Source: Oscillospiraceae bacterium (GTDB lineage Bacteria > Bacillota > Clostridia > Oscillospirales > JAGBHD01). From it: DNA of 61,650 bases. A program made the translations under genes and the position numbers. Position 1 is the stretch's first letter, and the number at the start of each line of letters is the position of its first letter. Under the pieces are notes generated by a model, which saw only the letters and a list, made by a program, of their open reading frames with translations, was not told the origin of the DNA and ran no database searches. This document shows, piece by piece, positions 1-61,650 of this stretch. The DNA lies in NCBI GenBank assembly GCA_018110785.1, contig JAGBHD010000054.1, forward strand, positions 1 through 61,650. Reading direction: 5' to 3'.

Positions 1-630
1 AGAACAAAAATAGCAACTTGCACTACCGACGGCGAAGAAGAGGGCGAATGTGAATCTTGCGGAGAAACGGTTTCTCAAGAGATGGAAGCGCTTGGTCATA
101 GCTTTAACAATTGGGAAACAGAAAAAACAGTTGGCTGCAGCGAAGACGGAAAAGAAATAAGAAGCTGCAAAAGGTGCGGGGAAAAAGAAATTAAAACAAT
201 AGAAGCTAAGGGGCATAAATTCGGCGAAGCCGTAACAGTAAAGGAGCCAACCGAATATGCAGATGGTTTAAAAGAAAGCAAATGCGCCCGTTGCGGCGCG
301 AAGCTAACAGAGATAATCCCCAAGCTTACTTCTTCTGAAAGCAGTGTCCCTCAAATCGAGAGAGAAAACAGCTCGTCGGCGCCGATAAAAGATTCTATTG
401 TATCTGCTCCTATTTTTGAAAAAGAAGAGTCTTTAGCGAAAGAAGAAATAATAAACGATACCGATAAAGAAAATCTATCGCCGAAAAATGAAAAAACTAA
501 AAACAGCGCGGTATGGTATATTATAATACCAATAGCTTTAGTTCTTATTGGAGCAGGAACTGCCGTATTTATAATATTAAAAAGAAAAACAAAGGTTTAT
601 AATCCAACTGAAGAAGAGCTTCCCTTCTAA
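1..630 (+). CDS. Membrane-anchored surface protein with Cys/His repeats, 5'-truncated by the window edge
   Basis: Frame is open from base 1 (RTKIATCTTDGEEEGECESCGE...). About three C/T-x3-G-x5-C-x2-CG...GH repeats, an S/E-rich linker, then a hydrophobic TM segment (AVWYIIIPIALVLIGAGTAVFIIL) followed by KRK. Confidence 0.7.
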   Translation, partial: RTKIATCTTDGEEEGECESCGETVSQEMEALGHSFNNWETEKTVGCSEDGKEIRSCKRCGEKEIKTIEAKGHKFGEAVTVKEPTEYADGLKESKCARCGAKLTEIIPKLTSSESSVPQIERENSSSAPIKDSIVSAPIFEKEESLAKEEIINDTDKENLSPKNEKTKNSAVWYIIIPIALVLIGAGTAVFIILKRKTKVYNPTEEELPF

Positions 631-642
631 GGAAGCTCTTTT
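614..642 (+). terminator. Intrinsic terminator overlapping the stop codon
   Basis: AAGAGCTTCC-CTTCTAA-GGAAGCTCTT-TT hairpin. Confidence 0.7.
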
Positions 643-787
643 GATACCCAAATTGTCGATTTTGGTAGGATATTTGGTGGAATTTATATAAAATTCCTAA
701 AAAACTTTGAATTTATAGATTCAAATTGTTAAAAAGGTAGAAAATCTCAAAAAGCAGGTTTTTTGAGACTAAAATTTAAAAAAATGC

Positions 788-816
788 TTGAAATCGGCGG
801 GAGTTTGCGATATTAT
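788..816 (+). promoter_or_regulatory. SigA promoter of the S10 operon
   Basis: TTGAAA-17 bp-TATTAT, with an overlapping TATAAT at 814-819. Confidence 0.6.
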
Positions 817-820
817 AATA

Positions 821-1106
821 GGGCACGACTGCATGAGTATGCGTTGAAACGGGAGGTTGCGCCAAAAGGTTTGGCGGTTTTTCCGTGGAGTATGTTCGGC
901 TTAAAGCCGAGCGGAAAGTGCAAAATCTTTATTAGGTCTTTCGGAGGAAGTCGCGTTTCAGCGAAACCCGTTCGACAGGCTGGACCAAAAGGTCCCGCGT
1001 TCCGGTTGTTCCGGTTTTTTTAATGAGAAAACCTTGAAACACACGGGGCGGTGTTAAAGATTTTCGCTTCTCCTTATGTAGTGAATCTTTAATAGGAGGA
1101 AAAAAG
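821..1106 (+). promoter_or_regulatory. Long structured S10 (rpsJ) leader, Firmicute S10-leader-like
   Basis: About 285-nt GC-rich 5' UTR. The core at ~841-915 (TGAAACGGGAGGTTGC...TTTCCGTGGAG) resembles, from recall, the conserved Firmicute rpsJ leader. Several hairpins, e.g. TTCGGC-TTAAA-GCCGAG. Confidence 0.6.
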
Positions 1107-1418
1107 ATGGCAGTCAAGGAAAAAATCAGAATCAGACTGAAAGGCTTCGATGCTCAGTTGGTTGACAAATCCGCTGAGAAGATCGTTGAAACCGCTAAGC
1201 GCACAGGCGCAAGAGTAAGCGGTCCGATCCCGCTTCCTACAGATAAGGAAGTTGTTACGATTCTTCGCGCTGTTCATAAATATAAGGATAGCCGCGAGCA
1301 GTTTGAACAGAGAACCCACAAAAGACTCATTGATATTCTTCGTCCGTCTAATAAGACAGTTGAAGCGCTTCAGGGTCTGGAGTTTCCTGCCGGCGTAGAA
1401 ATCGAAATCAAACTTTAA
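1107..1418 (+). CDS. rpsJ: 30S ribosomal protein S10
   Basis: [20 protein letters not shown] motifs; RBS GGAGG. Confidence 0.99.
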
Positions 1419-1522
1419 TTCGATTCGTCGGGGGTCAAGTTGGAAAGAGAGCGGCTGCCCCAATAATGCCGGGGACAGAAAACGCGTCTATCCAACCAAT
1501 AACCTTAAGGAGGTAAAATGTT

Positions 1523-2155
1523 ATGAAGAAAGGCATCATCGGTAAAAAAGTTGGTATGACTCAGCTTTTTGACGAAAAGGGAAAGATCATCCCTGTTACC
1601 GTTATCGAGGCAGGTCCCTGCCCCGTAGTTCAGAAGAAAACTTCTGAAAACGACGGATACGAATCGGTTCAGTTAGGCTTTGAGGATATGACCTCTAAGC
1701 ACACAAACAAACCCCTCAAAGGACACTTTGAGAAAGCAGGTGTTGCTGCAAAGAAACACCTCAAAGAATTCCGCTTGGATGACTGCGCTGCATTAAATGT
1801 TGGCGATATCATCAAAGCAGATACTTTCGCAGTAGGCGATAAGGTTGATGTTTCGGGCGTTTCCAAAGGTAAAGGTTTCGCAGGAACAATCAAGCGCTAT
1901 GGCAACAAGAGCTTAAAGGCTACTCACGGTACAGGTCCTGTTGCTCGTGAGGCTGGTTCTATGGGTGCTATCAGCGATCCGTCCCGTGTATTCAAAGGAA
2001 AGGGACTTCCTGGCCACATGGGCGCTGAGAATGTTACCGTTCAGAATCTTGATGTTGTTAAGGTTGATGCTGAAAACAACCTGATAGTTCTCCGCGGAGC
2101 AATCCCGGGACCTAAGGGCGGCGTTGTTGTTATCACCGACAGCGTTAAGGCCTAA
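1523..2155 (+). CDS. rplC: 50S ribosomal protein L3
   Basis: [16 protein letters not shown] motifs; operon order. Confidence 0.99.
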
Positions 2156-2172
2156 GGGAAGGAGGAGTTATA

Positions 2173-2799
2173 ATGCCAGAGATTAAAGTTTTTGATATGA
2201 GCGGCAAAGAAGTTGGCTCTCTCACCCTTAACGATAAGATTTTCGGAATTACTCCGAATGTTCATGTTATGCATGAGGCAGTCAGACTCTATCTTGCCAA
2301 TCAGAGACAAGGTACACAGAGCACATTAACCCGCGCGGAAGTTTCCGGCGGCGGACGTAAGCCTTGGAGACAGAAGGGAACAGGTCATGCTCGTCAGGGC
2401 TCGACAAGATCTCCTCAGTGGACTCATGGCGGTATTGCGCTCGGACCGAAGCCGAGAGATTATGGCTTCGATTTAAACAAAAAGGTAAAGAGACTTGCTC
2501 TTTGCTCTGCTCTTTCCTCTAAAGTTTCTTCGAACGAGCTTATCGTTGTTGAAGGACTTAAGATGGACGAATACAAAACCAAAACAATGGTTAATATGTT
2601 CGCTTCTTTAGATGCAGGCAAAAAGCCCTTGTTAGTTTTAGATGCAGTTGATAATTATGTTATCAAGAGCGCTGCTAACATTGAGGGAGCTAAATCTGCT
2701 CTTTACAACACATTGAATGTTTACGACATTCTCAACAGCAGCAAAATGGTAGTTTCTAAGGAAGCTCTTCTGAAAATCGAGGAGGTGTATTCCAAATGA
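2173..2799 (+). CDS. rplD: 50S ribosomal protein L4
   Basis: [19 protein letters not shown] motif. Confidence 0.99.
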
Positions 2800-3089
2800 A
2801 GTATGCTCAGGATATTATCTTAAAGCCGATTATTACAGAGCGTTCTATGGAGAAGATTGCTGATAAGGTTTATACCTTTAAGGTAGCTGTAGATGCAGGA
2901 AAGATCGAAATTGCGAAAGCGGTTGAAGAGATTTTCGATGTTAAGGTTGCTTCGGTTAATACAATTAACTGCAAAGGCAAACAGAAGAGAATGGGCGCTT
3001 CTGTTGGATACCGTTCCGACTGGAAGAAAGCCATCGTAACCCTGAAAGCAGATTCGAAGCCGATCGCGTTCTTCGAGAGCATGGTATAA
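2796..3089 (+). CDS. rplW: 50S ribosomal protein L23
   Basis: [15 protein letters not shown] motifs. Confidence 0.98.
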
Positions 3090-3188
3090 GAAACAGGGGT
3101 TTCGCTGAAATTTCAGCGAAATAGCAAAGTATGGAGCCCACCATTAAGAGGCTTCGCAAAAGCAAATAAAAAAGGAGAGTGAAACTTC

Positions 3189-4018
3189 ATGGCAATTAAG
3201 ACTTATAAGCCTACAACACCTGCCAGAAGATCTATGACATCCACTGATTACAGCGGTTTGTCCAAAGTAGCTCCCGAAAAAAGCTTGCTCTCGGTAGTCA
3301 AGAATAAATCGGGTAGAAACAGCTACGGAAGAATTACCGTTCGTCATCGCGGCGGTAAAAACAAGGTAAAATACCGTATTATTGATTTCAAGCGCAACAA
3401 ATTTGATATTCCCGCAACAGTTATGACTTTAGAATACGATCCTAACCGTTCGGCACATATCGCGCTTTTGAAGTATGAAGACGGGGAAAAGAGATACATT
3501 CTCGCTCCCGACGGTCTCAAGGTTGGAGATACTGTTGTAGCAGGAACAACAGCTGATATTAAGCCCGGAAATGCGCTTCCGCTTTCCTCTATTCCTGTTG
3601 GTACAGTTATCCACAACATCGAGCTTTATCCCGGAAAGGGCGCGCAGCTTGTTCGCTCTGCAGGAAATATGGCTCAGCTCATGGCTAAAGAGGGTGCTTA
3701 CGCACTTCTCCGTCTCCCCTCTGGAGAGCTCAGAAATGTTCCCGCTAACTGCATGGCAACAATCGGACAGGTTGGTAACACTGACCACGAAAACGTTTCC
3801 ATCGGTAAAGCCGGAAGAAAACGCCACATGGGCTGGCGTCCCACAGTTCGCGGTTCTGTAATGAACCCGTGTGATCACCCGCACGGTGGTGGTGAAGGTA
3901 AATCACCTATCGGTCGTCCGGGACCTGTTACTCCGTGGGGCAAGCCTGCTTTGGGTTACAAGACAAGAAGCAAGAAAACCGCTCAGACAAGTTTATTGTC
4001 AAGCGCCGCAGCAAGTAG
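3189..4018 (+). CDS. rplB: 50S ribosomal protein L2 (apparent 1-bp deletion near the 3' end; as assembled the ORF runs to 4055)
   Basis: [21 protein letters not shown] motifs. Adding one A to the run at 3975-3978 restores the canonical tail [15 protein letters not shown] with TAG at 4016-4018. Confidence 0.97.
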
Positions 4019-4039
4019 TGCTGAAAGGAGGCAGTTAAT

Positions 4040-4321
4040 TTGGGTAGAAGCGTAAAGAAGGGACCTTATGTTGAAGAGTCTCTTATGAAAAAAGTTATCG
4101 CTATGAATGAATCGGGCGAAAAACGCGTTGTTAAAACATGGAGCAGAGCTTCCACAATTTTCCCCGAATTCGTAGGACACACATTCGCTGTCCATGACGG
4201 ACGCAAACATGTTCCGGTATATGTTACCGAGGATATGGTAGGACACAAACTTGGTGAGTTCGCTCCCACAAGAACCTACAAAGGTCATGCAGGAAGCAAG
4301 ACCAGCAATAACGGAAACTAA
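4040..4321 (+). CDS. rpsS: 30S ribosomal protein S19
   Basis: [21 protein letters not shown]; TTG start with AGGAGG RBS. Confidence 0.99.
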
Positions 4322-4346
4322 GGTTAACCGGAAGGAGGATTTTTAA

Positions 4347-4682
4347 ATGGAAGCAAGGGCTATTTTACGGCATGCCCGTATAGCAACCAGAAAAGTACAA
4401 ATCGTACTTGATTTAATAAGAAATCAGCCGGTTGACAAGGCAAGGGCTATCTTAAAGCATACCCCTAAAGCCGCCAGCGAATTACTTATTAAACTTTTGG
4501 ATTCGGCTAAAGCAAATGCTGAAAATAATTTCAGCATGAGCAAAGACGCTCTCTATGTTGCAGAGTGCTTTGTAACACCGGGTCCCACACTGAAGAGAAT
4601 CCATCCCAGAGCACGAGGCAGTGCGAACAGAATTCTGAAAAGAACTTCGCACATCACCTTGGTACTCAAGGAGAAGGAATAA
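4347..4682 (+). CDS. rplV: 50S ribosomal protein L22
   Basis: PRARG...ILKRTSHIT motif. Confidence 0.99.
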
Positions 4683-4701
4683 GCTGAAGAGGAGGTAGAT
4701 T

Positions 4702-5367
4702 ATGGGACAGAAAGTTAACCCGCATGGATTAAGAGTGGGCGTAATCAAAGATTGGGATTCCCGTTGGTTTGCTAACGACAGCGTCTTCGGTGATACTCTC
4801 GTTGAGGATTACAATCTGCGTAAATTTCTTAAGAAAAAGTTATATTCCGCAGGTGTTCCGCGCATCGAAATCGAGCGCGATGCTAACAAGGTTAAGATCG
4901 CTATCCACTGCGCAAAGCCCGGTATGGTTATCGGTAAAGGCGGCGCAGAGATAGAGAAATTAAAAGCAGAATGCGCAAAAATGATTGGAAAGCCCGTTTT
5001 AGTCAATATAGTTGAGATCAAGAACATTGATACAAATGCACAGCTCGTTGCTGAATCAATCGCATCTCAGTTGGAAAGACGTATTTCCTTCAGAAGAGCA
5101 TTAAAACAGTCTATCGGAAGAACAATGAATGCAGGCGCTAGAGGTATTAAAGCGCAGGTATCCGGCCGTTTGGGCGGTGCTGAAATTGCAAGAAGCGAAT
5201 CGTATCACGAAGGTACTATTCCGCTCCAGACAATTCGTGCAGACATTGATTACGGATTTGCTGAAGCAAACACAACCTACGGCAAAATCGGCGTTAAGGT
5301 TTGGGTTTACAAAGGCGAAGTTCTTTCCGATAACAGAAAACCCCAGAAGGAAGGGGGCAGAAAATAA
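4702..5367 (+). CDS. rpsC: 30S ribosomal protein S3
   Basis: [21 protein letters not shown] motifs. Confidence 0.99.
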
Positions 5368-5789
5368 TGTTATTGCCGAAAAGAGTTAAATACAGAAGAG
5401 TCCAGAGAGGACGTCTTAAAGGTAAAGCCATGAGAGGCAATACCGTTACCTATGGCCAGTTCGGTTTGCAGGCTTTAGAGCCCGCATGGATAACATCCAA
5501 CCAGATTGAAGCTGCCCGTATCGCGATGACTCGTTATACAAAGCGCGGCGGTCAGGTTTGGATCAAAATATTCCCCGACAAGCCGGTAACACAAAAGCCT
5601 GCTGAAACACGAATGGGTTCCGGTAAAGGTTCTCCCGAATATTGGGTAGCCGTTGTTAAGCCCGGAAGAGTTATGTTCGAAATCGGCGGTGTTTCGGAAG
5701 AGGTTGCGCGCGAGGCTCTTCGTCTTGCTATGCACAAACTCCCGATTAAGTGCAAGTTTGTAAAGAAGGAAGAAACGGAGGTTCAGTAA
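5367..5789 (+). CDS. rplP: 50S ribosomal protein L16
   Basis: [17 protein letters not shown] motifs. Confidence 0.99.
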
Positions 5790-5790
5790 T

Positions 5791-5991
5791 ATGAAAATTT
5801 CTGAAATTAGAGAACTTTCTTCAGCAGAACTCAATGAAAAGCTTGAAGAAAGCAAAAAAGAGCTTTTTAACCTGCGTTTCCAGCTTGCTATAAATCAGCT
5901 TGAAAACCCGATGAGAATCAGAGCAGTGAGAAAAGACATTGCGAAGATCAAAACGGTTTTGCGTGAGCTCGAGCTCAAAAATGAGCAGTAA
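5791..5991 (+). CDS. rpmC: 50S ribosomal protein L29
   Basis: ELFNLRFQ...LENP..IR motif. Confidence 0.98.
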
Positions 5992-6014
5992 TGGGAATGG
6001 AGGAAAATTTTACG

Positions 6015-6272
6015 ATGAGCGAAAGAAACCTCAGAAAAACAAGAGTGGGTATAGTTGTTAGCGACAAGATGGACAAGACAATCGTTGTTGCAGTTAAAGA
6101 CAATGTTACACATCCGCTTTATAAAAAGATCATCAAGCGTACAGTTAAATTCAAGGCGCACGATGAAAACAATGAGTGCTCTGTCGGCGACCGCGTTTCC
6201 ATTATGGAGACTCGTCCTTTGTCCAAAGACAAGAGATGGAGACTTGTAAAGATTATTGAAAAAGCTAAATAA
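6015..6272 (+). CDS. rpsQ: 30S ribosomal protein S17
   Basis: [23 protein letters not shown]. Start moved to ATG 6015, downstream of GGAGG. Confidence 0.98.
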
Positions 6273-6302
6273 TTTTCGTAAAACCGAAAGGAGGAACGCT
6301 CT

Positions 6303-6671
6303 GTGATACAGATGCAGACCTACCTCAAAGTGGCAGACAACACCGGTGCAAAAGAACTTATGTGCATTCGTGTGCTTGGAGGTTCACGCAGGAGGTACGC
6401 CAATATAGGTGATGTTATCGTTGCTACGGTTAAAAAAGCAGCACCCGGCGGCGTTGTGAAAAAAGGTGAAGTTGTTAAAGCAGTTATCGTTCGTTCTGTA
6501 AAAGGCGTTCGTCGCGATGACGGAAGCTATATCAGATTCGATGAGAATGCTGCAGTTATTATCAAAGAAGACAAGAACCCGAAAGGAACTCGTATTTTCG
6601 GGCCTGTCGCAAGAGAGCTTAGAGATAAGGATTATATGAAGATTCTTTCCCTTGCTCCCGAAGTACTTTAA
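6303..6671 (+). CDS. rplN: 50S ribosomal protein L14
   Basis: [19 protein letters not shown]; GTG start. Confidence 0.99.
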
Positions 6672-6686
6672 GGAGGTGCTACCAGA

Positions 6687-7010
6687 ATGAATAAGGTTCA
6701 TGTTAAAACCGGAGATACCGTAGTAATTCTTTCCGGCGATGATAAAGGTAACACCGGCAAGGTACTCGCAGTTAGCCCCAAAGAGGGTAAAGTTATTATC
6801 GAGGGAAGAAACCTCGTTACAAAGCACGTAAAACCCCGCAGAATGGGCGAGCAGGGCGGCATAGTTAAGGCTGAGGCTGCTATCTATGCTTCCAAGGTTC
6901 AGCTCGTTTGCCCCAGCTGCAATAAGCCTACCAGAATCGCTCATAAGATTTTAGAGGACGGCAGCAAGGTTCGCGTGTGCAAAAATCCGAAGTGCGGAAA
7001 AACATTCTAA
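6687..7010 (+). CDS. rplX: 50S ribosomal protein L24
   Basis: KOW motif [13 protein letters not shown]; C-terminal CPSC...CKNPKC. Confidence 0.98.
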
Positions 7011-7024
7011 GTGGAGGAATAAAA

Positions 7025-7564
7025 ATGGCAATTCTTAAAGAGATATATGCTAAAGATGTAGCGCCTGCTTTAATGCAGAAGTTCGGTTACAAAAGCGTAA
7101 TGCAGATTCCGAAGCTTGAGAAGGTTATTGTTAACGTTGGCTCGGGAGAGGCAAAAGACAATGACAAAATGGTTGACGCTATCATGAATGATCTCGCTTT
7201 AATTACCGGACAGAGAGCAGTTAAATGTATTTCGAAGAAGTCCGTTGCGAACTTCAAGCTTCGTGCAGGACAGGTAATCGGATGCAGAGTTACTCTCCGC
7301 GGCGAGAAAATGTATGAGTTTGTTTACAAGCTCTTCAATCTCGCTCTTCCCCGAGTAAGAGACTTCCATGGCATCAGCGCTAACTCGTTTGACGGCAGAG
7401 GAAACTACAACTTCGGTATCAAGGAACAGCTTATTTTCCCTGAAATCGAATATGACAAGATTGATAAGGTACGCGGCATGGACATTGCATTTGTTACAAC
7501 CGCTAATACCGACGAAGAAGCTAAAGAGCTGCTCACATTATTGGGCGCTCCGTTCGAGAAATAA
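7025..7564 (+). CDS. rplE: 50S ribosomal protein L5
   Basis: [24 protein letters not shown]. Start at ATG 7025 after GGAGG. Confidence 0.99.
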
Positions 7565-7577
7565 GGAGGGGTGAATT

Positions 7578-7763
7578 GTGGCAAAGACTTCAATGAAAAT
7601 TAAACAGCAGAGAGAGCCCAAGTACTCTACTCGTGCTTATAATCGCTGCAAGATTTGCGGCAGACCCCATGCTTATCTTCGCAAATATGGTATTTGCCGT
7701 ATATGCTTTAGAGAATTAGCCTACAAGGGCGAAATTCCGGGCGTTAAAAAGGCAAGCTGGTAA
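7578..7763 (+). CDS. rpsZ: 30S ribosomal protein S14 type Z (Zn-binding)
   Basis: 61 aa, CKICGR...CRICFRE. Confidence 0.98.
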
Positions 7764-7785
7764 AAATAGCAAAGGAGGTTACAGC

Positions 7786-8184
7786 ATGCAAATCACCGAT
7801 GCAATTGCAGATATGCTGACCAGAATCAGGAACGCTAATTCTGCTAAACATGATACGGTTGATATTCCCGCATCAAATATTAAAAAATCAATAGCTAAAA
7901 TATTAGCTGATGAAGGCTATATCACCTCTTATGAGGTAATTGATGACAACAAGCAGGGAGTTATCCGCATTACTTTGAAATACGGCGAGAACCGTTCTCA
8001 GGTAATTACGGGACTTCGCAGAGTGTCTAAGCCCGGCCTTCGTATTTATACAAGCTGTGAGGATATGCCTAAGGTTATGAAGGGACTTGGTACCGCCATT
8101 CTCTCTACTCCTAAGGGCATCTTAACCGACAAGGAAGCAAGAAAGCTCAATGTCGGCGGAGAAGTTCTCGCGTTCATTTGGTAA
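7786..8184 (+). CDS. rpsH: 30S ribosomal protein S8
   Basis: [21 protein letters not shown] motifs. Confidence 0.99.
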
Positions 8185-8196
8185 GGAGGATTTTCA

Positions 8197-8745
8197 ATGT
8201 CAAGAATAGGTAGAAAGCCGATTGCTGTTCCTGCCGGTGTTGATGTTAAAATCGATGGAAACATCCTTACCGTTAAAGGCGCAAAAGGTACACTCACAAA
8301 AGAATTTCACAAGGACATGATCATTGAAAGAGAAGGCGATGAAATCATCGTTAAGCGTCCCAGTGAAAACAAAATGCACAAATCGCTTCACGGACTCACC
8401 CGCACACTCGTTAACAATATGATTGTTGGTGTTTCCGAAGGCTATAGCAAAACTCTCGAGGTTAACGGTGTTGGTTACCGTGTAGCAATGCAGGGCAAAA
8501 ACCTTGTTATGAACCTCGGATATTCACATCAGGTAATCATGGCTGAGCCGGAAGGCATCAAAATCGAAGTTCCCAATCCGAACTCGATTGTTATCTCCGG
8601 TGCAGACAAACAGCAAGTTGGTCAGTTTGCTGCTGAGGTTAGAGAAAAACGTCCGCCGGAACCCTACAAGGGCAAAGGAATCAAATATGCTGATGAGCAT
8701 ATTATCCGCAAAGAGGGTAAAGCCGGTAAGGGTGCTAAGAAATAA
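8197..8745 (+). CDS. rplF: 50S ribosomal protein L6
   Basis: MSRIG, PEPYKGKGIKY motifs. Confidence 0.99.
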   Translation: MSRIGRKPIAVPAGVDVKIDGNILTVKGAKGTLTKEFHKDMIIEREGDEIIVKRPSENKMHKSLHGLTRTLVNNMIVGVSEGYSKTLEVNGVGYRVAMQGKNLVMNLGYSHQVIMAEPEGIKIEVPNPNSIVISGADKQQVGQFAAEVREKRPPEPYKGKGIKYADEHIIRKEGKAGKGAKK

Positions 8746-8763
8746 TCAAAGGAGAAAAGTTTC

Positions 8764-9123
8764 ATGATAACAAAGAAGGACAAAGCCGCTTTAAGAGCAA
8801 AAAGACATCTTCGTGTCAGAAGCAAAATAAGCGGAACAACAGAGTGTCCGAGACTTTGCGTTTACCGTTCTAATAAGAACATAAGCGCTCAGATCATCGA
8901 TGACATCAAGGGTGTTACATTAGTCAGCGCTTCTTCCGTAGAGAAGGATTTCTCCGGTCTTGGCTCCAATAAAGATGCTGCTAAAAAGGTTGGAGAGCTC
9001 GTTGCAAAGAGAGCGCTCGACAAAGGCATTGAAGAGGTCGTTTTTGACCGCGGCGGATTTATTTTCCACGGCAGAGTAGCTGCTCTTGCCGAAGGTGCCC
9101 GCGAAAGCGGACTTAAGTTCTAA
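8764..9123 (+). CDS. rplR: 50S ribosomal protein L18
   Basis: [19 protein letters not shown] motifs. Confidence 0.99.
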
Positions 9124-9138
9124 TCAGGAGGGATAACT

Positions 9139-9639
9139 TTGGCTAAGATGGATGCAGCTAATTCCAATTATATTGAAAAGGTCGTTTTCCTTAACCGCGT
9201 TGCTAAGACCGTTAAGGGTGGACGTATCTACAAGTTCGCAGCTTTAGTTGTTGTCGGCGACGGCAACGGAACTGTTGGCTACGGACTCGGTAAGGCTTCT
9301 GAGGTTCCGGATGCTATTCGCAAGGGAATTGAAGACGCTAAGAAAAATCTCATTAAGGTTTCTCTTAAAGGAACAACTATTCCTCATGAAATCATCGGCG
9401 CTTACGGCGCAGGCAGAGTTTTGATGAAACCCGCAGCACCCGGTACCGGAGTTATTGCCGGCGGTGCAGTTCGTGCAGTTGTTGAAGCAGCAGGAATTAA
9501 GGATATCAGAACAAAATCTCTTCGTTCTAACAACCCCAACAATGTTGTTAAGGCTGCTTTCGCAGGCTTGGCTTCCTTAAGAAGCTTAGAAGAGGTTGCT
9601 GCAGTTCGCGGCAAAAGCCCGAAAGAGATTTTAGGTTAA
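9139..9639 (+). CDS. rpsE: 30S ribosomal protein S5
   Basis: [19 protein letters not shown]; TTG start. Confidence 0.99.
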
Positions 9640-9648
9640 GGAGGAAGA

Positions 9649-9831
9649 ATGATGGCACAGTTAAAGATAAAGCTTGTTAAGAGCTTAAACGGCCGCAAGG
9701 CAGATCAGATCGCAACTGCTCATTCTCTCGGACTTAAAAAGATCGGTGCTGAAACAGTTCAGCCTGATAATGAGCAAACAAGAGGAAAAATCAACAAGAT
9801 TTCCTTTTTAATCGAAGTAAACAAAGCATAA
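9649..9831 (+). CDS. rpmD: 50S ribosomal protein L30
   Basis: LKIKLVKS..G...SLGL pattern; position between rpsE and rplO. Confidence 0.97.
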   Translation: MMAQLKIKLVKSLNGRKADQIATAHSLGLKKIGAETVQPDNEQTRGKINKISFLIEVNKA

Positions 9832-9847
9832 ATAAGGAGGTGCCAAT

Positions 9848-10288
9848 ATGAAACTGCATGAGCTTTCTCCGGCTCCCGGTTCTGTTAAAGACGTGTTCAG
9901 AAAAGGACGCGGCGCAGGCAGCGGTAACGGAAAAACAGCAGGTAAAGGCCACAAAGGTCAGAACGCACGCAGCGGCGGTGGTGTTCGTCCGGGCTTTGAA
10001 GGCGGACAGATGCCTTTAAGCCGAGTAATTCCTAAGCGTGGCTTTGTTAATATTTTCGCAACAAAATTAGCTATCGTTAATGTTTCCGATCTCGAAAGAT
10101 TTGAAGACGGAGCAGTTATCGACGATAAGGCAATTATCGAAGCAGGCATAATTAAGAAGCCTCTCGATGGCATCAAAGTCCTTGGTAGAGGTGAAATAAC
10201 CAAAAAACTTACTGTTAAAACAACAGCAATTTCTGAAACTGCTAAGGCAAAAATTGAAGCAGCAGGCGGGAAAGTAGAGGTGGAATAA
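9848..10288 (+). CDS. rplO: 50S ribosomal protein L15
   Basis: [19 protein letters not shown] motifs. Confidence 0.99.
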
Positions 10289-10289
10289 G

Positions 10290-11588
10290 ATGTTTCAGAC
10301 TTTAAGAAATGCTTGGAAAATGGCAGACTTAAGGAAAAAGCTTCTTTACACTCTTCTTATTATCGTTATTTTCAGAATAGGTGCGGCAATCCCGATTCCG
10401 TTCTTAGATCCGTCGGCACTCGCAACTTTATTTAATCAGGGCGAAAATACAATGTTAGGATATCTCGATATCTTAACAGGTGGAGCGCTTGCTAACGGTA
10501 CGCTTTTTGCCCTTTCTATTCAGCCTTATATCAATGCTTCTATTATCATTCAGCTTCTTATGGTAGCAATTCCTCCGTTAGGAAGACTTGCGAAAGAAGG
10601 AGAGGTTGGACAGAAGAAGGTTGGTATGATAACTCGCTGGGTAACATTAGCCTTGGCTTTAGTTCAAGCTATCGGTTACTACTTCATTATGAAGTCATAC
10701 GGCGCAGTTGAATATACAAAAGGCTTTGATGGATGGTATGCCCTCTTCATCATTCTCGCATGCTTTACAGCAGGTTCTTGCCTTATTGTTTGGCTCGGTG
10801 AGAGAATTGATGAAAATGGTATCGGAAACGGTATCTCTATGATACTTTTTGCAGGTATCGTAAGCCGCGGACCGTCAGCCGTAAATACGCTCTTGAAATA
10901 TTGGGAGATGGGAAATCAGGGCTATACACAGTACTATTTCCTTGTTCCGTTGGTAGCAGTTCTTTTCGTAGCAGTAATAGGATTTATCGTATTCTTTACT
11001 AATGCAGAAAGAAAGCTCCCCGTTCAATATGCTAAGCGCGTTGTAGGAAGAAAAATGTATGGCGGACAGTCAAGCTATATTCCGATTAAGGTTAATATGA
11101 GCGGTGTTATGCCGATAATCTTTGCTTCGTCTTTTGTTTCCCTTCCGGCAACAATCAAGACCTTTGCAAACATTTCGGATGATTCTACTTGGGGTAAAAT
11201 CTTAGGATTTTTAAATCCCGATACAATTGCTTATGCAATTATTTATTTTCTGCTTATTATCTTCTTTAATTTCTTTTATGTTCAGATTCAGTACAATCCG
11301 GTTGAGATTGCAAATAACTTACAGAAAAACAACGGAGCAATTCCGGGTATCCGTCCCGGCAAGCCTACCTATGAATTTATTCAGAAGGTTCTCGGCAAAG
11401 TCGTATTCCTCGGTGCGCTTTTCTTAGGTCTTATTGCAACATTGCCTATCTTACTTGGCAAGGTTACCGGAATGGGCATTCAGCTCGGCGGAACAACAGT
11501 TTTAATTTTAGTTGGTGTTGCGCTTGAAACTACCCAGCAGATGGAATCTCAGATGATGATGCGTCATTATAAGGGATTTCTTGAATAA
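10290..11588 (+). CDS. secY: Preprotein translocase subunit SecY
   Basis: Multi-TM protein; PYINASII, GIGNGISM, IPGIRPG motifs. Confidence 0.99.
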   Translation: MFQTLRNAWKMADLRKKLLYTLLIIVIFRIGAAIPIPFLDPSALATLFNQGENTMLGYLDILTGGALANGTLFALSIQPYINASIIIQLLMVAIPPLGRLAKEGEVGQKKVGMITRWVTLALALVQAIGYYFIMKSYGAVEYTKGFDGWYALFIILACFTAGSCLIVWLGERIDENGIGNGISMILFAGIVSRGPSAVNTLLKYWEMGNQGYTQYYFLVPLVAVLFVAVIGFIVFFTNAERKLPVQYAKRVVGRKMYGGQSSYIPIKVNMSGVMPIIFASSFVSLPATIKTFANISDDSTWGKILGFLNPDTIAYAIIYFLLIIFFNFFYVQIQYNPVEIANNLQKNNGAIPGIRPGKPTYEFIQKVLGKVVFLGALFLGLIATLPILLGKVTGMGIQLGGTTVLILVGVALETTQQMESQMMMRHYKGFLE

Positions 11589-11599
11589 GGAGAGTTAGA

Positions 11600-12232
11600 A
11601 TGAATCTTATATTTTTAGGTGCTCCCGGAGCAGGTAAAGGAACCCAAGCAGAAATTGTTTGCGATAAGTTAAATATCCCTACAATTTCTACAGGTAACAT
11701 TATCAGGGAAGCTTTAAAAAACGGTACTGAACTCGGACTTAAAGCAAAATCTTTCATCGAAAGCGGAAAGCTCGTTCCTGATGAAGTTGTTATTGATATC
11801 ATCAAAGAGCGCTTAGCTCAGGACGACTGTAAAGAAGGCTTCATTCTTGATGGATTCCCCAGAACAGTTGTTCAGGCAGAAGCTTTAGATCGTATGGGAA
11901 TAAATATCGATAAGGTTATTGATATTGAAGTTTCCGATGCTGATATCGAAAAACGCTTAACAGGCAGAAGAGTTTGCAGCGTTTGTGGAAGTTCTTATCA
12001 TCTGGAGTATAAAAAACCGGCAGTTGACGGAATTTGCAACAAGTGCGGCGGAGCATTAGTTCAGCGCAAGGATGATGCGCCTGAAACTGTCAGAGAAAGA
12101 CTCGCGATTTATCACGAACAGACCGAGCCTTTGAAGGCTTACTATGAAGAGAAAGGAAAGCTCTTTATAGTTGAGGGACAGGAAGAGGTAGCAGATACCA
12201 CCGCCCTTACCTTCAAAGCGTTGGAGGCATAA
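11600..12232 (+). CDS. adk: Adenylate kinase (Zn-binding LID)
   Basis: GAPGAGKGT, LDGFPRT, CSVC...CNKC. Confidence 0.99.
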   Translation: MNLIFLGAPGAGKGTQAEIVCDKLNIPTISTGNIIREALKNGTELGLKAKSFIESGKLVPDEVVIDIIKERLAQDDCKEGFILDGFPRTVVQAEALDRMGINIDKVIDIEVSDADIEKRLTGRRVCSVCGSSYHLEYKKPAVDGICNKCGGALVQRKDDAPETVRERLAIYHEQTEPLKAYYEEKGKLFIVEGQEEVADTTALTFKALEA

Positions 12233-12235
12233 AAA

Positions 12236-12988
12236 ATGGTAGTGCTGAGAAGTGAATCGGAACTGCGGCTTATGAAAGAAGCAGGAAAGATATCCGGAGA
12301 AGCACTCGCCTTAGCCGGCAGCATGGTTAAACCCGGCGTTTCAACGGGAGAAATTGATGATGCAGTTCGCAAGTTCATCATCTCCCGCGGCGCAAAACCC
12401 AATTTTCTGGGTTACGCGGGTTACCCTGCAAGCTGCTGTATCTCGATAAACAATGAAATTATTCATGGAATTCCTTCCAAGAAAAGAATCATCAAGGAAG
12501 GAGATATCGTTTCGATAGATGTCGGAGCGATAAAAAACGGATACAACGGCGATAACGCGGCAACCTTTCCGGCTGGGAAAATTTCCCCCGAAGCCGAAAA
12601 ACTTCTTTCGGTAACAAAGGAATGCCTTCGCCGCGGAATTGAAGCGGCAAAAAGCGGTAATCGGCTGGGTGATATAGGCTTTGCAGTGCAATCATATGCT
12701 GAAGAAAACGGTTTTTCCGTTGTCAGAAAATATGTGGGGCACGGTATCGGCGAAGATATGCATGAGTCCCCCGATGTTCCGAATTACGGAAAGGCGGGAA
12801 CAGGGCTCAGGCTTATGCCCGGTATGATGATTGCGATCGAACCAATGATTAACGCAGGAAGCTATGAAGTGAACGATAACCATGCAGACGGCTGGTTGGT
12901 TACAACAGCTGACGGAAGTTTATCTGCACATTTCGAACACACAGTAGCGATAACCAAAAGCGGTAATGTTGTTTTAACCCAGATTTGA
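12236..12988 (+). CDS. map: Methionine aminopeptidase type I
   Basis: HGIP, SIDVG, GHGIG..MHE, AIEPM, SAHFEHT motifs. Confidence 0.98.
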
Positions 12989-13026
12989 GGATAAAACTCG
13001 ATTTATTTCCAAAGGAGGAAAACAGG

Positions 13027-13245
13027 GTGTCGAAAGACGATGTAATCGAGATAGAAGGTACAGTTTTGGAGGCGCTGCCTAACGCAATGTTTAAGGTAGA
13101 ACTTCCGAACGGACACAGTATTTTAGCCCACATCAGCGGGAAGCTCAGAATGAACTACATTCGCATTCTTCCCGGAGATAAAGTAACGGTTGAGATGTCG
13201 CCATACGACCTTACAAAGGGCAGAATAACATGGCGATCGAAATAG
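13027..13245 (+). CDS. infA: Translation initiation factor IF-1
   Basis: [10 protein letters not shown]...[18 protein letters not shown]; GTG start at 13027 after AGGAGG. Confidence 0.98.
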
Positions 13246-13269
13246 CCAAAAGGCAGGAGGTTATTATTT

Positions 13270-13383
13270 ATGAAAGTCAGACCTTCCGTTAAGCCCATTT
13301 GCGAAAAATGCAGAGTTATCAAGCGCAAAGGTCGCGTTATGGTAATTTGTTCCAATCCGAAGCATAAACAGCGTCAGGGCTAA
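13270..13383 (+). CDS. rpmJ: 50S ribosomal protein L36 (absent from the ORF track)
   Basis: Manual translation: [37 protein letters not shown], 37 aa; RBS AGGAGG. Confidence 0.99.
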
Positions 13384-13407
13384 ACTATTTAATGGAGGTG
13401 CAAATTA

Positions 13408-13776
13408 ATGGCACGTATTGCAGGAGTAGATTTGCCTAAAGATAAGCGAATCGAAGTTGGTATTACCTATGTTTATGGCATAGGCGCCAGCAAAGCTAAA
13501 GAGATATTGGCTGCAACAGGAATCAATCCTGATACAAGAGTAAGAGATCTTACCGAAGAGGAAGCAAACAAGCTTCGTGAGTATATTGCAGCAAATTTAA
13601 CAGTTGAAGGCGATCTCAGAAGAGATACAGCTCTCAACATTAAGCGTCTTGTTGAAATCGGTTGTTACAGAGGCGTTCGTCATAGAAAGGGTCTCCCCGT
13701 TCGCGGACAGAGAACCAAGACTAACGCAAGAACTCGCAAAGGACCGAAGAAGACAATCGCTAACAAGAAGAAGTAA
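13408..13776 (+). CDS. rpsM: 30S ribosomal protein S13
   Basis: [28 protein letters not shown]. Confidence 0.99.
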
Positions 13777-13792
13777 GAGGAGGTAACTGAAA

Positions 13793-14188
13793 ATGGCAAC
13801 AGCTAAAAAAGTAGCTACAAGAAAGCGCCGCGAGCGTAAAAACATTGACCGCGGACAGGTTCACATTCAGTCCACCTTTAACAACACAATGGTAACAGTA
13901 ACAGATAGTCAGGGAAATGCAATTTCTTGGGCATCTGCGGGCGGACTCGGATTCAGAGGCTCCCGTAAGTCAACTCCTTTCGCAGCTCAGTCTGCAGCAG
14001 AAACTGCAGCTAAAGCAGCTATGGAGCATGGACTTAAAACCGTTGAAGTTTTTGTTAAGGGACCGGGTTCAGGAAGAGAAGCAGCCATTCGTGCACTTCA
14101 GACAGTAGGTCTTGAAGTTACGATGATTAAAGACGTTACTCCTATTCCTCACAACGGATGTCGGCCGCCTAAGCGCCGTCGCGTTTAA
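13793..14188 (+). CDS. rpsK: 30S ribosomal protein S11
   Basis: [24 protein letters not shown]. Confidence 0.99.
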
Positions 14189-14211
14189 TTTCAGAGAGAG
14201 GTGGAACCATT

Positions 14212-14838
14212 ATGGCAAGATATACCGCAGCGGTATGCAAACAGTGCCGCAGAGAAGGCCAGAAGCTTTTCTTAAAGGGCGAAAAATGCTATTCTGCAAA
14301 ATGCCCCTATACTCATAGAGAATATGCTCCCGGTCAGCACGGACAGGGCCGTAAAAAGAGCAGTGAATACGGTATTCAGCTTCGTGCAAAACAGAAAACC
14401 CGCCGTTATTACGGAGTTCTCGAAAGCCAGTTCAGAAAGTATTTCGAGATGGCTGCAAGACAGCAGGGTATGACAGGTGAAAACCTTTTGAAAATTCTTG
14501 AAAGCCGTCTTGATAACGTAGTTTACAGACTCGGTCTTGCTCATTCCAGAGCTATGGCTCGTCAGCTCGTTCGTCACGGTCATTTCACAGTAAACGGAAT
14601 AAAAACAGATATTCCTTCTTTCCTTGTTAAAGAGGGTGATGTTGTTGCAGTAACTGAGAACACATCTAAAAACGATAACCTTAAGGCTGTATTTGAAGCA
14701 AATTCGGCTCGTCCCGTTCCTATGTGGCTTGATGCTGATAAAACCAATATGACAGCAAAAGTAATTCGTATGCCCGAAAGAGACGAAATTGACCTTGATG
14801 TTGCAGTTAACCTCATCGTCGAGCTATACTCTAAATAA
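14212..14838 (+). CDS. rpsD: 30S ribosomal protein S4 (Zn-ribbon type)
   Basis: [31 protein letters not shown]. Confidence 0.99.
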
Positions 14839-14900
14839 GACAGGATAGAATAACTTAATTTGAGCGGGGTTATCCCCGCGAAAGAAACGGAGGGTTTTTA

Positions 14901-15851
14901 ATGATTGAAATAGAGAGACCTAAAATTGAAGTCGTTGACTTAAAGCCCGATGGCTCCTATGGAAAATTCGTAGTAGAGCCTCTTGAGCGCGGTTATGGTA
15001 TTACCCTCGGAAACAGCTTAAGAAGAGTTTTGCTTTCTTCTTTGCCCGGTGTTGCTGTTACAGCAATTAAAATCGACGGAATTCAGCACGAGTTCAGCAC
15101 GATCCCCGGTGTTAAAGAAGATGTAACAGAAATTGTTCTTAATATGAAGGGTCTTACCGCAAAGTTGTACGGCGAAGCTCCGAAAACGCTTTACATTGAT
15201 GCAAAAGGCGAAAAAGAAATTACTGCTGCAGATATTCAGGCAGATTCGGAGGTTGAAATACTCAACCCTTCCATGCATATAGCAACCCTCGGAGAGGGAG
15301 CAAGCCTTTATATGGAAATTGTTATCGATAAAGGCAGAGGCTATGTGCCGATCGAGCGCAATAAACAGCTTTTGCAGCCGGAAATCGGTATGATCCCGAT
15401 TGATAGTATCTATACTCCGGTTTCGAAGGTTAACTACACGGTAGAAAACACTCGAGTTGGTCAGATAACCGACTTTGACAAACTCACATTAGAAGTGTGG
15501 ACAGACGGAACAATTTCCGCAAAAGAATCTGTTTCGCTGGCTGCCAAGGTGCTTAATGAACATCTCAACTTGTTTGCCGATCTCTCTGCTGAAGCATTCA
15601 GCACAGCGATTATGGTAGAGAAGAATGAAAAAGATAAAGAAAAAGTTCTTGAGATGACCATTGAGGAGCTTGACTTGTCCGTGCGTTCGTTCAACTGTTT
15701 GAAGAGAGCAGGAATCAATACCGTTGAGGATTTAACAACCAAAACGGAAGAAGAAATGATGAAGGTAAGAAATCTCGGAAGAAAATCCTTAGAGGAAGTT
15801 ATCAATAAACTTGAAAACCTCGGACTTTCCTTCAGCAACGAAGAAGAATAA
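14901..15851 (+). CDS. rpoA: RNA polymerase alpha subunit
   Basis: [22 protein letters not shown]; [17 protein letters not shown]. Confidence 0.99.
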
Positions 15852-15884
15852 TAATCTTATCTTTCAGAAAAGGAGTGAATCTAA

Positions 15885-16226
15885 ATGCCCGGAACAAGAA
15901 AACTCGGTAGAGCTACCGACCACCGTAAGGCAATGCTCAGGGGCATGACAACTTATCTTCTGGAAAACGGCAAGATCGAAACAACCGTAACCAGAGCTAA
16001 AGAAGTTCGTGCTACAACTGAGAAAATGATTACATTAGCTAAAGATCCGTCGCTCCATGCAAAACGTCAGGCGATGGCTTATATTACCAAAGAAGCTGTT
16101 GTTAAAAAACTTTTCGATGAGATTGCACCGAAATATACAGAAAGAAACGGCGGATATACCCGTATTATCAAAATCGGACCCCGTCGTGGCGACGCAGCTG
16201 AAATGGCTATAATCGAGCTTATATAA
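15885..16226 (+). CDS. rplQ: 50S ribosomal protein L17
   Basis: [26 protein letters not shown]. Confidence 0.99.
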
Positions 16227-16234
16227 TCGAATAA

Positions 16235-16270
16235 AAATAAAAAGCGGGCATAAGCCCGCTTTTTTTATTT
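16235..16270 (+). terminator. Intrinsic terminator ending the ribosomal cluster
   Basis: AAAAAGCGGGC-ATAA-GCCCGCTTTTTTT. Confidence 0.9.
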
Positions 16271-16297
16271 ATTGTTATTAAGATTTTATTAAAAATA

Positions 16298-16326
16298 TTG
16301 CAATATAAGCAATATCGTGATAAAAT
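16298..16326 (+). promoter_or_regulatory. SigA promoter for metY-metA
   Basis: TTGCAA-17 bp-TAAAAT with extended TG. Confidence 0.55.
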
Positions 16327-16361
16327 AATAAAATACGATGGAAAAATAGGAGGAAGCACTA

Positions 16362-17645
16362 ATGAAAAATTTGAGCTTAGAAACAAAATGTATTCAGGGC
16401 GGATATGTTCCCGGTAACGGTGAACCCCGACAGATTCCGATAATCCAGAGTACAACCTTTAAATATGATACAAGCGAGGATATGGGCAAATTATTCGACC
16501 TTGAGGCAAGCGGATATTTCTATACAAGACTGCAAAATCCTACAAGCGATTATGTTGCCGCTAAAATATGTGAGCTTGAGGGCGGAACAGCCGCAATGCT
16601 TACCTCTTCAGGTCAGGCTGCAAGTTTTTACAGTATCTTTAATATTGCATCTTGCGGCGACCATATAGTATCCTTATCAACAATTTATGGCGGAACCTAT
16701 AATCTCTTCGCCGTCACAATGAAGAGAATGGGAATAGAATTTACATTTGTTTCCCCTTATGCTACCGATGAAGAATTAGAAGCCGCATTCAAACCCAATA
16801 CAAAGGCAGTATTTGGTGAAACCATAGCGAACCCAGCGCTGGCAGTTTTAGATATCGAGCGCTTTGCTAATGCTGCCCACGCCCACGGTGTTCCCCTTAT
16901 AGTTGATAATACCTTTGCAACCCCCTATCTCTGCCGTCCTTTTGAATTCGGCGCAGATATTGTTATTCATTCAACAACCAAGTATTTAGATGGCCATGGC
17001 GCAACAACAGGCGGTTGTATTGTTGACAGCGGTAAATTCGATTGGACCCGCTATCCCGATAAGTTCGCAGGGCTTTGTACCCCCGATGATAGCTATCATG
17101 GTGTTACCTACACCGAAAGATTTGGGCTCGAGGGCGCATTTATAACAAAAGCAACTGCTCAGCTCATGCGCGATTTCGGCTCAACTCAGTCGCCGCAGAA
17201 TGCATATATACTTAATTTGGGTATAGAAACATTGCATGTTCGTATGCCGCGCCATTGTGAAAATGCTTTAAAGGTAGCAAAATTCTTATCGGAAAACGAA
17301 AAAATTGCTTGGGTAAAATATAGCGGACTTGAAAGCGATAAGGATTATGCCCTTGCTCAGAAATATCTTCCCAAAGGCTCATGCGGCGTTGTAAGCTTCG
17401 GCGTAAAAGGCGGAAGAAAAGCTGCAGAAGCATTTATGAAAAAATTAAAAATAGCAGCTATAGCTACCCATGTTGCAGATGCTCATACCTGCTGTTTGCA
17501 TCCTGCAAGCGCAACTCATCGCCAAATGAATGATGAAGAGCTTATCGCGGCAGGTGTATCGCCCGACCTTATCAGACTTTCTGTCGGTATTGAAAATGCC
17601 GATGATATAATCAATGATATAAAAGAGGCATTAGAAAACATTTAA
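16362..17645 (+). CDS. metY: O-acetylhomoserine sulfhydrylase (aminocarboxypropyltransferase)
   Basis: Cys/Met PLP family: [39 protein letters not shown]. Confidence 0.92.
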
Positions 17646-17661
17646 GAATTGGAGAATTTAT

Positions 17662-18581
17662 ATGCCGATAAAAATTCCAAACGGTCTTCCGGCAACCGAA
17701 ACCTTAAAAAGTGAAAATATATTCGTTATGAATGAGCTGAGAGCAGATACTCAGGATATCCGCCCTCTTAAAATTCTTGTGCTCAATTTAATGCCAACAA
17801 AAATTGAAACCGAAACCCAGTTAGCCCGTCTTTTGGGAAATACCCCCTTGCAGGTTGAGCTTGAGCTTATTCATACAACCTCTCATAAGGCAAAGAATGT
17901 ATCGGAAGAGCATCTTCTTTCTTTCTATAAAACTTTTGAGGATGTTAAAAACGAAAAGTTCGACGGTATGGTTATAACAGGTGCGCCCGTAGAAAAAATG
18001 GAATTTGAAGAGGTTGCCTATTGGGAAGAGCTTACAGAAATTATGGAATGGACCAAAACTAATGTTACAAGTACCTTTCATATTTGTTGGGGCGCTCAAG
18101 CAGGTCTTTATTATCATTTCGGTATAAAGAAATACCCCTTGGAAAAAAAGCTTTTCGGCATATTCCATCATAAGGTAGAGCGCCGCTCATCAATGCTTTT
18201 CAGAGGTGCTGATGATATCTTTATGGTGCCACATTCCAGACATACTACTATAAGGCGCGAGGATATAGAAAAGGTGCCCGAGCTTCGCATATTGGCTTCT
18301 TCTCCCGAAGCAGGAATATATGCCCTCTCAACCGATAACGGTAAGCAGATTTTTATAACGGGCATTCGGAATATGATGCCGATACCTTGAAAAAAGAATA
18401 TCTTCGCGATAAAAATTTAGGGCTTCCGATAAATGTTCCCGAAAATTATTTTCCCAACGATGATGATACAAAAGATCCCCTTGTAACCTGGAGGGGACAC
18501 GCAAATTTAATATACTCAAACTGGCTCAATTATTATGTTTATCAGGTTACGCCCTATGATATCAAATCAAAAAACAAATAA
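17662..18581 (+). CDS. metA: Homoserine O-acyltransferase MetA, probably acetyl-specific; split by an apparent 1-bp deletion at ~18361
   Basis: MPIKIP, LNLMPTK, TGAPVE, ICWGAQA. Adding one G to GGG at 18360-18362 gives [12 protein letters not shown] and joins the 18387..18581 frame ending [12 protein letters not shown]. Confidence 0.93.
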
Positions 18582-18588
18582 TTCTGTT

Positions 18589-18628
18589 GCAGCGAGCAGA
18601 GGGGAATATCCCCTTGTTCGCTGTTTTT
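18589..18628 (+). terminator. Intrinsic terminator after metA
   Basis: GCAGCGAGCAGAGGGGA-ATA-TCCCCTTGTTCGCTGT-TTTT. Confidence 0.8.
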
Positions 18629-18648
18629 ATTGAGTAGATGCAAATATC

Positions 18649-18792
18649 CCGCATTTACAGATTTAATAGAGAGGGCTATCGTACTTGCGGATTTAATAAA
18701 TTGAAACCCTCGCATTTGCAGATTTAATAGAAAAGACTATCGCATTTGAGAATTTAATTAATAAAAAAACTCGCATTTGCGGATTTAGTGAA
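18649..18792. repeat. Five-copy direct repeat, core ~TCGCATTTGCRGATTTAAT, period alternating 30/31 bp
   Basis: The G of the core GCATTT (GTACTT in copy 2) falls at 18651, 18681, 18712, 18742 and 18773. Confidence 0.85.
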
Positions 18793-18826
18793 ATCCCCCG
18801 TGTTTACCATTTTATTGAATTGGCTA

Positions 18827-18870
18827 TTGACTTTGGCGCTTTAGTGTGCTACAATGCTAAAGAGCTAAAA
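18827..18870 (+). promoter_or_regulatory. his operon promoter overlapped by a putative YerC/HisR operator array
   Basis: TTGACT-17 bp-TACAAT with extended TG. Overlapping 8-bp units CTTTGGCG CTTTAGTG TGCTACAA TGCTAAAG AGCTAAAA. Confidence 0.7.
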
Positions 18871-18891
18871 CGAACAGAACGGAGAATAACT

Positions 18892-19188
18892 ATGGCTAAA
18901 ACAGATAAGAATGCTATAAATCGTTTATATAAAGCAGTTTTAAAGCTTCAAACAGAAAAGGAATGCGAAAACTTTTTTAATGATATTTGTACAATGCAGG
19001 AAATAGAAGCTATCGCTCAGCGTCTTGATGTTGCCTGTAAGCTTTTGAAAGGCAAGGTATATACCGAAATCAGCGCAGATACAGGAGCTTCCACCGCTAC
19101 TGTTTGTAGGGTAAACCGCTGTATAAAATACGGCGGCGGCGGATATAAAACCGTTGTTGAAAGATTAGATGAAGAGGAGCAGAAATAA
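18892..19188 (+). CDS. YerC/YecD TrpR-family regulator (likely HisR)
   Basis: FFNDICT..EI..AQRL, TGASTATVCRVNRC motifs. Start at ATG 18892 after GGAG. First gene of the his operon. Confidence 0.88.
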   Translation: MAKTDKNAINRLYKAVLKLQTEKECENFFNDICTMQEIEAIAQRLDVACKLLKGKVYTEISADTGASTATVCRVNRCIKYGGGGYKTVVERLDEEEQK

Positions 19189-20291
19189 TGATAGATGAGA
19201 AGCTTTTAAAAAAAGAGGAGCTCGTTGTTTATATGTTGCGCTCTCTTTACAGACGATATGGATATGCGCAGTATAAAATGAGCAAATTCGAAGAATACGA
19301 TTTATATGTTAAAAATAAGGACTTCTTAGTTTCCGATAGGATAATAACCTTTAACGATACAAACGGAAAGCTTTTAGCCTTAAAGCCCGATGTTACCCTT
19401 TCTATAATAAATCATATTTCCGAAGAGCCCGAGGGCGTTCAGAAAATGTATTATAATGAAAATGTTTATAGGGTTTCGGGAGAGTCGCATAGCTTTAAGG
19501 AGATCGTTCAGACAGGTCTTGAATGCGTCGGAAACATCGCTCTTTATGAAATATGCGAGGTTGTGTCTTTGGCTGTTAAAAGCCTTGAAGCAATAGGCGA
19601 AAATTTCAAGCTCGATATTTCCCATGCAGGTCTTTTGTCTTCGCTTTTATCCTCTGTAGGGTTAGAGGGCGAAACCGAAAAAAAAGTAAGAGAATGTATC
19701 TACCGTAAAAACTCAGGCGAGGTTTCTTCTATGATGGAAGAGGGCAAAATTTCTGCCTCTCAGACAGCCCTTGTAAATGCTCTTATGCGAAATTATAAAA
19801 ATCCCGAAGAGCTGTTCGATATTTTAGAAAGCTTATGCGGAGATAGCGAAGAAATGAGAGAGTTTAAAGCTGTCTGCTCTGCCTTAAGCTCACTCGGCTT
19901 ATTTAAAAATGTTAATATTAACTTCTCCTTGATAAATGATATGAGCTATTACAGCGGAGTTGTTTTCAAAGGCTACATAGAGGGAGCTCCTTCAAGCGTT
20001 CTTTCGGGCGGTCAGTATGATAAGCTTATGAAAAAGTTTAAAAAGAAAGCGGGAGCTATAGGCTTTGCCGTTTATCTCGATAGCTTTGAGAGATTAAATT
20101 TTGAAGCTCCCGAATATGATGCTGATATCGTTTTAATAGCGAACGGGGAGAAAACTGAAGAGATTATAAAAAGGGCGGAAGAGCTTTCAATGGACGGAAG
20201 CAGGGTGTTAGTTCAGAAAAAACTTCCCTCAGATATCCGCTATAGAAAAGCCTTAGATATGAACGGAAAGGAGCTTTCTGAAAATGCTTAA
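19188..20291 (+). CDS. hisZ: ATP phosphoribosyltransferase regulatory subunit
   Basis: HisRS-like LALKPDVTLSI, YYSGVVF, SGGQYDKL, AIGFA; precedes short-form hisG. Confidence 0.92.
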   Translation: MIDEKLLKKEELVVYMLRSLYRRYGYAQYKMSKFEEYDLYVKNKDFLVSDRIITFNDTNGKLLALKPDVTLSIINHISEEPEGVQKMYYNENVYRVSGESHSFKEIVQTGLECVGNIALYEICEVVSLAVKSLEAIGENFKLDISHAGLLSSLLSSVGLEGETEKKVRECIYRKNSGEVSSMMEEGKISASQTALVNALMRNYKNPEELFDILESLCGDSEEMREFKAVCSALSSLGLFKNVNINFSLINDMSYYSGVVFKGYIEGAPSSVLSGGQYDKLMKKFKKKAGAIGFAVYLDSFERLNFEAPEYDADIVLIANGEKTEEIIKRAEELSMDGSRVLVQKKLPSDIRYRKALDMNGKELSENA

Positions 20292-20910
20292 TATTGCTTT
20301 GCCGAAAGGAAGGCTCGGAGAAAAGGTCTATGAGCTTTTCGAAAAGGCAGGTTATGAATGCGAGTCTATCCGCGAAAACAATCGCAGATTAACCTTTGAA
20401 AACCCCGAAAAAGGAATTCGCTATTTCTGGGTAAAGCCCTCAGATGTTTCTATCTATGTTGAAAGAGGCGCCGCAGATATAGGTGTTTGCGGCAAAGATA
20501 TCCTTTTAGAATATGAGCCTGATGTTTATGAGCTTTTAGACCTTAAAATGGGCAAATGCCGAATGGCAGTAGCGGCTCCTAAGGGCTTTCGCGATAATAC
20601 CGCGGCAACCTTAAAGGTTGCAACTAAATTTTCTAATATCGCCGCAAAGCATTATGCTAAAAAAAGCCGCGATATAGATATAATCCATTTAAACGGCTCT
20701 ATTGAGTTAGCCCCTATATTAGGCTTATCCGATGTTATCGTTGATATAGTTGAAACGGGGAAGACCTTAATTGAAAACGGGCTTGAGCCTATAGAGGATA
20801 TCGTTCCCATAAGCGCAAGACTTATCGCAAATAAAGCCCATTACGGCTTTAAAACCGATAAAATAAACGAGATAAAAAACAGCTTAGAAAAAATTTTGGA
20901 GAATAAATAA
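20284..20910 (+). CDS. hisG: ATP phosphoribosyltransferase (short form)
   Basis: IALPKGRL, GSIELAP, IVDIVETGKTL. Confidence 0.97.
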   Translation: MLNIALPKGRLGEKVYELFEKAGYECESIRENNRRLTFENPEKGIRYFWVKPSDVSIYVERGAADIGVCGKDILLEYEPDVYELLDLKMGKCRMAVAAPKGFRDNTAATLKVATKFSNIAAKHYAKKSRDIDIIHLNGSIELAPILGLSDVIVDIVETGKTLIENGLEPIEDIVPISARLIANKAHYGFKTDKINEIKNSLEKILENK

Positions 20911-22190
20911 TGATTAAGATTTATAAATACGGCGAGGTTTCTTCTGATGATATATTCGCCCGCAATAATCCTACCGCCGATGTTTCGGGTGTAGTTCGTG
21001 AGATAGTAGAAAATGTTAAAGAAAACGGCGACAAGGCTCTTTATGAATACTCTGAAAGGTTCGACGGCGCAGTTTTAACCTCTTTAGAGGTTACCAAAGA
21101 AGAGATAGAAGAGGCTTATAGCTTAGTAGAGCCCGAATTTATAAGAATTTTAAAGGCGGCGGCTGAAAATATCAGAGAGTTTCATTCGGCTCAGAAAAGA
21201 AACAGCTTTATTATAAATAATAAAAAAGGCATAGTAACGGGACAAAAGGTTGTTCCAATAGAAAAGGCAGGTCTTTATGTTCCCGGAGGAACGGCAGCTT
21301 ACCCTTCAACTGTTTTAATGGATAGCATCCCCGCTAAAATAGCAGGTTGCAAGGAAATTTGTATCTGTACGCCCCCCTCTAAAGATGGCAAGGTAAATCC
21401 CGTTATCTTAGCGGCGGCAAATATAGCGGGGGTTGACCGCATTTTTAAGGTAGGCGGAGCGCAGGCTATAGCCGCTTTGGCTTATGGTACCGAAACTGTT
21501 TCTAAGGTCGATAAAATTGTAGGACCGGGAAATGCCTTTGTTGCCGAAGCCAAAAGACAGGTTTTCGGGCTTGTTAATATTGATATGATTGCAGGTCCGA
21601 GCGAGATTTTGGTTATTGCCGATAAAAACAGTAATCCTCAGTTTGTTGCGGCAGATTTGCTTTCTCAAGCGGAGCACGATAAAAACGCGAGCGCTGTTTT
21701 AGTTACCGAGAGCGAGAAATTAGCCGAAGAGGTAGCTTTAGCTATAGAAAATCAAATCGAAGAATTGCCCCGCAAGGAAATAGCGAGGGCTTCTATCGAC
21801 CAAAACGGAAAGATTATAATAGCTCCCGATATAAATACTGCTGTTGAAATTTCAAACGAAATAGCCCCCGAGCATTTAGAGCTATGTGTTGATAATCCCT
21901 TTGATATGTTGGATAATGTTCGCCATGCAGGAAGCGTATTTATGGGCAGATTTTGCCCCGAAGCCCTCGGCGATTATTTCGCAGGCCCTAATCATACTTT
22001 GCCTACAGGCGGTACCGCAAGATTTTCGAGCCCCTTGTCGGTAGATGATTTTGTTAAGAAAATCCAATATACATATTATACTAAGGATGCGCTAAGTGAG
22101 GTTGCCAAAGATGTTGCCTTCTTTGCTGAAAAAGAGGGGCTTACGGCTCATGCAAACAGCGCTATTATAAGAACGAAGGATAAAAAATGA
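20910..22190 (+). CDS. hisD: Histidinol dehydrogenase
   Basis: [38 protein letters not shown]. Confidence 0.98.
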
Positions 22191-23248
22191 GTAAGTTTTT
22201 AAGCGAAAAATATGCTTCTTTAAAGGAGTATGTTCCGGGCGAACAGCCTCAGGATAAGAAATATATAAAACTTAATACAAATGAATCTCCTTTTCCTCCC
22301 TCGCCAAAAGTTTTAAAGTCAGTGAATAGGACAGAGGTTAAGAAGCTTCGCCTTTACAGCGATCCTGAAAGCAAGGCTCTTAAAGAGGCAATCGCTGAAA
22401 ATTACGGGGTAAAGTCGGAGAATGTTTTCGTTTCCAACGGCTCTGATGAAATTTTAAACTTCGCCTTTATGGCTTATGGAGATAAGGGCGCAACCTTTGC
22501 TGATATTACATATGGATTTTACAAGGTTTTTTCCGAGCTTTACGGAATAAAGGCTAGGATAATTCCTTTAAAAGAGGATTTCAGCTTAGACTATAAAGCC
22601 TTTTTAAAGGGCGAGGGACTTGTAGTTATAGCCAATCCCAATGCGCAAATCGGAAAATCAATTTCCCTTTCCGAGATAGAAGAAATTTTAAAGGCAAACT
22701 CAGAAAATGTAGTTTTAATCGACGAAGCTTATGTTGATTTCGGCGGAACTTCGGCGCTGCCGCTTTTAGAAAAATATAATAACCTCTTGATTGTAAGAAC
22801 ATATTCGAAATCGAGAAGTATGGCAGGGGCAAGGCTCGGATATGCTTTTGCTTCAAAGGATATAATAGCCGATTTGGAGAAGATAAAATACTCTACAAAT
22901 CCTTATAATGTTAATAGGTTGACCCAAATAGCTGGAGTCGCGGCCGTAAAATCGCAAAAATACTATGATAAAAATTGTAAAAAAATAATAAAAAATCGCG
23001 CGAATTTAGTTCAAAAATTAACCGAAATTGGCTTCGAAATTCTGCCCTCAGAGGCAAATTTCATACTTGCCAAACACCCCGAAATCTCGGGTGAGGAAAT
23101 TTATCTAAAGCTTAAAGAGCGCGGAATTTTAGTTCGCCATTTTAGAGATGAAAGAATTTCCGAGTTTAACAGAATAACCATCGGAACTGAAAAACAGATG
23201 GAAGCGCTTATAAAAAAATTAAAGGAAATAACGGAGGAAAGAAAATGA
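22187..23248 (+). CDS. hisC: Histidinol-phosphate aminotransferase
   Basis: KLNTNESP, NGSDE, DEAYVDF, RTYSKSRSMAGARLG. Confidence 0.96.
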   Translation: MSKFLSEKYASLKEYVPGEQPQDKKYIKLNTNESPFPPSPKVLKSVNRTEVKKLRLYSDPESKALKEAIAENYGVKSENVFVSNGSDEILNFAFMAYGDKGATFADITYGFYKVFSELYGIKARIIPLKEDFSLDYKAFLKGEGLVVIANPNAQIGKSISLSEIEEILKANSENVVLIDEAYVDFGGTSALPLLEKYNNLLIVRTYSKSRSMAGARLGYAFASKDIIADLEKIKYSTNPYNVNRLTQIAGVAAVKSQKYYDKNCKKIIKNRANLVQKLTEIGFEILPSEANFILAKHPEISGEEIYLKLKERGILVRHFRDERISEFNRITIGTEKQMEALIKKLKEITEERK

Positions 23249-23832
23249 GAGAGGCTCTAATAAATCGGAAAACAAATGAAACCGATATATCCTTAAAGCT
23301 TTGTCTTGACGGCAAGGGAGAAAGCTTAGTTGATACCGGATGCGGATTTTTAGACCATATGTTAACCCTTTTCTCGAAGCACGGAAAATTTGACCTTACC
23401 GTTAAAGCGAAGGGTGATACAGAGGTTGATTTTCACCATTTAACAGAGGATGTTGGAATTTGCTTGGGACAAGCCTTTTCAGAAGCTCTCGGCGATATGA
23501 GAGGAATTAAGCGTTACGGAAGTATGATTTTGCCGATGGACGAAGCCCTTATCTTAACGGCTGTTGATATTTCGGGCAGAGCGCATCTCGCTTTTTCTGT
23601 TCGTATGCGCCTTAAAAAGGTAGGAACATTTGATACAGAGCTTGTAAGAGAATTTTTCGAGGCATTTACCCGCCACGCGGGGCTGACACTCCACATTCGC
23701 AGAATGGCAGGATATAACACACACCACATTATAGAGGGAATCTTCAAATCCTTTGGCAGAAGTCTGAGAGAGGCTGTTAAAATAGATGCCGAGAATAAAG
23801 ACGATATACCTTCTACAAAGGGAATGATTTAA
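23245..23832 (+). CDS. hisB: Imidazoleglycerol-phosphate dehydratase
   Basis: FLDHML, DFHHLTED, PMDEAL, NTHHIIE, PSTKG. Confidence 0.97.
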   Translation: MREALINRKTNETDISLKLCLDGKGESLVDTGCGFLDHMLTLFSKHGKFDLTVKAKGDTEVDFHHLTEDVGICLGQAFSEALGDMRGIKRYGSMILPMDEALILTAVDISGRAHLAFSVRMRLKKVGTFDTELVREFFEAFTRHAGLTLHIRRMAGYNTHHIIEGIFKSFGRSLREAVKIDAENKDDIPSTKGMI

Positions 23833-23833
23833 A

Positions 23834-24442
23834 ATGATAGCAATTATTGATTACGGAGTTGGAAATTTATTTTCCTTAAAATCTTCCTTTGCCGCTATAG
23901 GGGTTGAAGCTTTGGTTACCGATAACCCCGATGAAATACGAGCGGCTCAAAGGCTTATTTTACCTGGGGTTGGCGCATTCGGCGATGCCGCAGATAAGCT
24001 TAAAAAAAGCGGACTCGATATTGTTTTAAAAGAAGAGGCGGCAAAAGGCAAACCTTTAATGGGAATTTGTCTTGGAATGCAGTTGCTTTTCGAAAAAAGC
24101 TATGAATTCGGAGAATACGAGGGCTTAGGGCTTATCCCCGGCGAGATAGTTCCCTTTGAGGGAAAGATATCAAAGGAATACAGAATCCCTCAGATAGGCT
24201 GGAACAGCCTTAATTTAAAGAATAATTCGCCTATTTATAAGGGTTTAAAAAACGGCGACTATGTTTATTTCGTTCATTCCTTTTATGCCGAGTGCGAGGA
24301 TAAATATAAATCGGCAGTGAGTGAATACGGTATAGAATTTACCGCTTCTGTTATGAAGGATAATATTTTCGGATGTCAATTCCACCCCGAAAAAAGCGGA
24401 GAGATAGGACTTAAGATTTTAAAGAACTTCAGCGAGGTTTAA
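23834..24442 (+). CDS. hisH: Imidazole glycerol phosphate synthase, glutaminase subunit
   Basis: DYGVGNL, LPGVGAF, GICLGMQ, QFHPEKS. Confidence 0.97.
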   Translation: MIAIIDYGVGNLFSLKSSFAAIGVEALVTDNPDEIRAAQRLILPGVGAFGDAADKLKKSGLDIVLKEEAAKGKPLMGICLGMQLLFEKSYEFGEYEGLGLIPGEIVPFEGKISKEYRIPQIGWNSLNLKNNSPIYKGLKNGDYVYFVHSFYAECEDKYKSAVSEYGIEFTASVMKDNIFGCQFHPEKSGEIGLKILKNFSEV

Positions 24443-24445
24443 TTT

Positions 24446-25162
24446 ATGATAATACTTCCTGCAATAGACTTATATGAGGGAAAGGCTGTAAGACTTTATA
24501 AGGGAAACTATGATGAAATGACGGTTTACAGCGAAAACCCTGCCGAAATAGCGCATGATTTCGCAAAAAAAGGCGCTGAATATATCCATATCGTTGATTT
24601 AGAGGGCGCGAAAAACGGAACTACCCCTAATATAGAGGTTGTTAAACAGATTATATCTTTAGGCGGCATTAAGGCTGAGATAGGCGGCGGAATTCGCTCG
24701 ATGGAGGTAGTTAAAAGCTATATTGAAGCGGGGGTTGACCGCGTTATTTTAGGAACTGCCGCAGTAGAGGATAAAGCATTTTTAAAAGCGGCTTTGGAAA
24801 AATATTCAGAGCATATCGCAGTTGGCGCAGATATTAAAGACGGATTTATTGCTATAAAGGGCTGGACTCAGAAATCTGAGATAAGCTGCGATGAATTTTT
24901 TAAAGAAATGGAAGATTTAGGGGTTAAAACAATTATTTGCACCGATATCTCCAAAGACGGCGCAATGAAAGGCACTAACCGCGAGCTATATAAAGAGCTG
25001 TCGCAGAAATTTAATATAAATATTATAGCTTCAGGGGGCGTAAGCTCGATGGAAGATATTATCGCTTTAAAAGAAATGAAGCTTTACGGCGCTATAATCG
25101 GCAAGGCTTATTATACGGGGGCTATTGATATAAGAGAAGCTGTTGAGGTGGCAAAATGCTGA
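24446..25162 (+). CDS. hisA: ProFAR isomerase
   Basis: PAIDL, HIVDLEGA, GGGIRS, TDISKDG, IASGG. Confidence 0.97.
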   Translation: MIILPAIDLYEGKAVRLYKGNYDEMTVYSENPAEIAHDFAKKGAEYIHIVDLEGAKNGTTPNIEVVKQIISLGGIKAEIGGGIRSMEVVKSYIEAGVDRVILGTAAVEDKAFLKAALEKYSEHIAVGADIKDGFIAIKGWTQKSEISCDEFFKEMEDLGVKTIICTDISKDGAMKGTNRELYKELSQKFNINIIASGGVSSMEDIIALKEMKLYGAIIGKAYYTGAIDIREAVEVAKC

Positions 25163-25917
25163 CAAAAAGAATAATTCCCTGCCTTGATGTTAAAGACGGC
25201 AGGGTTGTTAAAGGGGTTAATTTTAAATCTCTTTCGGATATTTCTTCGCCCGTATCTCTCGGAAAATTCTACAGCGAAAACGGCGCAGATGAATTGGTTT
25301 TTTATGATATAACTGCTTCCGCAGAAGGGCGAAAGCTTTTTTCTGATATTTTAAAAGAGGTAGCTTCCAACATATTTATTCCGCTGACTGTTGGCGGCGG
25401 AATAAATACATTAGATGATTTTGACCGCGTTTTAAAATGCGGCGCGGACAAGGTAAGCGTAAATTCCGGAGCAATTAAAAATCCTGATATATTGGAAAAG
25501 GCGGCAAAGCTTTATGGCAGCCAATGCGTTGTTTTATCGGTTGATATAAAAAGGGTGAACGGCGTTTTCACGGTTTTTTCCCGCGGCGGAAGAGATAATA
25601 CGGGGATTGAAGCTATTGAGTGGATTAAAAGAGGCGTGTCCTTAGGTGCGGGCGAGATCGTTGTTAACTCCATTGATACAGACGGAGTTAAAAAAGGCTT
25701 TGATTTAGAGCTTTTATCTCGCGTTTGCGATGCTGTTAACGTTCCTGTTATTGCATCGGGCGGAGCAGGTTCGGTAGATGATTTTACAAAGCTTTTCAAA
25801 GAGGTACCGAAAATCAGCGCAGGACTTGCGGCATCGGTTTTCCATTTCGGAGAGATTGAAATTCCTGAGCTTAAAAAGGAATTAAAAAGAAACGATATAG
25901 AAGTGAGGTTGGTATAA
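25156..25917 (+). CDS. hisF: Imidazole glycerol phosphate synthase, cyclase subunit
   Basis: [38 protein letters not shown]. Confidence 0.98.
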
Positions 25918-25918
25918 G

Positions 25919-26572
25919 ATGATAGATATAAGCAAGCTTAAATTCGATGAAAAGGGGCTTATCCCCGCGATAGTTGTTGATTCATATTCAAAAGAGGTTT
26001 TAACCTTAGCATATATGAGCAAAGAGAGCCTTCAGATTTCTATGGAAAAGGGGCTTACCTGTTTTTACAGCAGAAGCCGCAATGAACTTTGGCTTAAAGG
26101 CGAAACCAGCGGCAATTATCAGCATATTGTTTCCATAACGGCTGATTGCGATATGGACGCTTTAACGGTAGTTGTTGAAAAAGACGGTCCTGCTTGCCAT
26201 ACGGGAACGGAATCCTGCTTTACCAATGAGCTTTGGCATTCTAAAGAGCTTGGAGAGTTTTCTTTAAAGAAGCTATATGCCTTATTAGAGGGCAGAAAAG
26301 AGAATATGCCCGAGGGCTCTTATACAACCTATCTTTTCTCTAAAGGAATTGATAAAATTCTTAAAAAGGTAGGCGAGGAGAGCACCGAGGTTATTATAGC
26401 GGGTAAAGCTGAAGACAAGGCTGAAACGGTTTATGAAATTGCAGATTTAGCACATCACATTATGGTACTTATGGTTGAGATGGGAATATCCTTAGAGGAC
26501 ATAGCGCGCGAGCTTTCCTCAAGAAATATTATTGATACAAAGGTAAAACAAGAAAAGATGACGGGGAAATGA
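25919..26572 (+). CDS. hisIE: Bifunctional PR-AMP cyclohydrolase / PR-ATP pyrophosphatase
   Basis: [20 protein letters not shown], then GSYT, KKVGEE, YEIADL. Confidence 0.96.
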
Positions 26573-27381
26573 TAAGAGAAAATCTACATACTCATACTTT
26601 ATATTGCGACGGGAAAAATACAGCCGAAGAGATGATTTTGTCGGCAATAGAAAAATCCTTTACCGATATCGGCTTTTCGGGACATTCATTTACAGAGTTT
26701 GATACGAGCTACTGTATGACCGAAACACCAGAATACCGCGCTGAGATTTTATCCCTTAAAGAAAAATACAAGGGAAAAATAAATGTATGGTTAGGGCTTG
26801 AAAAGGATTATTTTTCAAATGAGGATAGAGGGGCTTATGATTATATCATAGGTTCGGTTCATTATGTTTTGAAAAACGGGCAATATATTCCTGTTGACGA
26901 ATCGGCTGAGACTATAAAAAATGCTGTGGAAAATGAGTATGGCGGAGATTATTCTCTTTTTATAAAGGATTATTATGAAGAGGTTTCCCTTATTGTTAAA
27001 AAGACCGATTGCGATATTATCGGGCATTTTGATTTAATATCGAAATATTTTGATGATTTAGGAATAGAAGAAACAGAAAGCTATTTAGAGATAGCTTTTA
27101 ATGCATTAGAAAAGCTTATTCCCGAGGGCAAACCCTTTGAGATAAATACGGGAGCTATTGCCCGCGGTACTAAAAAGCTTCCTTACCCCTCATTTAAAAT
27201 ACTGAAAAAAATAAATGAGCTTGAAGGCAAGATAATTTTCTCGAGCGACTGCCATAACAAGGAATATCTTGACTGCTATTTTGAAGAAAGCTTAGAAATA
27301 GCAAAAAAAGCGGGTTTTGCGGCAAGGTCGGTAATAACCGATAAAGGGTTTATAGAAATTGGTTTAGAGGAAGAATTATGA
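26569..27381 (+). CDS. hisK: Histidinol-phosphatase, PHP (HisJ/HisK) family
   Basis: NLHTHT..CDG, IGSVH, IIGHFDL, EINTG, SDCH; located in the his operon. Confidence 0.85.
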
Positions 27382-28160
27382 GAATAATTGATTTTCATAC
27401 GCATGTTTATCCTGAGAAGATAGCTCAGAAGGCTACGGATAATGTTTGCCATTTTTACGATATAAAGGGCGGTATTTTAGGAACAGCCGATATGCTTATA
27501 AAAGAGGGACAAAAAGTAGGGGTTGATAAATACGTTATCCTACCTGTTGCCCTAAAGCCTGAAAATGTTCGCCATTTAAACGAGGCAACCCTTTTTGAAA
27601 CCAAAAAGCATAAAGAATTTATCGGCTTTGGTACGGTACATGCGGCTCAGAATAACATAATGGAAGAAATAGAATATATTGAAAGTGCAGAGCTTCGCGG
27701 AATAAAAATGCACCCCGATTTTCAGCATTTTCCGATAGATGATAACAGGCTTTTTGAAATGTATGATTATTTACAAGATAAAATGCCTGTAATACTGCAT
27801 ACGGGAGATCCGCGATATACCTATTCGCATCCCGAAAAATTAAAAAAGGTTCTTGATAATTTTCCTCACCTTACCGTTATAGCGGCTCATATGGGCGGTT
27901 GGATGGTTTTTTCTGAGGCTTTAGAGATTTTGGGAAAAACAAACTGCTATGTGGATATTTCGAGTTCAAGAATGTTTATGGAGGGCGAAGCCATTTATAA
28001 ATATATAAACGGCTACGGCGCCGACAGAATTCTTTTTGGAAGCGATTTTCCGATTTGGAGCCCTGCAGACGAGTTTAACGCTTTGATGAAGCTTAATATA
28101 TCAGATGAGGCATTGGAGAAAATTGCACATAAAAACGCAGAGCGGATTTTAAAAATTTGA
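27378..28160 (+). CDS. Amidohydrolase family (Amidohydro_2) metal-dependent hydrolase
   Basis: IDFHTH, GIKMHP, LHTGD, AAHMGG, RILFGSDFP. Confidence 0.8.
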   Translation: MRIIDFHTHVYPEKIAQKATDNVCHFYDIKGGILGTADMLIKEGQKVGVDKYVILPVALKPENVRHLNEATLFETKKHKEFIGFGTVHAAQNNIMEEIEYIESAELRGIKMHPDFQHFPIDDNRLFEMYDYLQDKMPVILHTGDPRYTYSHPEKLKKVLDNFPHLTVIAAHMGGWMVFSEALEILGKTNCYVDISSSRMFMEGEAIYKYINGYGADRILFGSDFPIWSPADEFNALMKLNISDEALEKIAHKNAERILKI

Positions 28161-28187
28161 AAAAAATAATAAAATTTAAAAAAATAT

Positions 28188-28216
28188 TTGACAACGATAA
28201 AAAAATAGTTTAATAT
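28188..28216 (+). promoter_or_regulatory. SigA promoter for the Leu T-box unit
   Basis: TTGACA-17 bp-TAATAT. Confidence 0.7.
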
Positions 28217-28241
28217 GTTTAATATATTAAATTTAAATATT

Positions 28242-28512
28242 AAATGCTATGAAGATATTAAGCGTAAGCGCAAATCGTATTTTCAGAGAGCCGTCGGTAG
28301 GTGCGAGGCGGCAGACGAGCTTTCAGCTGTCTCGTATCGGAGCAGGATTTCTGAAATCAGAGTAAGAGATCTCGGTTGGCCCCGTAATAGGCCAAGGGTT
28401 TGTTGGAACCTTAGAGTGGTTTTCTTGATAAAGAAAACAATGTCGGGTGGTACCGTGGTCAATAATTTGTTTGATCATCCCGCAGAGATTATTTCTCTGC
28501 GGGATTTTTTTA
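28242..28512 (+). promoter_or_regulatory. T-box riboswitch, Leu (specifier CUC at 28331-28333)
   Basis: GA motif GCTATGAA, AGAGA box, GGTGCGA loop, stem II AGTA, T-box GGGTGGTACCGTG, terminator ATCCCGCAGAGA/TCTCTGCGGGATTTTTT (28477-28510). Confidence 0.9.
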
Positions 28513-28532
28513 TTTAGAAAGGGAGAAAAAGT

Positions 28533-29903
28533 ATGAAAAAGATTGCAGTTTCCGATATGACTCTCAGAGTATTGGCGGAAGAAAACAAAAGGTTAACCTT
28601 TAGAGAGAAATTAAATATAGCATCTAACCTAGATGCTTGCGGTATAACTTCAATCGAGCTACCGTCGGTTGGTAAAGAAGCTGAAAACGAAGTAATTTAC
28701 CGAACTATAGCTACCTCTGTTAAAAGTGCGGAAGTTTGCATAGACGGCGGAGATACAATAGAAAGCGTTGAAGCGGCATACAACTGCATAAAAGATGCAG
28801 CCTCCCCTTGCATTCAGATAGTTATGCCTACATCTACAGTTCAGATGGAATATATTTATCATCTCAAATCAGCCGCTATGATTTCTAAAATAGCAGAGCT
28901 TGTATCTTTCGCGGCGAAAAAGGGAGCAAAGGTTGAATTTGTAGCAAGAGATGCTTCCAGAGCCGAAGAGGGATTTATCGAGGAATGCGCTAAAACTGTT
29001 TTTGAAAGCGGCGCCTCGGCGATTACTATTTGCGATGATGCGGGAATTTATTTCCCTGAGGATTACAGCGAGATAATTGCAAAGGTTAAAGGAAATACAG
29101 ATATAAAGGTTTATGCAGCTCCCTCGAACAGCTTAAGCCTCGCAGCGGCTTCGGCTATAGCCGCTATAAAGGCAGGAGCAGATGGAATTAAAACGGCTAT
29201 AAATGATAATTATTTAGGCGCAGATATTCTTTCTGATATATTCAGAAGCAAAGGCGCAGATATGAAGATAACAAGCTCTTTAGACAGCGCTGTTATAAAA
29301 ACTATGGTAGCTTCTCTTAAAGGCAGCGCAGCAATAGAGGTTAAAGAAGAGAAAGCGGCTTCCGTAGAGGTTATTGATGGTAGTTCAACAATAGCTGATA
29401 TTGCCGCCGCCGCAAAAAAACTCGGATACGAGCTTTCCGATGAGGATATCGGCAAGGTTTATGAGGAAGCAAAAAGGGTTATCCAGAAAAAGGGAAAGAT
29501 TGGAGCTAGTGAGCTTGAGGCTGTTATAGCTTCTGCTTCTATGCAGGTTCCCTCTACATTCCATGTTGTTTCTTATGTTGTAAACAGCGGAAATATTATT
29601 ACCGCAACGGCGAATGTAACCTTGGAGAAAAACGGCGAGAAAATAAGCGGTGTTGCAACTGGCGACGGCCCTATAGATGCGGCTTTCCATGCAATTGAGC
29701 AGATAGTAGGACACCATTACGAGCTTGACGATTTTCAGATACAGTCTATAACAAAGGGAAGAGAAGCGGTAGGCTCCTCTCTTATCAGGCTTAGAGCCGA
29801 CGGAAAGCTTTATTCCGGAACGGGGCTTTCTACCGATATCGTAGGCGCGAGTATTCGCGCTTATGTAAATGCGCTCAATAAAATAGTATATGAGGAAAAC
29901 TAA
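28533..29903 (+). CDS. LeuA (2-isopropylmalate synthase)-like protein with degenerate active site and intact C-terminal regulatory domain
   Basis: DMTLRVLAEE replaces DTTLRDGEQ; APSNSLSLA replaces HxHNDxGxA; GERAGN is absent. The C-terminus GDGPIDAAF...STDIVGASIRAYVNALNK is LeuA-like. Confidence 0.8.
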   Translation: MKKIAVSDMTLRVLAEENKRLTFREKLNIASNLDACGITSIELPSVGKEAENEVIYRTIATSVKSAEVCIDGGDTIESVEAAYNCIKDAASPCIQIVMPTSTVQMEYIYHLKSAAMISKIAELVSFAAKKGAKVEFVARDASRAEEGFIEECAKTVFESGASAITICDDAGIYFPEDYSEIIAKVKGNTDIKVYAAPSNSLSLAAASAIAAIKAGADGIKTAINDNYLGADILSDIFRSKGADMKITSSLDSAVIKTMVASLKGSAAIEVKEEKAASVEVIDGSSTIADIAAAAKKLGYELSDEDIGKVYEEAKRVIQKKGKIGASELEAVIASASMQVPSTFHVVSYVVNSGNIITATANVTLEKNGEKISGVATGDGPIDAAFHAIEQIVGHHYELDDFQIQSITKGREAVGSSLIRLRADGKLYSGTGLSTDIVGASIRAYVNALNKIVYEEN

Positions 29904-29904
29904 T

Positions 29905-32355
29905 ATGAAACTTGCTTTTTCAACCAAATATATAAATCCTGATTCCTTTTTAGAGCTTTGTAATTTTACCTCTGAATACGGATTTTCGGGATTTGAGGTA
30001 GCAAATGCTATCGCTGATAAAAAGCGCCATGAGGATAGCATATTTCATTCTTCTGAAACCGCAGGAGCAAAAAGAAAGCTTGTAAACCGCCATATTGAGA
30101 TAAGCGCTCTTGCATTTCCCGAAGCTATAAACGATAATACCGATGCAGAAGATTTGAAAAAATATGTAGAAATGGCATCTAATGTTTCGGGAAGCGGGGT
30201 AATAGTTGAATTTGAAACGATACCCGAAAGAGAGAAACTTAAAGCGATTTTTGGCCCTGCTATAGAAACAGCCGAGAAATTCGGCGTTATGATTATGATA
30301 GAAACGGCGGGACCTCTTTCCGACACAAAAAAGGTATTAGAGGTTATAAATGTTTTTGAAACCGCTGCTTTAGGGGTTGCATGGAATATAAGAGAAACCT
30401 ATTTTAAAGCGGGAGAGTCTGCCGATAAAACTATCCAGACCTTAGGCGCTTATATCTCTTATGTTCGCTTGGGGGACAAAAAAGGAGAGAAAAACGTTCT
30501 CATCGGCGATGGAGAGCTTCCTGTTCGCGATTTTATGAATGCCCTTCGCTCTCTTAATTACGATGGCTTTATCTCGGCAGACTGGAATGACGATATTACC
30601 TCTGCAGATATTGTTCTTACCCATTTTGTAAGCTATATGGCTTCTTTAGCGGCTAAAGAAACTGCTTCTAAAGAGATTTATTATAATCACTCTAAAACGG
30701 GAACATTCCCTTGGAAGAAATATGATGTTTTAGATATAACCTTTTCTGAGGTTCTCGATACTATGGCGGAAAGATACCCCGACCAATATGCATTTAAATA
30801 TACAACTCTCGACTATACGCGCACATACGCGCAGTTCAGAGAGGATGTTGATAAGGTTGCGGCGGCGCTTATTTCTATGGGCGTTAAGGCGGGACATCAT
30901 GTAGCTATATGGGCAACAAATGTTCCTCAATGGTTTTTAACCTTCTGGGCATCTGTTAAGATTGGCGCAGTTTTGGTAACCGTTAATACGGCATATAAAA
31001 TTCATGAGGCGGAATATCTGCTTCGCCAGTCGGATACCCATACTTTAGTTATGATAGACAGCTGCAAGGATTCTAATTATAAGGAAATTATAGAAGAGCT
31101 TTGCCCTGAGCTTAAAAACACAGTTCCCGGAACACCTCTTTATTCTAAAACTCTGCCATTTTTGCGCAATGTTGTAACCGTAGGCTTTAAGATGGACGGC
31201 GCTTTGGAATGGAATGAGTTTATGGAACGAAGCTCTTTAGTTCCTATAGAAGAGGTAAGAAGAAGAGCATCTAAGGTAGTTCCCGATGATGTTTGCAATA
31301 TGCAATATACCTCAGGAACAACGGGATTCCCCAAAGGCGTTATGCTGACACACCGCAATATTATAAACAACGGCAAGATAATCGGCGACCGAATGGATAT
31401 TTCAACTGCCGACAGAATGATGATTCAGGTTCCCATGTTCCATTGCTTCGGAATGGTTCTCTCGATGACTAATATGATGACTCACGGGGGAACAATTTGT
31501 CCTATGCCTTATTTCTCGCCGAAGTCTTCGCTTGCTTGTATAAATCAAGAAAAGATTACCTGTTTTAACGGTGTACCTACGATGTTTATCGCGATGTTTA
31601 ATCATGCAAATTTCTCAAAGACCGATTTTTCTCATATAAGAACGGGGATTATGGCAGGCGCCAACTGCCCTCCCGATTTAATGCGAAGAGCGGCGGCAGA
31701 GATGAATATGACTGAAATTATCAGCGTTTACGGACAGACAGAGGCTTCCCCCGGATGCACGATGGGAGAGGTAAATGAAGACCTTGAGCATAGGGTTGAA
31801 ACGGTTGGAAGCGCCTTTCCGGGAGTTGAATGTAAGATTATTGATCCCGAAACGGGAGAGGAACTGCCCGACGGAGAAAATGGCGAATTTGTTGCTCGCG
31901 GATATAATATAATGAAAGGGTATTATAAGATGCCCGAAGCTACCGAACAGACTATTGATAAAGACGGCTGGCTTCACAGCGGAGATATATGCTGCCGCAC
32001 TCCCGACGGATATTATAAGGTAACAGGCAGACTTAAGGATATGATAATTCGCGGCGGCGAAAATTTATATCCAAGAGAAATAGAGGAATTTTATTTAACA
32101 CATGATAAGGTCCGCGATGTTCAGGTTGTAGGCGTACCCGATAGCCGATATGGCGAAGAGGCCTGCGCTTGGATAATTCTTCATAAAGGGGTTTCTTCCG
32201 ATGAAGCTGAAATGAGGGAATACGGAGAAAGCCATATGGCAAAACACAAGGTCCCGAGATACTTTATTTTTACTAAAGAATTCCCGATGAATGCGGCAGG
32301 AAAGATACTTAAATATAAAATGAGAGATGAATCTATAAAAAAATTAGGACTTTAA
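29905..32355 (+). CDS. Fusion of a xylose-isomerase/AP-endonuclease-2-like TIM barrel and an AMP-dependent acyl-CoA synthetase
   Basis: N-terminus MKLAFST...YVRLGD...LIGDGELP..L...YDGFISADW. C-terminus YTSGTTGFPKG, YGQTEASP, WLHSGD, GRLKDMIIRGGEN, AGKILK. Start 29905 chosen from RBS GAGG. Confidence 0.85.
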   Translation: MKLAFSTKYINPDSFLELCNFTSEYGFSGFEVANAIADKKRHEDSIFHSSETAGAKRKLVNRHIEISALAFPEAINDNTDAEDLKKYVEMASNVSGSGVIVEFETIPEREKLKAIFGPAIETAEKFGVMIMIETAGPLSDTKKVLEVINVFETAALGVAWNIRETYFKAGESADKTIQTLGAYISYVRLGDKKGEKNVLIGDGELPVRDFMNALRSLNYDGFISADWNDDITSADIVLTHFVSYMASLAAKETASKEIYYNHSKTGTFPWKKYDVLDITFSEVLDTMAERYPDQYAFKYTTLDYTRTYAQFREDVDKVAAALISMGVKAGHHVAIWATNVPQWFLTFWASVKIGAVLVTVNTAYKIHEAEYLLRQSDTHTLVMIDSCKDSNYKEIIEELCPELKNTVPGTPLYSKTLPFLRNVVTVGFKMDGALEWNEFMERSSLVPIEEVRRRASKVVPDDVCNMQYTSGTTGFPKGVMLTHRNIINNGKIIGDRMDISTADRMMIQVPMFHCFGMVLSMTNMMTHGGTICPMPYFSPKSSLACINQEKITCFNGVPTMFIAMFNHANFSKTDFSHIRTGIMAGANCPPDLMRRAAAEMNMTEIISVYGQTEASPGCTMGEVNEDLEHRVETVGSAFPGVECKIIDPETGEELPDGENGEFVARGYNIMKGYYKMPEATEQTIDKDGWLHSGDICCRTPDGYYKVTGRLKDMIIRGGENLYPREIEEFYLTHDKVRDVQVVGVPDSRYGEEACAWIILHKGVSSDEAEMREYGESHMAKHKVPRYFIFTKEFPMNAAGKILKYKMRDESIKKLGL

Positions 32356-32374
32356 AATTTTTTTAAAAAAGTAC

Positions 32375-32403
32375 TTGACAGTAAAACTTTAGTGTGCTAA
32401 TAT
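32375..32403 (+). promoter_or_regulatory. SigA promoter for the Ile T-box unit
   Basis: TTGACA-17 bp-TAATAT with extended TG. Confidence 0.75.
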
Positions 32404-32420
32404 GATTTCATCAATTTAAT

Positions 32421-32682
32421 AAAGGCTATGACGAAGACGGACTTAACATAGAGTTTTAAAGAGAGTCGGGGGCGGTGGAAGCCCGATAAACAAGTGTTCT
32501 GTTTCCTATCACTTCTGAGCCGGAGATCCGAAAAGAATTTCTTAGTAGGCGTCTCTCGTGATTGCTGCGTTAATGCATACGGCTTGTTAGAGCCTGAGGG
32601 GCATCTTAAAGATGCAATTTGAGTGGTACCGCGGGTATTGATTTTCAAAACTCGTCTCAAGTTTTTTGAGACGGGTTTTTAT
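32421..32682 (+). promoter_or_regulatory. T-box riboswitch, Ile (specifier AUC at 32508-32510)
   Basis: GCTATGACGAAG...ATC-A-CTTC-TGAGC stem I, AGAGA and GGTGGAA boxes, AATTTGAGTGGTACCGCG, terminator ACTCGTCTCAA/TTGAGACGGGTTTTTT. Confidence 0.92.
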
Positions 32683-32707
32683 TATTTTATAAAAGGAGAG
32701 ATGGAAA

Positions 32708-34975
32708 ATGGAACTTAATACAGCCATGGAAAGACTTACGGAGATTGCTCGCCGAATACGCGAGATGCGAGAAATTTTAGGCTACAGCATTTCCGATATG
32801 GCTTTGAAAACCGAGGTCAGCGAAGAGCAGTATCTTGCGTTTGAAAGCGGTACGGCTGATATACCGTTCTCATTTATTCATAAATGCGCTTTGGTGTTTA
32901 ATGTTGAGCTTACCGAGCTTTTAGAAGGCAACAGCGCAAATCTTTCGAGCTATACAGTAACGAGAAAGGGAGAAGGACAGGAAACCGCTAAAGAAGACGG
33001 TATTGATATTAAAAACCTTGCTCCTAAATTTAAAGATAAGATAGCAGAGCCTTATTGGGTAAGATACGAATATTCTGCTTCTCAGCAAAATAAGCCTATT
33101 CATTTAACAAAGCACAGCGGACAGGAGTTTGACCTTGTTCTAAAGGGTACTTTAAAGGTTCAGATAGGCGAACATACAGAGGTTTTGCATGAGGGCGACA
33201 GCATTTATTACGACAGCTCAACACCTCACGGAATGATAGCTGTTAACGGAGAGGATTGCGTATTCTGCGCAGTTGTTCTCCCCGGAGAGGAAACAAAAGA
33301 AGAGGTTGTAAGACAGAGCATTGCTTCGGCAAAAACCTCCGAAGAGCTTATCTGCGAGGAGTTTGTTAAACCTTTGGAAGATGAAAACGGGGTTTTAAAG
33401 AAGATTGACTTTGTTAATACCGAGAGGTTCAACTTCGGATTTGATATCGTTGATAAAATCGCAGATAAATATCCCGAAAAATTAGCAATGCTTTATGTTG
33501 ATAAAAACCATAACGAGAAAAGATTTACCTTTAAGGATATAAAGAGAGCCTCTAACCAATGCGCTAACTATTTCGCTTCGCTTGGAATCGGAAAAGGCGA
33601 TAAGGTTATGCTCGTTTTGAAAAGACATTATCAGTTCTGGTTTTCTATGGTTGCTCTTCATAAGCTCGGCGCTGTTGCGATTCCTGCAACAAACCAGCTC
33701 AAAGAGCACGATTTTGAATATCGCTATAATGCGGCAGGGGTTAAGGCTATTATCTGCACATCTGATGGAGATACTGCCGAAATCGCTGAAAATGCGGCAA
33801 AGAAATGCCCTGAAGTTAAAACCAAAATTATCGTAGGAAATCCCCGCGAGGGCTGGTGCGACTTTAACAGCGAATACACCCGCTTTTCGGGAAAATTCGA
33901 AAGAAGCGAGGACACACCTGCAGGTGATGAAACTGCTTTAATGTTCTTCACATCGGGAACAACAGGAAACCCAAAAATGGCGGCTCATAAACATACCTAC
34001 GGTCTTGGACATTTTGTAACGGCTAAATACTGGCATTGTTGCGAAAGAGATGGCCTCCATTTTACAATTTCTGACACCGGCTGGGGAAAATCCCTTTGGG
34101 GCAAGCTTTACGGACAATGGCTCTGCGAGGGCGCGGTATTTGTTTACGACTTTGACAGATTTGATGCGGCAGATATTTTACCTATGTTTGCAAAATACAA
34201 GATAACAACCTTCTGCGCTCCGCCCACGATGCTTCGTATGTTTATAAAAGATGACCTTTCTAAATACGATTTGTCATCTATCCATCATATGACAACGGCA
34301 GGAGAGGCATTAAACCCTGAGGTTTATAAGCAATTCAAAGAGGCAACAGGTCTCCAGATTATGGAAGGCTTCGGTCAGACAGAAACAACCCTTACCATCT
34401 GCAACCTAAGAGGAACAACTCCGAAAATAGGCTCTATGGGCAAGGCTTCGCCGCAATACGATGTTGATATCGTAGATGCTGAAGGTAAATCCGTACCTAA
34501 CGGAGAAACCGGAGAAATCGTTATTCATACGGATAAAACCGTTCCATGCGGACTTTTCAATGAATATTATCTTGACGAAGAGAAAACGAATGAAGCTTGG
34601 TACGACGGAATGTATCATACAGGCGATACTGCTTGGAGAGATGAAGACGGTTATTTTTGGTATGTTAGCCGCATAGACGATGTTATCAAATCTTCGGGTT
34701 ACCGCATAGGACCTTTTGAAATCGAAAGCGTTATTATGGAGCTTCCTTATGTTTTAGAATGCGGTGTTTCAGCTGCTCCCGACGAGGTTCGCGGTCAGGT
34801 TGTTAAAGCTAGTGTTGTGCTTACCAAAGGAACTGTTCCCTCCGATGAACTCAAAAAGGAAATTCAGGAATATGTTAAGAGCCATACAGCTCCTTACAAG
34901 TATCCCAGAATCGTTGAATTCAGAGAGGAACTGCCGAAAACGATAAGCGGAAAAATCCAGCGCAATAAACTTTAA
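32708..34975 (+). CDS. XRE-HTH + cupin + AMP-dependent acyl-CoA synthetase fusion (medium/branched-chain type), Ile T-box controlled
   Basis: N-terminal HTH (RIREMREILGYS), cupin (HSGQEFDLV..GDSIYYDSSTPHGM), ligase motifs FTSGTTGNPK, GFGQTET, YHTGD, SSGYRIGPFEIE, PKTISGKIQR. Confidence 0.88.
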   Translation: MELNTAMERLTEIARRIREMREILGYSISDMALKTEVSEEQYLAFESGTADIPFSFIHKCALVFNVELTELLEGNSANLSSYTVTRKGEGQETAKEDGIDIKNLAPKFKDKIAEPYWVRYEYSASQQNKPIHLTKHSGQEFDLVLKGTLKVQIGEHTEVLHEGDSIYYDSSTPHGMIAVNGEDCVFCAVVLPGEETKEEVVRQSIASAKTSEELICEEFVKPLEDENGVLKKIDFVNTERFNFGFDIVDKIADKYPEKLAMLYVDKNHNEKRFTFKDIKRASNQCANYFASLGIGKGDKVMLVLKRHYQFWFSMVALHKLGAVAIPATNQLKEHDFEYRYNAAGVKAIICTSDGDTAEIAENAAKKCPEVKTKIIVGNPREGWCDFNSEYTRFSGKFERSEDTPAGDETALMFFTSGTTGNPKMAAHKHTYGLGHFVTAKYWHCCERDGLHFTISDTGWGKSLWGKLYGQWLCEGAVFVYDFDRFDAADILPMFAKYKITTFCAPPTMLRMFIKDDLSKYDLSSIHHMTTAGEALNPEVYKQFKEATGLQIMEGFGQTETTLTICNLRGTTPKIGSMGKASPQYDVDIVDAEGKSVPNGETGEIVIHTDKTVPCGLFNEYYLDEEKTNEAWYDGMYHTGDTAWRDEDGYFWYVSRIDDVIKSSGYRIGPFEIESVIMELPYVLECGVSAAPDEVRGQVVKASVVLTKGTVPSDELKKEIQEYVKSHTAPYKYPRIVEFREELPKTISGKIQRNKL

Positions 34976-34982
34976 AAAATAG

Positions 34983-35012
34983 TTGACAAGATTTTAGAAG
35001 ATATGATATAAT
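34983..35012 (+). promoter_or_regulatory. SigA promoter for the Val T-box unit
   Basis: TTGACA-18 bp-TATAAT with extended TG. Confidence 0.75.
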
Positions 35013-35024
35013 TCTCTTATATTG

Positions 35025-35308
35025 TAAAGGCTTCGACGAAGAGGGCAAAAGAATGTTCCGGTTAAGAGAGGCGGCGGTTGGTGAAAGCTGCTCGAAGAAA
35101 TCTTTTGTTTGTAGCTTCTGAGCCGGAAGGAAGAAAGGGCAAAAAAGCCTTAGTAGAACCTTCCCGTGATTGCTGCGTAAATGCATAAGGCTTGATAGAG
35201 CCTGAGGGGCATCTTAAAGATGCAATTTGAGTGGTACCGCGGGATATAATTGATTTTATAGCTCGTCTCAAAGGAAACATATCTTTTGAGGCGGGCTGTT
35301 ATTGTTTA
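35025..35308 (+). promoter_or_regulatory. T-box riboswitch, Val (specifier GUA at 35111-35113)
   Basis: GACGAAG...GTA-G-CTTC-TGAGC stem I, AGAGA and GGTGAAA boxes, AATTTGAGTGGTACCGCG, terminator stem AGCTCGTCTCAAAG/TTTTGAGGCGGGCT. Confidence 0.92.
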
Positions 35309-35338
35309 AAACCCGCCGGCACAACGGGAGGAACTTAT

Positions 35339-37636
35339 ATGAATACTGCTACCGGTCTTGAATTTAAAATTAAAGAGATGGCGCAGCGAATTCGTACGCT
35401 TAGAGAAATAGTTGGAATTTCGCCTGATGAGATGGCGGCAAAAACAGGCATCAGCTCAGCAGAATATATTGCTTGCGAAGCGGGAGAGAAAGATTTAAAC
35501 TTTGCTTTTCTTTATCGCTGCGCGTTAGCTTTGAATGTTGATGTTACCGATATTATAGAGGGCGCAAGCCCCCGTCTTGCAGGATATACAGTTACAAGAA
35601 ACGGAGCCGGTCAGGAAATTCAAAAGGCGCACGGCATGACCTATTATAACCTTGCCGCTTCCTTTAAAAATCGTATCGCGGAGCCTTTGTATGTTATATC
35701 CCAATATGACGAAAAAGCGCAGAACGCCGATATTGAGCTTACGAGCCACGAAGGTCAGGAATGCGATGTTGTAGTTAAAGGAGCTTTAAAGGTTCAGGTA
35801 GGCGACCATATTGAAATTCTCCATGAGGGCGATAGCATTTATTACGATAGCTCAACCCCTCACGGAATGATAGCTGTTGAGGGCGAAGACTGTATTTTCT
35901 ATGCATTTGTTTTAAACCCCGCAAGCGAGCCTATTTCAAAGATTGCTCACGGCGGCGTTAGAGATTTTGTAGCGGCGCCTAACAAAAAGAAAAAAGAAGA
36001 AAAAAAGCGCATATGGGAAGACATTATTATTCCGACAGAAGATGATAACGGCGTTTTAAAGGCTATAAGCTTTAAAAATGAGGATAATTTCAACTTTGCT
36101 TTTGATGTTATTGACCGTTTAGGCAGAGAACAGCCCGAGAAAACAGCCATGATTCATATTTCAAGGGATAAAACAGAACGCCGTTTTACCTTTTCGGAGC
36201 TAAAAAGAGCATCGTCGCAAACTGCGAACTATTTTAAATCATTGGGCATCAAAAAGGGCGATAAAGTAATGCTTATTCTAAAGCGTCATTATCAGTTCTG
36301 GTTTTCAATGATAGCGCTTCATAAAATAGGTGCTATTGCAATTCCTGCGACAAATCAGCTTAAAGAGCACGATCTTACATACAGATTTAACAAAGCTAAT
36401 GTTAAAATGATAATCTGCACCTCTGATGACGGTGTTGCCGAAGAGGTTGAAAAGGCAGAAAAACATTCTCCCGAGCTTCAAACCAAAATCATAGTAGGCT
36501 CCCATAGAGATGGTTGGAGAAGCTTTGACGAGGAATATGGCTTATATACAGGCAAATTCGAGCGCGATGAAGAGTCCCCCTCGGGCGATGATATTATGCT
36601 TATGTATTTTACCTCGGGAACAACAGGAAATCCAAAAATCGCAATGCATAACTATAAATATCCGCTCGGTCATTTTATAACCGCGAAATATTGGCATTGT
36701 GTTAATCCCGATGGGCTTCACCTTACAATTTCCGATACAGGTTGGGCAAAGGCTGCATGGGGCAAGCTTTACGGACAATGGCTTTGCGAAGCAGGTCTTT
36801 TTGTTTACGATTTCGATAGATTTGATGCGAACGATATTATGCCAATGTTCGCTCGCTACGGAATTACGACCTTCTGCGCTCCGCCAACAATGCTTCGCAT
36901 GATGATAAAGCAGGATTTATCGAAATTTGATCTTTCCTCTATCGAGCATATGACAACGGCGGGAGAGGCATTAAACCCCGAAGTCTTCAGACAGTTTGAA
37001 AAGGCAACGGGACTGCAGATAATGGAGGGCTTCGGACAGACCGAAACGACGGTTGCTTTAGCTAACCTTGCAGGAACTAAGGCTAGGCTCGGCTCGATGG
37101 GAAAACCCGTTCCGCTTTATAATATAGAGCTTGTAGATTCAGATGATAAGCCTGTCCCTGTTGGCGAGGTAGGCGAGATTGTTATAAATATCAAAAACGG
37201 TACACCGCCCGGACTTTTCCAAGGATATTATACCGATGAAGAAAAAACCGCCGAATGCAAAAGAAACGGGTACTATCATACAGGCGATACTGCTTGGCGC
37301 GATGAAGACGGTTATTTCTGGTATGTAGGAAGGGTTGATGACGTTATTAAGTCATCAGGTTACCGCATAGGACCTTTTGAGATTGAAAATGTTATTATGG
37401 AGTTGCCCTATGTTTTAGAGTGCGGCGTTTCAGCTGAGCCTGATGAGGTAAGAGGTCAGGTAGTTAAGGCAAGTATAGTTTTAGTAAAAGGAACTGACGG
37501 CACTGACGAGCTGAAAAAGGAAATTCAGGAATATGTTAAAAACAGAACAGCTCCTTATAAATACCCCAGAGTTGTAGTTTTCAGAGATGAGCTTCCGAAA
37601 ACAACAAGCGGAAAAATTCAGAGAAATAAACTGTAA
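35339..37636 (+). CDS. XRE-HTH + cupin + AMP-dependent acyl-CoA synthetase fusion (paralogue of 32708..34975), Val T-box controlled
   Basis: Same domain order and motifs as the paralogue. True start is ATG 35339 after GGAGG; the longer ORF-track start lies inside the T-box. Confidence 0.88.
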   Translation: MNTATGLEFKIKEMAQRIRTLREIVGISPDEMAAKTGISSAEYIACEAGEKDLNFAFLYRCALALNVDVTDIIEGASPRLAGYTVTRNGAGQEIQKAHGMTYYNLAASFKNRIAEPLYVISQYDEKAQNADIELTSHEGQECDVVVKGALKVQVGDHIEILHEGDSIYYDSSTPHGMIAVEGEDCIFYAFVLNPASEPISKIAHGGVRDFVAAPNKKKKEEKKRIWEDIIIPTEDDNGVLKAISFKNEDNFNFAFDVIDRLGREQPEKTAMIHISRDKTERRFTFSELKRASSQTANYFKSLGIKKGDKVMLILKRHYQFWFSMIALHKIGAIAIPATNQLKEHDLTYRFNKANVKMIICTSDDGVAEEVEKAEKHSPELQTKIIVGSHRDGWRSFDEEYGLYTGKFERDEESPSGDDIMLMYFTSGTTGNPKIAMHNYKYPLGHFITAKYWHCVNPDGLHLTISDTGWAKAAWGKLYGQWLCEAGLFVYDFDRFDANDIMPMFARYGITTFCAPPTMLRMMIKQDLSKFDLSSIEHMTTAGEALNPEVFRQFEKATGLQIMEGFGQTETTVALANLAGTKARLGSMGKPVPLYNIELVDSDDKPVPVGEVGEIVINIKNGTPPGLFQGYYTDEEKTAECKRNGYYHTGDTAWRDEDGYFWYVGRVDDVIKSSGYRIGPFEIENVIMELPYVLECGVSAEPDEVRGQVVKASIVLVKGTDGTDELKKEIQEYVKNRTAPYKYPRVVVFRDELPKTTSGKIQRNKL

Positions 37637-37648
37637 AGGAGAATATAT

Positions 37649-38728
37649 ATGAAATACGAAATTTCTATAACCAAAACAGCGGCTCCAAAGCCTCACCCGA
37701 CCGATGAATCAAAGCTCGGTTTCGGAAGAATTTTTACAGATCACATGTTTTTAATGGATTATGCGGCTGATAAAGGCTGGTATAACGGAAGAATAGTTCC
37801 TTTCGGTCCCATCCCCGTTCACCCTGCTTCTACCGTTTTGCATTACGGCGCAGAGATATTTGAAGGACTTAAGGCCTATAGAACGGTTAATAACGAGATT
37901 AAATTATTCCGTCCGTTAGAAAACATAAAGCGCCTTAACAACAGCGCAGAGCGTTTATGCTTGCCTGAACTTGATGAAGAGGGCTGTCTTGATATTTTAA
38001 AGACATTGGTTGAACTAGAAAAGGATTGGGTTCCAAAGAGCGAGGGGACATCTCTTTATCTTCGTCCGTTCCTTTTCGGAAATGACCCGCATCTTGGAGT
38101 TCACGCAGTTAAAGAGGCTGTTTTTGCAGTTATCTGCTCACCCGTTGGCGCTTATTATGCAGAGGGCATAAACCCCGTTAAGATTGCTATTGAATCCGAA
38201 GATGTTCGCGCTGTTCGCGGCGGAACAGGATACGCTAAATGCGGCGGTAACTATGCGGCAAGTCTTAGAGCGGGAGAAAGAGCCGAAAGAAAGGGATATA
38301 CTCAGGTTCTTTGGCTTGACGGCGTTGAGAGAAAATATATTGAAGAAGTCGGCGCGATGAACGTTATGTTCAAAATCGACGGCAAAATTATAACCCCCGC
38401 GCTTACAGGCTCGGTACTCCCCGGTATAACAAGAAAATCCAGTATAGAGATGCTTCGCGATTGGGGATATGAGGTAGAGGAAAGACTTTTATCGGTTGAT
38501 GAGCTGTTTGCGGCGGCAGAAGACGGCAGCTTAGAAGAGGCTTGGGGAACAGGAACAGCGGCAGTTGTTTCTCCTATAGGTCATCTTTTCTATAACGGCA
38601 AGGAATATACTGTTTCCAATAATGAAATAGGTGAACTTACACAGAAGCTTTATGATAATCTTACAGGTATTCAGTGGGGCAAGATAGAAGATAAATACGG
38701 CTGGTGCGAAAAGGTTTGCAATGGGTAA
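37649..38728 (+). CDS. ilvE: Branched-chain amino acid aminotransferase
   Basis: LGFG..FTDHM, LHYGAEIFEGLKAY, LYLRP, KCGGNYA, EEVGAMN, LPGITR, GTAAVVSP. Confidence 0.96.
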   Translation: MKYEISITKTAAPKPHPTDESKLGFGRIFTDHMFLMDYAADKGWYNGRIVPFGPIPVHPASTVLHYGAEIFEGLKAYRTVNNEIKLFRPLENIKRLNNSAERLCLPELDEEGCLDILKTLVELEKDWVPKSEGTSLYLRPFLFGNDPHLGVHAVKEAVFAVICSPVGAYYAEGINPVKIAIESEDVRAVRGGTGYAKCGGNYAASLRAGERAERKGYTQVLWLDGVERKYIEEVGAMNVMFKIDGKIITPALTGSVLPGITRKSSIEMLRDWGYEVEERLLSVDELFAAAEDGSLEEAWGTGTAAVVSPIGHLFYNGKEYTVSNNEIGELTQKLYDNLTGIQWGKIEDKYGWCEKVCNG

Positions 38729-39383
38729 GAGAATTTACATTATTGCAGGGCATTACGGAAGCGGAAAAACAAATATAGCGGTAAACTTGGCGCTAAAGCT
38801 TAGAAAAGAGGGAAAAGAGGATAAAATTGCCGACCTTGATATAGTTAACCCCTATTTCAGAACTAAGGACAGCGCGGATGTTTTGGAAAAAGCGGGAATA
38901 GAGCTGATTTCTCCCCATTTTGCCAATACAAATGTTGATCTACCCGCTCTTCCGCCCGAAACCTATAGCATATTCCAGAATAAGAATTTTTCTGCAGTAA
39001 TAGATGTTGGCGGAGATGACAGAGGCGCCTATGCGCTAGGCAGATATGCTCCCTACATTTTGGAAGAAAATAATTTCGAAATGTGCTTCGTTGCAAATTT
39101 CTATAGACCTTTAACAAAAACGGCTGAAGAAGCGATAGAGGTAATGAGAGAAATTGAAGCCGCCTGCGGCATAAAATTTACTGCGATTATAAACAATTCC
39201 AATCTTGGTTCTGAGACTGCAAAAGAGGATATCTTAGCCTCTAACATTCAGGCTGAGCGGTTGAGAGAAATATCCTCTCTTCCGATACTTTTTAATTCGG
39301 TAAGAGCCGATATATCAGAGGAAATAGAAGACAGCTTTCCTCTTAATTTGCAGGAAAAATATTACGATATAAAGGAGAATTAG
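38721..39383 (+). CDS. SIMIBI/ParA-MinD-like P-loop NTPase associated with vor genes
   Basis: GHYGSGKT Walker A, ADLDIVNPYFR, DVGGD. Confidence 0.75.
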   Translation: MGKRIYIIAGHYGSGKTNIAVNLALKLRKEGKEDKIADLDIVNPYFRTKDSADVLEKAGIELISPHFANTNVDLPALPPETYSIFQNKNFSAVIDVGGDDRGAYALGRYAPYILEENNFEMCFVANFYRPLTKTAEEAIEVMREIEAACGIKFTAIINNSNLGSETAKEDILASNIQAERLREISSLPILFNSVRADISEEIEDSFPLNLQEKYYDIKEN

Positions 39384-39384
39384 T

Positions 39385-39591
39385 ATGGCAAAGGTTAGTT
39401 TTAAAACTGATATTTGCAAGGGCTGCGGACTTTGTGTTGACGCGTGTCCGAAAAAAATTATCGCTTTAGCGAAAGATAAATTAAATGCGAAAGGACATTC
39501 TCCCGCGATTATTACCGATCAGGATAAATGCATCGGTTGCGCTTTTTGCGCAACAATGTGTCCCGACTGTGTAATAACCGTTGAGAAATGA
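39385..39591 (+). CDS. 2x[4Fe-4S] ferredoxin (oxidoreductase delta subunit)
   Basis: [12 protein letters not shown] and [12 protein letters not shown]. Confidence 0.93.
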
Positions 39592-39601
39592 GGTGTTGAA
39601 A

Positions 39602-40662
39602 ATGGCAGAAAAGGTTTTAATGAAAGGTAACGAAGCTATTGCGGAAGCGGCTATTAAAGCGGGCTGTCGCCATTATTTCGGTTATCCTATAACCCCTCAG
39701 ACAGAAATTGCGGCTTATATGGCAAAGCGTATGCCTAAAATCGGCGGTGTATTTCTACAGGCAGAAAGCGAGGTTTCTGCAATTAATATGGTTTACGGAG
39801 TTGCGGGAGCAGTTTCAGAGTTATGACCTCTTCTTCTTCCCCCGGTATTTCCTTAAAGCAAGAGGGTATTTCTTATATCGCAGGCGCAGATTTGCCCGCG
39901 CTTATCGTTAATGTTCAGCGTGGAGGCCCCGGCCTTGGCGGCATTCAGCCCTCTCAGTCGGACTATTTTCAGGCAACAAAGGGCGGCGGACACGGAGATT
40001 ACCATCTTATCGTTTTAGCCCCTGCTTCTGTTCAGGAAATGGCAGACCTTACAATTAAGGCTTTCGATTTATCCGAGAAATACAGAGTTCCTACAATGCT
40101 TTTAGCAGACGGAACTATGGGACAGATGATGGAGCCTGTTGAACTTCCTGAGATAGCTCCCAAAGAAAGCGAAAAGCCTTGGGCTGTAAGAGGAACAAAA
40201 ATGGAGAGAGAACATAATATTATAAACTCTCTTTATTTAAAACCCGAAATTTTAGAGAAAACAAACTTCGAAAGATTCGAGAGATACAAGGCTATCGAAG
40301 AAAACGAAGCTATGTATGAAGAATATATGATGGACGATGCTGAGATTTGCGTTGTTGCATTCGGTATTGCGGCGAGAGTTTCCAAAAACGCAGTTACTGC
40401 GGCTCGCAAAAAAGGCATCAAGGTAGGACTTATAAGGCCTATAACCCTCTGGCCTTTCCCGAAAGAGGCTTTGAAGAAGGCGGCAGACAAGGTAAAAGGA
40501 TTTATCTCTGTTGAGCTTTCTATGGGCCAGATGATTGAGGATATAAAGCTTTCTACCGAATGCAAAAAGCCGGTAGAGCTTTGCAACCGCACAGGCGGTA
40601 TGATTCCTACCCCCGAAGAAGTTCTTGCTTCTATTGAAAAATTAGCAAAGGAGGCAAAATAG
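39602..40662 (+). CDS. vorB: 2-oxoacid (3-methyl-2-oxobutanoate):ferredoxin oxidoreductase alpha-type subunit; apparent 1-bp deletion at ~39812
   Basis: [23 protein letters not shown]. Adding one G at 39812 gives [14 protein letters not shown] and joins the 39823..40662 frame. Confidence 0.88.
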
Positions 40663-40663
40663 A

Positions 40664-41416
40664 ATGGTAGTATTTGAGAAACCGAAGGCATTAACCGATG
40701 CGCCTTTGCATTATTGCCCTGGCTGCACACACGGTATTATTCACCGATTAGTAGCAGAGGCTATTGATGAGCTCGGTGTAGAGGGAAAAACTGTTGGTGT
40801 TGCTCCTGTTGGATGCGCAGTTATGGCATATGATTATTTTGCCTGCGATATGGTAGAAGCGGCTCACGGAAGAGCCCCCGCTGTTGCAACAGGTCTTAAA
40901 AGAGCTATGCCCGAAAATATAATCTTTACATATCAAGGCGATGGAGATTTAGCTTCTATCGGTATGGCAGAAACTGTTCATGCCGCAACAAGAAACGAAA
41001 ATATAACAATTATTTTCGTTAACAATGCAATCTACGGTATGACAGGCGGTCAGATGGCTCCTACATCTCTCCCCGGTCAGGTAACCCAGACCTCTCCTTA
41101 CGGAAGAGACACAGCCGTTCAGGGATTTCCTATTAAGGTAAGCGAGATGCTTTCCGCTTTAGATGGTCCCGAATATATCGAGCGCGTTGCCGTTAATAAT
41201 GTTAAAAATGTTAAGAATGCTAAAAAGGCAATCTTAAAGGCATTTAAAAATCAGGTTGAGGGAAAAGGATTTTCTTTAATTGAGGTTGTTTCCTCCTGCC
41301 CTACAAACTGGGGTATGACTCCTTCTAAAGCTTTAGAGTGGGTAGAAGAAAAAATGATTCCCTATTATCCTCTCGGCGTTTATAAAGATAAGAGCGCTGA
41401 AAAGAAGGAGGACTAA
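40664..41416 (+). CDS. 2-oxoacid:ferredoxin oxidoreductase beta (TPP-binding) subunit
   Basis: YCPGCTHG, HGRAPA, QGDGDLASIG...NNAIYGMTGGQ, CPTNW. Confidence 0.92.
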   Translation: MVVFEKPKALTDAPLHYCPGCTHGIIHRLVAEAIDELGVEGKTVGVAPVGCAVMAYDYFACDMVEAAHGRAPAVATGLKRAMPENIIFTYQGDGDLASIGMAETVHAATRNENITIIFVNNAIYGMTGGQMAPTSLPGQVTQTSPYGRDTAVQGFPIKVSEMLSALDGPEYIERVAVNNVKNVKNAKKAILKAFKNQVEGKGFSLIEVVSSCPTNWGMTPSKALEWVEEKMIPYYPLGVYKDKSAEKKED

Positions 41417-41418
41417 TC

Positions 41419-41949
41419 ATGACAACACAGATTTTAATCGCAGGCTTCGGCGGACAGGGCGTTTTATTCGCAGGAAAGTTTATAGCGTATAAAGGTCTTA
41501 TCGAGAATAAGGAGGTTAGCTGGCTCCCGTCATACGGACCTGAAATGCGCGGCGGAACGGCTAACTGCAGTATTATTATAAGCGATGAGCCTGTAGGCTC
41601 GCCTATCGTATCTAACCCTGATGTTCTTATCGCGATGAATTTACCCTCTTTGGATAAATATGAAAAGGAAGCAAAACCCGGCTCTTTGATTTTTGTTGAC
41701 AGTACTCTTATTGAGCGCAAGGTAGAAAGAGGAGATGTTAAAGCCTTCTATATCCCCGCAACAAAAATGGCTATGGATGCAGGAATTCCTACTTTAGCTA
41801 ATATGATAATTGTAGGAAAGGTTTTGAAAGAAACCGAAGGACTTTCCAAAGATAATCTTGAAGAGGCTATGAAAAAGGTTGTTTCGGCAAAGAGAATAGA
41901 GCTTTTAGATATGAACATCAAGGCTATTGAAGCAGGATATAATTATTAA
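41419..41949 (+). CDS. 2-oxoacid:ferredoxin oxidoreductase gamma subunit
   Basis: AGFGGQG, SYGPEMRGGTA. Confidence 0.92.
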   Translation: MTTQILIAGFGGQGVLFAGKFIAYKGLIENKEVSWLPSYGPEMRGGTANCSIIISDEPVGSPIVSNPDVLIAMNLPSLDKYEKEAKPGSLIFVDSTLIERKVERGDVKAFYIPATKMAMDAGIPTLANMIIVGKVLKETEGLSKDNLEEAMKKVVSAKRIELLDMNIKAIEAGYNY

Positions 41950-41984
41950 AACAAAAGAGATGGCTTGCCATCTCTTTTGTTTTT
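41948..41984 (+). terminator. Intrinsic terminator ending the branched-chain cluster
   Basis: AAAACAAAAGAGATGGC-TT-GCCATCTCTTTTGTTTT. Confidence 0.9.
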
Positions 41985-42109
41985 GTGAATAATTTTTGAA
42001 AAGATTTTTAAAAAGTGGATTTTTTAATAAATATATGATATATTTAGAAAAAGGAAAAGTCGGTTCAAAAACGCTTTTAATTTTATATCATCAGAGGGTG
42101 TTTTTTTAG

Positions 42110-43039
42110 ATGCGAGGATACAAGAAAAAAGCTTTAATAATTTTAAACCCAAAAGCGGGGCAAAAGAAAGCTAACCGCCTTTTAACCGATATTATCTCGG
42201 AACTTCAAAAGGGCGGATATATCTGCACACCCGTTGTAACAACTGCCTCAAAGGAAGGTGAGGATATTGCTGCTTCTTTGGCGAAAGATTATGATACAGT
42301 TATCGCAGTTGGCGGGGACGGCACCTTTAATGAGGTAGTTTCGGGAGTAATTAAATCGGGCGCCGAAGTTTCGATAGGATATATTCCTGCGGGAAGCACA
42401 AATGATTTTGCCGCCGCATTGAAGCTTTCCTCTTCGCCTGTTTCAGCCGCTAAAGCTATTGCGGCAGGGAACATAAGAAAACTTGATGTTGGAAGCTTTA
42501 ATGACAGGATTTTTACCTATGTTGCATCATTTGGCGCATTTACGGAAGCTTCTTATACAACACCTCAAGAATTAAAGAATGCATTGGGACATCTTGCTTA
42601 TATAATAGAGGGTACTAAGGACATTTGGAGCATAAAAAGCTATAAGCTAAAGGTTGAAACCGATAAAAAAACCTTTGAGGGGGATTATATATTCGGAGCG
42701 GTAAGCAATTCAACCTCTTTGGGCGGTCTTTTGAAAATAAATCCTAATATCGTTGATATGAACGATGGGCTTTTGGAGCTTCTTTTTATTAAAAAGCCTG
42801 AAAATCTTAATGATTTAGGCCAGATAATAACCGCTCTTAATACAATGAAATATAATAGCCCTATGATAGATTTTTGCTCGACACACAAAGCGGTTATTTA
42901 TGCCGATAAGAAGATGAATTGGACCTTAGACGGAGAAAGGGCAGAGGGTAAGGAAATAATAGAGGTAAAAAATATTAAGGATAAAATTGATATTATTGCT
43001 TCGTCTGTCGGAGCAAAAAAAGGAAAAGAACGAAAATGA
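42110..43039 (+). CDS. Diacylglycerol/lipid kinase family protein (YegS/BmrU)
   Basis: NPKAG, GGDGTFNEV, IPAGSTNDF, LDGE. Confidence 0.88.
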   Translation: MRGYKKKALIILNPKAGQKKANRLLTDIISELQKGGYICTPVVTTASKEGEDIAASLAKDYDTVIAVGGDGTFNEVVSGVIKSGAEVSIGYIPAGSTNDFAAALKLSSSPVSAAKAIAAGNIRKLDVGSFNDRIFTYVASFGAFTEASYTTPQELKNALGHLAYIIEGTKDIWSIKSYKLKVETDKKTFEGDYIFGAVSNSTSLGGLLKINPNIVDMNDGLLELLFIKKPENLNDLGQIITALNTMKYNSPMIDFCSTHKAVIYADKKMNWTLDGERAEGKEIIEVKNIKDKIDIIASSVGAKKGKERK

Positions 43040-43980
43040 AAACAAAGCTGTTTATAGTTGTTCCTGTTTATAATGAAGAGGCGGTTTTGCGCGCATCTGC
43101 GGCGGAGCTTGAAAGGGTTATTTTAAGTCTTTCGGAGAAAGAGAAAATCTCGAAAGACAGCGCGATAGTTTTTGTAAACGACGGCTCAACAGATAGTTCT
43201 TTAGAAATAATTAAAGAGCTTTCAGAAAAAGAGCATTTCCGCGGAATTTCGCTCAGCTGCAACAAAGGACATCAGAACGCTCTTTTAGCAGGACTTGAAT
43301 ATGCTTTTGGGAAATGCGATGCGGTTATAACGATTGATGCCGATTTGCAGGATGATACAGCGGTTATCGAGGAAATGATAGATAAGCTGCAGTCGGGCAA
43401 GGATATCGTATATGGCGTAAGGAATGACCGAAGCGCCGATAGCTTCTTTAAAAGAACGAGCGCTGAGATGTTTTATAAGCTGATGCAGCATTTCGGCGCT
43501 AAAACCATTAATAACCATGCCGATTTCAGATTGTTATCCGCCCGCGCATTAGGTGAGCTTTTAAAATATAAGGAGAGAAATATTTATCTCCGCGGAATGG
43601 TGCCCTTGATAGGGCTTCCCTCTGATAATGTTTATTATAAGCGCAAAGAGAGGTCGGCAGGAGAATCGAAATATCCTTTCGGAAAAATGTTTTCCTTTGC
43701 GGCTGAGGGGATAACCTCATTTTCTATAAAGCCGCTAAGACTTATAACCTGGATGGGGCTTTTGGTTTTCTTAGCAAGTATTGCGATGATGATTTATGTA
43801 GTTATCAGATTTTTATCGGGAGCAACAGTTGCAGGCTGGGCAAGTATAGTTGTATCGGTTTGGGCGATTGGCGGCCTTTTATTGTTAGCCGTTGGGATTG
43901 TAGGCGAATATGTCGGCAAGATATATATAGAGGTTAAAAACCGTCCTTTATATGTAATAGAGGAAATTTACGGCGAATAA
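43036..43980 (+). CDS. Family 2 glycosyltransferase, GtrB/CsbB-like
   Basis: VPVYNEE, VNDGSTD, GHQNALLAG, IDADLQD, DFRL, two C-terminal TMs, GEYVGKIY..RP.Y. Confidence 0.9.
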   Translation: MKTKLFIVVPVYNEEAVLRASAAELERVILSLSEKEKISKDSAIVFVNDGSTDSSLEIIKELSEKEHFRGISLSCNKGHQNALLAGLEYAFGKCDAVITIDADLQDDTAVIEEMIDKLQSGKDIVYGVRNDRSADSFFKRTSAEMFYKLMQHFGAKTINNHADFRLLSARALGELLKYKERNIYLRGMVPLIGLPSDNVYYKRKERSAGESKYPFGKMFSFAAEGITSFSIKPLRLITWMGLLVFLASIAMMIYVVIRFLSGATVAGWASIVVSVWAIGGLLLLAVGIVGEYVGKIYIEVKNRPLYVIEEIYGE

Positions 43981-43993
43981 AATAGAAAAATGG

Positions 43994-44022
43994 TTGATTT
44001 TACTTTCAAATAATGCTAAAAT
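43994..44022 (+). promoter_or_regulatory. SigA promoter upstream of the riboswitch
   Basis: TTGATT-17 bp-TAAAAT with extended TG. Confidence 0.6.
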
Positions 44023-44033
44023 ATGAAATGTAA

Positions 44034-44168
44034 GTAAAAGGGAGTAGCTTGCAGGGAGATTTTCCTGTAATGTAAGGCGTCATCTCGGCGGAGCTTCCGT
44101 TCGCCTGCATTTTAAAAAGCAAGACTTTTACCGTACTTTTTTTATAAAGTATGGTAAAGGTCTTTTTT
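44034..44168 (+). promoter_or_regulatory. yybP-ykoY (Mn2+-sensing class) riboswitch with terminator expression platform
   Basis: AAAAGGGAGTAGC...GGCGTCATCTCGG...AGCAAGACTTTT matches the recalled yybP-ykoY P1/L1/L3 consensus. Competing terminator AGACTTTTACCGTACTTT/AAAGTATGGTAAAGGTCTTTTTT. Confidence 0.8.
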
Positions 44169-44201
44169 AATTCTCCTATAAAAGGAAAGGAATGTAAAAA
44201 A

Positions 44202-45296
44202 ATGGGTGTATTGCTTGAAACCATACAAACCCTCCAAATCGGTCAGGTTGCAATGTGGATAATCGGCGGAATTCTTATCTATCTTGCAATCAAAAAAGAT
44301 ATGGAGCCAACTCTTTTGTTGCCGATGGGCTTCGGCGCAATTTTGGTGAATTTGCCTGAATCGGGCGCAAAGGCTGTTATTGACCGCCTTTTTGAAATCG
44401 GCGTTGAAAACAACGAATTGATGCCGCTTATATTATTTATAGGTATCGGCGCGATGATAGATTTCGAGCCGCTTTTAACCAATCCTAAGCTTATGATATT
44501 CGGCGCGGCAGCGCAGTTTGGTATTTTCTTTACGCTTTCTTTGGCATCGCTTTTCGGATTCGAGCTTCACGATGCCGCATCTATCGCAATTATCGGCGCG
44601 GCTGACGGTCCTACCTCTATTTTCGTAGCTCAGCAGTTGAATTCCAACTATGTTGCGGCGATAATGGTTGCGGCTTATTCGTATATGGCATTAGTTCCGA
44701 TAGTTCAACCGCCTATCATAAAGCTCTGTACTACAAAGAAAGAGCGTATGATAAGAATGAAGAATGTTAACCGCAAGGTTTCCAAAACAACAAAGATTTT
44801 ATTCCCCATTGTTGTAACAATTATTGTAGGTTTAGTTGCTCCTGATGCGGTAGCTTTGATAGGATTCTTGATGTTCGGCAACCTTATTCGCGAATGCGGA
44901 GTTTTAAATTCGCTTTCCGAAACCGCTCAGAATGTTCTTGCAAACCTCATTACTATCTTCTTAGGTATAACAATTGCTTCAAGAATGGTAGCTGCAGAGT
45001 TCTTGCAGTTTGAAACTCTCTTAATAATGGGACTAGGTCTTGTTGCATTTATCTTCGATACCTTTGCAGGGGTTATGCTCGCAAAGATAATCAATATCTT
45101 CAGCAAAGAAAAGATCAATCCTATGATCGGTGCAACAGGTATTTCGGCATTCCCGATGTCTGCCAGAGTTGTTCATAAAATGGGCAGAGAGGAAGATCCT
45201 CAGAACTTCCTTTTAATGCATGCAATCGGCGTAAACGTTTCGGGCCAGATAGCATCGGTTATTGCCGGCGGCTTGATTTTAGCCTTTGTTGCTTAA
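44202..45296 (+). CDS. Na+-translocating decarboxylase beta-subunit family protein (OadB-like)
   Basis: EPTLLLPMGFG, GIGAMIDF, GAAAQFG, IIGAADGPT, AAYSYMAL, GISAFPMSAR. Start at ATG 44202. Confidence 0.9.
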   Translation: MGVLLETIQTLQIGQVAMWIIGGILIYLAIKKDMEPTLLLPMGFGAILVNLPESGAKAVIDRLFEIGVENNELMPLILFIGIGAMIDFEPLLTNPKLMIFGAAAQFGIFFTLSLASLFGFELHDAASIAIIGAADGPTSIFVAQQLNSNYVAAIMVAAYSYMALVPIVQPPIIKLCTTKKERMIRMKNVNRKVSKTTKILFPIVVTIIVGLVAPDAVALIGFLMFGNLIRECGVLNSLSETAQNVLANLITIFLGITIASRMVAAEFLQFETLLIMGLGLVAFIFDTFAGVMLAKIINIFSKEKINPMIGATGISAFPMSARVVHKMGREEDPQNFLLMHAIGVNVSGQIASVIAGGLILAFVA

Positions 45297-45309
45297 GGAG
45301 GATTATGTA

Positions 45310-45450
45310 ATGATAGATTTTGCAGCTTTTTTAAATTCGCTCCCTATTATGGGAAAAGGAATGCTTGGAATATTTATAGTAACAGGTGTTATAATCCTTA
45401 CAGTTTATTTACTTAACTACTTTACAAACAAAACTAAAAAAGAAGACTAA
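45310..45450 (+). CDS. Small OadG-related single-TM protein (46 aa, absent from the ORF track)
   Basis: MIDFAAFLNSLPIMGKGMLGIFIVTGVIILTVYLLNYFTNKTKKED*; RBS AGGAGG; GMxGIF pattern as in OadG transmembrane helices. Confidence 0.75.
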   Translation: MIDFAAFLNSLPIMGKGMLGIFIVTGVIILTVYLLNYFTNKTKKED

Positions 45451-45451
45451 T

Positions 45452-45487
45452 AAAAATAAGGCTGGGTTTTCCAGCCTTATTTTTTTA
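45452..45487. terminator. Bidirectional terminator
   Basis: AAAAATAAGGCTGG-GTTTT-CCAGCCTTATTTTT. Confidence 0.85.
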
Positions 45488-45734
45488 CCTTTAATGATTG
45501 ATATTTTGCTTTAGTAGCCTCTCCGCCTCTGATATGCCGCTGAGAGAGATTATATCCTAAAACCTTCCGAACGCCCTTATACAGCTGAGGGTCTATTTTT
45601 TTTAGCTTTTCGCTGACGTCCTTGTGAACGGTAGACTTCGAGATAGCAAACTTTGCCGCCGTTTCTCTTACGGTAGCTCCGGTCGAAACTATGTATTCCC
45701 CGAAAACCACCGCGCGTTCCTTTGAGCTTATCAT
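45477..45734 (-). CDS. spoIIID: Sporulation transcriptional regulator SpoIIID
   Basis: ATVRETA..F.ISKSTVHKD...RHIRGGEATK.KY. Confidence 0.93.
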   Translation of the reverse strand: MISSKERAVVFGEYIVSTGATVRETAAKFAISKSTVHKDVSEKLKKIDPQLYKGVRKVLGYNLSQRHIRGGEATKAKYQSLKVKK

Positions 45735-45818
45735 ATAAACACCCCTCCAAGTCTTAAAACATTAATATTCGAGGAAAGGGCGAAATATGAAGAAACTAAA
45801 GAAAATATTTGTCATCTA

Positions 45819-45863
45819 TTGACTTGAAAGGGCAAAGCATATATAATATGAGAGTAATTCTCA
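45819..45863 (+). promoter_or_regulatory. SigA promoter plus Fur-family 7-1-7 box
   Basis: TTGACT-17 bp-TATAAT; TGAGAGT-A-ATTCTCA at 45849-45863, spanning the likely +1. Confidence 0.7.
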
Positions 45864-45881
45864 AATTTGGAGGGGATTAAA

Positions 45882-46277
45882 ATGGGAGTTTATCAGACGA
45901 AGCAGAGGCTAAGGCTTATTTCGTTTTTGGAAAAGAATACCGATAGGCAGCTTTCGGCTTCCGAGATAGCTGACGGCGTTTGTGAGAACGGCAAGGGTAA
46001 ATCGACTGTTTTCAGGCAGATAAAATCCCTTTGCGAAGAGGGGAATTTACAGCGCTTTCGCGGAGAGGACGGCAAAAGCGTTCTTTATCAATACGGCGGC
46101 GGAAAATGCCATATGCATTTTCACTTAAAATGCGTAAACTGCGAGAGGATAATTCATCTCGATTGCGACCATATAGACCATTTAAAAAGCCATATAAAGG
46201 CGGAGCATGGATTTTTTGTTGATCCTGCAAAAACCGTTCTTTACGGGCTTTGCAGCAATTGCAAGGAGGCAAAATGA
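45882..46277 (+). CDS. Fur/Zur-family transcriptional regulator
   Basis: YQTKQR, STVFRQI, HMHFHLKCVNC, YGLCSNC. Confidence 0.88.
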   Translation: MGVYQTKQRLRLISFLEKNTDRQLSASEIADGVCENGKGKSTVFRQIKSLCEEGNLQRFRGEDGKSVLYQYGGGKCHMHFHLKCVNCERIIHLDCDHIDHLKSHIKAEHGFFVDPAKTVLYGLCSNCKEAK

Positions 46278-47194
46278 AAAAATTTTTAGCTTTAGTTTCG
46301 GCTTTTATTTTAATTTTCAGCTTTTCTAGCTGCGGTGCAAAGCATTCAGGGGAAGAAAAGCTTTCGATAGTTACTACGATATTTCCTGCCTACGATTTTG
46401 CGAGAGCTGTTGCGGGAGATAAAGCGGAGATTACGATGCTTATAAAGCCCGGCAGCGAGAGCCATACATACGAGCCTACCCCAAAAGAAGCGGCGAAGAT
46501 ATATGATGCCGATTTGTTTCTATATAACGGCGGCGAGGGCGAAAAATGGGCAGAGAACTTAATATCCTCTCTTTCGACAAAAAATGTTTTAACTATGATG
46601 GAATGCACAGAAACCTTAACCGAAGAGATAAAAGAGGGAATGGAGATCGACCACGGGGGCGAAGCCGAATTAGATGAGCATGTTTGGCTTTCTTTATCGG
46701 GAGCTCAGAAGATTATAGAAAAAATAGCTGAGCGCATATCGGAAATAGACCCCGAAAATGCTGACTATTATGAAAATAATGCAAAAAATTATATTTCAAA
46801 AATAAATGAGCTGAAAGAAGAGGCTAAAGAGGCAGTTTCTTTAGGAAAACGGAAAACGGTTATATTTGCCGACCGCTTCCCCGCGCGCTATTTTGCAAAT
46901 GAATTCTCTCTCGACTATTATGCGGCTTTCCCAGGCTGTTCCGAAGAGTCGGAGGCTTCTGCAAAGACGATGGCGTTTTTATGCGATAAGGTAGAAGAGC
47001 TTGGAATTCCCGCTGTATTTTATATAGAGTTTTCCAACCAAAAAACAGCAGATGCTGTTTGTGAGGCTACGGGGGCTAAGAAACTTTTATTTCATTCATG
47101 CCATAATGTATCGGCAGTTGATATGGAAGCGGGAATAACCTATATAGATTTGATGAGAAGCAATATTCAGAATATAAAGGAAGCGTTAGCTTAA
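46274..47194 (+). CDS. Zn/Mn ABC transporter substrate-binding lipoprotein (ZnuA/AdcA family)
   Basis: Lipobox FSSC, SHTYEPTP, DEHVWLS. Confidence 0.9.
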   Translation: MKKFLALVSAFILIFSFSSCGAKHSGEEKLSIVTTIFPAYDFARAVAGDKAEITMLIKPGSESHTYEPTPKEAAKIYDADLFLYNGGEGEKWAENLISSLSTKNVLTMMECTETLTEEIKEGMEIDHGGEAELDEHVWLSLSGAQKIIEKIAERISEIDPENADYYENNAKNYISKINELKEEAKEAVSLGKRKTVIFADRFPARYFANEFSLDYYAAFPGCSEESEASAKTMAFLCDKVEELGIPAVFYIEFSNQKTADAVCEATGAKKLLFHSCHNVSAVDMEAGITYIDLMRSNIQNIKEALA

Positions 47195-47883
47195 TGAATC
47201 TTTTAAAATGTGAAAACTTAAAAATGGGGTATGACGGCAAAGCTGTTTTCGAAGATTTAACCTTTTCTGTAGAGAAGGGGAGCTTTCTCTTTGTTCTCGG
47301 AGAAAACGGAAGCGGGAAAAGCACCCTCATAAAAGGTATATTAGGGCTTTTACACCCTATATCGGGAAAATTTCATTGGGAAGGCATATCTCGAAACGAG
47401 ATAGCCTATCTTTCCCAGACTACAGAGGTAAAAAAAGAATTTCCTGCCTCGGTAGGAGAAATAGTTTTATCGGGCAGACTTACCTCTAAGCGTTTTTCGC
47501 CTTTTTATTCTAAAAAGGATCGCGAGAAAGCAAAGGAAAGCATGAAATATATGTCGGTTGAAGATTTAGAGCATCGCAGTTTTTCTGAGCTTTCGGGAGG
47601 GCAGCAGCAGAGGGTATTGCTCGCGAGGGCGATTTCTGCTTCGGCGAGGGTTTTGGTTTTAGACGAGCCCTCTAAGGGACTTGACAGCAAGGTTACAGAA
47701 GAGCTTTATGAGCTGCTTTCCCATATGAACAAAAAACACGGTATAACTATTATTATGGTGTCCCATGATATGGCGGCGGCATTAAAATACGCCTCGCATA
47801 TACTTTCCCTTTCCGACGGAAGAAATAAATACGGCAAGACCGATGAGGTTTTATTTTCCTCTGAAAAGGAGGGCAAAAGATGA
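47194..47883 (+). CDS. Zn/Mn ABC transporter ATPase
   Basis: GENGSGKST, LSGGQQQR, LDEP, VSHD. Confidence 0.92.
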   Translation: MNLLKCENLKMGYDGKAVFEDLTFSVEKGSFLFVLGENGSGKSTLIKGILGLLHPISGKFHWEGISRNEIAYLSQTTEVKKEFPASVGEIVLSGRLTSKRFSPFYSKKDREKAKESMKYMSVEDLEHRSFSELSGGQQQRVLLARAISASARVLVLDEPSKGLDSKVTEELYELLSHMNKKHGITIIMVSHDMAAALKYASHILSLSDGRNKYGKTDEVLFSSEKEGKR

Positions 47884-48695
47884 GAGCGTTTTTTGAAGCA
47901 ATCATATCTTACCCCTTTATGCTCAGAGCCTTGATTGTCGGCGCTTTAGTTTCGGGCTGCTGTTCGGTTTTGGGAGTGCCTCTTGTTTTAAAGAGATATT
48001 CAATGATAGGCGATGGGCTTTCGCATGTTGCTTTCGGCGCGATAGCTTTAGCGACCGCCTTAGGGTTTGCCCCGATGGCATTTACCATACCTGTTGTTAT
48101 TTTAACTGCATTTTTACTGCTTCGTTTAAGCGAAAACGGAAAGATAAAGGGAGATGCGGCAATAGCCTTAATTTCGACGGGCGCTTTGGCGGTAGGGGTT
48201 ATGGCGGTTTCTTTATCCAAAGGAATGAATACCGATGTTTATAACTATATGTTCGGCTCGGTGCTTTCGATGAGCGAAAGCGATGTAACCTTAAGCATTA
48301 TTCTCGCGGCGGCGGTAATTGTTTTGTTTTTATGCTTTTATCATAAGATTTTCGCCGTTACCTTTGATGAGTCCTTTTTAAAAGCGGGCGGCATGAAAAC
48401 GGGCGCATATAATATGCTGATAAGCTTTTTAACCGCCGTAACGGTAGTTTTAGGAATGAGGGTTATGGGTGCACTTTTGATTTCGGCGCTGATTATTTTC
48501 CCGACGATGAGCGCGATGCGGCTTTTTAAAACCTTTAAAAAGGTAGTTCTAAGCGCACTTTTGATTTCGGTAGTGTCTTTCTTAGTGGGCTTTTATTTTT
48601 CCTATGCATATGATGCGCCGACGGGAGCGAGCATTGTTGTTATAAATATAATTCTGTTTTTGATTTTCAGTTTGATTGCGAAGTTCAAAAAATAA
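47880..48695 (+). CDS. Zn/Mn ABC transporter permease
   Basis: SMIGDGLSHVAF, YMFGS, GALLISAL, PTGASIV. Confidence 0.92.
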   Translation: MRAFFEAIISYPFMLRALIVGALVSGCCSVLGVPLVLKRYSMIGDGLSHVAFGAIALATALGFAPMAFTIPVVILTAFLLLRLSENGKIKGDAAIALISTGALAVGVMAVSLSKGMNTDVYNYMFGSVLSMSESDVTLSIILAAAVIVLFLCFYHKIFAVTFDESFLKAGGMKTGAYNMLISFLTAVTVVLGMRVMGALLISALIIFPTMSAMRLFKTFKKVVLSALLISVVSFLVGFYFSYAYDAPTGASIVVINIILFLIFSLIAKFKK

Positions 48696-48704
48696 TTAAA
48701 ATAA

Positions 48705-48738
48705 AAAAATTCCGAGGTTTTAAAACCTCGGAATTTTT
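48705..48738. terminator. Bidirectional terminator
   Basis: Long inverted repeat AAAAATTCCGAGGTTT/AAACCTCGGAATTTTT between convergent genes. Confidence 0.88.
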
Positions 48739-48753
48739 GTTTTACCTTATGAC

Positions 48754-51700
48754 TTATTTGCCGTAAACTTCTGCGAGTTTCTCAAGGTGCTCTCTGTGCT
48801 CCTTAGCGCGAGCTTCTGCCTTAGCAAAGAGCTCTTCTGCCTTTTCAGGGAAGGAACGTGTCAAAGAGGAGTAACGAGCCTCGTTCATAATGAAGTCCTT
48901 ATAGCTCTGGGTAGCAGGTTTGCTATCAAGAGAGAAGGGATTTTTGCCTTCTGCCTTGAGCGAAGGATTGAAACGGAACATATCCCAATATCCGCAGTCA
49001 ACAGCCTTCTTCATTTCGTTCTGGCAGTTAACCATACCGCCCTTAATGGAATGCATCTCGCAAGGAGCGTAACCGATGATAAGGGAGGGGCCCGGATAAG
49101 CTTCAGCTTCTTCGATAGCCTTTAAGGTCTGATTCATATCAGCGCCCATAGCGATCTGAGCTACATAGATATATCCATAGGACATAGCAATTTCAGCAAG
49201 AGATTTCTTAGCGATTGCTTTACCTGCAGCTGCGAACTGAGCAACCTGACCGATCTGAGAAGCCTTGGAAGCCTGACCGCCTGTATTAGAATAAACCTCG
49301 GTATCAAATACCATAACGTTTACATCTTCGCCCGAAGCGAGGACATGGTCAAGTCCGCCAAATCCGATATCATAAGCCCAACCGTCTCCACCGAAGATCC
49401 AAACGGATTTTTTGGAGAGGTATTCTTTATGATCAAGAACGTCTTTGCAGAGAGCGCAATCAGCGCCTGCTTCTTCAATAGCAGCAACTAACTTTTCAGC
49501 AGCTGCGCCGTTTGTTTTACCGTCGTTAACGGTTGCAAGGAATTCTTCGCCTGCAGCCTTAACAGCGCTGTCAGCCTTATCAGAAGCTACGATCTCTTCA
49601 ACATCAGCGATAAGACGATCTCTTAAAGCTTTCTGACCGAGATACATACCAAGACCGTGCTCAGCGTTATCCTCGAACAAGGAGTTAGCCCAAGCAGGAC
49701 CCTGTCCCTTAGCGTTTGTTGTATAAGGAGAGGTAGCAGCGGGGCCGCCCCAGATAGAAGAACATCCAGTTGCATTGGAGATATACATTCTGTCTCCAAA
49801 GAGCTGAGTTATAAGGCGAGCATAAGCTGTTTCAGCACAGCCTGCGCAAGAGCCTGAGAACTCAAGGAGAGGTTTCTTATACTGGCTGGAGATAACATTC
49901 ATCTTCTCGGTTGTTTCAGCCTTTTCTGTTGCATTAGCAACGAGATAATCAAATACTTCCTGCTGATCCTCAACGGATTCTCTCGGAACCATCTTTAAGG
50001 AGTTGGTCGGGCAAACGCCGATACAAACTCCGCATCCCATACAATCTAAGGGAGAAACAGCGAGGGTATAGGTATAGTTTGTTTTAACAACGGGCTTAGG
50101 AGCCTTCTTCATATTAGCAGGTGCATTAGCTACTTCGTTTTCATCTAAAGCGAAAGGACGAATTGTAGCGTGAGGGCAAACGAAGGAACACTTATTACAT
50201 TTAGCGCAGGTGTCCTGATTCCAATCGGGAACCATAACAGCAACGCCGCGTTTCTCGTAAGCAGAAGCGCCCTGCTCGAATGTGCCGTCGGCATGATCCA
50301 TAAAGGAGGAAACGGGAATGCTGTCGCCGTCCATCTTGCTGACAGGCTTCATAATACCGTCAACCATCTTAACGAGCTTAGCGGGACCGTTTTCTGTAAC
50401 AGCTACTGTTTCATCGGTAGCGTTCTTCCAATCAGCGGGAACGTCGATCTTAACAAATGCTGTAGCACCTGCATCGATAGCTTTATGGTTCATATCAACA
50501 ATGTCCTGACCTTTTTTGAGGTAGGATTTTGTTGCAGCTTCTTTCATATATTTGATTGCGTCCTCAGCGGGCATGATCTTTGCAAGAGCAAAGAATGCAG
50601 ACTGGAGGATTGTATTTGTTCTCTTGCCCATACCGATCTGAGCGGCAAGGTCAATAGCGTTAACGGTATAAAGCTGAACATTGTTTTCAGCAATATAGCG
50701 TTTTGTTTCAGCGTTCAAATGGTGGCTGAGCTCTTCAGCGTTCCACTGGCAGTTGATAAGGAATACACCGCCCGGCTTAACATCGTTAACCATTTTGTAA
50801 CCCTTGATAATGTAAGAGGGGTTATGGCAGGCAACGAAGTCAGCTTTGTTTACATAGTAAGGGCTCTTGATAGCCTTATCGCCGAAACGTAAGTGAGAAA
50901 TTGTAATACCACCGGTCTTTTTAGAGTCATACTGGAAATATGCCTGAACATATTTATCGGTATGGTCGCCGATGATTTTGATGGAGTTTTTGTTAGCACC
51001 AACAGTACCGTCGCCGCCGAGACCCCAGAATTTGCACTCGATTGTGCCTTCTGCTGCGGTGTTAGGCGCGGGTTTCTCTTCGAGAGAGAGGTGGGTAACG
51101 TCGTCGTTGATTCCAAGGGTAAAGTAAACCTTTCCGTCTTCCTTTTTGAGTTCATCATAAACTGCGAAGATGCTGGAAGGAGGAGTATCCTTAGAGCCGA
51201 GACCATAACGGCCGCCGCAAACTGCGATGCCCGTTCTTCCCATACGGTTAAGAGCGGCAACAACGTCGAGATATAAAGGCTCGCCGAGAGCGCCAGGTTC
51301 TTTTGTTCTGTCTAAAACTGCGATTTTCTTAGCAGTAGCAGGGATAGCTTCGCAGAGCTTTTCAGCAGAGAAAGGACGATAAAGACGAACTTTAACAAGA
51401 CCAACCTTCTCGCCCATAGCGGTAAGGTAATCTATAACCTCTTCTGCAACGTCGCAGATGGAGCCCATAGCGATAATAACTCTGTCTGCATCGGGAGCAC
51501 CATAGTAGTTAAAGAGCTTGTAATCAGTTCCAAGCTTAGCATTTACTTTATCCATATATTCTTCAACAATAGCGGGAACTGCATCATAATAGCTGTTGCA
51601 AGCCTCGCGGTGCTGGAAGAAGATATCTCCGTTTTCGTGGGATCCGCGCATTACAGGACGATCAGGATTTAAAGCTCTCTTGCGGAAAGCGTTAACTGCG

Positions 51701-52293
51701 TCCATATCAACCATTTCTTTAAGATCGTCATAATCCCAAACAGCAACCTTCTGGATTTCATGAGATGTACGGAAACCGTCGAAGAAGTTGATGAAAGGAA
51801 CGCGGCTCTTGATAGAAGCTAAATGAGCAACTGCGCCGAGGTCCATAACTTCCTGAGGGTTAGTATCTGCCATCATAGCAAAGCCTGTCTGACGGCAAGC
51901 ATAAACGTCGGAATGGTCTCCGAAGATGTTGAGAGCGTGAGAAGCTACGCAACGAGCTGATACATGGAATACGCAAGGGAGCAACTCGCCTGCGATTTTG
52001 TACATATTCGGAATCATAAGAAGAAGACCTTGGGAAGCGGTGTATGTAGTTGTTAATGCACCAACTGCCAAAGATCCGTGAACAGTACCTGCAGCGCCTG
52101 CTTCAGATTCCATTTCAACAACGCGAACCTTTGTTCCGAAAATGTTTTTGAGTCCGGTAGCGGACCACTGATCAACATAGTCAGCCATAGGGCTGGAAGG
52201 TGTGATCGGGTAGATTCCGGCTACCTCGGTAAAAGCATACGACACGTGAGCCGCAGCGTTATTACCGTCCATAGTTTTGAATTTTCTTGCCAT
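48754..52293 (-). CDS. nifJ: Pyruvate:ferredoxin/flavodoxin oxidoreductase
   Basis: 1179 aa; YPITPSS, FDGFRTSHE, GLGGDGTVGANK, two ferredoxin motifs, GGDGWAYDIG. Confidence 0.96.
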   Translation of the reverse strand: MARKFKTMDGNNAAAHVSYAFTEVAGIYPITPSSPMADYVDQWSATGLKNIFGTKVRVVEMESEAGAAGTVHGSLAVGALTTTYTASQGLLLMIPNMYKIAGELLPCVFHVSARCVASHALNIFGDHSDVYACRQTGFAMMADTNPQEVMDLGAVAHLASIKSRVPFINFFDGFRTSHEIQKVAVWDYDDLKEMVDMDAVNAFRKRALNPDRPVMRGSHENGDIFFQHREACNSYYDAVPAIVEEYMDKVNAKLGTDYKLFNYYGAPDADRVIIAMGSICDVAEEVIDYLTAMGEKVGLVKVRLYRPFSAEKLCEAIPATAKKIAVLDRTKEPGALGEPLYLDVVAALNRMGRTGIAVCGGRYGLGSKDTPPSSIFAVYDELKKEDGKVYFTLGINDDVTHLSLEEKPAPNTAAEGTIECKFWGLGGDGTVGANKNSIKIIGDHTDKYVQAYFQYDSKKTGGITISHLRFGDKAIKSPYYVNKADFVACHNPSYIIKGYKMVNDVKPGGVFLINCQWNAEELSHHLNAETKRYIAENNVQLYTVNAIDLAAQIGMGKRTNTILQSAFFALAKIMPAEDAIKYMKEAATKSYLKKGQDIVDMNHKAIDAGATAFVKIDVPADWKNATDETVAVTENGPAKLVKMVDGIMKPVSKMDGDSIPVSSFMDHADGTFEQGASAYEKRGVAVMVPDWNQDTCAKCNKCSFVCPHATIRPFALDENEVANAPANMKKAPKPVVKTNYTYTLAVSPLDCMGCGVCIGVCPTNSLKMVPRESVEDQQEVFDYLVANATEKAETTEKMNVISSQYKKPLLEFSGSCAGCAETAYARLITQLFGDRMYISNATGCSSIWGGPAATSPYTTNAKGQGPAWANSLFEDNAEHGLGMYLGQKALRDRLIADVEEIVASDKADSAVKAAGEEFLATVNDGKTNGAAAEKLVAAIEEAGADCALCKDVLDHKEYLSKKSVWIFGGDGWAYDIGFGGLDHVLASGEDVNVMVFDTEVYSNTGGQASKASQIGQVAQFAAAGKAIAKKSLAEIAMSYGYIYVAQIAMGADMNQTLKAIEEAEAYPGPSLIIGYAPCEMHSIKGGMVNCQNEMKKAVDCGYWDMFRFNPSLKAEGKNPFSLDSKPATQSYKDFIMNEARYSSLTRSFPEKAEELFAKAEARAKEHREHLEKLAEVYGK

Positions 52294-52392
52294 GGATTTT
52301 TTTCCTCCTTAAATTAATTCTATGTGAATTATGATTACATAATTTCATACATTATTAAGTTTATCACTTTTGAGGTTTTCTGTAAAGAACTT

Positions 52393-52410
52393 TTGTCAAA
52401 AAAATGACAA
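52393..52410. promoter_or_regulatory. Putative Rex-like operator upstream of the PFOR promoter
   Basis: 18-bp palindrome TTGTCA-AAAAAA-TGACAA next to the minus-strand promoter TTTACA-17 bp-TAAACT (-35 at 52381-52386). Confidence 0.5.
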
Positions 52411-52438
52411 AAAATTGTCCAAATTTTTGCTCAAATTT

Positions 52439-53314
52439 TTAGAAATTTGGGGTAAAAACGGAAGAAGCGGAAGTTTTGTCCTGAGAAAATCCCGAAAAGC
52501 CTAATTTTTCTGCTTCCTTTAAAACAGAATTGTATTCAAATTCGGTAACTTTCCTTTTAAGTTCCGGAAAGCTTTCGGGTGCAAAATCGGGGGTATACTG
52601 CCGCATAAGGCTTAAAAGGATATTTTCGCTTCCAACCTCTTCGTAAAGTCGGTTTAAAATATCTATAGAGTCGAGCCGTAAAGACGGGAGAACTAAATGG
52701 CGGACCATAACTCCGCGCTTTAAAAGGCTGTTTTCTAAGTTAGGTTTTCCTGTTTGGCGGACCATCTCCTTTATAGCTTTTATAGCTATAGGGAAATAGT
52801 TTTCAGCGCCTGAATATTTAAGAGAATATTCAGAAGAAAAATATTTTAAATCGGGCAAATAGATATCGATAAGCCCCTCTAATTTTTTTAAAGTTTCTAC
52901 TTTTTCATATCCGCCGCAGTTATAAATTACAGGGATATGAAGAAGCGGTTTTATATCTTTCAAAACGGCGGCGATATCTTCTGCGTAATGCGTTGGGGTT
53001 ACGAGGTTGATGTTTAAAACGCCTTTTTCTTGGAGCTTTAATATAATTTCGCCAAGCTCCTTTTTCGAAACGGGTTTTCCTTTTAAAAATCTGCTGATAG
53101 CTTTATTCTGGCAATAAACGCACCGAAGGGAGCAGCCGCTGAAAAACAGCATACCGCTCCCGTTTGTTGTTTTATCTCCGCTTATAGGCGGCTCTTCATA
53201 ATAAAAGGGGGTAACCTTTGCTAAATAGATTTCATCTGTCGCTCCGCAAAAGCCCTTTTCGCCCTTTTCTCTGTTTACTAAGCATTCTCTGGGACAAATA
53301 TTACAGCTGCTCAT
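52439..53314 (-). CDS. Radical SAM protein, PflX-like
   Basis: CNICPREC, EEPPISG, FSGCSLRCVYCQN, NINLVTPTH, VRHLVLP. Confidence 0.88.
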   Translation of the reverse strand: MSSCNICPRECLVNREKGEKGFCGATDEIYLAKVTPFYYEEPPISGDKTTNGSGMLFFSGCSLRCVYCQNKAISRFLKGKPVSKKELGEIILKLQEKGVLNINLVTPTHYAEDIAAVLKDIKPLLHIPVIYNCGGYEKVETLKKLEGLIDIYLPDLKYFSSEYSLKYSGAENYFPIAIKAIKEMVRQTGKPNLENSLLKRGVMVRHLVLPSLRLDSIDILNRLYEEVGSENILLSLMRQYTPDFAPESFPELKRKVTEFEYNSVLKEAEKLGFSGFSQDKTSASSVFTPNF

Positions 53315-53748
53315 TTTCTTCCCGTTGAGCCGAAGCCGCCCTCACCTCTGATAGTATCGGAAAGGGTATCGGTTTCCTCGTATTCGGCGGTAAGATAAGG
53401 AACTAAGGATATCTGGGCTATTCTTTCGCCTTTTTCGATGATTTTATCCTCTGAGCTATGGTTATGAAGCGCTACCATAATTTCGCCTCTGTAATCGCTG
53501 TCGATAACACCGACCTTATTAGCAGGGGCAAGTCCTTTTTTGCAGGCAAGGCCGCTTCTTGCGAAAACAAGACCTACATAGCCCTCAGGGATTTCCATAG
53601 CAATTCCTGTATGGACAAAAACAGTTTTTCCTGCGGGTATAATAGTATCTTCGTTTTCTGCGCTGCAAAGGTCGGCTCCTGCTGCGAAAGATGAGCCATA
53701 AGACGGCGCTTTGGCATTTTCATTTAATTTTTTGAAATTTACTTTCAT
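53311..53748 (-). CDS. dut: dUTP diphosphatase
   Basis: AGADL, RSGLA, GVIDSDYRGE, RIAQ, RGEGGFGSTG. Confidence 0.98.
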   Translation of the reverse strand: MKVNFKKLNENAKAPSYGSSFAAGADLCSAENEDTIIPAGKTVFVHTGIAMEIPEGYVGLVFARSGLACKKGLAPANKVGVIDSDYRGEIMVALHNHSSEDKIIEKGERIAQISLVPYLTAEYEETDTLSDTIRGEGGFGSTGRK

Positions 53749-53830
53749 TGAAAGCTCCTTTTAAACTAAAAAAATCAACTTTTTACAAAATAATTATATT
53801 ATGAAAGTAAAAAGAAAGCAAGTCTTTCTA

Positions 53831-53859
53831 TTTACTTTTCGGATTTAATGTGTTAAACT
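53831..53859 (+). promoter_or_regulatory. Promoter with overlapping palindrome upstream of the second yerC
   Basis: TTTACT-17 bp-TAAACT with extended TG; palindrome TTTAA-TGTG-TTAAA at 53844-53857. Confidence 0.5.
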
Positions 53860-53895
53860 ATAAAAGTGAGAAAAAACTAAAGGATGTGATTTATT

Positions 53896-54189
53896 GTGAA
53901 TGCGAAATATGCAAACGAGGAGAGTATAGCTGAGCTTTATGAGGCTATGCTTATTCCTGAAACGGTTGAGGAATATACAAGCTTTTTGACCGACCTTTGT
54001 ACTGTTGCAGAAATAAAGGCAATGGCGCAGAGATTGCAGGTTGCAAAAATGCTTAAAGCGGGAAAGGTTTACAGCGAGATCGTTGAAACAACAGGCGCTT
54101 CAACTGCAACTATAAGCAGGGTTAACCGTTCGCTTTTCTATGGCGGAAAGGGCTATGAAACTGTTTTAAAGAGGCTTGAAGATAAATGA
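53896..54189 (+). CDS. YerC/YecD TrpR-family regulator (second paralogue)
   Basis: FLTDLCTVAEIKAMAQRL, TGASTATISRVNR; GTG start. Confidence 0.9.
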   Translation: MNAKYANEESIAELYEAMLIPETVEEYTSFLTDLCTVAEIKAMAQRLQVAKMLKAGKVYSEIVETTGASTATISRVNRSLFYGGKGYETVLKRLEDK

Positions 54190-54935
54190 GCGGATATGGA
54201 GCCTTCTCCGAGGTTTATGACCTTTTAATGGGGAATGTTGATTATAAAGGCAGAGCCGAAGTTTTTGATGCTTTAATAAAAAAATATTCTCTTATTGAGC
54301 CGAAAACCCTTTTGGATATTGCCTGCGGAACAGGCAACTTAACCTTTTTGTTTTATGAAAAGGGTTACGATATAACTGCTGTTGATATATCCGAAGAAAT
54401 GCTGATGCAGGCTTTCGAGAAAAGAATGCGGCTTGGCGCTGACAGCGTTTTGCTTTTATGTCAGGATATGACCGAGCTTGATTTAAACGATACGGTTGAT
54501 GCGGCTGTTTGCTCTATGGACGGGATAAACCATTTAACCGATACCGAGGATTTATCAAAAGCCTTTCAGCGGATATCCATCTTTTTGAACAAGGGCGGAG
54601 TTTTTGTTTTCGATGCGAATACCGTTTATAAGCATAGAGAGATTTTAGGGAACAACTGTTTTCAGATAGATGAGGGAGATGTTTTCTGTTCTTGGCAAAA
54701 TAATCTTTATGCTGATAATGTTGTAGGGATAAGCCTTAATATCTTTAAAAAAGATTTCAGCGGAAAATATCAGAGAGATGCTGAGTATTTTGAAGAACGC
54801 GCATATACGAAAGAGGAGTTTATAGCCTTAGCTGAGAATGCGGGGCTTCAGTTTATAGCTGAGCTTGATGAGAATAGCTTGGAAGAGCCGAAGATTGTTT
54901 CTCAGCGGCTTTATTATGTTTTTAGAAAAGTTTGA
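54186..54935 (+). CDS. Class I SAM-dependent methyltransferase
   Basis: LDIACGTG, VDISEEML, QDM, GGVFVFD. Confidence 0.88.
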   Translation: MSGYGAFSEVYDLLMGNVDYKGRAEVFDALIKKYSLIEPKTLLDIACGTGNLTFLFYEKGYDITAVDISEEMLMQAFEKRMRLGADSVLLLCQDMTELDLNDTVDAAVCSMDGINHLTDTEDLSKAFQRISIFLNKGGVFVFDANTVYKHREILGNNCFQIDEGDVFCSWQNNLYADNVVGISLNIFKKDFSGKYQRDAEYFEERAYTKEEFIALAENAGLQFIAELDENSLEEPKIVSQRLYYVFRKV

Positions 54936-54949
54936 GATGATGAAATTAA

Positions 54950-55816
54950 ATGGGTAAACTTGTAAGAATGTTAACGAAAGACGGGGCTGTTGTTGTAACG
55001 GCGGTTGATTCAACCGATATTGTAAATGCGGCTCAAAGCCACCATAAAACTTTGGAGCTTGCTTCGGCGGCGCTCGGCAGGCTTTTAACGGCGGCATCTT
55101 TAATGGGATATAATTTAAAAAACGAAACCGATTCGCTTACTCTTCAAATAAGGGGCGACGGACCTTTGGGAACGCTTATTGCCGTTTCCGATTATATGGG
55201 AAATGTTAGGGGATATGTTGAAAATCCTATGGAGCAGCTGCCGCTGAATGGAAAAGGCAAGATAGACGTAGGCGGCGGAGTAGGCGGCGGTCAGCTTTAT
55301 GTTGTTAAAGATTTGAGCTTAAAAGAGCCGTATTCGGGCTGTATTCCCTTAGTTTCGGGGGAGATAGCCGAGGATATAACCGAATATTATGCTGTAAGTG
55401 AACAGACGCCGACAGTTTGCGCCCTCGGTGTTTTGGTTGATAGGGATTATACAATTAAACACGCGGGCGGATATCTTTTACAGCTTCTCCCGTTTACACC
55501 CGACGAAACGATTGATAAGATTGAAGCAAATCTTAAATTGATGCCGTCGGTAACGAATATGATGCTTGAGGGCAAAACCCCCGAGGATTTTTGCAAAATG
55601 CTTCTTGAGGGGATGGAGCCTGAGATACTCGATGAAACCGAAACCTCGTATAAATGCCGCTGCTCCAGAGAAAAAACTCTTAAAGGCCTTGCTTCTTTGC
55701 CGCCTGAGGATATAAAAGAGCTTTCGGAGGACGAAGAGATAACGGTTGATTGCAGATTTTGCTCTGAAAAATATGTTTTCGGGAAAGCGGAATTATTAAA
55801 ACTAATAAAAGAATAA
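54950..55816 (+). CDS. hslO: Hsp33 redox-regulated chaperone
   Basis: ALGRLLT, SGEIAED, SEQTPT, CRC...CRFC zinc motif. Confidence 0.94.
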   Translation: MGKLVRMLTKDGAVVVTAVDSTDIVNAAQSHHKTLELASAALGRLLTAASLMGYNLKNETDSLTLQIRGDGPLGTLIAVSDYMGNVRGYVENPMEQLPLNGKGKIDVGGGVGGGQLYVVKDLSLKEPYSGCIPLVSGEIAEDITEYYAVSEQTPTVCALGVLVDRDYTIKHAGGYLLQLLPFTPDETIDKIEANLKLMPSVTNMMLEGKTPEDFCKMLLEGMEPEILDETETSYKCRCSREKTLKGLASLPPEDIKELSEDEEITVDCRFCSEKYVFGKAELLKLIKE

Positions 55817-55840
55817 AATACACGAAAGAGGATATTTTAA

Positions 55841-57061
55841 ATGGGAATTTATGAGGAACTTATAGAACGCGGGCTTATCGCGCAGGTAACAGATGAAGCG
55901 GAAATTCGCGAACTTGTAAATAAAGGAAAAGCGAAGTTTTATATCGGCTTTGACCCTACGGCTGATAGCTTACACGTTGGCCATTTTATGGCGCTTTGCT
56001 TAATGAAAAGACTTCAAGAGGCGGGGAATACCCCTGTTGTTTTAATAGGCGGAGGAACCGCTCATATAGGCGACCCGTCGGGAAGAAGCGATATGCGCTC
56101 GATGATGACTACCGAGCAGATAAACCATAACTGCGAATGCTTTAAAAAGCAGATGAGCCGTTTTATTGAATTCGGCGAAGATAAGGCTATTATGGTTAAT
56201 AATGCTGATTGGCTTTTAAAGCTTAACTATGTTGATTTTCTCAGAGAGGTAGGCGCCTGCTTCTCGGTTAATAAAATGCTCTCTGCAGAATGCTACAAGC
56301 AGAGAATGGAAAAGGGCCTTTCCTTTTTAGAGTTTAACTATATGCCGATGCAGAGCTATGATTTTTATTATCTCTTTAAGGAGTACGGCTGCAATATGCA
56401 GTTCGGCGGAGATGATCAATGGTCTAATATGCTCGGCGGAACAGAGCTTATCCGCCGCAAGCTCGGCAAAGACGCTTATGCAATGACGATTACTCTTCTT
56501 CTTAATTCCGAGGGCAAGAAGATGGGTAAAACTCAGTCGGGCGCGGTATGGCTTGATCCTAAGAAGACAACACCTTATGAATTTTTCCAGTATTGGAGAA
56601 ATGTTGATGATGCAGATGTTTTGAAATGTATCAAGATGCTGACATTCTTACCTCTGGATAAAATTAAGGAGATGGAAGCTTGGGAAGGCGCTAAGCTTAA
56701 CGAGGCTAAGGAGATTTTAGCTTATGAGCTTACAAAATTAGTTCACGGCGATGAAGAAGCCGAAAAGGCTCTTCAAGGCGCGCGCTCGATATTCGGCGGC
56801 GGCGGAACTGAAAATATGCCGACACATAGTCTTTCCGATACTGATTTTGCAGAGGGGGAAATAGACCTTCTTTCTATTCTTGTTAAATCTGGACTTACTC
56901 CTTCAAGAGGAGAGGCGAGAAGAGCTGTTGAGCAAGGCGGTGTTTCGGTTAATAACGAAAAAATGACCGACGGCAGAAAAACCTTTAAAAAAGAAGATTT
57001 TGCCGACGGCTTGGTTGTTAAAAAAGGAAAGAAAAACTTTATTAAGGTTTTAGCAGAATAA
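55841..57061 (+). CDS. tyrS: Tyrosine--tRNA ligase
   Basis: GFDPTADSLHVGH, QSYDF, GGDDQW, KMGKT, C-terminal S4 domain. Confidence 0.98.
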   Translation: MGIYEELIERGLIAQVTDEAEIRELVNKGKAKFYIGFDPTADSLHVGHFMALCLMKRLQEAGNTPVVLIGGGTAHIGDPSGRSDMRSMMTTEQINHNCECFKKQMSRFIEFGEDKAIMVNNADWLLKLNYVDFLREVGACFSVNKMLSAECYKQRMEKGLSFLEFNYMPMQSYDFYYLFKEYGCNMQFGGDDQWSNMLGGTELIRRKLGKDAYAMTITLLLNSEGKKMGKTQSGAVWLDPKKTTPYEFFQYWRNVDDADVLKCIKMLTFLPLDKIKEMEAWEGAKLNEAKEILAYELTKLVHGDEEAEKALQGARSIFGGGGTENMPTHSLSDTDFAEGEIDLLSILVKSGLTPSRGEARRAVEQGGVSVNNEKMTDGRKTFKKEDFADGLVVKKGKKNFIKVLAE

Positions 57062-57067
57062 ATTTTA

Positions 57068-57105
57068 AAAGCCTTGGCTTCGAATTCCGAAGCCAAGGCT
57101 TTTTT
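57068..57105. terminator. Bidirectional terminator
   Basis: AAAGCCTTGGCTTCG-AATTC-CGAAGCCAAGGCTTTTTT. Confidence 0.9.
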
Positions 57106-57112
57106 ACTTTTT

Positions 57113-57961
57113 CTATTTGCGGATAAACAAAATTCCCAAAGTTCCAGGTCCGCAATGGGAAGAAATGGTACAACCGGCGGTTGTTTTCAAAACCTCTGCG
57201 AAAGGAGCGCGCTCTAAAATAAGCTTTTCAATCTCATTTACGGTTTCATCGGAAACGTTACCCGAATTTGTAATGAAAATTCGGCTTAAATCCAAATCAT
57301 CTCTGCCATCTAAGCGGTCTTTAACATAGCTGTAGAAGCAGTCCTCAATTTTGCCGCGGTATTTTTTGCCAACACCCATTTTACCGTCCTTTACCTCGAT
57401 GCAGGGGCGAAGCTTTAAAAGGTTAGCTCCGAGAGCTGAAAGGGCGCTGCAACGTCCGCCTTTGTATAAATAATCTAATGTATCAACAACGAAGCTTGCT
57501 TCAACCTTGTCGCGAAGACCGTTTATAATACCAACGATTTCTTTTGCTGTTTTTCCCTCTTTAACAAGCTCGCATGCTTTTAAGGCTAAAAGGGCAGTTC
57601 CTGTTGAAAGGTTGAGAGAATCTATAGGATAAACACCTTCAATATCCTCTGCGGCAATAGCAGCATTCTGATAGGAAGAAGAAAATCCTGAGCTTATATT
57701 GAAATGGATAACCTCGCTTCCGTCAGCTACAAGATTTTTGAAGAACTCTTCATAAGCGGCAACGTTTATAGCGGCGGTTTTGGGGAGAGAGTTTGTTTTT
57801 TTAACCTCTTCGTAAAGCTTTTGGGGATTTATTGTTATTCCGTCCTCATAAGATGTTCCCCCGATTGTTACAATGAAAGGGCGGGTCTGTATTTTATATT
57901 TATTTAATATTTCGTTTGTTAAATCTACCGAGCTGTCAGCAGTTATGTATATTTTACCCAT
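57113..57961 (-). CDS. DegV family fatty-acid-binding protein (FakB-like)
   Basis: ITADSSVDL, LPKTAA, ISSGFSSSY, LYKGGR, ISSHCGPG. Confidence 0.92.
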   Translation of the reverse strand: MGKIYITADSSVDLTNEILNKYKIQTRPFIVTIGGTSYEDGITINPQKLYEEVKKTNSLPKTAAINVAAYEEFFKNLVADGSEVIHFNISSGFSSSYQNAAIAAEDIEGVYPIDSLNLSTGTALLALKACELVKEGKTAKEIVGIINGLRDKVEASFVVDTLDYLYKGGRCSALSALGANLLKLRPCIEVKDGKMGVGKKYRGKIEDCFYSYVKDRLDGRDDLDLSRIFITNSGNVSDETVNEIEKLILERAPFAEVLKTTAGCTISSHCGPGTLGILFIRK

Positions 57962-58037
57962 AATTACCTCCGATAATTTTATAATAACACAATTCTAACA
58001 TAATGAAGAAATTTTTGCAATAATTTTTATAAAACTA

Positions 58038-58066
58038 TTGATTTTTTGGAATGAAAAGGTTAGAAT
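58038..58066 (+). promoter_or_regulatory. SigA promoter of groESL
   Basis: TTGATT-17 bp-TAGAAT. Confidence 0.7.
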
Positions 58067-58070
58067 AGTT

Positions 58071-58097
58071 TTAGCACTCTAAGACGGTGAGTGCTAA
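58071..58097. promoter_or_regulatory. CIRCE element (HrcA operator)
   Basis: Perfect TTAGCACTC-N9-GAGTGCTAA. Confidence 0.97.
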
Positions 58098-58130
58098 ATT
58101 TGACAATTTAATTTTAGCGGAGGAGAAGAA

Positions 58131-58415
58131 ATGAACATTAAACCGTTGCTCGATAGAGTTGTTTTAAAATCGGTAGAAGCAGAGGAAACTACCAAAAGCG
58201 GAATTATCCTTTCTGCAGGCTCTAAGGAAAAACCTCAGATTGCTGAGGTTGTAGCAGTTGGCCCCGGCGGAATTGTTGATGGAAAAGAAGTTAAAATGTT
58301 CTTGAATGTAGGCGATAGGGTTATTGCCGCAAAATATGCAGGAACAGAAATCAAGCTTGATGACAAGGAATATACAATCCTTCGTCAGGCTGATGTTTTA
58401 GCAATAGTTGAATAA
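58131..58415 (+). CDS. groES: Co-chaperonin GroES
   Basis: KPLLDRV, TKSGIIL, VAVGPG, KYAGTE. Confidence 0.98.
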   Translation: MNIKPLLDRVVLKSVEAEETTKSGIILSAGSKEKPQIAEVVAVGPGGIVDGKEVKMFLNVGDRVIAAKYAGTEIKLDDKEYTILRQADVLAIVE

Positions 58416-58421
58416 ACATAA

Positions 58422-60071
<1,650 letters not shown>

Positions 60072-60083
60072 AAACAACAAAAT

Positions 60084-60116
60084 AGCCTTTCTGCAAAAAA
60101 GCAGAAAGGCTTTTTT
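60084..60116 (+). terminator. Intrinsic terminator after groEL
   Basis: AGCCTTTCTGC-AAAAAA-GCAGAAAGGCT-TTTTT. Confidence 0.9.
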
Positions 60117-60261
60117 GTTGCTTTTAAGAACGATATAGTTTGTAAAATGCAAAAAATAATGGACTGCAAAAAAATGCGAAAAAATTAAATTTTTAAATCT
60201 TTAACAAGCGCGGCCCTTACTTGATTTTTATACAAAAATAATTTAAAATGAAAGTTAAACT

Positions 60262-60354
60262 ATGAAAAATAATAACTTCGCATCTGCAGTATAACTTATC
60301 GCCGAATATCTAAACGCTCGGCTCGATGAATATCTCGGAATTTTGGAAAGATAA
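60262..60354 (+). pseudogene. Possible C-terminal gene remnant (Fic-family-like)
   Basis: One frame reads MKNNNFASAV*LIAEYLNARLDEYLGILER* and ends just before the res RBS. The Fic resemblance is from recall only. Confidence 0.3.
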
Positions 60355-60375
60355 TGCGTGATCAGGAGGAAAACA

Positions 60376-61650
60376 ATGTTCTATAAAATGATAGAGAACA
60401 AGTGCAAAGAGTGGTATGCTTCAGAACAATGCACGGTTCATAATTTAATTGAATATATAGAGAAAACCGGACAAATGAGAGATGCTCAGATCGAAGCTAT
60501 CAAGGTTTACCTGTTCCTCAAAATCGGTTGCGAATGTAAGCCATTGGAATTTTTATTTAGGTGCGGTTATTTTAACTCTATCGATCTAAATGATATAGAG
60601 TTGTCTACTGCAACACGTGAATACTTAGAAGAAAATTCTGCAGCAACAGCATTATTTGAATATTCGCGTCTGACATACGACAAAGGAGAACAGGTTTCTG
60701 AGAAACTAGAAAAGCAGATTAAGAAAGATCCGTCAAGTGTGGACTATAAAGATTTCTTTCGAACAGCATTTTATGGTGTTTCCTATACCGATTATCTGTT
60801 CAGTCTTCCTATGGGTGCGGGCAAAACATATCTTATGGCGGCGTTTATCTATCTTGATTTATATTTTGCTCTCAACGAGCCTACCAATCCCGCTTTTGCC
60901 CATAACTTTATCATTTTTGCACCGTCGGGTTTGAAATCCTCTGTTGTTCCGAGTCTTAAAACGATTCAAAACTTTAACTCTGCGTGGATCATTCCCGAAC
61001 CTGCCGCAACAGATATCAAGCGAATGATCTCTTTTGAAGTATTGGATCAGGGAAAGACCGCAAACAAATCCAACAAAACCAAGAACCCGAACGTTCAGAA
61101 GATTGCTAATCATCAGCCGCTTTCCGAACTTTTCGGTTTGGTTGCTGTAACTAATGCCGAAAAGGTTATCCTTGACCGTATTCAAGAGAAAAACGGTCAG
61201 ATTAGTTTGTTTGAAGAAAGCGACGATGAAAAAGATAGACAAGCTAATGAACTCCGTAACCTCATTGGCAAACTGCCGTCCCTTTCCATTTTCATTGACG
61301 AGGTGCATCACGCTGTTAGCGATGAAATAAAGCTTCGTGCCGTTGTAACCAAATGGGCGCAGAATAACACCGTCAACTCCGTTATCGGTTTTTCGGGTAC
61401 GCCTTATCTTGAAAAAGCAGAGAAGTTCAAGGTTGTAGATTCTCTTTCTGTTGGCACTGCTGAGATCACAAACATTGTTTACTACTATCCTCTTATTGAT
61501 GGTGTAGGCAACTTCTTAAAACGCCCTATCGTAAAAATTGCAGATATCGCAGACAGTAGTTTGATTATCGAAAAAGGTGTCAGAGAGTTCCTTGATACAT
61601 ACAAGGACACTGTCTATGCCGATGGACTGACTGCCAAACTTGGTATCTAC
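60376..61650 (+). CDS. Type III restriction-modification Res subunit-like SF2 helicase, 3'-truncated by the window edge (absent from the ORF track)
   Basis: RBS AGGAGG; frame open to the window end (425 codons). Q-motif MRDAQIEAI, Walker A LPMGAGKT, Walker B IFIDEVHH, motif III GFSGTP. Confidence 0.82.
   Translation, partial: MFYKMIENKCKEWYASEQCTVHNLIEYIEKTGQMRDAQIEAIKVYLFLKIGCECKPLEFLFRCGYFNSIDLNDIELSTATREYLEENSAATALFEYSRLTYDKGEQVSEKLEKQIKKDPSSVDYKDFFRTAFYGVSYTDYLFSLPMGAGKTYLMAAFIYLDLYFALNEPTNPAFAHNFIIFAPSGLKSSVVPSLKTIQNFNSAWIIPEPAATDIKRMISFEVLDQGKTANKSNKTKNPNVQKIANHQPLSELFGLVAVTNAEKVILDRIQEKNGQISLFEESDDEKDRQANELRNLIGKLPSLSIFIDEVHHAVSDEIKLRAVVTKWAQNNTVNSVIGFSGTPYLEKAEKFKVVDSLSVGTAEITNIVYYYPLIDGVGNFLKRPIVKIADIADSSLIIEKGVREFLDTYKDTVYADGLTAKLGIY

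Follow-up and report, generated by a model that had tools for sequence, protein, structure and literature searches.

Rumen and gut anaerobes, as well as methanogens, form valine from isobutyrate, isoleucine from 2-methylbutyrate and leucine from isovalerate by reductive carboxylation, the original bacterial work dating from the 1960s-80s. These classic studies were labelling and nutrition experiments. T-boxes turn genes on when the cognate tRNA is uncharged, and the T-box regulons of Firmicutes comprise genes for amino-acid biosynthesis, transport and aminoacyl-tRNA synthetases. AMP-forming ligases of the ANL family run from acid to acyl-CoA, and among ANL enzymes MacsMa (3ETC) and MbcS, the latter with a role in lipid synthesis, are short branched-chain acyl-CoA synthetases. 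MacsMa prefers 2-methylbutyrate as its substrate (PMC10455477), and MbcS activates 2-methylbutyrate and isobutyrate, isovalerate being a poor substrate (PMC10026030).

The cluster described here occupies 13.8 kb (positions 28,188-41,984) of the window, the whole stretch of 61,650 nucleotides that was analysed (positions 1-61,650 of the forward strand of contig JAGBHD010000054.1). It belongs to an Oscillospiraceae bacterium (GCA_018110785.1; GTDB lineage Bacteria; Bacillota; Clostridia; Oscillospirales; JAGBHD01) with a small gut Clostridia genome that is 97.47% complete. The cluster is most likely a salvage regulon for the conversion of exogenous branched short-chain fatty acids to Leu, Ile and Val via reductive carboxylation. 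The steps proposed, from acid through acyl-CoA and 2-oxoacid to amino acid, are those of the classic pathway, to which the cluster adds a proposed gene set, its regulation and one ligase per acid. Its riboswitch architecture and logic are those of other Firmicutes T-box regulons, but its targets are ligases that activate fatty acids, together with a 2-oxoacid:ferredoxin oxidoreductase (OFOR). The features are as follows.

28188-28216, + strand, promoter-like site of the Leu unit (TTGACA-17-TAATAT)
28240-28505, + strand, T-box leader of the Leu unit (specifier CUC at 28331, UGGU bulge, terminator 28477-28505)
28533-29903, + strand, LeuA-like protein, 456 aa (Pfam HMGL-like barrel and LeuA_dimer)
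29905-32355, + strand, TIM-barrel and AMP-forming acyl-CoA ligase fusion (Pfam AP_endonuc_2, AMP-binding and AMP-binding_C), predicted isovalerate-CoA ligase
32375-32403, + strand, promoter-like site of the Ile unit
32419-32679, + strand, T-box leader of the Ile unit (specifier AUC at 32508, UGGU bulge, terminator 32647-32679)
32708-34975, + strand, HTH(XRE)-cupin-acyl-CoA ligase fusion of the Ile unit, 755 aa (Pfam HTH_19/HTH_3, Cupin_2 and AMP-binding), predicted 2-methylbutyrate-CoA ligase
34983-35012, + strand, promoter-like site of the Val unit (12/12 consensus positions, extended TG)
35024-35299, + strand, T-box leader of the Val unit (specifier GUA at 35111, UGGU bulge, terminator 35258-35299)
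35339-37636, + strand, HTH-cupin-acyl-CoA ligase paralog of the Val unit (Pfam, NCBIfam), predicted isobutyrate-CoA ligase
37649-38728, + strand, IlvE, branched-chain amino acid aminotransferase (NCBIfam NF009897, 475 bits, above the equivalog cut-off of 307)
38721-39383, + strand, P-loop NTPase of the CbiA/MinD/ParA kind (weak Pfam matches)
39385-39591, + strand, 2x[4Fe-4S] ferredoxin-like protein, 68 aa (two CxxCxxCxxxCP motifs in the translation)
39602-40662, + strand, vorB, alpha subunit (NCBIfam NF005507 VorB matches both pieces)
40664-41416, + strand, Vor beta subunit, thiamine diphosphate-binding (Pfam TPP_enzyme_C)
41419-41949, + strand, Vor gamma subunit (Pfam POR, 135.6 bits)
41953-41984, + strand, terminator candidate at the operon end (hairpin 41953-41978 and T-tract, read directly from the sequence)

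Three tRNA-sensing leaders, all on the + strand, each have their own promoter and terminator and each precede an AMP-forming acyl-CoA ligase. The sequence-only reading had proposed three such promoter and T-box units with specifiers CUC, AUC and GUA, and the covariance-model check with Rfam agrees, as all three leaders align to the predicted codons (CUC+G, AUC+A and GUA+G in the model alignments). The RF00230 matches cover 28240-28485 (107.3 bits against a gathering score of 93), 32419-32662 (91.9 bits, E 2e-19) and 35024-35273 (90.3 bits, E 5.3e-19), the E-values spanning 2e-23 to 5e-19; that the Ile and Val leaders fall 1-3 bits under the gathering score was counted against the salvage reading. 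These two leaders are 73% identical (212/290 columns). The UGGU bulge, likewise proposed, is present in 3/3 leaders. Its predicted fit to the cognate tRNA ends holds for tRNA-Leu(GAG) and tRNA-Val(UAC), both encoded in the genome and both terminating in ACCA, but tRNA-Ile was not found among the 33 assembled tRNAs, which was also counted against salvage. All three promoters are conserved, that of the Leu unit with TTGACA and TAtaAT at at least 80% in 22 aligned upstream regions, and those of the Ile and Val units in 77 and 65 aligned upstream regions, respectively. The hairpin and T-tract at 41953-41984, visible in the sequence where a single end terminator had been claimed, are likely the operon terminator, and the hairpin is missing from the output of the terminator scan. 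The genome has 8 T-boxes, of which only these three have Leu, Ile or Val specificity; the remaining five lie ahead of thrS, cysE, a trpB-like gene, alaS and pheS.

Pfam places an AMP-forming acyl-CoA synthetase in each unit, as had been read, and the ligase starts at 29905, 32708 and 35339 were right, the first as set by ortholog alignment. The earlier account of the gene content stood for the ligases, but it overlooked the LeuA-like gene, the fusions of all three ligases and a frameshift in vorB.

The Ile and Val ligases are 64% identical and nearest to MacsMa, the nearest solved structure to the Ile ligase being 3ETC (646 bits over residues 234-753). Their best NCBIfam model is MbcS, with 458.7 and 451 bits, respectively, under the equivalog cut-off of 850. 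Unlike MacsMa and MbcS, both enzymes have an HTH-cupin N-terminus of 225 aa, T-box gating and linkage to vor and ilvE. The same two-domain fold is found by Pfam and Foldseek in stand-alone XRE-HTH and cupin regulators (PDB 1Y9Q) and in the HTH-cupin enzymes HppE and HEPD, but here it is fused to a ligase. In 'stop-inside' relatives, the HTH-cupin part is a separate gene that directly precedes the ligase gene and shares its frame (4/4 examined). Gly460 in the DTGWGK motif of the Ile ligase is retained in 76/76 ATC-gated copies, and the Val ligase motif, DTGWAK, has Ala in its place in 56/56 GTA-gated copies. A quick tree of 50 ligase domains placed the 23 sampled ATC-gated fusions in a single clade (99% support) that contained none of the 23 GTA-gated fusions. 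A distant ATC-gated ligase, G121, bears the 'Val-type' GWAK, which was counted against the salvage reading.

In the Leu unit, the ligase begins with a xylose-isomerase-like TIM barrel (residues ~1-257), whose predicted model (pLDDT 84) matches generic sugar epimerase/isomerase folds only. Its NCBIfam match to PRK12583 reaches 669.8 bits, under the cut-off of 832; the sub-cut-off scores for MbcS and PRK12583 were both counted against salvage. As isovalerate is poor for MbcS, the position of the Leu ligase in a separate ligase lineage fits its predicted substrate. The preceding LeuA-like protein shares the HMGL-like and LeuA_dimer architecture of LeuA (2-isopropylmalate synthase, IPMS) and, through the CUC T-box, its link to Leu. 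The LeuA_dimer domain is well conserved, and the Asp/His/His metal ligands are absent from the HMGL-like barrel: in the alignment with the IPMS structure 3EWB, RDGEQ is replaced by RVLAEE and HxH by A-P-S. Unlike LeuA, the protein lacks these ligands in 21/21 orthologs, and a search for leuBCD, which would process its product, found none. Every IPMS model scores below its cut-off, NCBI labels the relatives 'hypothetical protein', and the protein is predicted to be inactive as a synthase.

The shared enzymes follow the Val ligase. The proposed run of ilvE, an NTPase, a ferredoxin and Vor stood in its order and families, but the 'ferredoxin' is most like OFOR delta subunits (best NCBIfam models, all sub-cut-off) and most likely the Vor delta subunit, as judged by sequence, and vorB falls into two frames in this assembly because one nucleotide is missing near 39812 (GG reduced to G). 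The C-terminal VorB piece scores 429 bits, above the subfamily cut-off of 399, and OFOR beta-subunit models match the beta subunit under their cut-offs. The NTPase has no NCBIfam match; its Atlas neighbours are CbiA-family proteins, and its orthologs (n=55) have a common GHYGSGKT Walker A and no invariant Cys. Wherever the NTPase was found among the related loci, fd-vorB follows it directly. A second IlvE, ANL ligase or Vor was not found in the genome by tblastn.

None of ilvB, ilvC and ilvD was detected in the genome (97.47% complete) by searches that succeeded in 14/14 control genomes. Nor was leuBCD found genome-wide, the only leuB- and leuC-like matches being an IDH-like gene and an aconitase. 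The lack of ilvBCD and leuBCD noted earlier for the window hence extends to the whole genome. The IDH-like gene adjoins an IPMS/homocitrate-synthase-like gene, possibly a citrate synthase.

A synteny survey, suggested with the sequence-only reading, covered 80 related loci, in which the pairing of specifier and ligase paralog never varies: ATC with the Ile ligase (78/78), GTA with the Val ligase (62/62) and CTC with the LeuA-like gene (21/21). The bulge is TGGT in 164/165 leaders. Both HTH-cupin ligases occur in tandem in 62/80 loci, and NTPase-fd-vorBAC is kept together in both of the two layouts seen. Across 151 genomes of the order, ilvC was above cut-off, among the matches listed, in 6/51 with an uninterrupted HTH-cupin-ligase fusion versus 62/100 without, the 6/51 figure being read by hand, with 33 further matches beyond those listed. 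Because ilvC is found in these 6/51 fusion genomes (among the matches listed), the module is not a strict replacement of the standard pathway. Only one further genome belongs to the genus of this bacterium; it carries ilvC, and no match to the ligase was found in it. Ligase-only copies follow an ATC T-box and a GTC T-box in a complete genome that is more distantly related.

As suggested by these genes, an uncharged tRNA would bind its own leader through anticodon to specifier and ACCA to UGGU, which would block formation of the leader terminator and permit transcription of the downstream ligase gene on starvation. Each ligase would consume ATP and yield one acyl-CoA: isovaleryl-CoA from the Leu-gated TIM-ligase, 2-methylbutyryl-CoA from the Ile-gated HTH-cupin ligase and isobutyryl-CoA from its Val-gated paralog. 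One common four-subunit Vor (delta, alpha, beta, gamma), running in reverse, would then use reduced ferredoxin and CO2 to form the three 2-oxoacids, and one common IlvE would transaminate these to Leu, Ile and Val. More speculatively, the HTH-cupin domains and the degenerate LeuA with its intact Leu-binding domain may sense the end product or the substrate at the committed step, which consumes ATP. The roles of the LeuA-like protein, TIM barrel, HTH-cupin and NTPase are putative, which was counted against the salvage reading. Also counted against it is that the Val leader alone precedes ilvE and vor. As the promoter and terminator scan showed no way past the next T-box from the Leu or Ile promoter that is free of terminators, a rise of the shared enzymes under Ile-only or Leu-only starvation is unaccounted for.

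Both IlvE and Vor can work in either direction, and amino-acid fermenters use them oxidatively; on this basis the cluster could oxidise branched-chain amino acids to acyl-CoAs for fermentation. Such a catabolic role is extremely improbable, as the three T-boxes would switch the cluster on when tRNA is uncharged, ATP-consuming AMP-forming ligases would be useless after an oxidative Vor, no energy-conserving acyl-CoA step lies within the cluster, and the module occurs mostly in genomes without ilvC (among the matches listed). It is also very improbable that the acyl-CoAs prime membrane branched-chain fatty acid synthesis, with Vor and IlvE not run towards amino acids. The match of both HTH-cupin ligases to MbcS, which in S. 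aureus supplies FabH (PMC10026030), speaks for a primer function, but control by uncharged tRNA-Leu, -Ile and -Val points to amino-acid and not lipid shortage, ilvE and vor belong to the transcription unit of the Val ligase, and no other genomic route to the three amino acids was found. The acyl-CoAs may have a dual use, for lipid and amino acid.

Somewhat less doubtful, though still improbable, is that activation of isovalerate is only part of what the Leu unit does, with the LeuA-like protein and TIM barrel catalysing steps to a Leu precursor from another compound. The pair behind the CTC T-box persists at ~40% identity in a different cluster position, and certain barrel residues are invariant in both proteins; however, the IPMS metal-binding residues are replaced throughout, the His of the H-x-H-I-x-D motif, retained in a second type of TIM domain, is gone from the window-type ones, and the route from isovalerate through Vor and IlvE is complete without a further step. 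The remaining alternative, unlikely but the least so, is that the cluster is a decaying remnant in this strain, with branched-chain amino acids or peptides imported instead. The G missing here is present in 5/5 aligned relatives, vorB being in one frame in related loci, and a Liv-type importer could be among the three BPD_transp_2 ABC permease genes of the genome. Nevertheless, all other cluster genes are full-length relative to their orthologs, loss of one base in a GG pair is a frequent assembly error in metagenome-derived genomes, and a BrnQ-type carrier was not found in the genome. If the deletion is real, the pathway would be dead in this strain, since this vorB is the only genomic copy.

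Salvage of branched acids is the preferred reading. The observation itself was confirmed; all computationally checkable parts of that earlier interpretation were borne out, and it was graded as supported overall. A literature search found no description of the gene module, its regulation or its fusions, and the T-box survey of Wels 2008 (PMC2494555) nowhere uses the terms 'CoA', 'ferredoxin', 'oxidoreductase' or 'AMP-binding' in its main text. The underlying physiology is already classic, and the branched acids that this organism would convert to Leu, Ile and Val are most likely supplied by neighbouring microbes.

Alignment to the Rfam T-box model (RF00230) confirmed that the cluster contains three ligase units, each headed by its own T-box. 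The units are followed by ilvE and by genes for all four subunits (alpha, beta, gamma and delta) of Vor, a 2-oxoisovalerate:ferredoxin oxidoreductase. The features of the cluster are as follows.

Features of the cluster (position, strand, description)
28188-28216, +, promoter-like site of the Leu unit (motif scan)
28240-28485, +, T-box leader of the Leu unit (RF00230, 107.3 bits, above the gathering score of 93)
28477-28505, +, leader terminator of the Leu unit (terminator scan)
28533-29903, +, LeuA-like protein, 456 aa, HMGL-like and LeuA_dimer domains (Pfam)
29905-32355, +, Leu ligase, 816 aa, xylose-isomerase-like TIM barrel and AMP-forming ligase (Pfam)
32375-32403, +, promoter-like site of the Ile unit (motif scan)
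32419-32662, +, T-box leader of the Ile unit (RF00230, 91.9 bits, E 2e-19)
32647-32679, +, leader terminator of the Ile unit (terminator scan)
32708-34975, +, Ile ligase, 755 aa, XRE-type HTH, cupin and AMP-forming ligase (Pfam)
34983-35012, +, promoter-like site of the Val unit (12 of 12 consensus positions, extended TG)
35024-35273, +, T-box leader of the Val unit (RF00230, 90.3 bits, E 5.3e-19)
35258-35299, +, leader terminator of the Val unit (terminator scan)
35339-37636, +, Val ligase, HTH, cupin and AMP-forming ligase as in its Ile paralog, to which it is 64% identical over the full length (Pfam)
37649-38728, +, ilvE (NF009897, 475 bits, cut-off 307; TIGR01123, 398 bits, cut-off 250)
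38721-39383, +, P-loop NTPase, 220 aa, CbiA/MinD-like (weak matches)
39385-39591, +, two-cluster ferredoxin, 68 aa (best matches OFOR delta subunits, all below cut-offs)
39602-40662, +, vorB (alpha), in two frames in this assembly (C-terminal piece NF005507, 429 bits, cut-off 399)
40664-41416, +, Vor beta subunit gene (Pfam/NCBIfam matches, partly below cut-offs)
41419-41949, +, Vor gamma subunit gene (Pfam/NCBIfam matches, partly below cut-offs)
41953-41978, +, 12-pair hairpin followed by a T-tract after vorC (visible in the sequence, absent from the scan output)

The Ile and Val leaders fell 1-3 bits under the gathering score, yet both covered the full model (positions 1-219), and their matches to RF00230 are far beyond chance. 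In the covariance-model alignments, the specifiers with the next base were CUC-G at 28331, AUC-A at 32508 and GUA-G at 35111, precisely where the sequence-only reading had placed them, and the UGGU antiterminator bulge that it had claimed for all three leaders was borne out. The genome encodes partner tRNAs for two of the specifiers, tRNA-Leu(GAG) for CUC and tRNA-Val(UAC) for GUA, both ending in ACCA; no tRNA-Ile was found among its 33 assembled tRNAs. The other five of the eight T-boxes in the genome precede thrS, cysE, a trpB-like gene, alaS and pheS; hence, those in the cluster are the only Leu/Ile/Val T-boxes of this genome.

The ilvE and vor genes lie only behind the Val leader, and any transcript started at the Leu or Ile promoter has to cross the terminator of the next T-box. 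The distance from the ligase stop codon to the next promoter is ~20 nt (32355-32375) in the first case and ~8 nt (34975-34983) in the second, with no terminator between. Read-through transcripts would thus enter the next T-box, and this arrangement could sum the three signals.

The reading frame of vorB is broken in this assembly, through either faulty assembly or a true mutation, by the lack of one G of a GG pair near position 39812, as compared with 5 of 5 relatives, and in related loci both pieces of vorB are in one frame. For the NTPase encoded between ilvE and the ferredoxin gene, all PDB sequence matches were weak, and the neighbours in the Atlas were uncharacterised CbiA-family clusters. 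A bridging iron-sulfur cluster of the NifH type is unlikely in this protein, since it has no invariant Cys.

To survey synteny, as had been proposed, species-representative genomes were scanned with the Ile ligase, which gave at least 600 stretches, at least 578 of them confirmed, and the best 80 loci were kept. All 80 are from metagenome-assembled genomes of uncultured Clostridia (Acutalibacteraceae, Oscillospiraceae, Eubacteriales and similar), many from the ruminant hindgut. Two layouts were seen among them. That of the window, in which the Leu unit leads and ilvE precedes the NTPase gene, was found in 13 loci. In the second layout, ilvE follows vorC, and in eight such loci the Leu unit comes after ilvE, with its own T-box and a LeuA-like gene of about 40% identity; a TIM-ligase belongs to this second type of Leu unit in the seven loci where the sequence allowed it to be seen (six of the eight, plus L025). 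The two HTH-cupin ligase genes are adjacent in 62 of the best 80 loci, and most of the other 18 are cut by contig ends. The Ile ligase stands alone in three 22-kb loci, and in one locus ilvE directly follows it. The NTPase-ferredoxin-vorBAC segment is kept together in every one of the 80 loci where it was found.

Leaders in these loci were located with a profile built from the three leaders of the window, and the specifier column was read by hmmalign (n=165, including the window's three). The specifier was ATC in 78 of 78 leaders before an Ile-type ligase, GTA in 62 of 62 before a Val-type ligase and CTC in 21 of 21 before a LeuA-like gene; the four leaders at contig ends carried GTA (3) or CTC (1). 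The bulge was TGGT in 164 of the 165, and promoter hexamers are conserved in all three leader classes. The Ile and Val leaders share 73% identity (212 of 290 columns) and are near-identical in the 3' half, a likeness that, as judged from sequence, agrees with an origin by tandem duplication of leader and ligase together, after which the specifier changed. When 50 ligase domains were placed in a quick maximum-likelihood tree, those of the 23 sampled ATC-gated fusions made up one clade (99% support), and all 23 GTA-gated fusions fell outside it.

All three ligases scored above the Pfam cut-offs for AMP-binding (323.9, 232.1 and 232.5 bits for Leu, Ile and Val, respectively) and AMP-binding_C (56.1, 76.7 and 75.7 bits). 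For the Ile and Val ligases, the best NCBIfam model was MbcS (NF047394), with 458.7 and 451.4 bits against a cut-off of 850, and by this measure they are relatives of MbcS and not MbcS equivalogs. MbcS is reported to activate 2-methylbutyrate and isobutyrate, with isovalerate and butyrate being poor substrates (PMC10026030). This profile would match the layout of the cluster, in which the alpha-branched acids are assigned to two paralogs of a single lineage and the beta-branched isovalerate to a ligase of another lineage. Among solved structures, the one nearest to the Ile ligase is that of MacsMa from Methanosarcina acetivorans (3ETC; 646 bits and E about 1e-193 over residues 234-753), an enzyme whose preferred substrate is given as 2-methylbutyrate (PMC10455477).

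Residues specific to each paralog were sought by comparing 76 ATC-gated with 56 GTA-gated proteins, classed by leader specifier, each residue being at least 93% conserved within its class. The two classes differ at 14 positions, five in the ligase domain and nine in the HTH-cupin module (residues 10-116); divergence between the paralogs thus extends to that module. One difference lies in the DTGW[G/A]K motif, which we take, from Acs structures, to line the acyl pocket. The residue is Gly460 in 76 of 76 ATC-gated proteins, and Gly is also present at this position in MacsMa; it is Ala in 56 of 56 GTA-gated proteins, a replacement that would fit the smaller isobutyrate. The same rule holds in three of four distant ligases assigned by their T-boxes, the exception being an ATC-gated ligase with GWAK in genome G121. 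Together with the nearness of MacsMa, the Gly/Ala switch lends indirect support to a predicted preference for branched C4/C5 acids.

The HTH-cupin module, which gave Pfam matches to HTH_3/HTH_19 and Cupin_2 and a weak sequence match to 1Y9Q, has the domain pair that is also present in regulators of the XRE-HTH plus cupin type. Its structure model (pLDDT 71.7) indicated no function, the top Foldseek matches (HppE, 1Y9Q and HEPD) reaching a TM of about 0.3 only. Aligned upstream regions of the leaders contained no conserved palindrome beyond the promoter hexamers that might serve as an operator for the HTH domain.

The Leu unit is built differently from the description in the sequence-only reading, which correctly placed a ligase at 29905 and did not mention the LeuA-like gene in front of it. 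The best NCBIfam model for the Leu ligase was PRK12583 (669.8 bits vs a cut-off of 832). The model of its TIM barrel (pLDDT 84) matched generic sugar epimerases and isomerases and indicated no function. The LeuA-like protein reached at best 233.4 bits with equivalog models of 2-isopropylmalate synthase (IPMS), for which the cut-off is 532; its relatives are named 'hypothetical protein' at NCBI and '2-isopropylmalate synthase' at JGI. The Asp of the RDGEQ motif and the two His residues of HxH are the metal ligands of LeuA, and LeuA_dimer is its Leu-binding regulatory domain. Unlike LeuA, in which Asp, His and His bind the metal, the protein from the window has RVLAEE in place of RDGEQ and A-P-S in place of H-C-H on comparison with the IPMS structure 3EWB, and these Asp and His positions are non-canonical in 21 of 21 LeuA-like orthologs. 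It does retain the C-terminal LeuA_dimer domain of LeuA (PF08502, 110.4 bits), which is its most conserved part. Given that the metal ligands are replaced while the Leu-binding regulatory domain stays conserved, the LeuA-like protein appears to be a conserved pseudo-enzyme and may sense Leu. When a complex of this protein with the TIM barrel of the Leu ligase was predicted, the scores were 0.01 and 0.02, the mark being 0.32; such values speak neither for nor against binding.

The genome in which the window forms contig 12 (1.40 Mb in 63 contigs, 97.47% complete) was checked for the standard pathway, as had been suggested. Family searches that matched in 14 of 14 control genomes found no ilvC, ilvD or acetolactate synthase large subunit gene, and the leuB and leuC models gave sub-threshold matches on contig 5 only. 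The leuC- and leuB-like genes on contig 5 are an aconitate hydratase (PRK07229, 975 bits, cut-off 612) and an IDH-like dehydrogenase. Next to them are genes for an IPMS/homocitrate-synthase-like protein and a GntR regulator, and in this company they look like part of a branch from citrate to 2-oxoglutarate and not like leuBCD. The four genes stand in a row at positions 3233-7783 of that contig (loci L009 and L010), a gene content suggestive of a citrate-to-2-oxoglutarate route in which a LeuA-family synthase would act. A tblastn search of the genome with the cluster proteins (E<=1e-5) found no second ANL ligase, IlvE or Vor. A BrnQ-type carrier was not found in the genome, which encodes three BPD_transp_2 ABC permeases, a family that includes LivHM but also sugar transporters.

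Several further features of the window and the genome were recorded. On contig 21 (positions 1571-3247), a T-box with an apparent UGG (Trp) specifier, as read by eye, precedes a gene for a TrpB-like PLP enzyme (NF009057, 690 bits); with this pair, the reduced genome may have a further salvage step that turns indole into tryptophan. At 836-914 on the forward strand is an RNA leader of the S10-Clostridia ribosomal protein class (RF03136, 49.8 bits vs a gathering score of 35.1), and a ribosomal protein operon probably begins close to the left end of the window. Directly upstream of the cluster (25919-28160, forward strand) are hisIE (PRA-CH plus PRA-PH) and genes for a PHP-domain protein, possibly a histidinol phosphatase, and an Amidohydro_2 protein; the three genes are likewise found before the Leu unit at several of the related loci. 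Downstream (42110-43980, forward strand) are genes for a lipid kinase of the diacylglycerol kinase family (DAGK_cat plus YegS_C) and a family 2 glycosyltransferase, apparently unrelated to the cluster. Part of the window is contained in 20 sequencing runs from 11 studies. The leading runs all come from metagenomes of animal guts; an RNA run is among them, with a share of 0.35.

The pairing of specifiers with ligases, the missing ilv/leu genes and the conservation of the cluster support the interpretation offered earlier, namely that branched acids are salvaged to Leu, Ile and Val, and this is the best reading of the cluster, held with considerable confidence. That many gut and rumen anaerobes require or use branched short-chain fatty acids to form Val, Ile and Leu has been known for decades and is classic physiology.

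The module is widespread: close relatives of the Ile ligase are encoded in at least 578 species-level genome records, and a ligase match at E<=1e-100 was obtained for 104 of 151 genomes in an even sampling of the order. Among the matches listed, an uninterrupted full-length HTH-cupin-ligase fusion was counted by hand in 51 genomes, including that of the window. A gene for ilvC scored over the cut-off in 6 of these 51 vs 62 of the 100 others, a count that is a pattern and not a test, since the genomes are related, 33 lower-scoring matches were left out and the tally is our own. The genus is represented by one further genome, which has ilvC and gave no ligase match.

Variants of the module were found in more distant genomes. 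A complete single-contig genome with ilvC (G009) has ligase-only copies behind an ATC T-box and a GTC T-box, and also a GTC T-box before an ilvE-like gene. These two copies (L097 and L098) were placed as sisters in the quick tree, on long branches and with 99% support, a hint that the split between Ile and Val ligases occurred a second time, independently. In another distant genome, the gene order is ATC T-box, HTH-cupin ligase, NTPase, ferredoxin and vorBAC. Where stop codons occurred inside the match, they lay at the exact end of the cupin domain in all four cases examined (L103, L104, L105 and L106, from genomes G017, G114, G001 and G022), so that the HTH-cupin protein and the ligase have neighbouring genes that share a frame, with one or two stops between them. 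Given this position at the domain boundary, the fusion in the window differs from these loci by loss or gain of stop codons. A T-box was found in front of one of three scanned loci with separate HTH-cupin and ligase genes.

A more tentative proposal, which we consider possible rather than probable, is that control is exerted in two tiers, by T-boxes for each amino acid and by a small-molecule sensor on, or paired with, each ATP-consuming ligase. The T-boxes would set transcription per amino acid. The sensor for Ile and Val would be the HTH-cupin domain of each ligase, and that for Leu a catalytically dead LeuA that has kept only the Leu-binding regulatory domain. Placed on the committed ligase step, such sensors would give end-product feedback on the salvage pathway.

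To our knowledge, genome-based metabolic models usually do not include the branched-acid route. The main text of a 2022 reconstruction of amino acid biosynthesis in the human gut microbiome does not mention isovalerate, isobutyrate, ferredoxin, T-box or carboxylation (PMC9026213). In the open full-text literature, as distinct from subscription journals and supplements, no description was found of T-box-gated branched-acid ligases with vor and ilvE, of the sensor-like fusions, or of their spread in small-genome gut Clostridia that lack ilvC. The chemistry is classic and the component families are known; as far as that literature extends, the gene module, its T-box gating and the fusions are apparently undescribed.

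The cluster provides a compact marker by which the branched-acid route can be searched for in genomes, and its specifier codons serve as labels in the sequence itself, predicting the acid that each ligase takes. If the route is confirmed, many predicted auxotrophies would be re-scored, and the module would offer natural examples of specifier change in a T-box after duplication and of enzyme-sensor fusion. Confirmation would further account for cross-feeding between fermenters of amino acids and small-genome Clostridia, and would suggest defined supplements for bringing the latter into culture.

Follow-up and report, generated by a model that had tools for sequence, protein, structure and literature searches.

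The 456-aa ORF described here is a LeuA paralogue without catalytic residues that is still under purifying selection. The window is the whole stretch of DNA analyzed, 61,650 nucleotides in length. The best reading is that this LeuA-like protein derives from 2-isopropylmalate synthase (EC 2.3.3.13) but no longer catalyses its reaction. We argue, with a probability of roughly 0.55, that it serves an isovalerate-CoA ligase as a subunit without catalysis of its own and places this enzyme under leucine feedback, a proposal in which we infer the leucine binding, the inhibition and the substrate. The gene and its parts are as follows.

28533..29903, + strand: LeuA-derived protein without catalytic ligands, 456 aa, ATG start (main finding)
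28533..29216, + strand: dead DRE-TIM barrel, aa 1-228 (AF2 model, 3ewb alignment, family counts, complex prediction)
29217..29552, + strand: accessory/linker region, aa 229-340, with the lowest conservation in the protein (AF2 model, conservation)
29553..29900, + strand: LeuA regulatory (LeuA_dimer) domain, aa 341-456 (Pfam, pairwise identity, dN/dS)

The initial annotation had described an ORF of LeuA architecture with its catalytic signatures replaced, and the ORF call, Pfam and an alignment to Listeria LeuA (3ewb) bear this out. In Pfam, HMGL-like (PF00682) covers residues 6-224 (profile 4-221 of 260, E 1.5e-27). LeuA_dimer (PF08502) covers residues 325-451 (profile positions 4-130 of 131, E 7.7e-32, 110.4 bits vs a cut-off of 24.9). 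All eight barrel strands are retained in the AF2 model, and linker residues 264-278 are predicted to be disordered. Foldseek recovers LeuA structures as structural matches, and leucine-bound LeuA (3fig) is the top one. In fold and in the succession of domains (DRE-TIM barrel, accessory helices, LeuA_dimer) the protein equals the short bacterial form of LeuA (NF002086/TIGR00973; 3ewb, 3rmj, 3fig), with which it shares the TS..(H/Q)MEY, DAxR and D(T/D)xG motifs. Unlike LeuA, the protein lacks the Asp, both His and the GERAGN strand, and it is about 50 aa shorter. Its best NCBIfam matches are LeuA equivalogs (E 4e-69), but with the top model, NF002086, it scores 233.4 bits and stays below the curated equivalog cut-off of 532. 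Of the six LeuA models, four (NF002086, TIGR00973, NF002087, NF002084) have a best-scoring stretch that runs from residue 288 or 291 to 449-455.

The loss of the catalytic site can be followed residue by residue. Alignment to a characterized LeuA was a check that the initial annotation had proposed, and it gives V13, A196 and S198 in place of the Asp, His and His of 3ewb. DTTLRDGEQ pairs with D8-MTLRVLAEE, which puts V13 at the position of the metal Asp. We take this Asp of the (R)DG motif in strand 1 to be a metal ligand of LeuA. Both His are absent because SHCHDD pairs with A195-A196-P197-S198-N199-S200, and the HxH of strand 7 (H-C-H in 3ewb) is A196-P197-S198. The strand-8 motif GERAGN has no counterpart. 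The local sequence there is INDNYLGAD, and the alignments to LeuA structures end at residue 224/225, ahead of this strand. Other motifs have changed relative to 3ewb as well (TSDVH is STVQ, EDATR is RDASR, DTVG is DDAG). The earlier claim that the ligands are lost holds across the family: the Asp is found in 1 of 80 sequences and the two His in 0/80 and 0/80. The metal triad is missing in 107 of 109 full-length cluster representatives, and the dead site is common to more than 100 clusters at 50% identity with the same architecture.

The regulatory domain, for its part, is a canonical one for LeuA. It consists of two beta-beta-beta-alpha units that are nearly invariant, with a mean pairwise identity of 0.85. 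The initial annotation had called this domain well kept, and we agree given the LeuA_dimer score of 110 bits vs 24.9 and the retention of GDGPIDAAF and the STDIVGASIRAYVNALNK stretches. The dN/dS is 0.22 in the barrel and 0.27 in the linker, and it falls to 0.036 in the regulatory domain. Of 3160 pairs, the 133 with dS <= 1.5 underlie these values, which are approximate because such pairs are near saturation. Purifying selection thus acts on all parts, which fits the earlier view that the gene is not a decaying relic. G377, G379 and D435 are retained in 108 of 108 sequences, and the motifs that contain them directly precede helices starting at residues 380 and 436 in the AF2 model. In the excerpt available on leucine-bound LeuA, the carboxylate of leucine lies between the N-termini of two helices. 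No leucine contacts at the level of single residues were found for the LeuA regulatory domain in open papers. The isolated LeuA-type regulatory domain of CimA is an autonomous amino-acid sensor, going by the accessible part of PMC13381585. By analogy, the ligand here could be something other than leucine, since the CimA domain binds Ile in that same part of the paper. The extreme conservation of the domain exceeds what ligand binding alone explains.

It is worth considering what the gene is linked to. These features lie upstream and immediately downstream.

27378..28160, + strand: Amidohydro_2 protein (Pfam), a conserved neighbour just 5' of the T-box
28188..28216, + strand: promoter-like site TTGACA-17-TAATAT, 5' of the Leu T-box (consensus match only, 10/12)
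28240..28485, + strand: T-box leader RF00230, specifier CUC (Leu), 107.3 bits vs a gathering score of 93
28477..28512, + strand: T-box terminator hairpin and T run (12-pair stem with 7 GC pairs, then TTTTTTT)
29905..32355, + strand: 816-aa fusion, TIM barrel::AMP-forming acyl-CoA ligase, following the LeuA-like gene in 80/80 loci

The fusion joins a xylose-isomerase-like TIM barrel (aa 1-265) to an acyl-CoA ligase (aa about 272-816). Both ANL ligase domains are present (PF00501, E 1.6e-96; PF13193, E 7.2e-15) and there are relatives in the PDB. The NCBIfam model that it matches best describes a generic subfamily of fatty-acid-CoA ligases (PRK12583-like), and with 669 bits the match stays below the cut-off of 832. 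The LeuA-like stop (TAA, 29901-29903) is separated from the ATG of the fusion at 29905 by a single nucleotide, as had been noted earlier. The spacer is 3 nt or less in 62 of 79 loci, and translation of the fusion is coupled to the LeuA-like gene. The initial annotation also bet on a conserved linkage with the ligase. It was right, since the fusion lies directly 3' of the LeuA-like gene in all 80 loci, and the same holds for each of 5 more distant genomes. Each computational check that the initial annotation had offered as a possible refutation agreed with its idea. A single protein fusing the LeuA-like part to the ligase was not found among the longer proteins searched, which is weak evidence. 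It must be noted that the fusion's own N-terminal barrel also lacks its His ligands.

The Leu T-box claimed earlier is there as well, on the strength of the RF00230 score and the CUC specifier. It precedes the LeuA-like gene in 11 of 11 loci, and all 12 leaders (the window and those 11 loci) have CUC at the same position, as read from the alignments. The terminator hairpin proper is at 28477-28505. Further upstream, an Amidohydro_2 homologue ends 182-700 nt away in 48 of 74 loci. One sequencing run with an RNA label contains a fraction of 0.53 of the words sampled from 28200-32400, a figure that reports word presence only.

The genes further downstream give the unit a metabolic context.

32419..32662, + strand: second T-box, specifier AUC (Ile), 91.9 bits, just below the gathering score of 93
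32708..34975, + strand: HTH-cupin-acyl-CoA synthetase fusion, MbcS-like (Pfam, NCBIfam)
35024..35273, + strand: third T-box, specifier GUA (Val), 90.3 bits
35336..37636, + strand: second HTH-cupin-acyl-CoA synthetase fusion, start set at ATG 35336
37649..38728, + strand: branched-chain amino acid aminotransferase IlvE (NF009897, 475 bits vs 307)
38721..39383, + strand: 220-aa P-loop protein with a ParA/Mrp-like N-terminus, between ilvE and vorD in 27/56 loci
39385..41949, + strand: 2-oxoacid:ferredoxin oxidoreductase genes (ferredoxin-like delta, VorB, beta, gamma; profile matches)

The AUC and GUA specifiers, read from alignments, are each the same in 4 of 4 leaders. The listed ORF of the second HTH-cupin fusion begins at GTG 35231, which is within the third T-box. 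VorB is in two frames in this assembly, with a break near 39800-39826. IlvE is the sole class IV aminotransferase match in the genome. Among the 56 loci with enough flank, IlvE, the P-loop protein, VorD and VorB follow directly in 27, and an HTH-cupin ligase follows in 25. The LeuA-like ORF is the only LeuA_dimer gene in this 97%-complete genome. In an order-level sample, where relatives are not independent, a second LeuA_dimer gene is absent in 16 of 18 carriers and present in 90 of 103 non-carriers. Two of the 18 carriers also have a second LeuA-type gene. The window fits a salvage cluster that turns branched acids into branched-chain amino acids, because Ile and Val T-boxes stand on two further ligases, ilvE and the oxidoreductase are present, and there is no other gene with a LeuA regulatory domain. 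The Leu T-box and the neighbouring ilvE and vor genes point to isovalerate as the putative substrate of the ligase.

We argue the following scenario would account for this arrangement. An organism without a canonical LeuA would obtain leucine by salvage. The TIM::ligase fusion would convert isovalerate to isovaleryl-CoA, a Vor-type oxidoreductase would carboxylate this reductively, and IlvE would transaminate the product. Uncharged tRNA-Leu, acting on the T-box, would allow the two genes to be transcribed. At the protein level, the dead LeuA would dock on the ligase with its former active-site face, and leucine bound to the intact regulatory domain would throttle the ligase. Feedback that classically falls on the first committed step would then have been relocated to the first enzyme of the salvage route.

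The docking step is supported by structure prediction. The complex of the LeuA-like protein with the fusion minus its N-terminal TIM domain scores 0.67 (runs of 0.65, 0.67 and 0.70), and the best of three controls scores 0.00. In calibration, 58 of 80 solved complexes scored this high, as did 2 of 110 mismatched pairs, a guide that is rough here with custom alignments in use. At least 36% of contacts are shared between runs and the partner pLDDT is at least 80. The predicted interface on the barrel comprises residues 101-104, 106-108, 140, 143 and 169-170, and on the ligase side it includes residues 300-303 and 534-548. Seven of the 11 barrel residues are at least 90% conserved; for the barrel as a whole the figure is 52 of 228 (hypergeometric P 0.0035). 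The model, as a prediction, supports binding of the LeuA-like protein to the ligase. The initial annotation had named a multimer-type prediction with the 29905 protein as a check and had paired the two proteins. The pairing stands in the predicted complex, but the interface needs correcting: it is on the former active-site face and not on the regulatory domain. Confident predicted contacts involve only this conserved face of the dead barrel, and none was predicted between the regulatory domain and the ligase in the model, which covered the ligase part of the fusion.

Leucine stiffens active IPMS. One can tentatively imagine that the dead-LeuA face clamps the N-domain of the ligase and that leucine stiffens the assembly and stops the ligase, so that a sensor has been transplanted to the replacement pathway. 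The fused barrel may join this assembly.

The alternative that survives best, although we consider it unlikely, is a structural or assembly subunit that does not sense leucine. Such a subunit would stabilise or activate the ligase, or bridge it to the oxidoreductase for acyl-CoA hand-over, and its regulatory domain would serve for dimerisation only. The LeuA regulatory domain does double as a dimerisation domain, going by its Pfam name. The predicted interface is on the barrel rather than on this domain, and the tight translational coupling of the two genes suggests a fixed stoichiometry. Mere dimerisation does not sit well with the almost invariant motifs before the helices at 380 and 436, or with a regulatory-domain dN/dS that is far under that of the barrel. 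It also leaves a leucine-specific T-box governing the unit.

A new enzyme is somewhat more doubtful again. Here the barrel would have gained a new activity that needs no metal, with an intermediate of the salvage route (for instance an acyl-CoA or a 2-oxoacid) as its substrate. The eight strands and the purifying selection on the barrel would be expected in this case. The polar residues of the former catalytic face are also conserved even in distant members (of 108 sequences: D8 in 105, S101 in 105, E106 in 105, Y107 in 103, D140 in 106, R143 in 99, D168 in 104). However, all three metal ligands are lost, the GERAGN strand has no counterpart, and two other positions of the site vary freely. 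These are the substrate Arg at position 12 (K 33, R 25, others) and position 139, the Glu before DAxR in LeuA (L 24, K 22, R 19, others). In the predicted complex, moreover, the ligase covers this same conserved face. There is also no missing step for a new enzyme to fill, since the ligase, Vor and IlvE already form a complete route.

It is improbable that the protein is a leucine sensor for some other target, such as the Vor enzyme, a transporter, RNA or DNA, with its place beside the ligase due to shared regulation only. The predicted ligase interface does leave the hyper-conservation of the regulatory domain unexplained, and there are further conserved neighbours (Amidohydro_2, the P-loop protein, Vor). 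These others vary, though, whereas the ligase fusion is the sole invariant neighbour, and the prediction of ligase binding passes its controls. A functionless, decaying relic of leuA, which the lost catalytic residues might suggest, has next to no chance and is rejected: 79 of 80 loci have an intact ORF of 450-465 aa, no domain has a dN/dS anywhere near 1, more than 100 clusters share the architecture, and gene order and the T-box are conserved.

Our preferred reading of a leucine-feedback subunit has parallels in known systems. HisZ is a catalytically dead paralogue of HisRS that acts as the histidine-sensing regulatory subunit of the short-form ATP phosphoribosyltransferase HisG. The logic is alike in that a dead paralogue from the metabolism of the same amino acid senses the end product and controls a pathway's first enzyme allosterically. 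The protein family and the partner are different, and binding and regulation have been measured for HisZ whereas for the LeuA-like protein they are predicted or inferred. IlvH/IlvN is a separate valine-binding regulatory subunit of acetolactate synthase. Together with the CimA domain, a stand-alone Ile sensor in the accessible part of PMC13381585, it is likewise a separable sensor of a branched-chain amino acid with control over a catalytic partner. However, IlvH is of the ACT type and not a dead enzyme, and the CimA domain sits in an active one.

The ligases also invite comparison. The two HTH-cupin ligases of the window match the model of MbcS from S. aureus (NF047394) below its cut-off, with 458.7 vs 850 bits. 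As far as the available portions of PMC10026030 and PMC11167679 go, MbcS converts branched short-chain acids to CoA esters and feeds fatty-acid synthesis, and they mention no T-box or LeuA-like partner. The ligase next to the dead LeuA is PRK12583-like and thereby falls in a different subfamily from MbcS.

Leucine control at the RNA level is a further likeness to LeuA. The ilv-leu biosynthesis operons of Firmicutes are controlled by T-boxes. A Leu-specifier T-box (RF00230) gates leucine supply genes there as it does here, but what it gates in those operons is the isopropylmalate pathway, and here it is a dead LeuA and an acyl-CoA ligase. In gene context LeuA goes with leuBCD and the LeuA-like gene with the ligase gene. 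The former catalytic face of LeuA is a predicted protein-protein interface in the LeuA-like protein.

That rumen bacteria have a route from branched short-chain acids to Leu, Ile and Val is a long-standing result of labelling work. Allison, Bucklin and Robinson reportedly showed in 1966, by labelling and growth experiments, that rumen bacteria make leucine from isovalerate and CO2. The chemistry we propose is the same and our gene assignments are putative. The literature search found no paper that describes the LeuA-like/ligase module. It had no match for an IPMS pseudoenzyme, nor for reductive carboxylation of isovalerate to leucine with a ferredoxin oxidoreductase. No gene assignment for the route to Leu, Ile and Val was found in the excerpts retrieved, which dealt with rumen nutrition, S. 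aureus MbcS and unrelated topics. If our reading is true, it is a clear case of an allosteric sensor that outlived its own enzyme and was re-used on an unrelated one. It would also assign genes and a two-level control (T-box and feedback subunit) to this route. The LeuA-like protein is probably the leucine sensor of the isovalerate-type ligase, through which gut bacteria would regain leucine from isovalerate.

The initial annotation expected automated pipelines to mislabel the gene as leuA. This is so for the JGI names, the only ones shown that read 2-isopropylmalate synthase, but not for NCBI records, where the family is called 'hypothetical protein'. Metabolic reconstructions of carriers probably misjudge leucine auxotrophy because the family is named either 'hypothetical protein' or as the wrong enzyme. 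The family is a large one. The collection of species-representative genomes has at least 530 stretches with relatives, which are common in gut and rumen Clostridia.

The initial annotation described an intact ORF with the architecture of 2-isopropylmalate synthase (LeuA) and a replaced catalytic site. Both parts of that description hold.

28533-29903, + strand: LeuA-like ORF, a real open reading frame of 456 aa

Pfam places an HMGL-like barrel at residues 6-224 of the product and a LeuA_dimer domain at residues 325-451. The catalytic positions were read from an alignment to 3ewb, the Listeria LeuA catalytic domain. DTTLRDGEQ has become DMTLRVLAEE, with V13 at the Asp position, and SHCHDD has become AAPSNS, with A196 and S198 at the two His positions. 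In DRE-TIM metallolyases these positions bind the metal and serve catalysis. The alignment stops ahead of the GERAGN strand, and it also has TSDVH replaced by STVQ, EDATR by RDASR and DTVG by DDAG. In the AF2 model (mean pLDDT 82.5) none of the eight barrel strands is lost, and the regulatory domain still has both of its beta-beta-beta-alpha units. The model's closest structural match is 3fig, the leucine-bound LeuA of M. tuberculosis. Among NCBIfam models, LeuA equivalogs match best, with a top score of only 233 bits against a cut-off of 532. The protein is related to LeuA by fold and descent, but it misses four defining features (the Asp, HxH, the GERAGN motif and the curated score), so it should not be filed as LeuA. 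The initial annotation expected pipelines to do just that. Where names of relatives are shown, this is true of JGI ('2-isopropylmalate synthase') but not of NCBI ('hypothetical protein').

We argue that the LeuA-like protein is most likely a non-catalytic subunit of the acyl-CoA ligase encoded next to it, and a putative leucine sensor kept from LeuA. The surrounding features are as follows.

28188-28216, + strand: promoter-like site upstream of the Leu T-box
28240-28485, + strand: Leu T-box (RF00230, 107.3 bits vs 93)
28477-28505, + strand: terminator at the end of the Leu T-box
29905-32355, + strand: fusion protein of 816 aa, a xylose-isomerase-like TIM barrel (aa 1-265) plus an AMP-forming acyl-CoA ligase

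The Leu T-box had been proposed from the sequence, and the RF00230 match bears it out. Its specifier position, read from the alignment, is CUC, followed by a purine and then the stem. All 11 loci tested have a T-box ahead of the LeuA-like gene, and in 12 of 12 leaders, the window's included, the specifier position reads CUC. The claimed distance of 1 bp to the ligase gene is also correct, since the LeuA-like stop is at 29901-29903 and the fusion ATG at 29905. A GAGGA-type ribosome-binding site falls within the end of the LeuA-like ORF. One sequencing run recorded as RNA contains 0.53 of the words sampled from 28200-32400.

A one-genome-per-species scan gave at least 599 pattern matches, at least 530 of which encode a relative of the LeuA-like protein. 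The best 80 loci were kept. Most come from MAGs of gut and rumen Clostridia, under the labels Christensenellaceae, Acutalibacteraceae or Oscillospiraceae, and one comes from a named isolate. Linkage with the ligase is conserved among them, as the reading in the initial annotation required. The TIM part begins directly after the LeuA-like stop in 80 of 80 loci and the ligase part is next in 78, with the contig ending earlier in the other two. The spacer is at most 3 nt in 62 of 79 loci. The order to which the window belongs also holds more distant orthologues, at 44-50% identity, and in 5 of 5 such genomes they too adjoin the fusion. Fused LeuA-like::ligase forms were looked for among longer proteins and none were found, which is weak evidence. 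The best NCBIfam model for the fusion is PRK12583 (669.8 bits, under the cut-off of 832). Its ligase domain is unusually conserved (mean pairwise identity 0.88, dN/dS 0.05), and its TIM domain is less so (0.555 and 0.17). The TIM domain (29905-30699) is modelled as a confident sugar-epimerase-like barrel (pLDDT 92.4), with YcjR, UlaE and tagatose epimerases as top structural matches at 12-18% identity. Compared with 3wqo it has N161, R163 and R188 at the Asp, His and His and D235 at the Glu, which are the metal positions. It may therefore be a second non-canonical barrel.

A complex was predicted from the complete LeuA-like protein and, of the fusion, ligase residues 272-814, using paired 35-row alignments. 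Three runs scored 0.65, 0.67 and 0.70, and each of 3 controls 0.00. In calibration, 58 of 80 solved complexes came up to this mark, as did 2 of 110 mismatched pairs; these counts are only roughly valid here because self-made alignments were used. The runs agree on at least 36% of contacts and partner pLDDT is at least 80. This is the kind of multimer prediction the initial annotation proposed, and as a prediction it supports binding between the LeuA-like protein and the ligase. The confidently predicted interface comprises residues 101-104, 106-108, 140, 143 and 169-170 of the LeuA-like protein and 300-303, 534-535, 538, 540-541, 544-545 and 548 of the ligase. The former set lies at the C-terminal ends of strands 4, 5 and 6 of the AF2 model, the former catalytic face. 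Seven of these 11 residues are at least 90% conserved vs 52 of 228 across the barrel (P 0.0035). Even among relatives of only about 32% identity S101, E106, Y107, D140 and R143 are kept, each in 99-106 of the 108 sequences. Docking of the ligase on this face would explain why these ancestral LeuA motifs have outlasted the metal ligands. In its logic the proposed role resembles that of HisZ with HisG and that of IlvH, the separate acetolactate synthase subunit. No description of a dead isopropylmalate synthase paralogue was found among the literature matches, most of them judged from search entries.

The predicted interface, whose LeuA-like residues all fall in the barrel, leaves the constraint on the regulatory domain unexplained.

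Mean pairwise identity by region of the LeuA-like protein
Dead barrel, aa 1-228: 0.53
Linker, aa 229-340: 0.46
Regulatory domain, aa 341-456: 0.85

The corresponding dN/dS values (Nei-Gojobori) are 0.22, 0.27 and 0.036; they come from the 133 of 3160 pairs with dS at most 1.5 and are approximate since dS is near saturation. The regulatory domain and the ligase N-domain (aa 266-715) are both hyper-conserved (0.85 and 0.88; dN/dS 0.036 and 0.05), and the two barrels are not. In the model, the motifs G-D-G-P-x-D and S-T-D directly precede the regulatory-domain helices starting at 380 and 436, and G377, G379 and D435 occur in 108 of 108 sequences. Such near-invariant motifs support a retained putative ligand site; the leucine carboxylate is reported to lie between the N-termini of two helices. 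A LeuA-type domain of CimA, once isolated, is reported to sense Ile autonomously (PMC13381585). A retained LeuA sensor would put end-product feedback on the first step of a salvage route, and the T-box would be the transcriptional layer of control. On this reading leucine would be the ligand, inhibition of the ligase the effect and isovalerate its putative substrate. Leucine stiffens active isopropylmalate synthase, and a similar effect here would plausibly hold back a ligase, whose domains have to move.

One can imagine a structural or channelling subunit that does not sense anything. The predicted interface would suit this, and the regulatory domain would then be kept for dimerisation; we consider it unlikely. 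It is somewhat less likely again that the barrel has a new enzymatic activity. Its former catalytic face is conserved, but the metal Asp is present in only 1 of the best 80 sequences and each His in none. A library of representatives at 50% identity gives 4327 matching proteins at E <= 0.001, of which 253 reach E <= 1e-30. Among the best 150 matches, 109 have at least 440 aa; 2 of these (504 and 516 aa) have the Asp/His/His triad and 14 retain one of the three residues, in a somewhat uncertain alignment. A leucine sensor for another target would fit the hyper-conserved regulatory domain, but given the invariant place of the fusion we regard it as improbable. A functionless relic is barely credible, since a search for orthologue decay found a complete ORF (450-465 aa) in 79 of 80 loci and dN/dS of 0.036-0.27 by domain. 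More than 120 public proteins of about 456 aa share 56-82% identity with the LeuA-like protein. These sequences argue that the LeuA-like proteins are a conserved pseudoenzyme family, not a relic.

The source genome is 1.40 Mb and 97% complete, and no gene in it other than the LeuA-like ORF has a LeuA_dimer domain. The sole Iso_dh and aconitase matches of the genome adjoin another HMGL-like gene (contig C5:2849-7711), a 466-aa open frame without a LeuA_dimer domain. We infer that this trio is a citrate synthase/aconitase/isocitrate dehydrogenase set leading from citrate to 2-oxoglutarate, not leuBCD. Of 121 genomes sampled from the order, at least 18 are carriers (orthologue at E <= 1e-100). 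A second LeuA_dimer gene is absent in 16 of the 18 carriers, whereas 90 of 103 non-carriers have a LeuA_dimer gene, though relatives are not independent. A second genome from the genus yields no orthologue at E <= 1e-100 but does have a LeuA_dimer gene, in an open frame of 511 aa. The protein is 56-82% identical to proteins of other lineages vs only 44-50% within its own order sample. The family looks patchily distributed and may have spread by horizontal transfer.

The neighbouring genes are listed below.

27378-28160: Amidohydro_2 protein directly upstream of the Leu T-box, a conserved neighbour
Within 32419-37636: second T-box, 91.9 bits, just under the gathering score, specifier read as AUC (Ile)
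Within 32419-37636: third T-box, 90.3 bits, just under the gathering score, specifier read as GUA (Val)
38721-39383: P-loop protein of 220 aa between ilvE and the ferredoxin-like Vor subunit, weak ParA/Mrp-type match only
39581-40662: VorB, split into two overlapping ORFs of 81 aa and 279 aa in different frames

The AUC and GUA codons are each seen again in 4 of 4 related leaders. Downstream of either T-box lies an HTH-cupin-acyl-CoA synthetase fusion that matches the MbcS model below cut-off. The N-terminal HTH and cupin domains may form a built-in sensor of another kind, doing for these ligases what the dead LeuA would do for the leucine ligase. The two HTH-cupin ligases are followed by ilvE, the P-loop protein, and the ferredoxin-like subunit, VorB, beta and gamma of a 2-oxoacid:ferredoxin oxidoreductase (Vor). 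Taken together, the gene set would run from branched acid to acyl-CoA, then through reductive carboxylation and transamination, with one tRNA-gated ligase per amino acid. Gene assignments for the isovalerate route were not found in the literature matches, again mostly judged from search entries.

Genes after the fusion in the 56 related loci that extend 2.5 kb or more beyond it
IlvE, P-loop, VorD and VorB directly: 27 of 56
HTH-cupin ligase: 19 of 56
Amidohydrolase, then HTH-cupin ligase: 6 of 56
None of these genes: 4 of 56

The P-loop homologue comes after an IlvE homologue in 27 of the 56 loci, and this protein may be a maturation or accessory factor. The VorB ORFs cover profile positions 2-70 and 75-350 with a frame change near 39800-39826; either the assembly is wrong here or the gene has a genuine frameshift or defect. 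In 48 of the 74 loci with sufficient flanking sequence, an Amidohydro_2 homologue ends 182-700 nt ahead of the LeuA-like gene; in 6 loci it directly follows the ligase instead. The gene is outside the T-box control region in most loci. An S10-Clostridia ribosomal protein leader is found at 836-914 (RF03136, 49.8 bits vs 35.1).
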